The translations under genes and the position numbers were made by a program. The notes below the pieces were generated by a model. It ran no database searches and was not told where the DNA came from. It saw only the letters and a list, made by a program, of their open reading frames with translations. Below are positions 1-32,000 of a stretch of 32,000 bases of DNA, piece by piece. Source of the stretch: an uncultured Nitrososphaerales archaeon (lineage in GTDB: Archaea > Thermoproteota > Nitrososphaeria > Nitrososphaerales > Nitrososphaeraceae); contig CAVOHZ010000010.1 of the NCBI GenBank assembly GCA_963695855.1, positions 1,497,150 through 1,529,149 on the forward strand, in the 5' to 3' direction. Each line of letters opens with the position of its first letter. Within the stretch, counting starts at the first letter, position 1.

Positions 1-208
1 GAAAAGTAGGACATCCATTGATTGGCGTACTGCCCTGAATCTACCTGTTTCTTCCTGCGGTAATATGTCTCTACTGATATCTGCTTTCCAAGTCTGGCAT
101 GTATGTATGTATGCTAAGGCTTCTTTCTCAGATAAACCGTAATTTACGGTATCCGCTACCAATGGCATAAGTATTTGTTTCTCTTTGGCTGTGAAACTTC
201 CTCCCATT
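1..208 (-). pseudogene. 5' part of the HTH/putative small-terminase-like gene (homolog of 28268-28723), frameshifted; runs off the window
   Basis: Reverse-strand translation from the ATG at 208-206 gives MGGSFTAKEKQILMPLVADTVNYGLSEKEALAYI, against copy B MGGSFKNRESQILMPLVADCVNYGLSEPEALAYI. After the GTAT x3 run at 101-112, the homologous reading (ARLGKQISVETYYRRKKQVDSGQYANQWMSY vs TRLGRTISPGTYYNRKKKVDSGEYANQWMSY) continues in a different frame. This stretch is 94 nt here and 90 nt in copy B. Confidence 0.6.
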
Positions 209-248
209 TACTTCGTCTGCACCTCGTACCTTGACAAATTAACTGTTA

Positions 249-1331
249 TCATTTTTTATTTAAATATTCAATCAGTTTTTCCCTACGCATTGGCGGGATT
301 TGTTTGTTCGCTGCAATCTGTAACGCTCTCTTTATTCTGTGGTTGTAATTGACTGATCTATCCAACTTTTCCATTTCATTGCATTTGTCTAACCACTCTC
401 TAATTATTTTAAATGATTTCTCAAATTCCTTTTTCTTGACTACTATAAGGTAAGGTGCTAAGACAAGATCAATCGTTCGCTTTCTGCAATCTTTAATTGG
501 TGCATTTAATAACTTTTCAATCCATTCATAATAATTTGAATCAAATAAATTATTTGGTTTACGATTTTTCCATATTTTTTCATCTTCTAATCTTTTGTTT
601 AATTTCTTCTTGATTAGATAACCTTGGAATTCTATTATTAACGCCTTGGTTACTCTGGGCCTTATACCATTCCACTTCTGCAATATCTTAACCTGTTTAT
701 TACGTTTGTAGTTTATGGAGCCTGGGATCCTTAACAAGCAGGACCTAAAAGAAGGATTGTGTGACTTGTCCGCTTTACCATTCGATAGAAAATCTTTATA
801 GAATCTTAGGAATTGTTCAGAAGGCTTATCGCCGTATTCGTTGAATTCCTTGATTCCCTCCAAGGCGGGACATTCTACTGGCTGTATTACATGGTATCCG
901 CCCCCGCTGTGTAGGACCGTAGGGCTAGCCGAATCGCCTAACCATTCTTTGATATTCTTCAAGGTTCTATCAAGTGCAACCCGTAAACTTTTACAAGATT
1001 TGAAACCTTGTAAATCTAAATCTATGAATATTAAATCAGGTTTCCAGAATAAACCCCCTGTTTTCAGGTCCGAATAGTAAAAGGCGTTAATTCTGCAATC
1101 TTCATAATTGGATTCTTTAAAGTAGTCTAACGCTTGTTCTTTCGAATTAACTTCTTTCTGCACCATTGTTTTAGGAGTCATTATGGTTCTTGGGAATACT
1201 GGACTCGAAAAATGGGATAAAAGAAAGTCTAAACCCTGTGAAGGTGTGAAGGGTGTGAAGGCCCCTAGGATAGGGGGGTAGGTGTTTTTAGAACTTTTTT
1301 GTTCTATTTTTGCAGCAGAAGCAGTGGTCAT
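249..1331 (-). CDS. Archaeo-eukaryotic primase-polymerase (PrimPol/AEP) family replication protein, copy A
   Basis: 360-aa ORF. AEP motifs are present: DLIFIDLDL (DxD), HSGGGYHV (sGxGxH) and RIPGSIN. The helical C-terminal region resembles a primase C-terminal domain. The start overlaps the upstream stop as ATGA. Homolog of 27087-28208. Confidence 0.75.
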   Translation of the reverse strand: MTTASAAKIEQKSSKNTYPPILGAFTPFTPSQGLDFLLSHFSSPVFPRTIMTPKTMVQKEVNSKEQALDYFKESNYEDCRINAFYYSDLKTGGLFWKPDLIFIDLDLQGFKSCKSLRVALDRTLKNIKEWLGDSASPTVLHSGGGYHVIQPVECPALEGIKEFNEYGDKPSEQFLRFYKDFLSNGKADKSHNPSFRSCLLRIPGSINYKRNKQVKILQKWNGIRPRVTKALIIEFQGYLIKKKLNKRLEDEKIWKNRKPNNLFDSNYYEWIEKLLNAPIKDCRKRTIDLVLAPYLIVVKKKEFEKSFKIIREWLDKCNEMEKLDRSVNYNHRIKRALQIAANKQIPPMRREKLIEYLNKK

Positions 1332-1696
1332 TCCCAGGGATTCCCCCTAGGTACCAGTTGTGATTTACGCCAAGGTTTTTCATTTACAACAATAAATAAT
1401 TCTGTTCTGTTTAAGTCTTCGATATACTGCAGGGATGGATGTAACGGTTGTTTAGGGTGATTGCTATGACAGTGTCTATTGTAATCGTATAGGGTTATGA
1501 ACTCACTATTGAAACTTGGACAGTTTTGATGGTGACACCTTAACCTTTTACCTTCCTTCAAGTGTTCAAGAATCTTTTGTCTGTTCTCAGAATCAAGATA
1601 ACCATAACTAAAGAATGAAGGTGCTCCTGCTTCCCTTTCCCTTGCAGATAATTCCTTCTTTTGCTTGGGTGTTAGTGTCAACGTAGGATTTACCAA
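1328..1696 (-). CDS. C2H2-type zinc-finger protein of the element replication operon, copy A
   Basis: 122-aa ORF with CHHQNCPSFNSEFITLYDYNRHCHSNH (Cys/His-rich zinc-binding pattern; C2H2-type assignment tentative). Highly similar to 26480-26845. TTG start. Confidence 0.6.
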   Translation of the reverse strand: MVNPTLTLTPKQKKELSAREREAGAPSFFSYGYLDSENRQKILEHLKEGKRLRCHHQNCPSFNSEFITLYDYNRHCHSNHPKQPLHPSLQYIEDLNRTELFIVVNEKPWRKSQLVPRGNPWE

Positions 1697-1870
1697 GGTG
1701 GACTACCCTCCCGCCATTCGCCTTTCTCCCCAAATTGATAGTGTATCTCATCCGCCGCTTCGGCTCCCTCGTCACTTTTTTCAAAATCAGGGGTACCCCC
1801 TTCCTCAGATGTCTTCACACTATTCACGCCTTCACCTTCCTCTTCGGGCTCTGATTCTGACTCTTCATCA

Positions 1871-3640
1871 TCATCTTCTGATTCTTCTGATGATGATTGA
1901 GTATGATTGAGTAGTTGTTGTTGTTATTTCCTTAACAATTATTCTGGTTTTATCATTCTCTATATCCGACTTTACCAGTTCCTTAATTACGGTACGGTCA
2001 AATACCAAGATGTTTCCTTTATCGCCATGCTTTATACTTGCACCAAAGCAATCACAAACCATGCCGGATATCGTTGTCCTGTATAAAGTCCCATAATCGT
2101 CTGTATGAAATTCATTAGGCTTATGCAGGTCTGGCAGTCCTGGAATCTCGTTGATTATTGCCTTCCAAAAGTCTAGAGAAGATACTTGATTCGTATTCTC
2201 GGTTAATTTATCAATTATTGGCAGTAGAACGGATTCGATTGATGATTGTTTTTTATTATTCTTGATGTCCAAAAATGTTTGGAGCGTCTCAACTACTTCA
2301 TTCTGACATTTGCATCCATGAAAGAGTTGGACGCAGTATTTTACAAGTTGCCTATCCCTTCCTTCAACTCCTATATCTAAATCTGGAATCATCTCCTTGA
2401 AATGCATTAATCTGTAAACCAGCAACAACTTTCGAAAGTTCATAATCTCCTGCAGCAATCTCTTATTATCGGGTCCGCCTGTGTTAGTAGGATTCAGGAC
2501 TTCCAGGATATCATGTTTTATACTTCCCTTGAAACAGTTGATAGAAAAGATTCTCGAATTAACACCTTTTGCAATTGATTGATTCAGTGACCTTTCAGAT
2601 ATAATTATTTTAGGACAGTATGTAAAGTGGCGTTCAGATTTTGATGTGTATTGGTTGATTTTAGGAGTCCATCCTCCATATGAGAAACCCGTCTTCAATA
2701 CTGCCATTAATTCAGGCGACTTGTCTATCTTGTCAGCCTCTTCCAGTACCATGGTACACTGCATAGACTCCACCATTCCTAGCGATCTAAATAAGTTGGG
2801 TGCGCTTGGGTCTGTCATTACTGCGGCCCTATACGCTAACCCCCTAAGTGTCTCTGCAATAGACGTCTTACCGCTTCCATTACCACCAACCAGATAAAGA
2901 TAATGAGTTGTTGAGAACCTATCTTGAAAGTGTGAGGTGATTATGTTTATTGCTATTAATTTTAATTTGTGTGGTAACTGGTTGTTATATCTAGAAACTA
3001 TTTTGTAACATGTCTTATAGAGATAATCTCGGTCTATGTCGTTATCTTCAATGAACCTGGCGATACCGTTAATCTCATCCAGACTATCAAATTCATAAGG
3101 TAAGTGTGGACATTCTTCTATTGCCGGAGGTACTAGGATTCTAGTGGCCTCTTCTATCTTATCAATTCCTTCAAATGTTCCTGTATTATTGTTGAATCTT
3201 ATGTATGTCGCGAATCCTGCAATAAACACAGATTCATGCAGTTCACCTCTTCCCATCTCGGAGTATTTGAAAGTTGAAATGAGTTGCTTTGGTTTTTCTT
3301 CGTCTTCCTCTTGTGTCTGTTCTTTAGACTTATTATTACTAGTGTTATTAGGAGATGTTAAAATATCCTCATTATCGTTCAGGAATCTGTAAAATATTGA
3401 CCTCTGTGTCTTATCGGTGTACCCATATACCTGGGCTTGGTCCCACACTATCTTGATATTACGTGGCCAATCATCTATTATCGGTGTAAATACTATATCG
3501 GCGTTTATCTTTCCATTTAATGATATTTTTACACGGTTTCTATCAGGATAATAAAACCCCTCTTTAATCAATTCGCTATTCTTGACTTCTGGACTTTGCT
3601 TTAATTCTCTAACGTTATTATTTTCTTCGTTGGTAGTCAA
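1871..3640 (-). CDS. P-loop NTPase, candidate replicative helicase, copy A; C-terminal acidic tail lost by frameshift
   Basis: 589-aa ORF. Walker A is LVGGNGSGKTS and Walker B is TMVLEEADK. About 84% identity to copy B over an 86-aa stretch aligned by hand. The acidic tail present in copy B is still encoded at 1690-1893, but out of frame behind a 10-bp tandem duplication. Confidence 0.65.
   Translation of the reverse strand: MTTNEENNNVRELKQSPEVKNSELIKEGFYYPDRNRVKISLNGKINADIVFTPIIDDWPRNIKIVWDQAQVYGYTDKTQRSIFYRFLNDNEDILTSPNNTSNNKSKEQTQEEDEEKPKQLISTFKYSEMGRGELHESVFIAGFATYIRFNNNTGTFEGIDKIEEATRILVPPAIEECPHLPYEFDSLDEINGIARFIEDNDIDRDYLYKTCYKIVSRYNNQLPHKLKLIAINIITSHFQDRFSTTHYLYLVGGNGSGKTSIAETLRGLAYRAAVMTDPSAPNLFRSLGMVESMQCTMVLEEADKIDKSPELMAVLKTGFSYGGWTPKINQYTSKSERHFTYCPKIIISERSLNQSIAKGVNSRIFSINCFKGSIKHDILEVLNPTNTGGPDNKRLLQEIMNFRKLLLVYRLMHFKEMIPDLDIGVEGRDRQLVKYCVQLFHGCKCQNEVVETLQTFLDIKNNKKQSSIESVLLPIIDKLTENTNQVSSLDFWKAIINEIPGLPDLHKPNEFHTDDYGTLYRTTISGMVCDCFGASIKHGDKGNILVFDRTVIKELVKSDIENDKTRIIVKEITTTTTQSYSIIIRRIRR
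1894..1913. repeat. 10-bp tandem duplication (TGATTGAGTA x2) causing the ATPase frameshift
   Basis: Read directly from the sequence: tgattgagta tgattgagta. Removing one unit restores ...TTTTTQSSSEESEDDDEESESEPEEEGEGVNSVKTSEEGGTPDFEKSDEGAEAADEIHYQFGEKGEWREGSPPW*, which is homologous to the copy B tail. Confidence 0.8.
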
Positions 3641-3894
3641 CTGAAAAACACCCCTTCTAGTAGCGCTTTACCAGACATGATTTCGTAATTGTACTTTATT
3701 CCGCTATCTTTACAAACCCAACACGGACATTTGGACCTGGTAATTATTGTCTTTCTACTACCATTGTTAGTTTCTTGTGTAAACTGACTTACTTTAGGTA
3801 AGTTTAATAAATTGTTTTGGGTATCAATAATCACAAGTTCGCCATTACTCGTTTGTCCACTGGATTTCTTGCCAGTGGCCTTTTTTATCCTCAA
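3637..3894 (-). CDS. Small Cys-rich (CPCWVC) protein, first gene of the replication operon, copy A
   Basis: 85-aa ORF. The C-terminal RSKCPCWVCKDSGIKYNYE...EGVFF is conserved with 24307-24525. TTG start preceded by GGAGGG. The stop overlaps the ATPase start (TTGA). Confidence 0.5.
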   Translation of the reverse strand: MRIKKATGKKSSGQTSNGELVIIDTQNNLLNLPKVSQFTQETNNGSRKTIITRSKCPCWVCKDSGIKYNYEIMSGKALLEGVFFS

Positions 3895-4030
3895 ATTTTG
3901 TTACGCCCTCCGACCGATAATATTATGTCTAACAGTGTACCTAATCATCGGTTGACCTAGGACCAGCAGAGCCAACGATAATCCTAGGCCGCCGGAGGGG
4001 GTGCTAGCGTAATAAATTCGCAAATATTTG

Positions 4031-4060
4031 CATTTTTTGACATTTTTTGACATTTTTTGA
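4031..4060. repeat. Three perfect 10-bp direct repeats (CATTTTTTGA x3) next to the palindrome GCAAATATTTGC (4020-4031)
   Basis: Read directly from the sequence. Copy B carries a diverged 10-bp-phased array at the equivalent position (24152-24194). Confidence 0.85.
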
Positions 4061-4209
4061 CGAACAATTGCAGCACAATCGCAAAATACAGTACAAACCT
4101 TTAAAGGTGAATTTTTACTATCTTTCATTGACGTTCACTTCTGGTAGCGGTGCCGGTTGCTGTCGTCGTCCGTTGTTGCTGTCGTGCGTTCGCTTCGAAT
4201 CACGATATT

Positions 4210-4240
4210 GGCTTTGGCCGAGGTAATGGGCGGCCAAGCC
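4210..4240. other. Conserved stem-loop, copy A (10-bp stem with one A bulge; loop contains CCATTACC)
   Basis: In element orientation: GGCTTGGCCG-CCCATTACCT-CGGCCAAAGCC. The copy B counterpart (23967-24000) keeps the loop and the pairing despite four base-pair substitutions. Confidence 0.6.
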
Positions 4241-4270
4241 TTCTTTTAATAATATTATCATCCTTTACTT

Positions 4271-4444
4271 TCAGTCTCCAATGGTTTTGATGTTTTCTCT
4301 AAAAGTTGGAGTTACAACATCATTCAAACTATCCTATGATGTTCCCATGTTTCTGAGTCTTTGAAAATTTATATCGTCTACAAGTATGTGATGCGTTTTT
4401 TTATTATGTTTTGTTTGTTGAGAAGTAGTAATAATCGTACTCAT
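4271..4444 (-). pseudogene. RHH-like small gene of element copy A, interrupted by an in-frame TAG
   Basis: The reverse strand reads MSTIITTSQQTKHNKKTHHILVDDINFQRLRNMGTS*DSLNDVV..., aligning with copy B ...RYWHILVSDENRKKLKMHGMAGDSFNDVISKLL. The TAG (rc of 4334-4336) sits where copy B has Gly. Confidence 0.55.
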
Positions 4445-4785
4445 AGTTAAAAATATTAAGAAGTAACTTACTTATTAATTATAGTTTTTGATTGATTTTT
4501 TGTCTATTTACCCATGTTAGGGGTACAAATTTCAGTCACAATCTATAAATACGGAACAACCAAAGAACTGCTAAATGAGAACATAAACCAAGACGGCTCC
4601 TAACTTACCATGATAAGAACATAGGAAACATATCCTAACAAAATAAACAATAATAACATAAGAAAAATAATCTCTTGCTCACAATTTAATGTCAAACTTT
4701 TAATGTAGACTATTGGTTTACTAAAAGCGCCAAAAAAAATGTTAGCAAAAAAGATAATTGATTAAAAGATATATAATATGTTTTA

Positions 4786-5172
4786 TTATAGGTGAAGTAA
4801 AGTATCAACTGGTTGGATGGAGATCACACCAATCTTTTTTTCACTCTTGTCATTTATATGTTTAAGTTTTTGTACTAACTCCTCTAGAATATCTGACTGT
4901 GCTATGGTTACTATAGTCTTGCGATTTGAGGATATAGTAGCAGTTTGTCCTCCTGCTTTTCCTGACCTTATTTTTTGCTTGGACTGTCCATAACCATGCG
5001 AGTCATATAATGTGGCCTCTAAGTTTAAACTCTCAATTCCTGAAATTATTTCATCAACTTGTTCGGGACTAGCAAAAATTTCTATCTTTTTTAAACCTGC
5101 TTTAATTTTATTTTCATCTGTCTTTTCAGATTTGTCTATTTCGAAAGGTAAAACAGCTTTTTTATCTGTCAT
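4786..5172 (-). CDS. PII-like (GlnB-fold) small signalling protein with an N-terminal extension
   Basis: 128-aa ORF. The pattern KKIEIFASPEQVDEIISGIESLNLEATLYDSHGYGQSK...(loop)...KTIVTIAQSDILEELVQKLKHI...KKIGVISIQPVDTLLHL resembles the beta-alpha-beta / T-loop / beta-alpha-beta layout of PII proteins. Recognised by eye only. Confidence 0.45.
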   Translation of the reverse strand: MTDKKAVLPFEIDKSEKTDENKIKAGLKKIEIFASPEQVDEIISGIESLNLEATLYDSHGYGQSKQKIRSGKAGGQTATISSNRKTIVTIAQSDILEELVQKLKHINDKSEKKIGVISIQPVDTLLHL

Positions 5173-6288
5173 TATAAAAATATATAATTACAATCTAAAT
5201 AAAGTATTTGTTTATAAAATTTTTCATATTTTTTGTACCCCTCACAGCGGTTACTTGGATATTGCTACTCGTTAAAATTTATTATTCTAGTTATCAGCAG
5301 ATTTCCATATAACTTGAATACTTTGTCATGATTTCATTAAATTCCGTCTATCTATCAATAACAAGAAAACCCATCATTTCTCTAGTATTAGTATATATAG
5401 AAATGCACGTCTAAAAATAATTTATAATTCTAGATTTAAAAACAGTTCTTTTACTTCTTCTAGTTGCTTATGGCGTGTTTCGACCAAACTCAATCCTCAA
5501 TGCTATATTTATCAAGGATATCTAAATTCTTAATCATATTAATCCAGTCCTGACTTATCGTGAAAAAATTAAACGGATCCAATATGTATTTTTTTATTTA
5601 TCGATTAGTCACATCCAACGCAGACGACGAGGATATATTGCTTAAGGAAAGTATTGCCGAGTTTTAATCATACCAGTTTGTGAATGTTCTATCTCCGTAA
5701 ATTTTCGGCAGCAAAAAATTGTCAATATATTCAGAATAACAAATACCGGAAAACCACAAGTATTTCACATCCTGTTTTCAGTATATTTCTCTATATTGTT
5801 GTTAATTAATATTCTACAGTTCTTGTTTCCATTTTTCAACTTTGGGTATTTACTATTATTGTGATTTTACCTCTCAACTCAAAACTAACTATTTTTTTGT
5901 CATTTTATTTATTGTTGCTACTTTTGATAATAGTAATAATAATTTCTTTCGTTATTTTTCTACTAGAACTCTAACAACCCTACAATTATGTCGTCAAATC
6001 AATCTAGGTTACGATGCCTCTCACTATGTCTTCTTAACCATTGAGTCTCTTCATTTAACTGGATTAATCTGATTTCTTTAGTACTAATAGCAGATATATG
6101 TTAATAGTACTGATTGTATTAGGTATATTTTTTATTTTTAGGAAATCATTTCTTATTCTTATTATCTATATATAGTCAAGATAATTAATTACTGTGATTC
6201 ATACACCTAAATATTTTCTATATCATGATTACTAAGACAAACCCAGCTAAAATTTTTATACATTGATCAAGCAAGAAAAGAGGATTAT

Positions 6289-6666
6289 ATGTACATAAAA
6301 AAGATTTTGACTTTGAGTATAATAATGACAAGCATGCTATTCACTGGTATTTTATCGAATCCAACAACGGTTGCGATCGCTCAGCAACAAGAATCAGTAA
6401 CAATTACGCAGGGTGCAGCTGATGAAGGCAATCTCGAGCCATTTTTGCCACGTGCAGTTAATGTTATGCCAGGAAGCATAGTTTCATGGACAAATGAGGA
6501 TTCTATACCACACACGGTAACTGCTGGAGGAACTGGTGAACCACTATTTCACTCAGGTCCTATTTCTCCTGGAATGACATGGGATAATCGGTTTGATTCT
6601 ACAGGGACATTCGGTTATCATTGTTCGATACATCCATGGATGATGGGGAGGGTTATGGTTGGGTAA
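6289..6666 (+). CDS. Secreted or membrane-anchored plastocyanin-like blue copper protein (cupredoxin)
   Basis: 125-aa ORF with a hydrophobic N-terminus. Type-1 copper ligand pattern: HTVTAG ... YHCSIHPWMMG (His, Cys-x2-His-x3/4-Met). Confidence 0.8.
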   Translation: MYIKKILTLSIIMTSMLFTGILSNPTTVAIAQQQESVTITQGAADEGNLEPFLPRAVNVMPGSIVSWTNEDSIPHTVTAGGTGEPLFHSGPISPGMTWDNRFDSTGTFGYHCSIHPWMMGRVMVG

Positions 6667-7182
6667 TAATTAATCATTCTTTTTGCGCAAGTAATCTAAT
6701 GCTTTATCCTTATTTTTTTAGGGTTTCAAGTTCCTGTTAATTTTCCTATTTTTTTGGATTCTATGTTAGACGTTTTATCCTTATCAATATGTTCCTTAAT
6801 TGAGGATAACACTGGATTGAACTATAAAATCTTGCAAAAGCCGGGTATCGATTAGATATGGACCAAGTTATCAAGATAAAGAACAAATCTATAGCAAGCT
6901 GTAAGAGGAAGTTAAAATAGTGAAACTCGACTCTATAATTTTAATGTTTAACTATCTACTTTATTTTAATTAATTATTCTATTTTTTTTATTTTCAATAT
7001 CTATGCATCCAAAATTAAGTGTCTAAAACTATTTGATTTAAGGTAATAGTAGTATTCCCACTGTTGAATAAGAGTAAAAGTCTAAGTTTATGTCTATATA
7101 TGTTAACAAAATTAAAAATTGAAAATAATAAATTAATTGATTAATATATTATTCTATGTTTTTGATGCATCTTCATTTGGAT

Positions 7183-8157
7183 TTAGTAGTGAAAGATGGT
7201 ATCTCCAATAGTTTTTTTCCAATCAGAACGGATCCCTGGTCTTCCCTTCAATTTTTCTACGTAGTTAAATGCAGATAAGCCAGCTGCAGCTCCATCTCCG
7301 CATGCAGCTACAATCTGTTTATATCGTATATTCGTCGCATCTCCAGCAGCAAATATCGCTGGATGTACAGTTTTTTCTCCGTCCATTATCTCTATCTCTC
7401 CTTTTGTGTTAATCTTGACCAAATGTTTCACAAAATCCAAATTTATTTTTGAACCCATTTCAATAAATAATCCATCTATACTGATGGTTTTTTCAGCTCC
7501 CATGCTATCCAGAAGAGTTATCTGCTGAATGGTATTATTTCCAGAGATTGATTTAATAGATGTATTGGGAAACAATTCAACATTTTCTTTTTTTTCAATA
7601 GATGCTATCATATCTTTATCTCCTCCTAGTTTTCCTCCTCTGTAAATCAAATAAACTTTAGACGCCATTCTTGAAAGTAATATACCTGATTCCAGTAGAT
7701 AACCACCTACTCCAACTGCTGCAGTAACTCTTCCTTGATAAAATGGTCCATCACATTTCGTACAATAATGTACACCTTTATTTGCTAACTTATTTTCATT
7801 TTCTAAACCTAAATTATTTGGGACCTTTCCTGGTGCTAGTACTACTGCTTTTGCTACATATTCTGAACGTATTGTTTTAATTTTTAAGCCATCTTCAAAT
7901 TCATCAATTCTCTCTACGGTGTCATATGTTATTTCACCGCCAAAAGTTAGAAATTGATTTTCTAGAGTTCTTGCAAGCAACGGTCCGCTTGACATGATTG
8001 TGCCAGGATAGTTTTCAAGTTTTGGGATTAAATTAAGTTGACCTCCAAGATCTTTTGATATTATTAAACAAGATGTTCTTTGTCTAGCAACAAAAATACC
8101 TGCAGACAAACCAGCAGGTCCTGCTCCAACCACCACTATTTCATATTCTTGAGTCAT
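7183..8157 (-). CDS. trxB: Thioredoxin-reductase-like FAD-dependent pyridine nucleotide-disulfide oxidoreductase
   Basis: 324-aa ORF. FAD motif VVVGAGPAGLSAG, redox-active CTKCDG (CxxC), C-terminal AAGDA. The second dinucleotide motif looks degenerate (AAVGVGGYLLESG). Confidence 0.7.
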   Translation of the reverse strand: MTQEYEIVVVGAGPAGLSAGIFVARQRTSCLIISKDLGGQLNLIPKLENYPGTIMSSGPLLARTLENQFLTFGGEITYDTVERIDEFEDGLKIKTIRSEYVAKAVVLAPGKVPNNLGLENENKLANKGVHYCTKCDGPFYQGRVTAAVGVGGYLLESGILLSRMASKVYLIYRGGKLGGDKDMIASIEKKENVELFPNTSIKSISGNNTIQQITLLDSMGAEKTISIDGLFIEMGSKINLDFVKHLVKINTKGEIEIMDGEKTVHPAIFAAGDATNIRYKQIVAACGDGAAAGLSAFNYVEKLKGRPGIRSDWKKTIGDTIFHY

Positions 8158-8161
8158 GTTA

Positions 8162-8392
8162 CTATGACACCGAGATTAACGTTGTAAGATTACTAATTCC
8201 ATCAATACCGTGAAGATGCACATCTATTGAATTTTTCAACTCTTGCATATCAGATGATTCTAAAATTATTAAAACATCATAAATTCCATATGTTATTTTT
8301 ACTGTTTTGACAGTAGGAATTTTCTTTACTTCTTCAATGAGTTTTTTTTGTTTTTTATAATCTACATTTAATAGAACATATGCTTCATTCAT
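8162..8392 (-). CDS. Stand-alone Lrp/AsnC-type ligand-binding (RAM) domain protein
   Basis: 76-aa ORF, 4 nt upstream of the TrxR-like gene. Its length and pattern (AYVLLNV...IPTVKTVKITYGIYDVLIILESSDMQELKN...GIDGISNLTTLISV) match the AsnC-type RAM fold. Confidence 0.65.
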   Translation of the reverse strand: MNEAYVLLNVDYKKQKKLIEEVKKIPTVKTVKITYGIYDVLIILESSDMQELKNSIDVHLHGIDGISNLTTLISVS

Positions 8393-8525
8393 CTAATTGT
8401 CTTTTATTTATTTTCTCTATTTCAACTTTGTCATCTTGGAGATTTATTTTTTACATTGTTCTGCATTGCATAACAAAATATTTTAATTATAAGAAGTTTG
8501 AAATAAAACAGCTCTTAATTTTTAA

Positions 8526-8906
8526 ATGGTAATAACTAAAAAGTATGTTTTACACTTTGAAATAACTGAGAGTGGAGGATCTAATCTGGGAAAATAACAG
8601 TAAGATTAAAGATTGAAGTATTTTTAAACTTGAACTTGTTGATACTGTAATTTCCTCAATTAAGAACATAGGATTTGAAACAACATTGTATGAGTGTAAA
8701 GGTGATGGAAAAGAGAAACAAAAAGTGAGAGCAGGGGGTAGTAGTCAGGTAATAGAATTAGGGTATTGAACTAGATCAATCTCTGTAAGTATAGTTAATT
8801 GGTATAGACTTTCTGAATTATTGGACGAAATCAAAAAAACTAATACATATTTAATGCTAAAATAGGCGTGATAGCGATTTATCCGATGGATGCTTTAATG
8901 CATATG
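8526..8906 (+). pseudogene. Decayed paralog of the PII-like gene at 4786-5172
   Basis: Hand translation across three frames gives four pieces: MVITKKYVLHFEITES.., KIEVFL.., ELVDTVISSIKNIGFETTLYECKGDGKEKQKVRAGGSSQVIELGY*, and KIGVIAIYPMDALMHM. These align in order with MTDKKAVLPFEIDKSE / KKIEIF / EQVDEIISGIESLNLEATLYDSHGYGQSKQKIRSG / KKIGVISIQPVDTLLHL. At least two frameshifts and several stops are present. Confidence 0.6.
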
Positions 8907-9256
8907 CAATTTTTTTGTAGAAAATAGATACTAAATATATCTCAAATTTATTTTTAATATTAAGTCACTTGTCTAAATATACTATTTTTCGTTTTACTAA
9001 TAGACCATCACTCGTAACAAAATAGATATTTCTTTTTCATTTACAAAACATCAATCCTAAATAAGATTCTCTAGCACATATTGGTACTATTGGATATAAT
9101 AATATAAAATAACTCATTATTGATCTAAAAGTTAGAAGGTCATTAATAATTAAATTGAACAGAATCTTTGTAGATACTTATCTTAATAAATTTTCATAGT
9201 ATAATTTGTATTGTTTAATGCATAAATAATATAAAGATAAAGTTAATAGTTGATTT

Positions 9257-9571
9257 ATGGTAAAATTCATGGTAGGAAAAAAATCTGATCTTCCAGAAGG
9301 GAAGATGACCCATATAACTGCAGGGGGTAAAGAGATTCTTGTAGCTAACGTTGAGGGGGCTTATTATGCAATTGGTAATATCTGTACTCACGCAGGCGCA
9401 GAACTACATGAAGGTGAATTAGAAGGTAAAGAATTAAGATGTCCCTGGCATGGTTCAAAATGGGACGTGACTAACGGGAATCTTATATGGTTTCCACAGA
9501 ACCTGAAATCGGTTGGTTCATATCCTACAAGTATAGAAAATGATACAATTTATGTAGATGTAGAAGTCTAG
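9257..9571 (+). CDS. Rieske [2Fe-2S] ferredoxin-type protein
   Basis: 104-aa ORF with CTHAGAELHEG...CPWHGSKWD, matching the Rieske pattern CxH ... CxxH. Confidence 0.8.
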   Translation: MVKFMVGKKSDLPEGKMTHITAGGKEILVANVEGAYYAIGNICTHAGAELHEGELEGKELRCPWHGSKWDVTNGNLIWFPQNLKSVGSYPTSIENDTIYVDVEV

Positions 9572-9655
9572 GGTATCATTATATTTTAGAACCTTCTTCA
9601 TTTTTATTCTGGAGATATAATATCAGTTTATATATCATTTTTTTTCAATCGTTCT

Positions 9656-10195
9656 ATGGAAATTCTACAAGAAAGAGATCTAGCTAGATATCTTTTTAAT
9701 CAGTATACAATTAATCCTAAAAACTGGAATTTTATTATCTCAACATCACCTATTCGTAATTCTTTCTTTGATGCTTTAATCTCAAATTCTAATGAAGTGT
9801 GGCAATTAAAGATAGACTCACTCTACAAACCAAACCCTATGATTATGGGCGCAAAGGTTGATAACGATCCTTCAAAGCTTGAAAAGAAGATAAGTAATAG
9901 ATCTCATTTTGGATATAGAAGTCTTGAGACAAGTACAATTATGAATTTTCTTAAAAATCTATCAGAAGAACAAAATAATAATTCTGTAAAAGACGATGAC
10001 ATCAATATACGTCTTCATTCTTTGTTGTCATCATTGGAACCGGTTAAACCTATCAGGGGGAAAAACTACTTATGCGGCCCATTCATTTTTACAGAAAAAA
10101 AACTTAAATTCGATAATAATCATGATAAAATATCAGAAACGATCTCCTCTAAAATGAAAGAAAAGTTAAGAAGAAAATATTCTTCTTATGGCTAG
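9656..10195 (+). CDS. Hypothetical protein
   Basis: 179-aa ORF with no recognisable motifs. Called only on length and its non-overlapping position. Confidence 0.4.
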   Translation: MEILQERDLARYLFNQYTINPKNWNFIISTSPIRNSFFDALISNSNEVWQLKIDSLYKPNPMIMGAKVDNDPSKLEKKISNRSHFGYRSLETSTIMNFLKNLSEEQNNNSVKDDDINIRLHSLLSSLEPVKPIRGKNYLCGPFIFTEKKLKFDNNHDKISETISSKMKEKLRRKYSSYG

Positions 10196-10240
10196 TCATT
10201 ATACATATTTTCTGTGAACTCATTTTCTCTTTTTAAATTA

Positions 10241-10861
10241 TTAGGTTTCATTTAACAATTTTCTATTTTGTCTCCATTTCATCAACAGGTATGTAATTGT
10301 TAGCAATATTCCAGCCAGTAAAATTGTTGTTATATCTTGTTTATTAATATGAAATGAACAAATGGAATCTTCAGAATAACAACTTAAACTAAAAAATAAT
10401 ATATTCCATATTGAATGAGCCGTTATTGCAAACCATCCCTTTCTACTTATCCATGTTCTTAGGCTATAGAATAATGATGGTATTACAAATAACCAGTTGG
10501 CATATGCTAATTGATTTATGTCTGTGGGAAATGTATTAATAATATGTAACATAGCCCAGATTATTCCTCCTGCCAAAGTCACTACATTATTCCCAAATAA
10601 ATAAAATGGAATTCCAAAAAAAAGTGACTCCTCAATCGGACCTGCCATAATAACCGGAATCAATGAATGAGGGATAGATGATTCTTCATAATCAAAGATA
10701 TTATCTATAATAGATGTTCCTATTAATAAGCCAATTATTCCTATACCATGATAAAAAAGGAACATCAAAGTCAAGTATCCTGCCGATGTATTTTGATAAA
10801 TCGATGTCCAATTTCTTGGATTGATATCTTGATAGAAGGTATATATAAATTTGTTAAGCAT
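10241..10861 (-). CDS. CPBP-family (CAAX/Abi-like) intramembrane metalloprotease
   Basis: 206-aa polytopic membrane ORF. Motifs in the expected order: IEESLFFG (EExxx-type), WAMLHI (FxxxH-like), AHSIWNILF (HxxxN). Confidence 0.65.
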   Translation of the reverse strand: MLNKFIYTFYQDINPRNWTSIYQNTSAGYLTLMFLFYHGIGIIGLLIGTSIIDNIFDYEESSIPHSLIPVIMAGPIEESLFFGIPFYLFGNNVVTLAGGIIWAMLHIINTFPTDINQLAYANWLFVIPSLFYSLRTWISRKGWFAITAHSIWNILFFSLSCYSEDSICSFHINKQDITTILLAGILLTITYLLMKWRQNRKLLNET

Positions 10862-10984
10862 GATCTTGATAAATCTTGAAATTAATTACCTATATAAAAT
10901 TTCAAGATATACTAGTATCTCCTAAGCATTACTATCATGAATTTAATCGATAAATATAACAATAATTTATTATATGTATATAAA

Positions 10985-11200
10985 ATGAAATATCTTGTTA
11001 CAGTTAGTTTTAACTCTTCACATTTTTTTCATGTAGAAAATAATGAGATCAAAATTTCATTAAAATCTAAACCAGAATTAGGAAAGGCAAATAGAGAATT
11101 AATAAAGTCATTATCAGAACACTTCAACGTCTCTACCAATAAAATAAAAATATTATCAGGATTCTCTACAAGGAATAAAGTAGTGGAGATTTTATTCTAA
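10985..11200 (+). CDS. DUF167/YggU-family small protein
   Basis: The pattern IKISLKSKPELGKANRELIKSLSEHFNVSTNKIKILSGFSTRNKVVEI matches the YggU signature (...GkAN..l...L......v.i..G..sr.K.v.i). The internal ATG at 10985 is preferred over the ORF-track start at 10937. Confidence 0.6.
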   Translation: MKYLVTVSFNSSHFFHVENNEIKISLKSKPELGKANRELIKSLSEHFNVSTNKIKILSGFSTRNKVVEILF

Positions 11201-11288
11201 TCAAATAATTCCGTATCTACATTTTAATTATTTGAATACAATTAGAAACAAAGTAAATTATAACTGTTAATTGAGCCTCTAATTGGCA

Positions 11289-11708
11289 ATGAAATCAATT
11301 ACAAGATATTTGACTTTGAACACATCAAAAAGAATGGAATTGATAAATATTACATCGCAAGTAAGAAAGGCTGTTGAAGAAAGTCAAGTCAAGGAAGGAT
11401 TGTGTCTTGTAAATGCAATGCATATTTCTGCTAGTGTTTTCATTAACGATAATGAAAACGGACTTCATTATGATTTTGAAAAATGGTTAGAAAAATTGGC
11501 ACCTCATAATCCAATTGAACAATATAAGCATAATGATACAGGAGAAGATAATGCTGACGCACATTTAAAACGCCAGGTAATGGGACGTGAAGTAGTTGTA
11601 GCAATTACAAGTGGAAAACTAGATTTTGGTCCTTGGGAACAAATTTTCTATGGCGAGTTTGATGGACAGAGACCAAAAAGAGTATTAATCAAAGTATTGG
11701 GCGAATAA
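11289..11708 (+). CDS. YjbQ/UPF0047 family protein (secondary thiamine-phosphate synthase-like)
   Basis: The layout resembles UPF0047: ITSQVRKAV...[20 protein letters not shown]...[40 protein letters not shown]. The ATG at 11289 is preferred over the upstream TTG at 11283. Confidence 0.75.
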
Positions 11709-12168
11709 AAGATTGTGAAATCTATTAAATTATTTTTATTCAATTTTGATAGAAAAAAATTGAACGTGGAAATCATATATTTTTATAGTATAATATACAC
11801 AAAAAATAATTTGTTAATTTTTGATATATGTTAATTTTTGGTGATGTTAATACTTCTAGTAAATGATTCTAGGTATTTATTTTCAAATTTTAGGTGCTTT
11901 AACAAATACAAGTATATTAATTGTTATTTGATCAGATTTATTGGGAATGCTTATCTTTCTGTTCTCAATTTGCTGTAATTTATATATTTTATATCTTCAT
12001 GTACAACTTAGACTTCATAATTTGTTTTAATTGGCATTTTCTATGCTGATTTTTAAGTATTTATCATATCATATGATCTGATCGTTTCTGTTTCTCGTTT
12101 AACACTTTGGTATTTGTTTTTCTATTACCCAAGATCGACTGTGCATTTATTCAGAATTCAATTTGTAT

Positions 12169-12441
12169 CTATGAATCAAATTCATTTCTTGGAATTTCAT
12201 TTTTATCTAAAAGTAATTTTCTAAAATCTTTACTTATTGACGCCCTTTCCCAAAATCTTGTTTGATTGTTTTCAGTTTTTTTTATCCATATTATATTTCC
12301 ATCAAGATCAACTTCTATTATCTTTGATCTGACAAGATACTTGAAAATTGTATTTACCTTTATGGAGTTTAAATTACCTCTCAAGATTTTTTGAAGATCT
12401 CTGACCTTAGTGTATTCTTTTGATTGCTGTATTGTATTCAA
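12169..12441 (-). CDS. Hypothetical small protein (possible winged-helix)
   Basis: 90-aa ORF. TTG is the only canonical start in the open frame. The fold guess is weak. Confidence 0.35.
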   Translation of the reverse strand: MNTIQQSKEYTKVRDLQKILRGNLNSIKVNTIFKYLVRSKIIEVDLDGNIIWIKKTENNQTRFWERASISKDFRKLLLDKNEIPRNEFDS

Positions 12442-12699
12442 GAATAGAGTAATATCTTCTTGTTTAATCTCATTTACTGGATCCTTTTTATTTATTTTCC
12501 TATTTTTTATATTATCATAATTTGTGATGTCATTATAAAATCCTATTGAAAAGTTGTTATTCTTGATGATGTTTATATTTCAAATATCTCGATAGATAAT
12601 ATAATTAATTCAAATTACTAGAAAATAATATTAAAGATTTTTAAGGTTAGATTCCATATTATTTGCCAACCATTCGTAGTATTTTCTCTGTTTTCCAAT

Positions 12700-12927
12700 T
12701 TATTCGAACTTGTCATTTTCAATTCTTTCTAACACATTATTTATATTGTGTGATTGTGCGGATAATAGAGTATCTGCCATAACGAACAGTCTTAGATTTT
12801 CTTTCATCAAATGACTAGAAACATGGTTTAAATAATTTTGGATATTCTCAATCAATTTATTCGGGTCGTCATTCTGTATGTATTCTATCATTGAGGATTC
12901 TATTTTTTCTGCTATTTTGATAGTCAA
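12700..12927 (-). CDS. Hypothetical small helical protein
   Basis: 75-aa ORF with a TTG start and no motifs. Confidence 0.3.
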   Translation of the reverse strand: MTIKIAEKIESSMIEYIQNDDPNKLIENIQNYLNHVSSHLMKENLRLFVMADTLLSAQSHNINNVLERIENDKFE

Positions 12928-12978
12928 TTCATGTTCAAATAATTTTGAAAACTAAAAATAATACCTCACGAGTTAACT

Positions 12979-13782
12979 AATAACTTTAACACTAACAACA
13001 AATACAAAAAAATAAAAAAAGAGTGGATTGAAGTCTTTTTTTCTATGGAATGGATCTGCTGTACAGTTTTCCTTCCAATGCTAGCTTGTACATCTCTGCT
13101 ACATACGGGTTCTTTCCTGGTGTTTCAGCACCAAGTTCTACTAGACGTGCATATACTCTTACTACATAAGCAAGAGCACCCATGAAAGCCACAACGACTC
13201 CCATGTTAAACATCCAGTGGTTAGGAACAGAAAATATTTCTTCTACGAACCAGAAGTGCCACATTTCGTTGATACCAATGGTAAACATTGTAGCCAAGTA
13301 ACCAATTATGGTTATCTTTAATCCTGTATTCATAGAATTGTTTGGACCTCTCAGGACAGGAACTCTTCTGTCGTACATTGCGACAAATCCCCATCCTAAT
13401 GGTAATGCAATAAAGTGACTGTATAACCACCAATGAGCTGGTGTGAATGCACTATCCCTAATAGCTGTCTGATGTAAAGAACCATCAACGAAGTTATCAA
13501 CTTCTACTGATGCAGCGATAGAACCTAACATAATGACCATTATGTAGATCTTTTTCAGTCTTTGAATTTCTACTTCTTTTGGTATTAGAGCGGGCATCTG
13601 AGCCATATCGATTTGATCACTCTTTACTTCTTGAAAGTATAATTTAAACATGTATCGGAAAAAACAACGAGTAAAAATGTAAAATATAGACAAAAATAAA
13701 ATAAAATTGTAAAATTTTTAATTTTATAGAATATAAAGTATAGATTTTAATACGGAGCTCTGCTTATCACTAATGCTTATCA
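12979..13782. repeat. Left arm of the ~804-bp apparently perfect inverted repeat carrying amoC
   Basis: This arm is the reverse complement of 16915-17719. Both junctions and ~150 nt of the coding 3' end were checked base by base. The in-frame (216 aa) and out-of-frame (70 aa) ORF translations are identical in both arms. Confidence 0.9.
13043..13606 (-). CDS. amoC: Ammonia monooxygenase subunit C, copy 1
   Basis: MAQMPALIPKEVEIQRLKKIY...VDNFVDGSLHQTAIRDSAFTPAHWWLYSHF...VPVLRGPNNSMNTGLK... is recognisably archaeal AmoC. The start is set at the ATG giving ~187 aa rather than the upstream TTG used in the ORF track. Confidence 0.9.
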   Translation of the reverse strand: MAQMPALIPKEVEIQRLKKIYIMVIMLGSIAASVEVDNFVDGSLHQTAIRDSAFTPAHWWLYSHFIALPLGWGFVAMYDRRVPVLRGPNNSMNTGLKITIIGYLATMFTIGINEMWHFWFVEEIFSVPNHWMFNMGVVVAFMGALAYVVRVYARLVELGAETPGKNPYVAEMYKLALEGKLYSRSIP

Positions 13783-13903
13783 TTACTGATGATCAACATG
13801 CAAATTTCCTTCATTCAATAATATTGCTTATTGATTTAAAGCTCCTGTATTTATTACCTTATGTTATAAAATTTTAGATTGGAATTACTTTTATATTCAA
13901 ATA

Positions 13904-15502
13904 TTAATAACCCAGATTCTTAAGAATGCCTTCTCGGTCAATATTTCTAACATGAATTTTTCCTGATTTAGAAACATAATCTGGTATTCCTATTCCAGCA
14001 GCTAAAATAGGAGTTCTATTTATTGAATGTGGCAGAAAAAAGTTTGTCACTTCATCATCATAAAAAGTAGAACCAGATGCACCTAATCCTTGTGCATAAG
14101 CAGCAAGATATATCTTTCCTAATCGTATTCCACCTTCCAATTGTACGGCTCTATATCCTCTATTACCTAACTTTTTCAATATTTTATTTATATCAGCCAA
14201 AATGAAACAAACAGTACTTGCATCAAAGAGAAGTTTTTGATCTAAACATAGATGTTCAGAAGCTGTTCTAAAATCACCAGTTTCAAGTTCATTAAGGGTA
14301 TTATTAATTTTATCATAGAAATAACTACCCGATTTAATGCCTTCGACAGCATTAACAATTAGATAAATATCTATCAAACTATCATCATGTTGAATAAAAT
14401 CAAATGGAATATTTTTATTTGCAAGGTATAGGATTTTTTCTAGTTGTGATTGTGTTATTGGTTTCTGAGAAAATTTTCTAGTTGAACCTCTTTGCAAAAT
14501 CACCTTATATAATGGAGGTCCTGTTTCAAGATTTTCTCTTACAAGACTAATTTTATCAGGTTTCTTAGAATATCTTACTGTTTTTAAAATTTCAACCCAT
14601 TTTTTTACATCATTTTCATATTCTAAATAAGAACCTTCGTGTACCTTCCATATTTGTGGAAAGTTAAGTTCTCCATATCTAGAAATTGGAATGGTATCAA
14701 ATTTTACATCTAGATTTTCTATATATTTGTTAGAGATTTCTTTTTCCTCTATTGTACCTACACCCAATGGAGATAACACAATTGCTGCCTCTTTTCGAGC
14801 TGGTAGCGAAATTATTTTGTTGACTAGATCATCTTGAAAACCCACGATGATCTCAGTTAATAAAGAATTTGCGTTACACAGAGATAGATAATTGGATATT
14901 ATTGTTCCAACATCCCAGAACCAATGTCGATATGATCTGTCTTGGTATTTCCATGAATTTCTCCAAGAAATAGAAGTAAAAATAAGAGTTACAGGAGACG
15001 TAATTATTTTTTCATTGTTTCCACAAGCATGATACAGAGTGGATCTATAATCACCGCTATGTAATTTGGTTAATGTAAAATCTCCAGGACAAAAATGATA
15101 TATTCCATCTTCTAGGTCACGTATATGCGTACATGCTAAATAAATTTCAATTGGATATAAAGCCCCTGTAGCTGATGCAGATCTCATGTAATAAATTGAA
15201 TTATTAGTCTTCATTATCCGCGTAATTCCTGCTGAAAGGAATAAAATTTGCGAAATTCTCATTAAATCTAGTTCATTAGAGGACATATTAGAAAAATTTT
15301 GTTCGTTTTGTAAACATGTAATAACGTCATTATCCGCAAGAGGAAAATTGGATGGTAAATATAATAAATCTAAATTATTAAAAAATTTAAAGGGTGAAGG
15401 TTTATTCTCCCAGTCCAAAAAATGAATGTTTGAATATACAGTAGATGGAGAATGTTTCGTAATCTGATGATATTCTTTTGCAATACCGATTTTATTATTC
15501 AA
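13904..15502 (-). CDS. SagB-type dehydrogenase domain fused to a nitroreductase-family domain
   Basis: 532-aa ORF. The N-terminal half has YHQITKHS...W.NKPSPFK and RSASATGALYPIEIYL (SagB-type signature). The C-terminal half starts with LQRGSTRKFSQKPITQSQLEKILYLAN (the nitroreductase RRSxRxF-type motif). TTG start. Confidence 0.75.
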   Translation of the reverse strand: MNNKIGIAKEYHQITKHSPSTVYSNIHFLDWENKPSPFKFFNNLDLLYLPSNFPLADNDVITCLQNEQNFSNMSSNELDLMRISQILFLSAGITRIMKTNNSIYYMRSASATGALYPIEIYLACTHIRDLEDGIYHFCPGDFTLTKLHSGDYRSTLYHACGNNEKIITSPVTLIFTSISWRNSWKYQDRSYRHWFWDVGTIISNYLSLCNANSLLTEIIVGFQDDLVNKIISLPARKEAAIVLSPLGVGTIEEKEISNKYIENLDVKFDTIPISRYGELNFPQIWKVHEGSYLEYENDVKKWVEILKTVRYSKKPDKISLVRENLETGPPLYKVILQRGSTRKFSQKPITQSQLEKILYLANKNIPFDFIQHDDSLIDIYLIVNAVEGIKSGSYFYDKINNTLNELETGDFRTASEHLCLDQKLLFDASTVCFILADINKILKKLGNRGYRAVQLEGGIRLGKIYLAAYAQGLGASGSTFYDDEVTNFFLPHSINRTPILAAGIGIPDYVSKSGKIHVRNIDREGILKNLGY

Positions 15503-15553
15503 AGGTATATATAATTAAAATTAAAATTTAAAATAATTTTTTAAAAAATTATT

Positions 15554-16570
15554 TTATTTGAATAACCCACCAATGCCACCAAATATTTGATCTAAAATGT
15601 TCTTTCCTTTTTCTTGAGCTCCTTCAGTAACATTCTTTGCTCCTTCACTAATTACTTGACCTGCTTGTTCAGCTCCTTCAGTAACATTCTTTGCTCCTTC
15701 ACTAATTACTTGACCTGCTTGTTCAGCTCCTTCAGTAACATTCTTTGCTCCTTCACTAATTACTTGACCTGCTTGTTCAGCTCCTTCAGTAACATTCTTT
15801 GCTCCTTCACTAATTACTTGACCTGCTTGTTCAGCTCCTTCAGTAACATTCTTTGCTCCTTCACTAATTACTTGACCTGCTTGTTCAGCTCCTTCAGTAA
15901 CATTCTTTGCTCCTTCACTAATTACTTGACCTGCTTGTTCAGCTCCTTCAGTAACATTCTTTGCTCCTTCACTAATTACTTGACCTGCTTGTTCAGCTCC
16001 TTGTTCAGCTCCTTCAGTAACATTCTTTGCTCCTTCACTAATTACTTGACCTGCTTGTTCAGCTCCTTGTTCAGCTCCTTCAGTAACATTCTTTGCTCCT
16101 TCACTAATTACTTGACCTGCTTGTTCAGCTCCTTCAGTAACATTCTTTGCTCCTTCACTAATTACTTGACCTGCTTGTTCAGCTCCTTCAGTAACATTCT
16201 TTGCTCCTTCACTAATTACTTGACCTGCTTGTTCAGCTCCTTCAGTAACATTCTTTGCTCCTTCACTAATTACTTGACCTGCTTGTTCAGCTCCTTCAGT
16301 AACATTCCCCGTTCCTTCAGTAATTATGCTTTCTGCCTGTTGAGCTGCTCCTGTCGCAGCAGATTGAGCTCCCTTAGTAATTACGCTTTCTGCCTGTTGA
16401 GCTGATGACGTTGCATTTTCTACTAAACTTTCAGCTTCATTCTTTATCCCTAAATTTTTTTCCAGTATTTCATTAGTAGTGTTTTGCGCAAAAGCTATAT
16501 GAGAAATTGGTGCTACCAATACCGCAAGAGTTACGATCAAAAGTGTTGAAAATATAGTTTTATCTTTCAT
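15554..16570 (-). CDS. Secreted hydrophilic Ala/Glu/Gly/Gln-rich repeat protein (LEA/hydrophilin-like composition)
   Basis: 338-aa ORF. N-terminal signal/anchor MKDKTIFSTLLIVTLAVLVAPISHIAFAQ. Two degenerate 18-aa repeats are followed by 12 identical GAEQAGQVISEGAKNVTE units, two of which carry an extra GAEQ. Confidence 0.8.
   Translation of the reverse strand: MKDKTIFSTLLIVTLAVLVAPISHIAFAQNTTNEILEKNLGIKNEAESLVENATSSAQQAESVITKGAQSAATGAAQQAESIITEGTGNVTEGAEQAGQVISEGAKNVTEGAEQAGQVISEGAKNVTEGAEQAGQVISEGAKNVTEGAEQAGQVISEGAKNVTEGAEQGAEQAGQVISEGAKNVTEGAEQGAEQAGQVISEGAKNVTEGAEQAGQVISEGAKNVTEGAEQAGQVISEGAKNVTEGAEQAGQVISEGAKNVTEGAEQAGQVISEGAKNVTEGAEQAGQVISEGAKNVTEGAEQAGQVISEGAKNVTEGAQEKGKNILDQIFGGIGGLFK
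15617..16306. repeat. 12 perfect 54-bp tandem repeats plus a partial unit, with two 12-bp nested duplications
   Basis: The unit AGCTCCTTCAGTAACATTCTTTGCTCCTTCACTAATTACTTGACCTGCTTGTTC repeats from 15617. An extra GTTCAGCTCCTT (phase approximate) occurs at about 15995-16006 and 16061-16072. All lengths are divisible by 3. Confidence 0.95.
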
Positions 16571-16914
16571 AAAAAAAATACAATAAATAATATTATTTAT
16601 CTCTTTCCAGAGATAAAATACAAGTTTGTTATATGAAATTAAAAAAACGATCGGTTATAATCAATGCATTTAGTGAGCTGTATTTTTGTCTTGTTTCATA
16701 TGGTTACTTATAAAACGGAAATAGTTTCGATATAAATTTTATCGAAAATAGCTGTAAAATTTACTAAATTATCTGACTATAAAAACTAGCATTACTAGTA
16801 CTTTTATAACGAATTATAAAAATGAGCTTATTATATTGGAAAATTAAAATTTATAATTAATAAATACGCTACTTATTCTATAAATAATATGTTGGTATGG
16901 CTGCTAATCGTCCG

Positions 16915-17719
16915 TGATAAGCATTAGTGATAAGCAGAGCTCCGTATTAAAATCTATACTTTATATTCTATAAAATTAAAAATTTTACAATTTTATTTTA
17001 TTTTTGTCTATATTTTACATTTTTACTCGTTGTTTTTTCCGATACATGTTTAAATTATACTTTCAAGAAGTAAAGAGTGATCAAATCGATATGGCTCAGA
17101 TGCCCGCTCTAATACCAAAAGAAGTAGAAATTCAAAGACTGAAAAAGATCTACATAATGGTCATTATGTTAGGTTCTATCGCTGCATCAGTAGAAGTTGA
17201 TAACTTCGTTGATGGTTCTTTACATCAGACAGCTATTAGGGATAGTGCATTCACACCAGCTCATTGGTGGTTATACAGTCACTTTATTGCATTACCATTA
17301 GGATGGGGATTTGTCGCAATGTACGACAGAAGAGTTCCTGTCCTGAGAGGTCCAAACAATTCTATGAATACAGGATTAAAGATAACCATAATTGGTTACT
17401 TGGCTACAATGTTTACCATTGGTATCAACGAAATGTGGCACTTCTGGTTCGTAGAAGAAATATTTTCTGTTCCTAACCACTGGATGTTTAACATGGGAGT
17501 CGTTGTGGCTTTCATGGGTGCTCTTGCTTATGTAGTAAGAGTATATGCACGTCTAGTAGAACTTGGTGCTGAAACACCAGGAAAGAACCCGTATGTAGCA
17601 GAGATGTACAAGCTAGCATTGGAAGGAAAACTGTACAGCAGATCCATTCCATAGAAAAAAAGACTTCAATCCACTCTTTTTTTATTTTTTTGTATTTGTT
17701 GTTAGTGTTAAAGTTATTA
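16915..17719. repeat. Right arm of the ~804-bp inverted repeat carrying amoC
   Basis: See 12979-13782. The inner junction is TGATAAGCATTAGTGATAAGCAGAGC. The outer junction lies just after AAAGTTATTA. Confidence 0.9.
17091..17654 (+). CDS. amoC: Ammonia monooxygenase subunit C, copy 2 (identical to copy 1)
   Basis: The translation is identical to 13043-13606. It is oriented divergently from copy 1 and has the same 176-bp upstream sequence. Confidence 0.9.
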   Translation: MAQMPALIPKEVEIQRLKKIYIMVIMLGSIAASVEVDNFVDGSLHQTAIRDSAFTPAHWWLYSHFIALPLGWGFVAMYDRRVPVLRGPNNSMNTGLKITIIGYLATMFTIGINEMWHFWFVEEIFSVPNHWMFNMGVVVAFMGALAYVVRVYARLVELGAETPGKNPYVAEMYKLALEGKLYSRSIP

Positions 17720-17802
17720 TATTGATAGTCGAAAAAATTATTCAATACAAAGATACCTGAATAAATATTAAATATGTGTAAGCGATCTTTCTAACAGGGT
17801 TA

Positions 17803-18147
17803 TTGGACCAATGTTATATCTGTGGATCAAAATTTGGTAATGTTATATGTGCATACTGTAATCAAAATACATGTTCATCTTGTTTGATCGAATCGGAAAG
17901 AAAATGTAAAAGATGTGCAATCTCTAAAAAACGACCTTCCGGCTTTCTAAGAAGAAACATTCCGTTCATATTGGGTATGGTTGCCGTATGGTTTTTTGTT
18001 TCAGGTTTGTATCCTTTTCCGTATTTTTATGCTGTAGGAAAACCAGTTGATGAGGCAATAATGCAACCGATTCTCATAGCTACGGCCATTTTTATGATTC
18101 CTTTCATATTTATGATGATTGCATGGAGAAAAAGACCACCGTATTAA
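17803..18147 (+). CDS. Zinc-ribbon membrane protein
   Basis: 114-aa ORF. N-terminal Cys clusters (CYICGSKFGNVICAYCNQNTCSSC...CKRC) are followed by two hydrophobic helices. TTG start. Confidence 0.5.
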   Translation: MDQCYICGSKFGNVICAYCNQNTCSSCLIESERKCKRCAISKKRPSGFLRRNIPFILGMVAVWFFVSGLYPFPYFYAVGKPVDEAIMQPILIATAIFMIPFIFMMIAWRKRPPY

Positions 18148-18227
18148 GAGCAGCTTCTAAATATATTGTAATATATTCCACAATTTTTAAAGATTAAATA
18201 AATAAGAAAATCAATTATCTGATAATC

Positions 18228-19607
18228 TTGCAAAAAGTGTTTTTACAATATGATAAAGGTTCAATCATTATATCTGGACTAGCTCAAATTCCATATACAA
18301 TATTTGATCCTAGAACTAATCAATTAAGAGCACAAGGATTTTACTATTCAAATATTATCTCGTTTTTACAGCAAAGTGGTATTGAATATGAAGATCGTGT
18401 TATGGATATAATTCCAACACCATCTCTTACTATATCTGATTCAAATATTAAACTATCTTTAAGAACATATCAAAAAAAAGCCATAGAAAATTGGGTAAAC
18501 GCAGACAAAAAAGGATGTATAATTTTACCTACTGGGTCGGGAAAAACAATTATAGCTATCAAGATAATTGAATTAATAAACTCTTCATCTATTATCATTG
18601 TACCAACAATAGATCTAATGGATCAGTGGATGAATGTTCTTTCAATATATTTCAAAAATCTGAAAATAGGAAATATAGGAGGAGGAAACTCGAATATTAG
18701 TGGTATAACAGTTTCTACATACGATTCTGCATTTCTTAAAGCACATCTAATAGGAAATAAATTTTCTCTACTTATTTTCGACGAATTGCATCATCTAGCT
18801 GCACCAGGATATAGGACTATTGCAGAGCAATTTGCCTCTCGATATAGATTAGGTCTAACTGCTACTTATGAAAGAGAAGATAATCTCCATCTAGAATTTC
18901 CAAAGTTAGTTGGAGGCATAGTGTTTCAATCACATGTTAATGAATTAACTAAAGAGAAACACTTGGCATCTTTTGTTGTAGAACGGAGATTTGTAAAGTT
19001 ATTACCAGAAGAAAAAATAGAATATAATCAAAATTACGAGTTATATCAAACTCTATTAAAAAAAATTGGGATTAAATTACGCGGTCAAATGGGGTTGCAG
19101 AAATTAATAATAATTTCAGGAAAAAACAAAGATGCAAGAGAAGCCTTACTTGCTAGGAATAGAGCTTTAGATATTGCTCTAAACAGTCAGTCCAAGGTGG
19201 AAGAATTAAGAAATATCCTTAATGAAAACCATGGATTAAAAACTATAATATTTACACAACATAATAAATTGGTATATACAATCTCTGACAAATTTCTAAT
19301 TCCATTTATAACTCATAAATCAAGTAAACAGGAAAGGGAAGATACCTTAAATGGCTTTAAAGACAATAGGTATAATGCTGTAGTAACATCCAAAGTATTG
19401 GACGAAGGTGTAGATGTTCCAGAAGCGGAATTGGGTATAATAGTTAGTGGTACTGGTAGTAAAAGGGAGTTTATTCAACGTTTAGGGCGTCTGTTGAGAA
19501 CTAAACCAGATTCAAATAAAAGAGCGAAATTAATAGAAGTAATTTCTTCTGAAACACAGGAAATTAATACAAGTGCTAGGAGGAAGCAAGCTCTTAAAAA
19601 TATTTAA
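18228..19607 (+). CDS. xpb: XPB/Rad25-type SF2 DNA repair helicase
   Basis: 459-aa ORF. Motif I is ILPTGSGKT and motif II is FDELHH. TATYERED contains the XPB RED motif. Motifs V and VI are VLDEGVDVPE and QRLGRLLR. Confidence 0.8.
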   Translation: MQKVFLQYDKGSIIISGLAQIPYTIFDPRTNQLRAQGFYYSNIISFLQQSGIEYEDRVMDIIPTPSLTISDSNIKLSLRTYQKKAIENWVNADKKGCIILPTGSGKTIIAIKIIELINSSSIIIVPTIDLMDQWMNVLSIYFKNLKIGNIGGGNSNISGITVSTYDSAFLKAHLIGNKFSLLIFDELHHLAAPGYRTIAEQFASRYRLGLTATYEREDNLHLEFPKLVGGIVFQSHVNELTKEKHLASFVVERRFVKLLPEEKIEYNQNYELYQTLLKKIGIKLRGQMGLQKLIIISGKNKDAREALLARNRALDIALNSQSKVEELRNILNENHGLKTIIFTQHNKLVYTISDKFLIPFITHKSSKQEREDTLNGFKDNRYNAVVTSKVLDEGVDVPEAELGIIVSGTGSKREFIQRLGRLLRTKPDSNKRAKLIEVISSETQEINTSARRKQALKNI

Positions 19608-19765
19608 TAGTGTAACTATAATTGATAGATAGATTATTTTTAAAAAAAACTAAAAATCAAATAAAATATTTAAATAATTTCTTTATCTTACATATTAACT
19701 CAAATCGCATCAAAAAGAATTAAATTAACTCGTTAATATGTTAGATTTTACATAATTATTATAAT

Positions 19766-22036
19766 ATGTCAAATAATAAATACATAGAATATAGTAACCT
19801 GTCGGAATCAGAAAATTATATAGATCATCCTCTAATCAAAAAAAAATCAATTGATCATCGATTGTATCAAACCAATATTGTTAATTCGTCGAGGGGAAAA
19901 AATTCAATGGTCATTCTTCCAACTTCTTTAGGAAAAACAATAATTTCAGCTCTATTATCTGCGGATGTTCTTTATAATTTTAAAACTATGAGGGTTCTAG
20001 TAATGGCTCCAACGAGACCATTAGTATTGCAACATATGTTCTCGTTTTCTTCAGTACTTAAAATATTAAACAATCAAAAAATCTTTGTTACAGGTCAAAT
20101 CCCACCATCTACAAGAAAGTTGATATGGGATAATAAAAATATCAGATTGATATTTTCAACTCCTGAGATAATAAGAAATGATCTTTTTGAAAGCCGTTTA
20201 TCTCTAAGTGATTTTGGATTGGTGGTTTTCGATGAAGCTCATAGAGCAGTGAAGGACTATGCATATACATATATTGCAAAAAAATATCTAGAACAGTCAC
20301 TAAATCCAGTCATTCTAGCTATGACTGCAAGTCCTGGATCAGATGGTATCAGGATCGACCAAATCTGTGAACATCTTAGTATTGAACATATAGAGTATCG
20401 AAATGAAGAGGATTCTGATGTAAAACCATATGTCAATCCAATCGATCTGAGTTGGGAATTAATAGATCTATCATGTGATTATAAAAATATTGTACATCTA
20501 TTTCGCGAAATATTAAAAGAAAAATTAAGATGGTTGGTTTATCGTGGATTAATTCAAAAAAAAAATCTTGAGTATATATTTAAAAGTGATTTATTAGAAC
20601 TTGGAAAAGTTCTCCAAAGAAATCTACAATTTTCGGTAACTGAAGAAAAAGGTCAGTTGTACTCTGCTTTGTTAAACCAGTCATCTGCTCTTTCTTTAAT
20701 GTACTGCATAGAATTAATCGAGAGTCAAGGTCCGTATTCTCTTGAAAATTTTATCAAGAGAATGGAATCTAGTGAGGGAAAAGCACATTCTATACTCTTA
20801 AAAGATTCGAGAATGGACGAAATAAAAAAGAAACTTGCAAATATTTCAGACCATCCAAAAATTAAATATATTATAGATTTATTGGATCAAAATAAATTCG
20901 TTTCCAATATACGGGATTCAAATAATACAAATCTTTCATTAGACTCTAATTCTAAAATATTAATTTTTACTCACTATCGAGATACAGCTACACATATTGT
21001 TGATGTATTAAAACAAAGAAAAATAAGATCCTGTAGATTTGTTGGACAATCGAGCAAAAATAATGATGTAGGAATGAAACAGGATGAGCAATCCAATGTA
21101 TTAGATTCATTTAGAAGAGGCGAATTTAATATATTGATAGCTACATCAATTGCAGAAGAGGGACTAGATATCCCTGAAGTGGATTTAGTTATTTTTTATG
21201 AACCTGTTGCAAGTGAAATAAGACATATACAAAGAAAAGGAAGAACTGGCCGTAGGTCAAAAGGTAAAGTTATAATACTTGCTTCAAAAGATACTGTCGA
21301 TATGCGTTTGCTATATGCAAGTAAAAGGCGCATTGAGAAGATGAGAAATATATTCAATACAAAAAAAACCTCACTAAAACCAATGAAACGAAATCAAATA
21401 TCCTTAACTCCATTAACTGAAAAAGAATTAGAATCACTTGAAGAATTACTTGAAAAAGAAAAAGCCACTCTAGGTACGGAAGACTATGATTTCAAATTAC
21501 AAAATTACAAGCTATTAGCAAAAATGAAAGATAATAAATTTGATGACAAATATTTAAGCAATAAACAATCAAGATTTGATGGAATTATTAATTCAAAAAA
21601 TATATCTAAAAGTAATAATAAATTGATAAATAAAACAATTAGAAATATTTATGAATTGTTGGTAAGAGAGAAAATAAATAAAAAGACCCAATTTGATCTA
21701 AGATATTTGTCCGATCATTTTTCTATAGACTATAACATATTGTTAGATGCAATTGATCAACTCCAGAAAGAGCATATGATAACAGTAAAAAATAATTCTA
21801 TTATTTTTAATAAAATACCAAATTCTAAAGAACAAAAATATATGATCTATGTTGAAAAAATATTGCCAGGAAAAGCATCTGTGCTAGTAAACGGACGATG
21901 GCATGCCGAATTAAATTATTATGATTATGATGGCCCACGTAATATTTTGAAAAAAGGATCCGAATTTATGGCAAGAGCAGATCTTTATAATAATGAAGGA
22001 TCATTTTGTATTAGAATAAAAGAAGTAATTCTGTAG
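19766..22036 (+). CDS. hef: Hef/FANCM/Mph1-family SF2 helicase without a recognisable ERCC4 nuclease domain
   Basis: 756-aa ORF. Motifs: VILPTSLGKT, FDEAHRA, MTASPGS, and FRRGEFNILIATSIAEEGLDIPEVDLVIFYEPVASEIRHIQRKGRTGR. The C-terminal ~220 aa are Lys/Asn-rich and end in a compact domain. No GDxnERKxxxD motif is seen. Confidence 0.75.
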   Translation: MSNNKYIEYSNLSESENYIDHPLIKKKSIDHRLYQTNIVNSSRGKNSMVILPTSLGKTIISALLSADVLYNFKTMRVLVMAPTRPLVLQHMFSFSSVLKILNNQKIFVTGQIPPSTRKLIWDNKNIRLIFSTPEIIRNDLFESRLSLSDFGLVVFDEAHRAVKDYAYTYIAKKYLEQSLNPVILAMTASPGSDGIRIDQICEHLSIEHIEYRNEEDSDVKPYVNPIDLSWELIDLSCDYKNIVHLFREILKEKLRWLVYRGLIQKKNLEYIFKSDLLELGKVLQRNLQFSVTEEKGQLYSALLNQSSALSLMYCIELIESQGPYSLENFIKRMESSEGKAHSILLKDSRMDEIKKKLANISDHPKIKYIIDLLDQNKFVSNIRDSNNTNLSLDSNSKILIFTHYRDTATHIVDVLKQRKIRSCRFVGQSSKNNDVGMKQDEQSNVLDSFRRGEFNILIATSIAEEGLDIPEVDLVIFYEPVASEIRHIQRKGRTGRRSKGKVIILASKDTVDMRLLYASKRRIEKMRNIFNTKKTSLKPMKRNQISLTPLTEKELESLEELLEKEKATLGTEDYDFKLQNYKLLAKMKDNKFDDKYLSNKQSRFDGIINSKNISKSNNKLINKTIRNIYELLVREKINKKTQFDLRYLSDHFSIDYNILLDAIDQLQKEHMITVKNNSIIFNKIPNSKEQKYMIYVEKILPGKASVLVNGRWHAELNYYDYDGPRNILKKGSEFMARADLYNNEGSFCIRIKEVIL

Positions 22037-22187
22037 ATCTTGGTATATTATAATGTCCTTAGCAAATATTATAAAATGATTTTTGTATCATTTGTTGAAG
22101 ATTTCATTATTGATAAACGATATGTAGATCTTATATATATCAGAAAAATTTTGAATTTTAATGCTTCTATTAGTAAAAAATATCTTT

Positions 22188-23141
22188 CTAGGAAGCAATA
22201 ATCCCTTTAAATTTATCAGATATTTCATTTTGTGTCAAGTTAGAGCCAACTGCCGTGATTTTAGCATTTAAAGAATATTCTCCATCTGGATTATTACTTC
22301 TAATATGATATGCTCCTATAATAGAATCGCTAAAATCTGGACCATATACCAAGATATCGTCAAGATCGCTTGAAATAAGTTCGATCTGAAGGTCGTTTCC
22401 TAGCGCAACAAAGGACTTTGAAAAAACTGTCTTCAAGTTCTTGTCATCATGCAAGGTAATAGTGTAAGTTAATGGCACAGTTTTTTCAAAGTTAACGGAA
22501 GTTGGTTGGAAATCTAGTAAAATTCTATCATTTTCGGTAGTATTAAAAACCCAATCGTTTTGGGAATTATCCATTAAACCCATGTCAGATCCAGAATTCA
22601 ATTTTATGTTATTACCTTGCTTAAAAGAATCACTTACATAAACAGAACCTATCATCCAAGGATGAATCTCACAATGATATGCAACTCTTCCCGGAGTATC
22701 AAAAGTATATTGCATTGAACCAGAATAAGGTATAATACCTGAATTGAACATTTTTCCTGAATTCGGTGATCCTGGCGCATCGCTAGTTACAGTATGTATT
22801 GCTTCTGGATCAAAATTAAACCATGCTACAGTAGTGCCCATTGGTATGGCAATATTTAGGGGATAAAAATGTTGAAATTTGTAACTGATACCCGTACCCG
22901 TAGTTATATCAACAGCATAAGTAGGCAGTACCTTGTGGGAGGTTGGAGGTGGAACCATTCCATTTTCTCCGAATATCTCTGCATTTGATAAGAATAAGGT
23001 AAAGATGATTGCTAAAAATAGAAATAAAAATATTGTCAATAAATAAACTTGTATATAGGCCTTAATATCAGTTATGTTTACACTAGATTCATTTGCAATC
23101 ATCTGTAACATCTTTAATAATGATTCTATATAGTAAAACAA
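22188..23141 (-). CDS. Membrane-anchored cupredoxin-domain protein with an extra C-terminal domain
   Basis: 317-aa ORF. N-terminal TM VYLLTIFLFLFLAIIFTLFL. Copper site HTVTSD ... YHCEIHPWMIGSVYV. The C-terminal ~140 aa are unassigned. The internal ATG at 23111 is a plausible alternative start. Confidence 0.75.
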   Translation of the reverse strand: MFYYIESLLKMLQMIANESSVNITDIKAYIQVYLLTIFLFLFLAIIFTLFLSNAEIFGENGMVPPPTSHKVLPTYAVDITTGTGISYKFQHFYPLNIAIPMGTTVAWFNFDPEAIHTVTSDAPGSPNSGKMFNSGIIPYSGSMQYTFDTPGRVAYHCEIHPWMIGSVYVSDSFKQGNNIKLNSGSDMGLMDNSQNDWVFNTTENDRILLDFQPTSVNFEKTVPLTYTITLHDDKNLKTVFSKSFVALGNDLQIELISSDLDDILVYGPDFSDSIIGAYHIRSNNPDGEYSLNAKITAVGSNLTQNEISDKFKGIIAS

Positions 23142-23761
23142 TATTATTTAAAATATAAATGACATCAGATATCTATCAATCTTGAACTTCTAGAAGAATA
23201 AATAACTTCATTATCCCATAAATTATATTTGGTTAAAATCAATTCAATAAATTCAAAAATAGAATACAATTGTCTTGAAATGATAAGTGTCGTGCGACTT
23301 TGGTAACCTGAATAAATTTTAAATGAGAATTTGCTATTACCAATATATATTGATTAATTTTAACGAAAAAAGGATTATTGTTGTTTTTTTAACAAATGGT
23401 TATTGATCTGTCAGTTTTATGGAAACAATAATGAAGAACACAAATATTACATGAACTGTACTATTAGGATCATATTCATATAAATCTTGATTGCATAAGT
23501 TTGGCTAATCTTACCTATCAATTATCAATGTAGTTTCATATTTTTTGCATAAATAGCTTTAACGTTGTATTGTATATCTTGCTACAAACCAACATGAGTT
23601 ATTAAAGAATTGATGTAGCAAATAAATTCTAGAAAATGTTCTAAAACGTAAGTTTATGACGGAAATTTGTACCCTTAACGTTGGTAAAAGAGTGATATTA
23701 GACAAAAAAAACTAAAAAACGTTGAAAAACGTTGGTTTAATATTATAGTTCTGTATTAACA

Positions 23762-23950
23762 ATGTTGATGAGTCTAATAAATCCTACTATAGATTCAAAT
23801 AAAACTAAAAAAAGGTATTGGCACATTCTTGTGTCCGACGAGAATCGTAAAAAATTGAAAATGCATGGCATGGCAGGAGATTCCTTCAACGATGTGATAT
23901 CCAAATTGCTATCTCAAAATAATGTATTGGAGACTGATACTTCTAAATGA
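23762..23950 (+). CDS. Small RHH-like (ribbon-helix-helix) DNA-binding protein, copy B
   Basis: 62-aa ORF. RYWHILVSD (strand) - ENRKKLKMHG (helix) - SFNDVISKLLSQ (helix). It is the intact counterpart of pseudogene 4271-4444. Confidence 0.5.
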   Translation: MLMSLINPTIDSNKTKKRYWHILVSDENRKKLKMHGMAGDSFNDVISKLLSQNNVLETDTSK

Positions 23951-23966
23951 TAATAATTTATAAAAC

Positions 23967-24000
23967 GGACTGGTTGGGCCATTACCCCACAACCAAGTCC
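23967..24000. other. Conserved stem-loop, copy B (12-bp stem with two A bulges; loop CCATTAC)
   Basis: GGACTGGTTGGG-CCATTAC-CCCACAACCAAGTCC. It pairs like copy A, with compensatory changes at four stem positions. Confidence 0.6.
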
Positions 24001-24151
24001 TTAAGCGCAAGTCCCTCACGAACTCCACGCAGAGCCACAACAGAATCGCCACGCATGGCATCCCTATCAATAGTGAACGACAATGGAAGATAGTAAAAAT
24101 TCGCTAATAAGTCTTCCGTACTCATTTGTCGGTTACGCACAGAATACGCTT

Positions 24152-24194
24152 GCAAAAATTCACAAAATCTCACAAATTTTAACAAATTTTAACG
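24152..24194. repeat. Diverged 10-bp-phased A-tract repeats (TCACAAAATC / TCACAAATTT / TAACAAATTT / TAAC)
   Basis: Read directly from the sequence. It is the positional counterpart of the perfect 3 x 10-bp array in copy A. Confidence 0.7.
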
Positions 24195-24306
24195 CTAGCA
24201 TCCCCTCCGTCGTCGTTTGTTGCGGTTTTAAGTGTTTTCCCGTGACAAACGACAAAAAAATGAGTGAGGTACATTCGACATATTATCTGGCGGAGGGTGT
24301 AACGAT

Positions 24307-24525
24307 TTGACTAGAACTAGAAGAAAAAAGGCCGTATCTATAAAAAATAAAAATATCGATAGCATTCCAAATGATAAAAAGTTTACCTGGGCGTGGGAAA
24401 CCAACAGAAAAACTATTGTTGCCAGGTCAAAGTGTCCTTGCTGGGTATGTCTGGATAGCGGGATCAAATACAACTATGAAGTTTCATCTGGTAACAAACC
24501 GTTCGAAGGAGTGTTTTTCATATGA
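24307..24525 (+). CDS. Small Cys-rich (CPCWVC) protein, copy B
   Basis: 72-aa ORF. RSKCPCWVCLDSGIKYNYE...EGVFF is conserved with copy A. ATGA overlap with the downstream ATPase gene. Confidence 0.5.
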   Translation: MTRTRRKKAVSIKNKNIDSIPNDKKFTWAWETNRKTIVARSKCPCWVCLDSGIKYNYEVSSGNKPFEGVFFI

Positions 24526-26483
24526 CTGCTGCTTCAGAAGAAAATAACAATAACGCTAGAGAATTAAAGCAAAGTCCAGAAGTCCAAAAAAGCGAACTGA
24601 TTAAAGAAGCCTATTACTACCCAGATAATAATAGAGTAAAAATATCACTTAATGGAAAGATAGACGCCGACATTGTATTTACACTGGTTATAGATGATTG
24701 GACACGCAACATAAAGATAGTAATGGACCAGGCCCAGGCATATGGGTACACGGATAAGGCACACAGATCAATCTTTTACAGATTCATAAATGATAATGAG
24801 GACATTTTAACATCTAGTAATAATAAGGCTAAAGAAAAGCAGACACAACAGCAAGAAGAAGATGAGGAACAAAAAAAACAACTCATTCCAACCCTCAAAT
24901 ACTCGCAAATGGGAAAAGGTGACCTGTATGAATCCGTATTCATCGGAGATTTCCCGGCATACATAAAATATAATAGGAGCACAGGAACATTTGAAAGATA
25001 TGATAAGATTGAAGAAGCAATCAGAATCCTAAGACCTCCAGCAATAGAAGAGTGTCCACACCTACCTTATGAATTTGATAGTCTGGATCAGATTAATGGT
25101 ATTGCCAAGTTTATTGAAGATAACAACATAGACCGAGATTATTTGTACTATACATGTTACAAAATAGTCTCCAAATATAACAACCAATTACCACACAAAT
25201 TAAAATTAATAACAATAAACATAATCGCCTCACACTTTCAGGATATGTTCTCAACAACGCACTACCTTTATCTGGTTGGTGGTAATGGAAGCGGTAAAAG
25301 TTCTATTGCAGAGACACTTAGAGGACTTGCTTATAGGGCCGCAGTAATGACGGATCCAAGTGCACCCAACTTATTCAGATTGTTGGGAATGGTGGAGTCT
25401 ATGTAGTGTACCATGGTACTGGAAGAGGCCGACAAAATAGACAAGTCCACAGATTTAATGGCAATTTTGAAGACAGGTTTTGCATTTGGTGGGACTACTC
25501 CCAAAGTCAATCCCTACACAAACCTATCTGAACGATTCTTTACATACTGTCCTAAAATAATAGTGTCGGAAAGGTCATTAAATCAATCAATTGCAAAAGG
25601 TGTTAATTCGAGAATCTTTTCTATCAACTGTTTCAAGGGAAGCATAAAACATGATATCCTAGAAATCCTAAATCCTACTAATACAGGTGGACCAGAGAAC
25701 AAAAGGCTGCTGCAAGAGATTATGAACTTTCGAAAGTTGTTGCTGGTTTACAGATTGATGCACTTCAAGGATATGATTCCAGACTTAGATATAGGTGTAG
25801 AAGGTAGGGATAGACAACTTGTAAAATACTGTATACAACTCTTTCATGGGTGCAAATGTCAGGATGAAGTAATTAAAACCGTTCAAAAATTCTTGGATAC
25901 CAAGAACAATAAAAAACAAGCATCAATTGAATCCGTCTTACTACCGCTAATTGATAAACTAATCGAGACCAAGAAAACGAATCAAGTTTCATCTTTAGAC
26001 TTCTGGAAAGCAGTAATTAACGAGATTCCAGGACTACCAGACCTGCATAAACCTAATGAATTTCATACAGACGATTACGGGACATTATACAGAACAACGA
26101 TATCAGGTGTGGTTTGTGATTGCTTTGGTGCAAGTATAAAGCATGGCGATAAAGGAAACATCTTGGTATTTGACCGTACCGTAATTAAGGAACTGGTAAA
26201 GTCGGATATAGAGAATGATAAAACCAGAATAGTCGTTAACGAAATACCTCCTGGTCAATCAGTAGTGGAAGAAGAATATGAAGAATATGAAGATGACGAG
26301 TACGATGAACCTGAAGGCCTGAATAGTCTGAAGGCATCTGGGGAAGGGGGTACCCCTGATTTGGAAAAAAATGACGAGGGAGCCGAAGAGCAGGAGGAGA
26401 CAGAATCAGAGCCACTAGAACCAAATGATACATATTACCAGTTTGGGAAGAAAGGCCAATGGCGTGAGGGTATTCCACCTTGA
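24522..26483 (+). pseudogene. P-loop NTPase, copy B, interrupted by one in-frame TAG (25404-25406) between Walker A and Walker B
   Basis: The two ORF-track pieces (24522-25406 and 25413-26483) are in the same frame. Copy B reads MVESM*CTMVLEEADK where copy A reads MVESMQCTMVLEEADK, so CAG has become TAG. The rest of the frame is intact, including the acidic C-terminal tail. Confidence 0.7.
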
Positions 26484-26845
26484 TAAATCCTACATTAACG
26501 CTAACACCCAAGCAAAAGAAAGAGTTGATGGCAGGGGAAAGGGAAGCAGGAGCACCATCCTTTTTTAGTTACGGTTATCTTGATACTGAGAATAGACAAA
26601 AGATTCTTGAATACCTGAATGAAGGTAAAAGATTGAGGTGTCATCATCAAGATTGTCAGAGTTTCAATAGTGAGTTCATAACCCTTTATGATTATAATAG
26701 ACACTGTCATAGCAATCATCCTAGACAACCGCTACATCCATCACTACAGTATATCGAAGACTTGACTACAACATATTTTATTGCTGTAAATGAAAAAGCC
26801 TGGCGTAAATCACGACTGGTACCTAGGGGTAATCCGTGGGAATGA
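26480..26845 (+). CDS. C2H2-type zinc-finger protein, copy B
   Basis: 121-aa ORF with CHHQDCQSFNSEFITLYDYNRHCHSNH. The TTG start overlaps the ATPase stop (CCTTGA). Confidence 0.6.
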   Translation: MINPTLTLTPKQKKELMAGEREAGAPSFFSYGYLDTENRQKILEYLNEGKRLRCHHQDCQSFNSEFITLYDYNRHCHSNHPRQPLHPSLQYIEDLTTTYFIAVNEKAWRKSRLVPRGNPWE

Positions 26846-27103
26846 CTTCAACAGTAGAGCAAAAAAGTTCTAAAAACACCTACCCCCCCTACCCTAGGAG
26901 CCTTCAGGCCCTTCATGCCTTCAGCCTTAGAGATCCAGAACGACCTAGACTTTCTTTTAAGACACTTCTCAAATCCGTTATTTCCAAGAACCATAATGAC
27001 ACCAAAGGTAAAGCAGAAGGAAGTATATTCAAAGGAACAGGCACCAGTATTTTACAAAGAGGTTAAGAGGAAGATAAAAAATAATTATGATGTTGTCGTC
27101 TAG
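26842..27103 (+). pseudogene. Relic N-terminal module of a copy-A-type PrimPol gene, frameshifted at a C7 run
   Basis: The ATG at 26842 overlaps the Zn-finger stop as ATGA, exactly like the intact gene in copy A. MTSTVEQKSSKNTYPP matches MTTASAAKIEQKSSKNTYPP. After C7 (26883-26889; copy A has 6), the homologous reading LDFLLRHFSNPLFPRTIMTPKVKQKEVYSKEQA continues in another frame and ends at 27103. Confidence 0.65.
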
Positions 27104-28208
27104 TCAACAGGAACGGCAGAAACAAGAAGAAGAAGAGATACAGGCAGGCCTGGACTTCTTACTTTCCCACTTTTCCAGTCCACTGTTCCCCAGAACAATA
27201 TCAACACAGAAAACCGAAGATAGCCAGATACCTGTAAACAGTATGGAAGAGGCATTAACTTATTACAGAAAATCAGAATTCAAAGATTGCAAGATTAATG
27301 CCTTTTACTATTCGAAATTGGAAGACACAACAATAGGAGGTTTATTCTGGCATCCAGATTTAATATTCATTGATTTAGATTTACAGGATTTTAAGAGTGA
27401 AAAGGCTTTAAAGTTTGCACTTGCCAAGACTTTGAACAATATTGCCGATGAATTGGGCAGTAATTCCGCAGTTCCTACAGTACTTCACAGCGGGGGAGGA
27501 TACCACGTCATACAACCGGTAGACTGTCCGGTACCGTTAGAGAGTATCCAGAATGTAAAAGAGTTCATGGAGATACCGAACCCTTCAGAAATATTTTTGA
27601 GGTTTGCCAAAGACTTTCTATCGAATGGAAAGGCAGACAAGAAGAATAATCCTTCCTTCAAATCCTGCATGTTAAGGATTCCAGGTTCCATTAATTCCAG
27701 ACGTAATGGCAAGAACGTTAGAATTATTCAACGTTGGAACCGATACAGGCCACGAATAACGAAAGAGTTGATAATAGAGTTCCAGGGCTGGTTGATACAG
27801 AAGAAGATACACAAAAGGATAGAACAGGAAAAAATAGATAGGGAGAGACAAGCAAGAAGGAAGCAATTACCTGCAGGTTACAATATCAATTATTACGAGT
27901 GGATAGAAAAATTATTAGATACAGGAATAGAAGACTGCAGGAAAACATGTGTAGGTTTGATTCTAGCACCCTATCTTATTCATGTGAAGGGATTATCGTA
28001 TGAGACTTCCAGACAAATAATCAAAAACTGGTTACAGAAATGTGACTCCCTTAGGAAGTTAGATAGAGGTTTTGATTCCAGAATAAGAGACGCTTTAAGA
28101 AGTTCACAAAGGAAACAGATTCCCCCAATGTCCAGACAGAAAATTAAATTGGATAATGCTTATGAAACACTTCATAATATATTATCTAATAAGGGAATTA
28201 ACGGTTAG
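27087..28208 (+). CDS. Archaeo-eukaryotic primase-polymerase (PrimPol/AEP), copy B, divergent allele
   Basis: 373-aa ORF with DLIFIDLDL, HSGGGYHV and RIPGSIN. It has its own LDFLLSHFSSPLFPRTI N-terminal module. It is clearly less similar to copy A than the flanking genes are. Confidence 0.75.
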   Translation: MMLSSSQQERQKQEEEEIQAGLDFLLSHFSSPLFPRTISTQKTEDSQIPVNSMEEALTYYRKSEFKDCKINAFYYSKLEDTTIGGLFWHPDLIFIDLDLQDFKSEKALKFALAKTLNNIADELGSNSAVPTVLHSGGGYHVIQPVDCPVPLESIQNVKEFMEIPNPSEIFLRFAKDFLSNGKADKKNNPSFKSCMLRIPGSINSRRNGKNVRIIQRWNRYRPRITKELIIEFQGWLIQKKIHKRIEQEKIDRERQARRKQLPAGYNINYYEWIEKLLDTGIEDCRKTCVGLILAPYLIHVKGLSYETSRQIIKNWLQKCDSLRKLDRGFDSRIRDALRSSQRKQIPPMSRQKIKLDNAYETLHNILSNKGING

Positions 28209-28267
28209 ATTAGGTTATGATGATGGTACTAGTTAATTTGTATAGATATGAGGTGTCATTAAAGTAA

Positions 28268-28723
28268 TTGGGTGGAAGTTTCAAAAATAGAGAGAGTCAG
28301 ATTTTAATGCCTTTGGTCGCAGACTGTGTTAACTATGGCCTTTCAGAACCGGAAGCATTAGCGTATATCAAAACAAGGTTAGGAAGGACAATATCTCCAG
28401 GAACTTACTATAATCGCAAAAAAAAGGTAGATAGTGGAGAGTACGCCAATCAATGGATGTCCTACTACACCAGAGTAGGTTTTTTGGTTACCCACAAAAA
28501 GATTATTGATGTAATTGAAACCATTCAAAAGGACACATTAAGAGATTACCTTATCGAAAACAGTAAACCACACGAACAGAAAAATATGGATTTAATCCAG
28601 AAGTTAAGATATGAGATTAGAGAGAATTCAAAGTTAATTCAAGATTTAAGTCTAGGAAGTCCAATCATTGCACAGATTAAAGCGAAGATAGAACATGCTG
28701 AAAGTATTTCAACAGGCAAGTAA
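28268..28723 (+). CDS. HTH-like small protein, candidate small terminase subunit
   Basis: 151-aa ORF lying immediately upstream of TerL and overlapping it. An N-terminal helix-turn-helix-like segment (NYGLSEPEALAYIKTRLG) is followed by a long helical region. The assignment rests on position only. TTG start. Confidence 0.4.
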   Translation: MGGSFKNRESQILMPLVADCVNYGLSEPEALAYIKTRLGRTISPGTYYNRKKKVDSGEYANQWMSYYTRVGFLVTHKKIIDVIETIQKDTLRDYLIENSKPHEQKNMDLIQKLRYEIRENSKLIQDLSLGSPIIAQIKAKIEHAESISTGK

Positions 28724-30134
28724 CGTTCTATCCCTGGACCCTTCTGAAATCTCAAATTCTAAATTTGAGATATTCAAGGATAAACCCTTTTGGATATGGG
28801 ACGTAACAGAGCATCACGACGAACAATTGGCAACTATGGGTAATTGCTGCTTTAATCACGTGTTGGGCCTACCTAAAAAGGATGGAATTAGTAAAGAACT
28901 ATTTGATTATGAGAAAGTAGTTCTCGACCTGTTACAGTATGATAAATGTCTGTGGATTCTCAAGAGTACGGGTTTAGGAATTACCGAACTATTCCTAAGA
29001 TATATGGCCTGGTTATGTCTACGTAATAATGATTATCAAGGTTCTCAATTCGTAATAGTTACAGGACCTAATTGGCACTTGTCCAAGAAGTTAATAACAA
29101 GAATGAAAAAGTTGTTTGAACCACTTGGAATTTACTTTGATAGTAAGGAGACGTTACTGAATCTTAATAACGTGGCTATCGAATCATTTCCAAGTCATCA
29201 CGTAGACTCTTTTAGATCATTGGACAATCCCAAGTTTATTCTGTTGGATGAATGTGACTTCTTTTCTAAAGGTCAGCAGGAAGATGTAAGGGCCGTAGCA
29301 GAGAGGTACATAGCCAAATCAAACCCCTACATAGTTTTGGTTAGTACGCCTAATCAACCTGGGGGTCTAATGGAATCAATAGAGAGGGAAGAGGAAGATG
29401 GTACTTGCCTTTATAAGAGAATTAAACTAGATTACAGATATGGACTTGCTAAAATATATTCAACGGAAGATATTGAGAAGGCCAAGCAGTCCCCGTCATT
29501 TGATAGAGAATACGACCTAAAGTATCTGGGTAAGATTGGGAACGTGTTTTCACTAACGGATATTGATAAAGCCGTCGAGTTGGGAATCAAGTATCAAGAC
29601 TTACCTATCAATCATGGCTGTCTTCACCCCGTAGGCATTGATCCAGGCTTTAGTTCGTCGGTTACAGCCATAACCGTTTGTGAGATAGATTTAGAGAACC
29701 AGGTAGTAAGGGTCATACTATCGGAAGAACATGATAAGGCAAGTCCTTCAGTCGTGGCGGACAGAATATTTCAAATACATACACAGATACCCAACTGCCT
29801 GTTTTTCGTAGATTCTGCCAATAGAGGTTTCACCAACGAATTAAAATCCAGGTTCGGGGAATCTTTAACATGGGAAAGATCCGAAGACGTATCAATTTAT
29901 GATAATTATATTATTCCTATTTCCTTTCAAAAAAATCACAAATCAATGTTAGAATGGACATATAATCTTCTATCAAAGAAGAAGATTGCAATAGATCCCA
30001 AGTACCAGAAACTGATACTATCCTTAAAATCTGCGTACGGTACCGAGTTCGATCTTGACAAGAATATCACCATATACTCAGATTTTTTAGACTCCTTACG
30101 TTTATCTTTAAGAGGTGTGATACTGAGGGAGTGA
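28695..30134 (+). CDS. terL: Terminase large subunit (ATPase + RNase H-like nuclease)
   Basis: 479-aa ORF. Deviant Walker A ILKSTGLGIT (compare the SRQLGKT type). Walker B FILLDECDFF. Coupling motif VLVSTPNQPGG. Nuclease acidic motifs VGIDPGFSSS, VDSANRG and YSDFLDSLRLSL near the C-terminus. Confidence 0.8.
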   Translation: MLKVFQQASNVLSLDPSEISNSKFEIFKDKPFWIWDVTEHHDEQLATMGNCCFNHVLGLPKKDGISKELFDYEKVVLDLLQYDKCLWILKSTGLGITELFLRYMAWLCLRNNDYQGSQFVIVTGPNWHLSKKLITRMKKLFEPLGIYFDSKETLLNLNNVAIESFPSHHVDSFRSLDNPKFILLDECDFFSKGQQEDVRAVAERYIAKSNPYIVLVSTPNQPGGLMESIEREEEDGTCLYKRIKLDYRYGLAKIYSTEDIEKAKQSPSFDREYDLKYLGKIGNVFSLTDIDKAVELGIKYQDLPINHGCLHPVGIDPGFSSSVTAITVCEIDLENQVVRVILSEEHDKASPSVVADRIFQIHTQIPNCLFFVDSANRGFTNELKSRFGESLTWERSEDVSIYDNYIIPISFQKNHKSMLEWTYNLLSKKKIAIDPKYQKLILSLKSAYGTEFDLDKNITIYSDFLDSLRLSLRGVILRE

Positions 30135-30153
30135 TAAAGAGGTGGATAGATAA

Positions 30154-30387
30154 ATGCCAGGAAATTGTAAGGAAAGTGAAACAAGTTGGTGTCCTCGTTG
30201 TCTAGAAGCAGGAATTCATGTTCAATTAATTCCCCGTCTATACAGAAAAGAGGAATTAATTAATGGCGAATTACCACAGGACTCTTATGACTGGTTACAG
30301 TGTTGGGATTGCGGCCATATCATGCATGATTGGAGAACAATAGAAGATATATGCCTGGAATTAAAAAGAGAAGAGATTATTTTGTAA
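30154..30387 (+). CDS. Zinc-ribbon protein
   Basis: 77-aa ORF with CPRC...x...CWDC. Paralogous to the core of the next ORF (IPRLYRKEELINGELPQDSYDWLQC vs GPRIYTPEERINGKNPADADNWLMC). Confidence 0.5.
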   Translation: MPGNCKESETSWCPRCLEAGIHVQLIPRLYRKEELINGELPQDSYDWLQCWDCGHIMHDWRTIEDICLELKREEIIL

Positions 30388-30815
30388 CTACTGCAGGAAA
30401 TAATTATTATGATAATAATAATGACGACGATTACGACAAAGATACAAAAAAGTATTGTGTGACTTGTGAAGGTTATGGTTTTAGTGTCGAATTGGGTCCA
30501 CGTATCTATACACCTGAAGAAAGGATAAACGGTAAGAATCCAGCGGATGCGGATAACTGGTTAATGTGTGAGAACGGTCATATAGTTGCACAGGTCCACG
30601 CTAAACAGACAACGACAATAGTAGGGATAAAGGAAGTTCATGATTCTATATATGACAGTAAAAAAGTGGTAGTTAAACACTTCATAAAACCACGTAGAAA
30701 GTTAAATGTAAACAGAGGTGTAATAAGAACAAACGCGGAAGATGATCCAGATATACAAAGACATTTAGAAGGAGGAGCCCGATTAATCAGTTATGTATCT
30801 TCAGAGGACATATAA
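30351..30815 (+). CDS. Zinc-ribbon-derived protein (paralog of 30154-30387) with a C-terminal extension
   Basis: CVTC ... C-ENGH. The second Cys pair is partly replaced. The ATG at 30351 is preferred to the TTG at 30330. The gene overlaps the upstream gene. Confidence 0.45.
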   Translation: MPGIKKRRDYFVTTAGNNYYDNNNDDDYDKDTKKYCVTCEGYGFSVELGPRIYTPEERINGKNPADADNWLMCENGHIVAQVHAKQTTTIVGIKEVHDSIYDSKKVVVKHFIKPRRKLNVNRGVIRTNAEDDPDIQRHLEGGARLISYVSSEDI

Positions 30816-30881
30816 TAAACAAAATAAGTTCTGGAATTTTTTTAAGAAAATTATTTGATAATAAACTGAATACTATTATTT

Positions 30882-31148
30882 CTAATCATGTTGTTGTTTG
30901 AAATGAAGACGTTTCTTATAAAGAGCAATTTCTAATATCATATTTCTTGTGAATTGACTGTATTCTGAATTTAATCTTCTTATTATTTGTTGAACATTAT
31001 TTACTGTATATTCCATATTTTTTGCTAAGAGATCACAAAAAATCTTTTCCACTTTTTCTTCGTCTTGTGGATGAATCATATGTTTATTTCTTACTGCTTG
31101 GTCAAGATTTTTCAAAATAGTTTCATAGTCGTCTTCGGTAATACTCAT
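30882..31148 (-). CDS. Hypothetical helical protein
   Basis: 88-aa ORF on the strand opposite to the element's main genes, in an AT-rich patch. No motifs. Confidence 0.4.
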   Translation of the reverse strand: MSITEDDYETILKNLDQAVRNKHMIHPQDEEKVEKIFCDLLAKNMEYTVNNVQQIIRRLNSEYSQFTRNMILEIALYKKRLHFKQQHD

Positions 31149-31209
31149 TTTTTAAATATATTTCGGAATCTGTAATAAATTTTTTTTGATATAATATTCT
31201 TTGAAGTTT

Positions 31210-31374
31210 TTATTGATTTCTTCTTTTCTTAAGATAATCATCCAGGGCTTCAGTAATTAGTTCAGTTAGGGTTTTTTTATCATCTATTGCTAAATGTTTC
31301 AAGTCCCTTAACATCTGATGGGGTAATCTAATCGTGGTCTTACTGATCGCCTCCTCCTCTTCTTCTTCCTTCAT
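31210..31374 (-). CDS. Ribbon-helix-helix (CopG/Arc/MetJ-type) DNA-binding protein
   Basis: This ORF is not in the ORF track. Hand translation gives MKEEEEEEAISKTTIRLPHQMLRDLKHLAIDDKKTLTELITEALDDYLKKRRNQ*, a classic RHH pattern (strand TTIRLP, then two helices). Confidence 0.65.
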   Translation of the reverse strand: MKEEEEEEAISKTTIRLPHQMLRDLKHLAIDDKKTLTELITEALDDYLKKRRNQ

Positions 31375-31506
31375 TTAATAGTTGTTGGCTTGTTGCCATA
31401 TAATTTACTATTCATTTCTATGCTTATAATGATTACCATCTTGTTGTCAAAACAGATAATCATATATATTTAAATATGCTCATGAGTATAGCGATTTAGT
31501 ATTATT

Positions 31507-32000
31507 ATGGCTAAAGGAAGAGTATCAGTAGAACAAAAACCAAAGAAGATCGCAAAGATTTTAGAGGGATATAATAACAAGACGGAGGAAAGTTACAAGA
31601 AAAATGAATTAGAAGTACCAGAACGCCTAGACTTTCAGATAAAGCATTTTTTGATGCTTGTTGATGCTGAGAAATACCCTGTTGAAAAAGAAGTTACAAG
31701 AGTTATCCGATTAAAGGCAATAGACTACAATTCAAAGAGAAGAGAAATGAAAGAGTTTCTAGTCTGGTATGAGAACTGGTTTGGTAAAGACTGGCAAGGA
31801 AGGAAAGTCCCGCCGGTTACTGATCATGTAGAAGGCAGGTACTACGAGCAGGATTTAGAACCTGTCGTTGAAAGACACCAGATAACTGGTTATGATAGAA
31901 CAGGACAGCATGAAGTTCACTACGTACCTTTTAGCAAGAAAGCAGTAGACGAAATAATTGCTAAATCAACTTATGACAATAAAAGCCAAATCAAATTCGT
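31507..32000 (+). CDS. Hypothetical protein, 5' part (open to the window end)
   Basis: ATG at 31507. Hand translation MAKGRVSVEQKPKKIAKILEGYNNK...HEVHYVPFSKKAVDEIIAKSTYDNKSQIKF contains no stop through 32000. The composition resembles the element. Function unknown. Confidence 0.5.
   Translation, partial: MAKGRVSVEQKPKKIAKILEGYNNKTEESYKKNELEVPERLDFQIKHFLMLVDAEKYPVEKEVTRVIRLKAIDYNSKRREMKEFLVWYENWFGKDWQGRKVPPVTDHVEGRYYEQDLEPVVERHQITGYDRTGQHEVHYVPFSKKAVDEIIAKSTYDNKSQIKF

Follow-up and report, generated by a model that had tools for sequence, protein, structure and literature searches.

Why should the genome of an ammonia-oxidizing archaeon carry two copies of amoC in exact mirror image around a short segment of other genes, and does this arrangement represent a genetic switch, a mobile element, a recent accident or an error of assembly? 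The stretch of DNA analysed here, 32,000 nucleotides in length and hereafter referred to as the window, originates from an uncultured archaeon of low GC content in the Nitrososphaeraceae, a family of soil ammonia-oxidizing archaea (AOA). We estimate a probability of roughly three in four that the locus represents an old inverted duplication of a complete amoC transcription unit flanking a conserved two-gene cassette, the copies being homogenized by gene conversion and the cassette being flipped repeatedly, with general recombination of RadA type, neutral flips and selection for dosage or linkage as the likely forces behind it.

Both a repeat search and base-by-base comparison identified an inverted repeat of 805 nt per arm (Table 1), far beyond the expectation by chance, with no mismatch between the arms, a count that short-read polishing of the source assembly, if performed, could have lowered by erasing a few true differences, thereby exaggerating the identity. 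The similarity stops abruptly at the outer and inner ends alike. A preceding reading of the sequence alone (the sequence-only reading) had described an inverted repeat of about 804 bp with complete or nearly complete identity; perfection and inversion were borne out by the full arm alignment, the sole correction being that the left arm begins 1 nt earlier than it had stated. Its description of the contents was accurate: each arm includes amoC (187 aa) together with 176 nt upstream of its ATG and 65 nt past its stop codon, while the interior of 3132 nt contains the genes for a SagB-type protein of nitroreductase fold and a tandem-repeat protein. The two amoC copies face outward from this interior.

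Table 1. Features of the amoC inverted-repeat locus and its flanks (positions in the window)
Feature	Position	Strand	Basis
5'-truncated hemerythrin remnant (residues 82-182 of the intact L055 gene)	12640..12942	-	tblastn, E = 8e-28
Distal arm, one complete amoC expression unit	12978..13782	-	0 mismatches/805 nt to the reverse complement of 16915-17719
Two T7 tracts just past the amoC copy 1 stop, probable terminator	13006..13020	-	sequence position
amoC copy 1 (187 aa)	13043..13606	-	Pfam PF04896 AmoC, E = 3e-13, 50.1 bits (cut-off 26.7)
TATA-like box of amoC copy 1, ending 31 nt 5' of the ATG	13637..13648	-	sequence position
Upstream element TGATAAGCA-N4-TGATAAGCA of amoC copy 1, exactly at the inner end of the arm	13761..13782	-	motif search
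Unique interior (3132 nt), the flipping cassette	13783..16914	-	arm comparison; both orientations in relatives
SagB/ThcOx-type dehydrogenase, nitroreductase fold (532 aa)	13904..15502	-	Pfam Nitroreductase and TIGR03605, 172.3 bits (cut-off 78.4)
Tandem-repeat protein (338 aa), signal-peptide-like N-terminus, 18-aa repeats	15554..16570	-	array at 15617-16326
Proximal arm of the inverted repeat	16915..17719	+	repeat search and base-by-base comparison
Upstream element TGATAAGCA-N4-TGATAAGCA of amoC copy 2	16915..16936	+	motif search
TATA-like box of amoC copy 2	17049..17060	+	sequence position and five-lineage alignment
amoC copy 2 (187 aa), identical to copy 1	17091..17654	+	Pfam AmoC, arm comparison
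Two T7 tracts past the amoC copy 2 stop, putative terminator	17677..17691	+	sequence position
114-aa Cys-rich hydrophobic protein, XPB helicase, Hef-like helicase	17803..22036	+	Pfam

Perfect identity and mirror symmetry are the products expected of foldback chimeras, and the window was drawn from a single metagenomic contig of 1.8 Mb, so that a false mirrored amoC could have arisen from a long-read contig that was chimeric or folded back on itself, or from the collapse of a repeat, a risk that the sequence-only reading had itself raised. The mirrored part is, however, just 805 nt in length, and the sequence is unique in the interior as well as in both flanks. The same architecture was observed in six other metagenome contigs from different samples, whose names, lengths and frameshift errors point to long-read assembly, each spanning both inverted arms with flanks in the order amoC(-), cassette, amoC(+), ~114-aa ORF (uncalled on L042), XPB and Hef; their arms measure 788-794 nt and are 99.5-100% identical within a contig. 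Among independent short-read assemblies, the MAG contigs L001 and L002 (~95% nucleotide identity) each carry one full arm, which ends exactly at the outer boundary of the window's arm, then the interior, and then 137-155 nt of the second arm, inverted. L039 and L076 show these inverted arm ends too, the latter with 250-nt terminal inverted repeats of its own. One Logan contig terminates after 30 nt of arm at one end and after 30 nt of tandem array at the other, a length that we take to be k-1 for k = 31. Together with this Logan contig, L001, L002 and L039 stop at the arm boundaries seen in the window. An assembly artefact is effectively refuted, and we assign it next to no probability.

The exact AmoC protein of the window was found on 462 contigs and is called AmoC by name in several sources; it is archaeal and shares a 90% cluster with AmoC of N. 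viennensis (AIC17128.1). The AmoC variant P0018 was found in amoB-amoC-amoX-amoA clusters of another lineage, at 84% nucleotide identity. The T7 tracts past both amoC stop codons presumably act as terminators, in line with archaeal termination at oligo-T tracts. Upstream of amoC, an AT-rich TATA-like box was observed at a similar position across five aligned lineages, and a TATA box is located upstream of all known amoC genes (PMC3379541). The short direct repeat noted earlier at the inner junction was confirmed as TGATAAGCA-ttag-TGATAAGCA on the proximal arm and as its reverse complement on the distal arm. The window contains four matches to TGATAAGCA against 0.44 expected, all of them within these two elements, and no enrichment was observed in the window when one mismatch was allowed (36 matches against 33 expected). 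The same element, in the form TGATAAKCA, lies some 165-175 nt 5' of amoC at all the Nitrososphaeraceae amoC loci examined, single-copy loci in N. viennensis and amoB-C-X-A clusters among them. Since it precedes single-copy amoC genes as well, the junction motif is a general upstream element of amoC and not as a recombination site specific to the inverted pair. An earlier study found no conserved upstream motif for amoC (PMC3379541), and the one described here is new.

Recombination between the arms had been predicted to flip the interior. Among the six long-read contigs, all of them consensus sequences compared between strains and samples, three carried the cassette in the orientation of the window and three in the opposite orientation. 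The short-read contigs L039 and L057 and two JGI contigs running through an arm were left out of this scoring, because an assembler may take either path through a perfect repeat. Contigs L042 and L050 differ by 0.00% in the distal flank and by 0.40% in the proximal flank, and the segment between their arms is inverted, with the breakpoints inside the arms. Both flank clades hold both orientations, indicating at least two independent inversion events. These comparisons show that the cassette has been flipped repeatedly, evidently by recombination between the arms; the predicted flipping was thus found in nearly identical strains, and the hint of a switch in the term 'invertible segment' was not upheld.

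As a programmed switch, the locus would be acted on at the TGATAAGCA repeats by a recombinase encoded elsewhere, and the orientation would control expression of the cassette or of outside genes, for instance through read-through from SagB via one amoC into the XPB/Hef side. The 3:3 ratio of orientations among close strains agrees with this proposal, as does the short repeated motif, which in the window is confined to the exact inner junctions. Furthermore, the SagB gene is read in the same direction as amoC copy 1, located 121 nt plus 176 nt downstream, and by eye the sequence between the two shows no stretch of five or more T. Against these points, no integrase, invertase or transposase domain was detected with Pfam in the 28 ORFs scanned in the window, either within the element or next to it; the arms, at 805 nt, are longer than the repeats of invertons, which typically measure 10-40 nt; single-copy amoC genes also have the motif upstream; and the two states are equivalent in cis, the arms being identical and each equipped with oligo-T tracts. 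Whichever way it lies, the cassette is bordered on both sides by the same 805 nt and, because the arms are identical, complete and outward-facing, inversion would leave the cis context of every gene unchanged. A programmed switch is therefore considered unlikely. We read the locus as a passive flip-flop probably driven by recombination, not as a phase switch, and no new kind of genetic switch is revealed by the inverted amoC pair.

This passive flip-flop shares with fimS, Hin, the Bacteroides invertons and the shufflons a segment bounded by inverted repeats and found in two orientations. In contrast, all of those systems combine short repeats with a dedicated recombinase encoded alongside and with an inversion-dependent change in how a promoter or coding end relates to the genes outside; all three features are missing from the amoC locus. 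The tufA and tufB genes of Salmonella and E. coli are reportedly inverted duplicates subject to gene conversion, recombination between which inverts the segment in between. As with amoC, these are near-identical inverted copies of a highly expressed gene, homogenized by conversion, and inversions leave both copies intact; the amoC copies differ in being just 3.1 kb apart around a specific conserved cassette, in belonging to an archaeon, and in that both isomers are common in wild strains. Large inverted repeats are also said to give rise to flip-flop isomers of plastid genomes and to inversion isomers of the Halobacterium plasmid pNRC100. These systems likewise consist of long identical inverted repeats, kept so by conversion, with two isomers produced by general recombination and no known regulatory role; their repeats extend over many kb and their isomers coexist in one cell line, whereas the amoC arms are of 0.8 kb and the isomers were compared between strains.

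Under the flip-flop reading, inversion would proceed through general homologous recombination (RadA-type) and would require no dedicated invertase. Flipping would be functionally neutral, each arm having its own upstream element, promoter and terminator, and in either state the cassette would be preceded by a divergently oriented amoC and followed by one in its own direction. Selection might keep two equal doses of AmoC, the linkage between amoC and the cassette, or both. The inverted orientation itself would stabilize the duplication, since recombination between inverted copies turns the cassette around instead of deleting it.

As to the age of the pair, the sequence-only reading had left two choices, a very recent duplication or continuous gene conversion. 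In an alignment of 747 nt, 0-4 differences separate the two arms of a genome, 2-15 separate the arms of different strains in one lineage, and 134-144 separate those of three lineages; the arms of the long-read lineage are about 18% diverged from the window. Strain-specific substitutions, such as those specific to L044 and to L039, were observed in both arms. The synteny of both copies, with the cassette between them and the proximal amoC followed by the ~114-aa ORF, XPB and Hef genes, is conserved in the window, L039, L042-L050 and L057. Since the arms are alike within a genome and divergent between genomes, the two amoC copies are shown to evolve in concert by gene conversion. The absence of any arm difference would also be observed after a very recent duplication restricted to this genome, with no time for divergence and no gene conversion. 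Such an origin is highly improbable: the same pair is found at the same position (XPB/Hef flank) with the same cassette in lineages 134-144 nt of 747 apart, each with its own pair differing by 0-4 nt; both arms carry the strain-specific substitutions; and matching boundaries in every lineage would hardly be expected of independent duplications. The duplication, as dated from these relatives, is old and not recent, predating the divergence of the lineages, so that of the two choices gene conversion is retained.

Concerted evolution of archaeal amoC is new here, and the comparison of arms provides direct evidence for it. In betaproteobacterial ammonia oxidizers, copies of the amoCAB, hao and cyc operons are known to evolve in concert (PMC6053082). 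The enzyme system is the same, and near-identical paralogues within a genome, conserved synteny and divergence between species are common to both; the bacterial case differs in that whole operons are involved and no inverted pair flipping a cargo has been described, while the archaeal case concerns amoC alone. Extra amoC copies had been pointed out for ammonia oxidizers, and in soil AOA multiple and even identical ones are known (PMC6776761; PMC10030591): Ca. Nitrosocosmicus franklandus has three that are identical (PMC6776761), and there are three copies in Ca. N. exaquare (PMC5398378) and six in N. viennensis (PMC10030591). These Nitrososphaerales reports agree with our observations in that extra amoC genes lie away from amoA and amoB and are sometimes identical; they differ in giving copy numbers only, with no inverted pair, flipping interior, SagB/repeat-protein cargo or concerted evolution. 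No published description of an inverted amoC pair enclosing a cassette was found in the literature searched, in agreement with what the sequence-only reading had supposed. Hodgskiss et al. attributed the amoC copies to genus-level duplications (PMC10030591); the reading of soil-AOA amoC trees as 'duplications at the genus level' may partly be an artefact of homogenization. With concerted evolution of amoC, copy-number histories and amoC-based diversity estimates need to be revisited.

The flanks were then considered with respect to the origin of the boundaries. The 114-aa protein/XPB/Hef flank marks the orthologous position in other lineages. On the distal side, the hemerythrin remnant ends 36 nt from the outer end of the arm, and its N-terminal 81 residues are absent across the whole window; they were sought inside the cassette, as a simple inversion origin would predict, and nothing was found there. 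The remnant is a scar of the rearrangement that fixed the present outer boundary, and the truncation indicates that this boundary is derived in the window's lineage. The related contig L055 (3x coverage) shares the distal flank (YjbQ, hemerythrin) and carries the same cassette between direct, not inverted, amoC repeats. In N. viennensis, whose AmoC falls in the same 90% cluster, amoC lies ~7 kb from amoB with no inverted repeat, SagB or XPB nearby, indicating that the structure is not universal in the family. A 187-aa ORF next to the N. viennensis amoC was also considered and is not amoC.

Sharp boundaries, distal flanks that vary between lineages, the truncated hemerythrin at one outer end, an IS481-like transposase adjoining the rearranged copy in L041, and two provirus-like elements nearby might all be taken as signs of a mobile composite element, in which the amoC arms serve as transposon-like terminal repeats for movement of the SagB/repeat-protein cargo. 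The arms, however, encode only AmoC and no transposase as judged by Pfam, the outer flanks ACCTCACGAGTTAAC and TATTGATAGTCGAAA share no target-site duplication, the proximal flank is conserved across lineages, and the GC content of arm and interior is host-like (0.32-0.35, against 0.38 in the provirus-like elements). This explanation is thus very improbable. No tRNA gene that could serve as an integration site was detected in the window. Identical amoC units are active recombination substrates rearranging AOA genomes, as seen in the inversion, the direct-repeat form of L055, and the swapped or truncated flanks elsewhere, and they account for the systematic breaks of short-read AOA MAGs at amoC.

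The cassette itself encodes two proteins. Homologues of its SagB-type dehydrogenase, at 50-95% identity, were found in Nitrososphaeraceae. In the gene for the repeat protein the array consists of 12.7 copies of a 54-nt unit, and both termini of the protein are homologous to those of its L055 counterpart. No YcaO-family match was obtained among the window ORFs scanned with Pfam, and the conserved neighbours of SagB are amoC and the repeat protein, not a YcaO cyclodehydratase and precursor peptide as in a TOMM context. The enzyme is therefore one of SagB fold with an unassigned role, not a demonstrated TOMM enzyme. Linkage between amoC and the cassette is kept in at least three lineages, with the dehydrogenase down to 50-55% identity and in both inverted-repeat and direct-repeat forms; this conserved amoC/SagB/repeat-protein linkage is new here. 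On account of this persistence we tentatively raise the possibility, at somewhat long odds, that the amoC pair works together with its cargo as one functional module, where the dehydrogenase and the repeat protein would act with AmoC or ammonia monooxygenase (e.g. in stress protection, repair or maturation) under co-regulation with amoC through TGATAAKCA; as a corollary, the species-specific clustering of amoC paralogues in Nitrososphaeraceae trees would reflect concerted evolution and not repeated recent duplication. The linkage and the upstream motif provide testable leads to amoC regulation and to accessory factors of archaeal ammonia monooxygenase. SagB homologues at 42-46% identity (Nitrosopolaris-like and others) have no amoC within 7-8 kb, and the amoC-SagB linkage is found only in the clade with at least 50% SagB identity. 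In a metagenome scan, amoC was detected at only 3 of the 80 loci; the metagenome contigs of the amoC-linked clade are short (2-4.5 kb) because they are broken at the arms.

The amoC-bearing inverted repeat of the window is a real, old, conserved and dynamic structure. By repeat search and direct base comparison, its two arms (12978-13782, distal, and 16915-17719, proximal) were found to be inverted copies of 805 nt with 0 mismatches, and direct comparison detected no residual similarity past either arm end. Each arm includes 176 nt 5' of the amoC ATG and 65 nt 3' of the stop; the coordinates and numbers of the sequence-only reading were accurate to within 1 nt. That reading had also described a short repeat spaced by ttag at the junction, and at both inner arm ends TGATAAGCA-ttag-TGATAAGCA indeed forms the exact first bases of the arm in amoC sense. 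In the window, TGATAAGCA gave 4 matches against 0.44 expected, and the spaced pair was confined to the two arm starts. A TATA-like box ends 31 nt 5' of each amoC ATG, and two T7 tracts lie 23-37 nt 3' of each stop, indicating that each arm, with upstream element, TATA-like box, coding sequence and T7 tracts, is a complete expression unit. The units face outward, and their promoters adjoin an interior of 3132 nt with two genes, for a SagB-type dehydrogenase and a repeat protein. In relatives (L039, L042-L050, L055), the repeat protein varies from 244 to 431 aa and its unit is 18 or 36 aa depending on the lineage, with the signal-peptide-like N-terminus and a GG(I/L)GGLF C-terminus conserved. 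The GC content is about 29-33%, and both the sources of the identical AmoC and the closest named relatives of the SagB-type and XPB proteins are Nitrososphaeraceae archaea.

Features of the window and occurrences of the amoC upstream element on contigs from relatives
Feature	Sequence	Positions	Strand	Remarks
PII-like gene	window	4786-5172	-	just past left mobile element
Blue-copper candidate	window	6289-6666	+	Pfam plastocyanin/azurin match
Hemerythrin remnant, 5'-truncated	window	12640-12942	-	residues 82-182 of intact L055 homologue
amoC copy 1	window	13043-13606	-	187 aa; Pfam AmoC
SagB-type, nitroreductase-fold dehydrogenase	window	13904-15502	-	532 aa; profile matches
Repeat protein, signal-peptide-like N-terminus	window	15554-16570	-	338 aa; 12.7 copies of 54-nt unit; array 15617-16326
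amoC copy 2	window	17091-17654	+	187 aa; Pfam AmoC
Blue-copper candidate	window	22188-23141	-	no Pfam match; judged by eye from sequence
TGATAAKCA element	window	16915-16936 and 13761-13782		at inner arm ends
TGATAAKCA element	L051	9835-9843
TGATAAKCA element	L055	5033-5041 and 8445-8453
TGATAAKCA element	L057	3074-3082

The sequence-only reading had raised the possibility of an assembly artefact, and the locus was looked for in independent assemblies. Among species-representative genomes, the nearest are MAGs of Nitrososphaeraceae from soil. Their contigs, L001 with 3560 nt and L002 with 3572 nt, share about 95% identity with the window. Both are made up of one whole arm, whose terminus falls exactly on the outer arm boundary seen in the window, the interior, and an inverted piece of the second arm, 155 or 137 nt long. 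Pieces of about this length are expected from an assembly graph with k = 141 at a perfect inverted repeat. Two further contigs, L039 and L076, have their arm ends in the same inverted arrangement. A Logan contig with an identical SagB protein ends 30 nt inside the arm and 30 nt inside the tandem array, a length that we take to be k-1 for k = 31 in the Logan construction. Six contigs, 61-254 kb long and drawn from as many ENA metagenome assemblies, carried the structure too; names, lengths and frameshift errors suggest that these contigs are long-read assemblies. Their gene order is amoC(-), repeat protein and SagB, amoC(+), an ORF of about 114 aa (uncalled on one of them, L042), XPB helicase and Hef-like helicase, and their arms, 788-794 nt in length, are 99.5-100% identical within each contig. 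Together, the short-read, Logan and ENA contigs exclude a foldback or collapse artefact. Among the matches tabulated, contigs carrying SagB homologues of at least 53% identity were almost all 1.7-4.5 kb long. Short-read assemblies break systematically at the amoC arms, and AOA MAGs of this clade thus probably under-report both amoC copies and this locus.

The six ENA contigs also revealed both orientations of the interior. With the XPB side placed right, L042, L048 and L049 have the window orientation, in which SagB adjoins the distal amoC, and L044, L046 and L050 the opposite one. L042 and L050 are colinear, 99.8% and 99.3% identical as far as the inner arm ends, with the segment between reverse-complemented; in their flanks, the divergence is 0.00% over 2.5 kb on the distal side and 0.40% over 4.8 kb on the proximal side. 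The flipping of the interior between the arms, predicted from the window, is thus borne out. By the proximal flank, the six contigs fall into two clades, {L042, L050} and {L044, L046, L048, L049}. As both orientations occur within each clade, the interior must have inverted independently at least twice. Inversion appears to be frequent relative to point substitution, as judged by comparing consensus contigs of different strains.

A genetic switch was considered as the role of this inversion. In either state, however, the repeat-protein gene is preceded, at 344 nt, by a divergent amoC, and the SagB gene is followed by a co-directional one. The upstream element, promoter and T-tracts of each amoC stay with it, and inversion leaves the surroundings of every gene unchanged to a distance of 805 nt. 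No integrase, invertase or transposase domain was detected in Pfam scans of 28 window ORFs, and no target-site duplication was found. Since the arms are identical and self-contained, no recombinase domain was detected and the junction motif is also found at a single-copy amoC, a switch is considered unlikely. The parsimonious mechanism would be general homologous recombination between the identical 0.8-kb arms, which would yield gene conversion as a by-product. In this mechanism the amoC pair resembles tufA/tufB of Salmonella, plastid inverted repeats and the Halobacterium plasmid pNRC100, all of which recombine in this manner. The inversions mediated by the amoC pair are probably neutral, and the pair belongs to an already known class, inverted gene duplicates under concerted evolution that mediate neutral inversions.

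The identity of the arms had been ascribed to either a very recent duplication or continuous gene conversion. Arms were compared in an alignment of 747 nt, which covers 176 nt before the ATG, the coding sequence and 7 nt after the stop. Two arms of the same genome showed 0-4 differences, arms of different ENA-lineage strains 2-15, and arms of the three lineages (window, ENA and contig L055) 134-144. Strain-private substitutions, for example those of L044, or of L039 relative to the window, occur in both arms of that strain. The cassette is the same in all three lineages, and the window lineage shares its proximal flank (ORF of about 114 aa, XPB, Hef) with the ENA lineage and its distal flank (YjbQ, hemerythrin) with L055; the amoC pair occupies an orthologous position across lineages. 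Likeness within genomes, divergence between lineages and this shared position together show concerted evolution, in which the copies of an old duplication are continually homogenised. Gene conversion is thereby favored, and a recent duplication was rejected because lineages so far apart hold the pair at the same position. In bacterial ammonia oxidisers, amoCAB shows the same pattern (PMC6053082); for archaeal amoC, no such report emerged from a literature search with incomplete coverage of subscription journals.

The sequence TGATAAKCA lies at the arm starts. As such or as its complement, it precedes the amoC ATG by 165-175 nt in the ENA lineage, L055, L057 (another contig from a relative) and N. 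viennensis, where the locus has a single amoC copy near amoB. A close variant was found at about the same position in the amoB-amoC-amoX-amoA clusters of another lineage (contigs L061 and L066), and across Nitrososphaeraceae the element often forms a dyad. As it is also present upstream of amoC outside inverted repeats, a site specific to the inverted repeat was rejected. The element is best read as a putative conserved cis-regulatory element of amoC, marking the edge of the duplicated unit by chance, and is a candidate regulator-binding site. In an earlier study, no conserved regulatory motif was found for amoC (PMC3379541).

SagB homologues of 50-95% identity belong to uncultured Nitrososphaeraceae, mostly on 2-4-kb contigs, lengths that fit breaks at the arms. 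L055 (dehydrogenase 50% identical) has the order amoC, repeat protein, SagB, amoC, with the amoC copies as a 759-nt perfect direct repeat (5018-5776 and 8430-9188). This form is known from one contig, with a coverage of about 3x according to its name. Recombination between such direct repeats should excise the cassette. On L055 the unit adjoins intact hemerythrin and YjbQ. In the window, a truncated hemerythrin stops 36 nt short of the distal arm's outer end, and its missing N-terminal part is absent from the entire window, indicating that the outer boundary of the repeat in the window is derived. One strain (contig L041, 8206-9812) retains no more than the distal amoC arm with some 600 nt of the interior, and homology stops beside an IS481-like transposase fragment, indicating an IS-associated rearrangement. 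No amoC was found near remoter, Nitrosopolaris-like SagB homologues (42-46%). Taken together, the amoC-cassette linkage is conserved within one clade, and the locus has been rearranged several times around the amoC units.

Multiple amoC copies are known: six in N. viennensis (PMC10030591), three in Ca. N. exaquare (PMC5398378) and three, identical, in Ca. N. franklandus (PMC6776761), with a mean of 2.9 in soil AOA. Hodgskiss et al. (PMC10030591) attributed this multiplicity to genus-level duplications. In agreement with the sequence-only reading, full-text searches with incomplete coverage of subscription journals turned up no account of this arrangement. The new points are the archaeal amoC case, a specific cargo conserved along with it and the motif upstream of amoC; the significance would rise if the cargo works with ammonia monooxygenase, or if orientation matters.

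The amoC repeat lies in a host segment of about 19 kb, bracketed by two related mobile elements (1-4544 and 23651-28466, the right one extending to at least 30134), which are inverted, 72-93% identical, and of higher GC content than the host (0.38 vs 0.29). A larger inversion mediated by these two elements is conceivable. Both carry genes for a PriX-domain primase and an ATPase of 589 aa, and the right one also a gene for a terminase large subunit (phrog_2), by which it looks like a head-tail provirus. The ATPase is intact on the left (1871-3640); on the right it was called as two ORFs (24522-25406 and 25413-26483; 294 and 356 aa) six bases apart, and the right element seems to be decaying. 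No tRNA gene was found in the window. The PII-like gene lies close beside the left element, and PII genes have been noted on thaumarchaeal integrated elements (PMC6563490). Both blue-copper candidates lie within the host segment.

Follow-up and report, generated by a model that had tools for sequence, protein, structure and literature searches.

Surface proteins with identical, copy-variable tandem repeats are exemplified by the alpha C/Rib proteins of group B streptococci and the Vlp lipoproteins of Mycoplasma. LEA proteins, another class of repetitive sequences, are mostly intracellular, and hydrophilins are defined by a Gly content above 6% together with a mean hydrophilicity index above 1. 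To our knowledge, almost nothing is known about the cell envelopes of uncultured soil AOA genera such as TH1177. This genus (amoA clade NS-epsilon) is among several uncultured AOA genera abundant in agricultural soils (PMC12823411). Mucin-type proteins originate in the acquisition of glycosylated tandem repeats by a secreted protein (PMC9417175), and the S-layer of Nitrosopumilus maritimus is negatively charged and enriches ammonium (PMC11153153).

Here, we analysed a 32,000-nt stretch of DNA (hereafter, the window) from a TH1177 genome (G000, 3.55 Mb), where the minus-strand ORF 15554-16570 encodes a 338-aa protein consisting mostly of repeat units. An export signal, together with near-identical in-frame units that differ among relatives, places this product among the variable tandem-repeat secreted proteins. 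It resembles alpha C/Rib, Vlp and Ag473 in being exported, with conserved ends and nucleotide-identical, in-frame central units that vary among relatives, and it differs from all of them in the lack of homology, the archaeal host, a sequon in each unit and an LFK tail. The Neisseria lipoprotein Ag473 (NCBIfam NF047840) was the most frequent sub-threshold match, appearing for nine of ten orthologues (best E = 8e-8); the window protein scored 17.9 bits against a cut-off of 100 bits and has no lipobox Cys. Moreover, we know of no link between the repeat protein and immune evasion of the kind associated with bacterial repeat proteins. The likeness to mucins is one of functional class, not of evolution—a secreted backbone, repeats that add glycosylation sites and copy-number variation. 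Mucins are Pro/Thr/Ser-rich and O-glycosylated, whereas the repeat protein is Ala/Glu/Gln/Gly-rich and predicted to be helical, with N-x-T sequons and putative glycosylation. No new principle is involved. Bacteria and eukaryotes offer well-known cases both of surface proteins with variable tandem repeats and of glycosylation sites carried on repeats.

Gene, promoter and protein architecture

The features of the gene and of its surroundings are as follows.

12978-13782, minus strand: left arm of a perfect 805-nt inverted repeat, with amoC copy 1 (ORF 13043-13693)
13904-15502, minus strand: SagB-like/nitroreductase gene (SagB-NR, 532 aa), the downstream neighbour (Pfam PF00881, E = 2e-15)
15543-15548, minus strand: T6 tract, a likely archaeal terminator (putative function), a few nt past the stop codon and ahead of SagB-NR
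15557-15604, minus strand: C-terminal amphipathic tail KNILDQIFGGIGGLFK, aa 323-338, followed by the stop codon (15554-15556)
16403-16486, minus strand: N-terminal non-repeat region with sequons NTT and NAT, aa 29-56, matching the AENEIIENTLETVEK leader of other orthologues in alignments
16487-16570, minus strand: signal peptide MKDKTIFSTLLIVTLAVLVAPISHIAFA, then Gln, aa 1-28, with basic n-region, hydrophobic core and small -3/-1 residues (assigned by eye)
16582-16608, minus strand: promoter block GGAAAGAGATAAATAATAT(T)TATTTATT, 27 nt, purine-rich BRE-like plus A/T-rich TATA-like, 12-38 nt upstream of the ATG
16915-17719, plus strand: right arm of the inverted repeat, with amoC copy 2 (ORF 17004-17654), divergent from the repeat gene

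Read from its sequence, the minus-strand repeat gene 15554-16570 is real, because it combines a Sec-type signal peptide, an invariant promoter block, conserved termini and orthologues. A plus-strand ORF (15614-16405, 263 aa) was rejected as a gene, since the signal peptide, the conserved promoter and the orthologues all belong to the minus-strand ORF; it is merely the stop-free antisense of the repeat.

The core of the promoter block is identical in ten of ten aligned orthologues, the proteins of which are merely 33-90% identical, and the DNA further upstream diverges. Its assignment as BRE/TATA draws on known archaeal promoter architecture, and its position 12-38 nt from the ATG suggests a leaderless or very short-leader mRNA, predicted to start about 25 nt past the promoter element ATAAATAA and to end at the T6 tract. 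Judging by the invariance of the promoter, the gene is probably well expressed. As an exact match, the 18-mer core of the block is unique in the genome; a genome-wide search for a regulon returned no second exact copy of the block and a single one-mismatch site, which is not obviously a promoter.

The initial annotation had described the product as secreted with a signal or anchor peptide, and both the typical Sec layout and its conservation agree: the arrangement of MKDK, hydrophobic core and AFA, with Gln at +1, is invariant among the orthologues (by eye). Leaders of the AENEIIENTLETVEK type are also present on PsbP-like secreted proteins from metagenomes. At the opposite end, tail residues N324, D327, I329, L336, F337 and K338 are invariant across ten orthologues, and an amphipathic ...LFK tail closes all intact full-length orthologues; one copy of the family ORF (L022) has no in-frame tail. 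The window tail has a hydrophobic moment (muH) of 0.52 and a mean hydrophobicity of 0.31, with muH values of 0.5-0.7 among the tails. An archaeosortase-type PGF-CTERM is absent, the 16-aa amphipathic C-terminus containing neither PGF nor a membrane-spanning stretch; likewise, the mature protein contains no Cys, lipobox or LPXTG.

The repeat array and its turnover within the genus

Tandem Repeats Finder (TRF) reported an array of 12.7 copies of a 54-bp unit at 15617-16326, and a script run on the ORF resolved it into the following parts.

15605-15622, minus strand: partial 13th unit and linker GAQEKG, aa 317-322 (from sequence)
15623-16294, minus strand: perfect array of 12 identical 54-bp units, 672 nt (12x54 + 2x12), aa 93-316
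~16067-16078 and ~16001-16012, minus strand: two 12-bp GAEQ insertions, after units 4 and 5 (from sequence)
16295-16402, minus strand: two degenerate, older 18-aa units AQQAESVITKGAQSAATG and AAQQAESIITEGTGNVTE, N-terminal of the array, aa 57-92

All 12 units share one 54-nt sequence, GGAGCTGAACAAGCAGGTCAAGTAATTAGTGAAGGAGCAAAGAATGTTACTGAA, and encode the same 18 residues, GAEQAGQVISEGAKNVTE. The anatomy proposed in the initial annotation thus stands in full: 12 letter-perfect units with a partial 13th, an extra 12 bp at two neighbouring junctions, and degenerate N-terminal units of older origin, which are kept, with few residues changed, in the sister species G014 and G019. This coding array has indels that preserve the frame, which is intact across the units, the GAEQ insertions and the partial unit. 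As for the suggested stepwise amplification, the two adjacent 66-bp variant units fit such a process, and the same GAEQGAEQ variant occurs once in G019. Outside the array, the 3.55-Mb genome contains no copy of the 54-bp unit. Perfect repeats as such are common in this genome, with 188 arrays of TRF score 200 or more, among which that of the repeat gene ranks 14th.

One reading accepts the array as real and takes the number 12 as an assembly product, whether through expansion or collapse of the consensus or through a mixed population. A single assembly carries the array, and an independent short-read contig with an identical SagB-NR gene (run ERR12036778) reaches only 93 nt into the repeat gene from its 3' side. 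However, the 1.8-Mb contig in an 11-contig genome suggests long reads, which would easily span 0.7 kb, and neither the intact frame nor the irregular unit order (54,54,54,66,66,54...) resembles a collapsed de Bruijn cycle; we consider an artefactual copy number unlikely, if the least so of the alternatives weighed here.

We also examined the family across genomes. Members were found in 23 of the 24 genomes of TH1177 (GTDB; soil AOA, amoA clade NS-epsilon) and 17 other genera of Nitrososphaeraceae, represented by 176 genomes, yielded none. No Pfam or NCBIfam family matched the repeat protein above its cut-off. A word-index protein search returned four bacterial AsmA/DUF748 proteins (32-34% identical along some 40% of the query), which were dismissed as compositional matches, not homologues, and a literature search yielded no paper on the family or on any amoC-linked repeat protein. 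The family is therefore undescribed and found in one uncultured soil AOA genus only; being genus-specific, it could serve as a marker of TH1177.

Within the genus, unit lengths of 21, 33, 36, 54, 66 and 87 bp were observed among species, many of them 100% identical at the DNA level (e.g., 36 bp x 10.3 in G012), and an N-[AV]-T-E-G core, an N-glycosylation sequon, is common to all non-proline repeat types. The expectation that the array evolves fast was borne out in that unit and copy number differ between relatives, with the reservation that copy numbers from short-read MAGs are unreliable—the G014 array, at 199 bp, is about as long as k (141) and one unit combined, and in 8 of 20 genus loci the sequence breaks off inside the array. 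Array length and unit sequence, varying as they do among close relatives, make this a possible strain-typing locus.

Flanking DNA of G000 differs from that of its sister species by 4-9%, yet there are no substitutions among the 12 units. Relative to the G000 unit, the amino-acid changes are S->T in G019 and V->A, S->T and K->E in G014, and within each species these substitutions are present in all copies. The comparison points to concerted evolution, with arrays homogenised per lineage, presumably as replication slippage or unequal recombination alters them; selection would meanwhile preserve promoter, signal peptide and tail, along with the acidity and the N-x-T-E-G motif. The family is a clean archaeal case of concerted evolution in which a glycosylation motif is kept while its surroundings change. 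By analogy with variable surface proteins elsewhere, the same rapid, lineage-specific turnover between conserved ends, with amino-acid changes fixed over all units between sister species, might serve evasion, turnover in length and sequence changing or masking receptors for viruses or predators. We regard this as rather unlikely: no virus of TH1177 is known, and the conserved sequon and acidity favour a constrained physical role over free antigenic drift.

An acidic, sequon-bearing protein with an export signal

The mature repeat protein has a net charge of -31 and a pI of 4.2, and net charges of -18 to -40 were calculated for five other orthologues. Each 18-aa unit contributes one N-V-T sequon and a net charge of -3. 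In total, the protein contains 15 sequons, or 4.4 per 100 aa, a density that ranks fourth among 2009 ORFs of at least 150 aa (top 0.2%) and is inflated by the amplification of a single site. The genome also encodes an STT3/AglB homologue (113.8 bits); an exported protein with N-x-S/T sequons in a genome with AglB has the sequence hallmarks of an archaeal N-glycoprotein, and the sequons are probably N-glycosylated.

Taken together, these features make it probable that the protein is an exported, acidic, N-glycosylated and polyanionic component of the envelope or matrix, the array length of which changes by slippage and recombination. After Sec export, its sequons would be glycosylated by the AglB of the genome, and the mature protein would reside in the cell envelope or in the extracellular matrix, where it would act as an elongated polyanionic spacer that bears glycans and is helical under certain conditions. 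Array length could then determine reach and glycan load. The C-terminal amphipathic helix may anchor the protein to the membrane or to a partner, as the amphipathicity and conservation of this short tail would suggest.

Structural predictions are consistent with a helical tendency, which had been proposed from composition and which AlphaFold2 (AF2) predicted for the repeat protein and one orthologue: both single-sequence models were all-alpha, with modest to low pLDDT values of 78 and 59, respectively. The former folds as a hairpin in which two helices of about 150 residues turn back on each other, with an interface rich in small residues. A Foldseek search against the PDB matched only generic long helical hairpins (best 2ch7, 1qu7 and 5nnv); the likeness to these chemoreceptor cytoplasmic domains and SMC coiled coils is one of shape, with TM-scores of 0.2-0.45 and 14-19% identity to a single-sequence model, and such a modelled shape is no evidence of kinship. 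The hydrophobic moment of the 18-mer reaches its maximum, 0.27, at exactly 100 degrees (shuffled sequences gave at most 0.135), and since 18 residues equal exactly five alpha-helical turns, Ala, Val, Ile and Gly align in one narrow stripe. This periodicity is strong in G000 only; orthologues show weaker or different patterns, such as the peak at 90 degrees of the G012 12-mer. Disorder in solution is possible for such a sequence of Ala, Glu and Gln, rich in Gly (17%).

Periodicity and composition bring the repeat protein close to LEA group 3 (PF02987) and apolipoprotein (PF01442) sequences, with which it shares amphipathic-helix periodicity (11/22-mers there, 18 residues per five turns here), hydrophilicity and a probably conditional folding. 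It could accordingly be imagined as an extracellular LEA/hydrophilin-like protectant, disordered when hydrated, which folds onto membranes or holds water in drying soil, with repeat number tuning its capacity. The Ala/Glu/Gln/Gly/Lys-rich composition, the strong amphipathic periodicity, a helix prediction of moderate confidence only, a weak sub-threshold likeness to apolipoprotein A1/A4/E repeats and the soil habitat of the genus all speak for this function. However, hmmscan against Pfam-A (E <= 0.01) did not match LEA_4 (PF02987); apart from Apolipoprotein and Senescence it listed no family, and neither of these reached its cut-off—in the case of Apolipoprotein (PF01442), 20.8 bits against a gathering threshold of 90. 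Gly, at about 17% of the unit, exceeds the hydrophilin limit, but the hydrophilicity index of about 0.5 corresponding to a GRAVY of merely -0.51 falls short of the hydrophilicity value that defines hydrophilins. Furthermore, the protein is genus-restricted, its periodicity is strong in one genome only, and its signal peptide and the conserved sequon in every unit indicate an extracellular glycoprotein rather than a LEA protein. The LEA/hydrophilin likeness of the initial annotation thus found no support in these searches, and a protectant of this type appears to have little probability.

Genomic context: SagB-NR and amoC

Of the genus loci, 17 have over 200 nt of upstream sequence, and in all of them, including the L022 copy, SagB-NR lies directly downstream of a family ORF. 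A repeated 18-aa unit immediately upstream of a SagB-like/nitroreductase gene, in an order conserved in the genus, would suit a RiPP precursor with multiple cores, on which the SagB-type dehydrogenase encoded next to it would act. Several observations argue against it: other thaumarchaeal genera have SagB-NR at 60 or more loci that lack such a neighbour, the sole YcaO gene (contig C10, 371270-372316) is about 1.1 Mb away, between the two genes lie a T6 tract and an A/T-rich stretch, and the repeat protein has a Sec signal peptide, whereas the start of SagB-NR shows no comparable hydrophobic stretch. Without a co-located YcaO and with units devoid of Cys, a TOMM-type precursor was rejected, and we assign this function next to no probability.

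Within the genus, the repeat gene is always beside amoC, and in this genome it sits between the two amoC copies, which are the only ones present; the 60 SagB-NR loci of other genera have neither the repeat gene nor amoC. (The Pfam AMO model, i.e., amoA, matched neither this genome nor the control genomes and is hence uninformative.) A polyanion associated with AMO would account for the conserved place next to amoC. Six of six orthologues calculated are strongly acidic, and negatively charged S-layers have been reported to trap ammonium in AOA (PMC11153153; PMC8692354). Like the S-layer of N. maritimus, the repeat protein is an acidic extracellular protein of an ammonia oxidiser for which cation enrichment is possible; unlike S-layer proteins, it is not a lattice protein, is ten times smaller and showed no S-layer similarity in general searches. 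Ammonium capture by it is pure hypothesis. The promoter of the repeat gene lies outside the inverted repeat, whereas the presumptive amoC promoters lie inside, where identical sequence precedes both copies, with no sign of shared regulation. In addition, the adjacency is genus-specific, whereas AMO is universal in AOA, and it is a by-product of a cassette bounded by amoC at both ends. An AMO-associated role is therefore improbable in our estimation, and an envelope or matrix glycoprotein continues to be the preferred reading.

A second repeat family and a shared C-terminal tail

We further identified a second family of repeat proteins, unrelated to the first, at a different locus, where a 4.5-kb ORF listing showed no neighbouring amoC. 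The amoC inverted repeat had been put forward as a recombination-prone hotspot behind the instability of the array. This cause was rejected, because the second family, unrelated and without amoC in that listing, is equally variable.

Units of the second family carry one N-Q-[ST] sequon each, and its C-terminal tail is similar to that of the repeat protein. At the speculative end, and with a probability as small as that of the AMO-associated role, TH1177 might secrete a 'sequon-repeat' set, comprising at least two unrelated families and an RTX-like protein, all sharing a lineage-specific tail of the form hydrophobic-G-x-x-hydrophobic-G-x-L-F-K-COOH. The tail would be a new envelope-anchoring or sorting signal, and the proteins would form a mucin-like, polyanionic N-glycan brush, its thickness tuned by repeat number, holding water and NH4+ near the ammonia monooxygenase. 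Such a brush would account for a repeat gene kept beside the sole amoC genes. Finally, tails like KNILDQIFGGIGGLFK close two other secreted repeat proteins of the genome, and the common LFK tail could indicate an unrecognised mode of retention at the thaumarchaeal surface.

A repeat gene of a genus-restricted family

Tandem Repeats Finder (TRF) placed the 54-bp array of the window at 15617-16326 (12.7 copies). The only long ORF with biological support lies on the minus strand (15554-16570, 338 aa); a plus-strand ORF across the array was rejected as a gene, being the stop-free antisense of the repeat. With a script, we delimited a perfect block at 15623-16294 (aa 93-316), in which 12 units share one identical 54-nt sequence—each translated as GAEQAGQVISEGAKNVTE—with one 12-bp insertion (GAEQ) behind each of units 4 and 5. 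The array is preceded by two degenerate 18-aa units (aa 57-92) and trails off into a partial 13th unit. The initial annotation had the repeat anatomy right in every detail. The 54-bp unit is unique within the 3.55-Mb genome. Perfect repeats are common in this genome, and the array ranks 14th among the 188 genome-wide TRF arrays scoring at least 200.

A six-frame search of relatives matched 20 of 24 same-genus genomes and, in other genera, one of 16, weakly and running through TGA stops. A profile built from ten orthologues detected the family in 23 of the 24 genus genomes, against none of the 176 genomes that represented 17 further genera of Nitrososphaeraceae. When 1.84 billion representative proteins were searched exhaustively with HMMER, only 104 hits reached E <= 1e-3 (28 at E <= 1e-10), and no Pfam or NCBIfam model matched the repeat protein above its own cut-off. 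The repeat gene is a real gene of a genus-restricted family. We infer that the genus is GTDB genus TH1177, because the assembly 'Nitrososphaerales archaeon TH1177' is among its members and the ORF coordinates of locus L024 coincide with those of the G018 match; a published survey (PMC12823411) describes TH1177 as a genus of uncultured AOA from soil, in amoA clade NS-epsilon.

Conserved ends and putative promoter

Full-length orthologues with an intact frame share a signal peptide of common layout (basic start, hydrophobic core, small residues at -3/-1), Gln at +1, a leader that reads AENEIIENTLETVEK in most species, and a C-terminal tail of the form G-K-N-[IF]-L-D-Q-I-[WF]-G-x-x-x-x-L-F-K. Ahead of the start codon, all ten aligned orthologues keep the block GGAAAGAGATAAATAATAT(T)TATTTATT with identical core bases, although they share only 33-90% protein identity and their DNA cannot be aligned further upstream. 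Its placement 12-38 nt ahead of the ATG would suit a BRE/TATA promoter that drives a leaderless mRNA, and the genome has no second exact copy of the block. A T6 tract lies 3' of the stop codon.

Five metagenomic proteins (P0011, P0012, P0018, P0020 and P0022), other secreted proteins, carry the family signal peptide and an AENEIIENTLE(T/S)VEK... leader, with a PsbP-like globular domain in place of the repeats (P0022 scores 25.9 bits for PF01789, against a cut-off of 23.5), so the leader resembles an N-terminal module that is portable between proteins. Separately, the ORF at 4596-5735 of L022 (CAWIYT010000165.1; a locus identical with L011) lacks the LFK tail and closes with ...AQETATSCST; the tail sequence lies in another frame ~250 nt downstream. 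This frameshift, inside Pro-rich repeats, may be real or an assembly error.

Turnover of the array

Between the conserved ends, the arrays are wholly different across orthologues. Units of 18 aa occur in the genome of the window and in both of its sister species; G012, another genome of the genus, repeats a 12-aa unit (AEQVVGENVTEG) 10 times; and units of 7, 11, 22 or 29 aa are found in other orthologues, with Pro-rich PAQPE units in one subclade. Many of these arrays are free of DNA mismatches (36 bp x 10.3, 21 bp x 4.8 and 87 bp x 2.4, each 100%). Every non-proline unit type contains N-[AV]-T-E-[GDE], an N-glycosylation sequon, and these types share no other element.

The flanking DNA has diverged by 4-9% from that of the two sister species, G019 and G014, yet the 12 units are free of substitutions. 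At the protein level a single replacement (S->T) sets the unit apart from its G019 counterpart, and three (V->A, S->T, K->E) set it apart from its G014 counterpart; within a species all copies agree at these positions. Judged from sequence comparison, this pattern is the signature of concerted evolution with recent expansion. A GAEQGAEQ variant is present once in G019; the two GAEQ-variant units of the window are adjacent, as duplication of a variant unit would predict. Copy numbers in MAGs are to be read as lower bounds, since the G014 array, at 199 bp, is about as long as a repeat collapsed by assembly at k = 141 should be, 8 of the 20 loci from the genus start inside the array, and a short-read contig with an identical SagB-like/nitroreductase (SagB-NR) gene stops 93 nt into the repeat gene.

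Physical properties and proposed role

The mature protein has a net charge of -31 and a pI of 4.2, and lacks Cys, His, Met and Pro; five other calculated orthologues range from -18 to -40. Its 15 sequons (4.4 per 100 aa) rank 4th among 2009 ORFs of at least 150 aa, and the genome encodes an STT3/AglB oligosaccharyltransferase. An 18-residue unit spans five turns of an alpha-helix. Computed over the whole mature protein, the hydrophobic moment has a sharp maximum at 100 degrees (0.27; shuffles mean 0.06, maximum 0.135), and A2, A5, V8, I9, A13 and V16 of the unit fall inside a 140-degree arc. Orthologue peaks are weaker, near 95-100 degrees (90 degrees for the G012 12-mer). A single-sequence AF2 model consists of two long helices (2-181 and 187-336, pLDDT 78) whose turn sits between the two GAEQ insertions; that of an orthologue is also all-alpha (pLDDT 59), its tail forming a separate helix. 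Foldseek with the AF2 model returned generic helical hairpins and nothing more specific. The models indicate a helical propensity, probably a conditional one, rather than a defined fold; the LEA analogy drawn earlier captures how an amphipathic repeat behaves physically, but the protein does not qualify as a member of the LEA family. The tail combines a muH of 0.5-0.7 with low mean hydrophobicity, values typical of surface-seeking amphipathic helices.

Of the initial annotation, the observation stands and the interpretation is borne out in part. The repeat protein is real, genus-specific, acidic and apparently exported, and its array turns over fast while promoter, ends, charge and one sequon per unit are retained. 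In the most economical reading, the protein would be glycosylated after export and act as a polyanionic component of the envelope or matrix; the amphipathic helix at its C-terminus would hold it there, and the array would serve as a spacer whose length varies. Ammonium enrichment near AMO and virus evasion are conceivable but unsupported roles, and a RiPP precursor is unlikely, given that the only YcaO gene of the genome lies 1.1 Mb away and that the repeat protein has no Cys. Variable tandem-repeat secreted proteins are already known as a kind; here they occur in an uncultured, agriculturally abundant archaeal genus, the main points being that each unit conserves a sequon, that the LFK tail is shared and that the locus could be used for typing.

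The amoC cassette and other secreted repeat proteins

The repeat gene lies between the arms of an inverted repeat, and two further loci of the genome bear on the comparison:

Two amoC copies, perfectly identical and inverted, 805-nt arms, flanking the repeat gene on both sides
C3:344469-344999 (= L095:1970-2500), plus strand: family 2 protein, 176 aa, signal peptide
C10, about 1085634-1086551, plus strand: third protein with an LFK-type tail, 305-aa ORF

The two amoC copies are the only ones of the genome, and the order amoC<- rep-> SagB/nitroreductase-> amoC-> (rep, the repeat gene) is kept in the genus. One species (L023) carries the cassette in reversed orientation with respect to the znf-XPB flank; the amoC inverted repeat therefore does recombine. 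The layout there (DATFCH010000246.1, 253-5896, against window 13043-19607) is SagB-NR -> amoC -> znf -> XPB, with an extra 143-aa ORF between SagB-NR and amoC, comparative evidence that points to inversion mediated by the amoC repeat. The family 2 protein has 10 x AVSGNQS, each heptad with its own N-Q-S sequon, and ends in the tail NPIAKIGKAIGDLFK. Its sequon density (7.95 per 100 aa) is the highest in the genome, and its match to Pfam PF21300 (grass antifreeze beta roll) scores 42.4 bits against a cut-off of 30. Orthologues occur in 11 of 24 genus genomes, with differing units and copy numbers. Family 2 is unrelated to the repeat family, yet its arrays behave alike, and a 4.5-kb ORF listing of its locus contains no amoC. 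This likeness, the spread of SagB-NR in Thaumarchaeota without the amoC/rep neighbourhood (60 loci) and the position of the repeat-gene promoter outside the inverted repeat argue against a functional or causal link between the amoC repeat and the array, and the suggestion that the amoC repeat makes the array an unstable hotspot is not supported.

Two cassettes deviate in detail. UPF0047 lies on both sides in the L022 genome, so the inverted repeat may be longer there; in G012 (L013, G012:C15, 8412-9049), the XPB-side amoC is broken across frames (one ORF of 96 aa and fragments) and the SagB-NR ORF is cut short at 464 aa, through either pseudogenisation or long-read indel errors.

The 305-aa ORF on C10 combines a signal-peptide-like start (..AIPIIDKEVTAQ followed by EIIDNEVL) with RTX-like GGxGxDxxx nonapeptide repeats and the C-terminus ..FQKFVSKFIGMYFSGLFK, also given as ...KFIGMYFSGLFK. 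ORFs with tandem repeats are widespread in this genome, and some of them begin with a signal-peptide-like stretch. Further low-complexity repeat ORFs lie at C3 about 246574 (minus strand), C10 316994-317761 and C10 1094931-1095812; one has a signal-peptide-like start and (NTT)n, one TEPTTTGPTEV and one GSGSEFTA repeats.

Follow-up and report, generated by a model that had tools for sequence, protein, structure and literature searches.

The precedent for a TerS-plus-TerL layout in a thaumarchaeon is NitKor-E1 of Ca. Nitrosopumilus koreensis AR1, which was published in 2019 as an integrated element with TerS and TerL only and was considered enigmatic and a likely relic (Krupovic 2019, PMC6563490); the layout itself is not the first of its kind. 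In NitKor-E1, TerS lies directly upstream of TerL and is accompanied by a tyrosine integrase, antitoxin-type small genes, VapBC and a PD-(D/E)XK nuclease, with no further Caudovirales genes and no PrimPol/SF3 helicase module reported. In bacteria, PICIs (median size 9.5 kb) and SaPIs combine an integrase, regulators and primase-replicase/helicase modules with the packaging-specificity gene TerS, harbor no structural or lysis genes and, lacking TerL, use that of their helper (PMC10085698). Capsid-forming PICIs and the Streptomyces satellites MulchRoom and MiniFlayer encode both TerS and TerL, but they also possess a portal, a major capsid protein, a protease or scaffold and head-tail connectors and steal only tails from the helper, and no described bacterial satellite has TerL without portal and capsid (PMC10085698, PMC10690885). 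Archaeal satellites are already known as well: pSSVx, pSSVi, the haloarchaeal SRCEs and the Asgard element NMV2S are plasmid-derived replicons for which use of helper virions has been proposed or shown (10.1101/2025.02.15.638363; 10.64898/2026.08.12.739948). The first three exploit spindle-shaped viruses and lack terminase, NMV2S is a 4-kb circle that also lacks it, and none of them comes from Nitrososphaeria.

We analysed a 32,000-nt stretch of DNA from an uncultured Nitrososphaerales archaeon (hereafter the window) and found that it harbors two copies of one element family, copy B (23650-32000+) and, inverted relative to it and 70-93% identical at the nucleotide level, copy A (4556-1), separated by 19 kb of the ordinary chromosome of an ammonia oxidiser. 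The family to which the region belongs consists of small integrative elements of Nitrososphaeria and is widespread. Copy B comprises, in order, an RHH gene, a hairpin-bearing non-coding region, genes for a Cys protein, an SF3 helicase, a C2H2 protein and an AEP primase-polymerase, the TerS-like gene, TerL, two zinc-ribbon genes, an opposite-strand RHH module and f41, and profile searches of the ORFs across the window detected neither a portal nor a capsid gene nor an integrase. A preliminary description of this DNA had proposed such a layout, in which a self-replication module and a TerS/TerL pair occur without morphogenesis genes; the layout recurs in most related loci, and the ORF list places every gene then named at the same position or a few bases off. 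The TerL and PrimPol calls of that description both pass profile tests (phrog_2, and PriX above curated cut-offs), the two zinc-ribbon genes that it deemed paralogous fall in one cluster, f14, and the oppositely oriented RHH module that it placed after them (30882-31374) matches Pfam Antitox_RHH and RHH_1 above cut-off. The features are given below for copy B and then copy A, where L148 denotes a related-strain element that is 88-94.5% identical to copy B over 26946-32000.

23640-23683, + strand: left end of copy B, host junction and element-side terminal arm TGACGGAAATTTGTACCCTTAAC, alignable to the corresponding ends of copy A and L148
23762-23950, + strand: RHH/VapB-antitoxin-like protein, 62 aa (Pfam VAPB_antitox E 0.0016, below cut-off)
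23951-24082, no strand: non-coding region, relatively GC-rich, with one hairpin (approximately 23967-24000)
24083-24310, + strand: 75-aa ORF, counterpart in copy A at 3901-4128 (- strand)
24307-24525, + strand: Cys-containing protein, 72 aa, overlapping the helicase start by 4 nt
24522-26483, + strand: SF3 replicative helicase (P-loop ATPase), assigned by structure matches, with an in-frame TAG
26480-26845, + strand: C2H2-type zinc protein, 121 aa, from the ORF list, no family match
26836-27103, + strand: remnant of the 5' end of a PrimPol gene like that of copy A, frameshifted
27087-28208, + strand: AEP primase-polymerase with C-terminal PriX helical domain (Pfam PriX E 1.8e-13)
28268-28723, + strand: TerS-like protein, 151 aa, N-terminal HTH
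28695-30134, + strand: TerL, 479 aa, ATPase and RNase-H-like nuclease domains (phrog_2 E 1.5e-18)
30154-30387, + strand: zinc-ribbon protein, 77 aa, family f14 by clustering
30330-30815, + strand: zinc-ribbon protein, 161 aa, family f14 by clustering, paralogue of the preceding
30882-31148, - strand: 88-aa protein, RHH partner, from the ORF list
31210-31374, - strand: ribbon-helix-helix protein, 54 aa (Antitox_RHH 27.3 bits, cut-off 27.2; RHH_1 23.5 bits, cut-off 20.5)
31507-32000, + strand: f41 family protein, N-terminal 164 aa of approximately 224, cut by the window end
4531-4556, - strand: att-like sequence at the left end of copy A, 23 of 26 positions matching the L148 att repeat
1871-3640, - strand: copy A SF3 helicase, intact, 589 aa
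1328-1696, - strand: copy A C2H2 protein, from the ORF list
249-1331, - strand: copy A AEP PrimPol with PriX domain, 360 aa (NCBIfam primase_PriX 62.4 bits, cut-off 50)
1-252, - strand: beginning of the TerS-like gene of copy A, truncated by the left window edge, by homology to copy B

Compared by description, the element resembles NitKor-E1 in its integration, TerS-TerL arrangement, integrase and antitoxin-type small genes, but it differs in its PrimPol/SF3 helicase module; moreover, whereas NitKor-E1 is a single case, here there are dozens of loci, with multiple copies in one genome, as well as signs of selection and relatives in complete viruses. Its size (roughly 10-12 kb, with approximately 9.5-13 kb for L148 and L001 and an estimated 11.5 kb for copy B) and gene content parallel those of PICIs, but the PICI-like logic of the preliminary description applies only in part, since PICIs have TerS but no TerL (PMC10085698). 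There is also no sequence relationship to PICIs, the host is archaeal, no capsid-size redirection gene is recognisable, and in L148 the integrase sits at the opposite end from the replication module, with other relatives varying (it is upstream of that module in L001 and L009). Unlike capsid-forming PICIs, MulchRoom and MiniFlayer, the element has none of their head genes. The earlier view that satellites are unestablished for archaea was too broad in light of pSSVx, pSSVi, SRCEs and NMV2S, but it stands for the head-tailed viruses of Nitrososphaeria. From these sequence comparisons, we put at about an even chance the reading that this is a self-replicating satellite-like element whose own terminase would package it into helper capsids.

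The left boundary of copy B lies at approximately 23650 rather than at 23655 as first described, and is marked by a terminal arm (TGACGGAAATTTGTACCC) common to copy A and L148. The host-side half of this junction differs from those of copy A and L148, as would be expected if the insertion site is another one. On the copy A side, host homology with L148 stops at 4495, and the att-like match there had no occurrence in 100 shuffles. The 62-aa RHH/VapB-like protein, whose L148 orthologue gives the same weak VAPB_antitox match, is a probable regulator. The adjacent non-coding region has fold z-scores of -1.85 in copy B and -2.64 in copy A, no family match in Rfam, and a hairpin stem retained despite changed sequence in copy A and L148, which, with three sequences only, hints at a candidate origin or regulatory site. 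Copies A and B become homologous at the 75-aa ORF that follows, which has no family match.

The element encodes a replication module of its own that consists of an AEP primase-polymerase with PriX and a separately encoded SF3 helicase. The helicase gene, which the preliminary description had listed as a P-loop ATPase, is present in copy B, but as a single gene broken by the in-frame TAG at 25404-25406, where copy A has Q. For the intact copy A protein (100% identical to P0136), an AF2 model with a pLDDT of 87.8 gave as its best Foldseek matches NrS-1 CTR (E 2.4e-7), PriRep1, MPXV E5, D5, ASFV PrimPol, LTag and AAV Rep, and the relative P0188 is a fusion with a Pfam Prim-Pol domain. The copy B PrimPol scores 71.2 bits against NCBIfam primase_PriX (cut-off 50) and matches PriX/PriL-X structures in the PDB (E approximately 3e-8); its N-terminal domain is itself covered by no profile match, and the AEP motifs DxD, sGxGYH and R.PGS.N are invariant across four family members. 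The 72-aa Cys protein found no match in Pfam or PHROG profile searches. Translational coupling, previously proposed for all four genes of this operon, does not extend to PrimPol in copy B, where a 240-nt gap follows the C2H2 gene, whereas these two genes overlap by 4 nt in copy A. The gap is occupied by the PrimPol remnant, whose ORFs (26836-27066 and 26915-27103) match N-terminal peptides of the copy A protein and at which identity between the copies falls from 81% to 70%, and which we interpret as a recombination scar. The two PrimPols are 61% identical at the amino acid level.

Downstream, the TerS-like gene overlaps TerL by 29 nt. Profile matches of the TerS-like protein were limited to sigma-70 region 4 and GerE-type HTH domains, and hhalign relates it to TerS-position genes of capsid-encoding viruses (97.2% probability, E 3.6e-11; 95.3%, E 2.1e-8). 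It is 100% identical in copy B and L148 at the amino acid level, and the start of its copy A counterpart (5-252) is 67% identical to 28223-28466 at the nucleotide level. TerL homologues bear Pfam Terminase_6N/6C; at approximately 50% overall identity, positions K90/G93/G95, E186/D188, S217/T218, D316 and D373 are invariant and D455, D463 and D466 nearly so. Values of dN/dS are 0.08-0.09 for TerL against L148; when copies A and B are compared, the helicase has 0.18 and the C2H2 protein (88% amino acid identity) 0.12, and this range of approximately 0.08-0.18 indicates purifying selection on the shared genes. The 161-aa zinc-ribbon protein has tblastn matches adjoining TerL in L001 and L009, and in the viruses L023, L094 and L095 the f14 gene lies between TerL and the putative portal. 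The 88-aa protein, which had no family match in profile searches and is possibly a toxin or regulator, is unchanged in L148 (100% identity), and the related element L149 encodes a protein of equal length at the corresponding position. The f41 family, whose full-length homologue P0125 is 97% identical, also has members close to TerL in the elements L001, L009 and L013 and in the virus-like L023; its AF2 model (pLDDT 83.5), which has no fold relative in the PDB or BFVD, is of a predicted orphan fold.

The f41 ORF is expected to end near 32180, in keeping with the earlier suggestion that the element may run past 32000, and we infer what lies beyond from L148. There, f41 is followed by four small ORFs and then, at the TerL-distal end, a full-length tyrosine integrase (14902-16185, - strand; Pfam Phage_integrase, NCBIfam XerA-like). 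A 26-nt att direct repeat (6750-6775 and 16229-16254, identical at 24 of 26 positions), with host genes beyond, encloses approximately 9.5 kb without portal, protease, capsid or tail genes. Because only small ORFs and the integrase lie between TerL and the att repeat, the capsid-less layout is not an artefact of the window edge; the portal-protease-capsid-tail block that, according to the preliminary description, would have marked an ordinary provirus is absent in L148, and its statement that no integrase is visible at the inner end is correct, but there is one at the outer end. The only element ORFs above approximately 250 aa are the helicase, PrimPol, TerL and integrase. Although the TerL and f41 reading frames of L148 are broken, these frameshifts look like assembly errors because the host gene Pyr_redox is split as well. 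The region past f41 differs in L149, with no integrase within 2.3 kb. Given the nonsense codon in the copy B helicase and the lack of an integrase in the window, copies A and B themselves may be immobile.

In a survey set of 30 cellular loci whose sequence extends at least 3.5 kb past TerL, approximately 80% lack the portal-position and capsid families of related viruses. The portal-position family f19 is present in 4 of the 30, and several loci without it bear an integrase, the same helicase family (f37), or f41/f42. In a rough NJ tree, portal-less TerLs account for several deep clades, and PHROG searches with 46 unannotated ORFs of six elements that lack a portal produced no match to a portal, capsid or protease. 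Among IMG/VR contigs, a Portal_Mu-type portal follows TerL by approximately 1.1 kb in 44 of 53, and a scan of IMG/VR found no small TerL-bearing element; none of 149 loci is a circular or terminally redundant contig. The element's TerL is 40-46% identical to that of 55-60 kb viral contigs, and the order TerS-TerL-zinc-ribbon-f19 is found in the 55-60 kb UViGs L094 and L095 and in the 18-kb metagenome contig L023, which are candidate helpers; L023 and L095 also encode an HK97 capsid protein of family f138, whose L023 member matches Pfam Phage_capsid_4. TerS, TerL, f14 and f41, of which the first three stand in the same order, are the only genes common to the element and capsid-encoding viruses of the same host lineage. 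These soil viruses are approximately five times larger, however, continuing with the portal-position gene (506-598 aa in related viruses), f44 (a weak minor-head PHROG match), the HK97 capsid (387-431 aa) and more, and their sampled stretches lack the f37 helicase and f64 PrimPol. No profile method confirmed f19 as a portal, which indicates that profile searches are insensitive for Nitrososphaeria head-tailed viruses.

Other readings have to be weighed against a satellite-like element. A decaying provirus whose morphogenesis genes were deleted, leaving TerS and TerL as functionless leftovers, is the published reading of the sole precedent, NitKor-E1 (Krupovic et al. 2019, PMC6563490), and would accommodate the in-frame stop and PrimPol remnant of copy B, the window without integrase and the broken L148 frames. 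We nonetheless regard decay as unlikely, since most related loci show the same reduced gene set, as do several deep clades of TerL, the TerL catalytic positions are invariant with a dN/dS of approximately 0.08, the L148 att repeats are near-intact and its integrase full-length, the L148 frameshifts resemble assembly errors, and the related viruses sampled lack this replication module, which resembles that of a plasmid or satellite.

Quite unlikely, too, is a non-viral integrative plasmid that recruited TerS and TerL for cutting concatemers into unit lengths or for moving DNA into vesicles or another conduit. The element would be a complete integrative replicon even without these two genes, the helpers named above are candidates only, L010 and L013 hold TerS-TerL pairs almost alone amid host-like genes, and an unusual conserved N-terminal H..CC.NH motif of this TerL clade could mark a new interaction; but capsid packaging is the only known role of terminases, no non-viral element had yielded the complex (PMC6563490), the virus-linked zinc-ribbon and f41 neighbours are kept in viral order, and TerL remains close to that of the same hosts' capsid-encoding viruses. 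By far the least probable is an autonomous small virus with capsid and portal too divergent to recognise among f41, the zinc-ribbons or the small ORFs, even though f41 is a confidently folded orphan and profile searches also miss the putative portal f19. To our knowledge, every terminase-using virus (Duplodnaviria) encodes both a portal and a capsid protein of the HK97 fold, and no unassigned element ORF exceeds approximately 250 aa, well short of the portal-position and capsid proteins of related viruses; f41, moreover, is unlike any HK97 capsid in the PDB or BFVD and accompanies a capsid gene in L023, and so is no substitute for one.

If the satellite-like reading holds, the element would reside in the chromosome until replication of a helper head-tailed virus, when its small RHH and zinc-finger regulators would trigger excision, and it would replicate from an origin that is probably the left-end non-coding region. 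Its TerS would then recognise an element-specific packaging site and its TerL would cut the DNA and pump it into helper-made procapsids, with the rest of the virion coming from the helper and the integrase putting the element into a new host. Against this, TerL normally docks on its cognate portal, whereas here a foreign TerL would have to hijack the portal of a helper. The TerL/zinc-ribbon cassette has been swapped between copies and one genome contains four diverged TerL paralogues, which, speculatively, could reflect matching to different helper portals.

One element occupies both edges of the window, in two diverged copies of opposite orientation. Copy A lies on the minus strand, from ~4556 to position 1 and on past the left edge; copy B starts at ~23650 and continues past the right edge at 32000. 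The arms of this inverted repeat are 72-93% complementary, and by BLASTN the copies are 81% identical over 24406-27042 and 67-70% identical over 27283-28466. The 19 kb between them has a lower GC content and holds genes usual for archaeal ammonia oxidisers: those for P-II, plastocyanin, Rieske, UPF0047, an Rce1-like protein, a thioredoxin-reductase-like enzyme, helicases of the XPB and Hel308 types, and an inverted pair of identical amoC genes. No integrase was found in this interior, and the window as a whole yielded no tRNA genes and no Rfam families; PADLOC reported no defence genes. A reading in which both copies and the interior form one large element was rejected, since the intervening DNA is normal chromosome that keeps its synteny, at 95-97% identity, with a related strain in which it likewise abuts the element. 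This strain is represented by L148, a 104-kb contig reached via a member of the same TerL cluster, and the match of its positions 1-6811 to window positions 11773-4495 (95-97% identity) indicates that L148 has the same chromosome with an element at copy A's site.

The element in L148 resembles copy B (88% over 26946-30120 and 94.5% over 30500-32000), with L148 position 13078 corresponding to window position 32000. Past this point lie the rest of an orphan gene (family f41), genes for a 170-aa repeat protein, a DUF7557 protein and two small zinc-binding proteins (assigned by motif inspection; one is SWIM-like) and, on the opposite strand, a gene for a XerA-like tyrosine integrase of 427 aa. The preliminary description had reported neither capsid nor integrase where these were expected; no capsid block indeed follows the counterpart of window position 32000 in L148, but the element of that contig does end in an integrase. 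A 26-nt direct repeat, TTCCGTAATTATAGATTGTGACGAAA, is found in L148 at 6750-6775 and again at 16229-16254 (24/26 positions identical), with host genes beyond the second occurrence, and the L148 element is therefore ~9.5 kb in size and bounded by these repeats. A 26-nt att-like sequence at the inner end of copy A (window 4556-4531) agrees at 23/26 positions, a match seen 0 times in 100 shuffles, and an element-side arm, TGAC.(G/A)AAATTTGTACCC, is common to the left ends of copy A, copy B and the L148 element. Features of site-specific integration, namely a tyrosine recombinase and att direct repeats, are thus present in the relative, while the window itself shows nothing of these beyond copy A's left att-like site and the terminal arm common to the left ends; the integrase of the window copies would be located past the window edges, and the expected length of a complete element of the copy B type is ~11.5 kb. 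In a second relative, L149, the DNA after f41 differs and has no integrase within 2.3 kb, so the right end of copy B is a projection from L148. The L148 contig also contains a perfect 87-nt tandem duplication (13487-13660) inside the 170-aa ORF, between f41 and the integrase. Both a host Pyr_redox gene (3145-4119) and the element's TerL gene (10001-11444) are split in this contig, which points to assembly indel errors and not pseudogenes.

Every gene listed in the preliminary description is present at copy B, and several can now be described more precisely. The 'P-loop ATPase' is a replicative helicase of superfamily 3 (D5-type): when the uninterrupted protein of copy A was modelled by AlphaFold (pLDDT 87.8), Foldseek matched the model to the helicase parts of NrS-1, PriRep1, poxvirus E5/D5, large T antigens and AAV Rep with E values of 2e-7 to 1e-4, and also to that of ASFV PrimPol, and a homologous protein, P0188, is fused to a Pfam Prim-Pol domain. 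This structure search settled the identity of the helicase where pairwise BLASTP against the D5-type protein of the TerL-bearing locus L009 gave no significant match. In copy B, an in-frame stop (TAG, 25404-25406) interrupts the gene at a codon that specifies glutamine in copy A. For the PrimPol (27087-28208), a C-terminal PriX domain passes the curated cut-offs in each copy and matches PriX/PriL-X chains of known structure, but the N-terminal half is recognised by no profile, including Pfam at a permissive threshold; assignment of the AEP catalytic domain rests on motifs (DxD, sGxGYH, acidic D184 and R.PGS.N) that are unchanged in four members sharing 29-62% identity. The suggestion that copy B holds a four-gene coupled operon does not survive, as a 240-nt stretch separates the C2H2 gene from PrimPol and contains a frameshifted, copy-A-like PrimPol start (26836-27103). 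Copy B's own PrimPol is a different allele from this upstream remnant, and A/B identity falls from 81% to 70% at the remnant, marking a recombination junction of which the remnant is the scar. The structured non-coding region proposed earlier amounts to one hairpin, whose pairing is kept in three copies albeit with modest fold z-scores (-1.9 to -2.6), and the opposite-strand gene pair near the right end includes one true RHH protein.

The TerL call is borne out by a match of the protein (28695-30134) to PHROG phrog_2 (E 1.5e-18), and its homologues carry Pfam Terminase_6N/6C domains; a sequence-only search of the PDB with the single sequence and with a profile returned nothing significant. Across an alignment of 21 TerLs with ~50% identity, Walker-A-like residues K90/G93/G95, Walker B residues E186/D188, the coupling motif S217/T218 and the nuclease acidic residues D316 and D373 are invariant, and D455, D463 and D466 are nearly so. 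The clade also conserves an N-terminal H..(x10)..CCFNH motif before Walker A (residues 40-56; window 28812-28862), which is no textbook TerL feature and may be a metal-binding site. An HTH lies at the N-terminus of the TerS-like protein, which is homologous at the profile level to TerS-position genes of capsid-encoding viruses (97.2%, E 3.6e-11; 95.3%, E 2.1e-8). Downstream of TerL, the two zinc-ribbon genes are paralogues belonging to one family, f14, and f41 (window 31507-32000) is an orphan protein common to these elements and related viruses. Its full-length homologue P0125 gave a confident AlphaFold model (pLDDT 83.5) with five long antiparallel strands plus helices, for which no fold relatives were found in the PDB or BFVD; a sequence-only search of f41 against the PDB likewise gave nothing significant.

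More than 2,600 relatives of TerL were found, most of them in soil metagenomes, and the few organism-named matches are mostly Nitrososphaeraceae MAGs; four relatives lie in the source genome itself as paralogues (100, 75, 66 and 60% identity). We gathered 149 TerL-bearing loci, called their ORFs and clustered these into families. In 44 of 53 IMG/VR contigs, family f2 (Pfam Portal_Mu, E 1.7e-7) lies ~1.1 kb downstream of TerL, and f3 (PHROG major head protein, E 3.6e-8) also follows TerL in many of them. The closest viral relatives, two UViGs of 55-60 kb (L094 and L095) together with L023, L025, L027 and L054, share the order TerS, TerL, f14 zinc-ribbon, f19 (506-598 aa) and f44; most also carry f61 and three carry f80, and an HK97 capsid family, f138 (Pfam Phage_capsid_4, above cut-off), is present in L023 and L095. 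Among the 30 cellular loci whose sequence extends 3.5 kb or more past the end of TerL, f19 occurs in only four and the rest are without virus portal or capsid families. Several portal-less loci have an integrase (L001, L009, L012, L069, L071, L091), three of these (L001, L069, L091) carry the window's helicase family (f37), and several have f41 or f42; L001, for example, reads integrase, wHTH, helicase, methylase, TerS, TerL, zinc-ribbon and f41, beyond which lies a host prolyl-tRNA synthetase gene. Two loci, L010 (9456-11353) and L013 (9559-11434), have TerS-TerL pairs among host-like genes, with no integrase adjoining and no replication module detected beside them, and these could be further-reduced or domesticated versions.

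The virion genes missing from these elements were sought in several ways. No match to a portal, and none to an HK97-fold capsid, maturation protease/scaffold or tail gene, was found in the window, L148 or six related elements. The portal families f2 and f19 are absent from portal-less loci by clustering, and no element ORF is large enough to encode a portal; the capsid families f3 and f138 are detected in viral loci but absent here, where the genome beyond 32000 is represented by L148. A PHROG batch scan of 46 unannotated ORFs from the six portal-less elements returned no portal, capsid or protease match. As f19 was matched by no profile method tried, including a PDB search, and hhalign against the Portal_Mu-type portal was negative, we call it a portal by position and size only, and because it is invisible to profile methods, the capsid-less argument depends mainly on family clustering and ORF size. 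Collectively, these results show a site-specific integrative replicon that encodes its own SF3 helicase, TerS and TerL and a putative primase-polymerase, and no virion genes.

The layout that the preliminary description had likened to satellites is real and general, but a precedent exists in NitKor-E1, a thaumarchaeal integrated element with TerS and TerL as its sole Caudovirales genes, which its authors called enigmatic and probably a relic (Krupovic et al. 2019, PMC6563490); we found no later paper mentioning it in the literature searched. Set against the published description of NitKor-E1 and not its sequence, our element is alike in being an integrase-bearing thaumarchaeal element whose only Caudovirales-type genes are TerS and TerL. 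At 9.5-11.5 kb, with an integrase, a regulator, a primase-replicase, TerS and no structural genes, it also resembles PICIs in modular logic and size, an analogy and not membership as there is no sequence homology to PICI genes. PICIs lack TerL and rely on that of the helper (PMC10085698), whereas this element encodes its own, and the bacterial satellites that do carry TerL (cfPICI, MulchRoom/MiniFlayer) also encode portal and capsid (PMC10085698, PMC10690885), which it does not. Known or proposed archaeal satellites are those of spindle-shaped viruses or tiny terminase-less circles (10.1101/2025.02.15.638363; 10.64898/2026.08.12.739948). A full terminase with nothing else of the virion sets the element apart from every described satellite family, and it is best filed as NitKor-E1-like in layout and PICI-like in logic.

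How such an element might spread can be outlined as follows. Infection by, or induction of, a helper virus of the type of the capsid-encoding contigs L094, L095 and L023 would act as the trigger; the element would then excise and replicate, and its own terminase would package its DNA into helper procapsids. We infer such a satellite-like mode of life with about even confidence. The element is approximately one-fifth the size of the candidate helper genomes, the usual size relation for satellites, and two accessory genes that it carries occur elsewhere in the morphogenesis region of the head-tailed viruses that infect these hosts. That its terminase serves some purpose other than packaging, in what would be a plasmid-like element with its own replication genes, strikes us as quite unlikely. 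An autonomous virus of an unrecognised kind, for which the elusiveness of f19 to profile methods leaves some room, we regard as very improbable: the only proteins above ~250 aa in the element are the helicase, PrimPol, TerL and the integrase.

The element may instead be the relic of a decayed provirus, and some copies may be damaged, for instance copy B, whose helicase gene has a nonsense codon. Comparison of copy B with L148 gives a dN/dS ratio of 0.08-0.09 for TerL; comparison of the two window copies gives 0.18 for the helicase and 0.12 for the C2H2 protein. A rough NJ tree places portal-less TerLs in several deep clades, with portal-bearing soil viruses nested among them. At the amino-acid level, L148 and copy B share 99-100% identity in PrimPol, TerS and an 88-aa protein, while over L148 10001-11890 and copy B 28695-30815 TerL is ~80% identical (dS ~1.8) and the zinc-ribbon protein 77%; in a TerL paralogue, P0006, the nuclease half is almost exactly that of the window TerL and the ATPase half is not. 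Judged from these comparisons, terminase modules are evidently exchanged between element copies in the course of lively recombination. The conservation of TerL, the low dN/dS, the deep portal-less clades and the recombination all argue against a one-off decaying provirus, and we consider a relic unlikely. A bolder form of the satellite reading, to which we give somewhat less than even credence, is that these are the first satellites of head-tailed archaeal viruses and use a hijack strategy undescribed in bacteria, in which a full terminase of their own (TerS and TerL, with the zinc-ribbon and f41 accessories) would load a self-replicated 10-12 kb genome into helper procapsids, portal included, and swapping of TerL cassettes would track helper portals.

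Ammonia-oxidising archaea, whose viruses are just beginning to be catalogued, drive nitrification both on land in soils and in the oceans. If the elements are functional satellites, they would add a new layer of parasitism on ammonia-oxidiser viruses, could change how much virus is produced and how genes move in a guild central to the nitrogen cycle, and would take over packaging by bringing their own motor, beyond merely redirecting that of a helper. Recent nitrifier and archaeal provirus surveys accept TerL as a viral hallmark (e.g. PMC11849493, PMC13573593), and as pipelines do the same, these elements may be counted as proviruses, and the extent of lysogeny in these archaea would then be overestimated; were the satellite reading true, a large share of TerL-based 'proviruses' in ammonia-oxidising archaea would be satellites. 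Cultured strains and enrichment metagenomes are available, which makes the system open to direct tests. None of the contigs collected here showed terminal repeats or a circular form.

Several features of the neighbouring chromosome deserve mention. Cupredoxin/plastocyanin-type genes adjoin the inner ends of both copies (6289-6666 and 22188-23141), with a faint 56-nt similarity between the two regions, and such genes also lie beside TerL in L010 (11617-12159) and L011 (7967-8416); they may be cargo or mark a favoured neighbourhood. The interior also contains a perfect 805-nt inverted repeat (12978-13782 and 16915-17719) with an amoC gene in each arm:

13043-13693, minus strand, amoC in the left arm
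17004-17654, plus strand, amoC in the right arm

These arms enclose a nitroreductase-domain gene (13904-15502) and a gene for a 338-aa protein (ORF 15554-16570, minus strand) that consists mostly of ~15 tandem 54-nt units encoding 18-aa repeats (window 15440-16462), with weak, coiled-coil-type Pfam matches only. The 100% identity of the arms suggests recent duplication or continuing gene conversion, and the segment that they enclose could undergo inversion.
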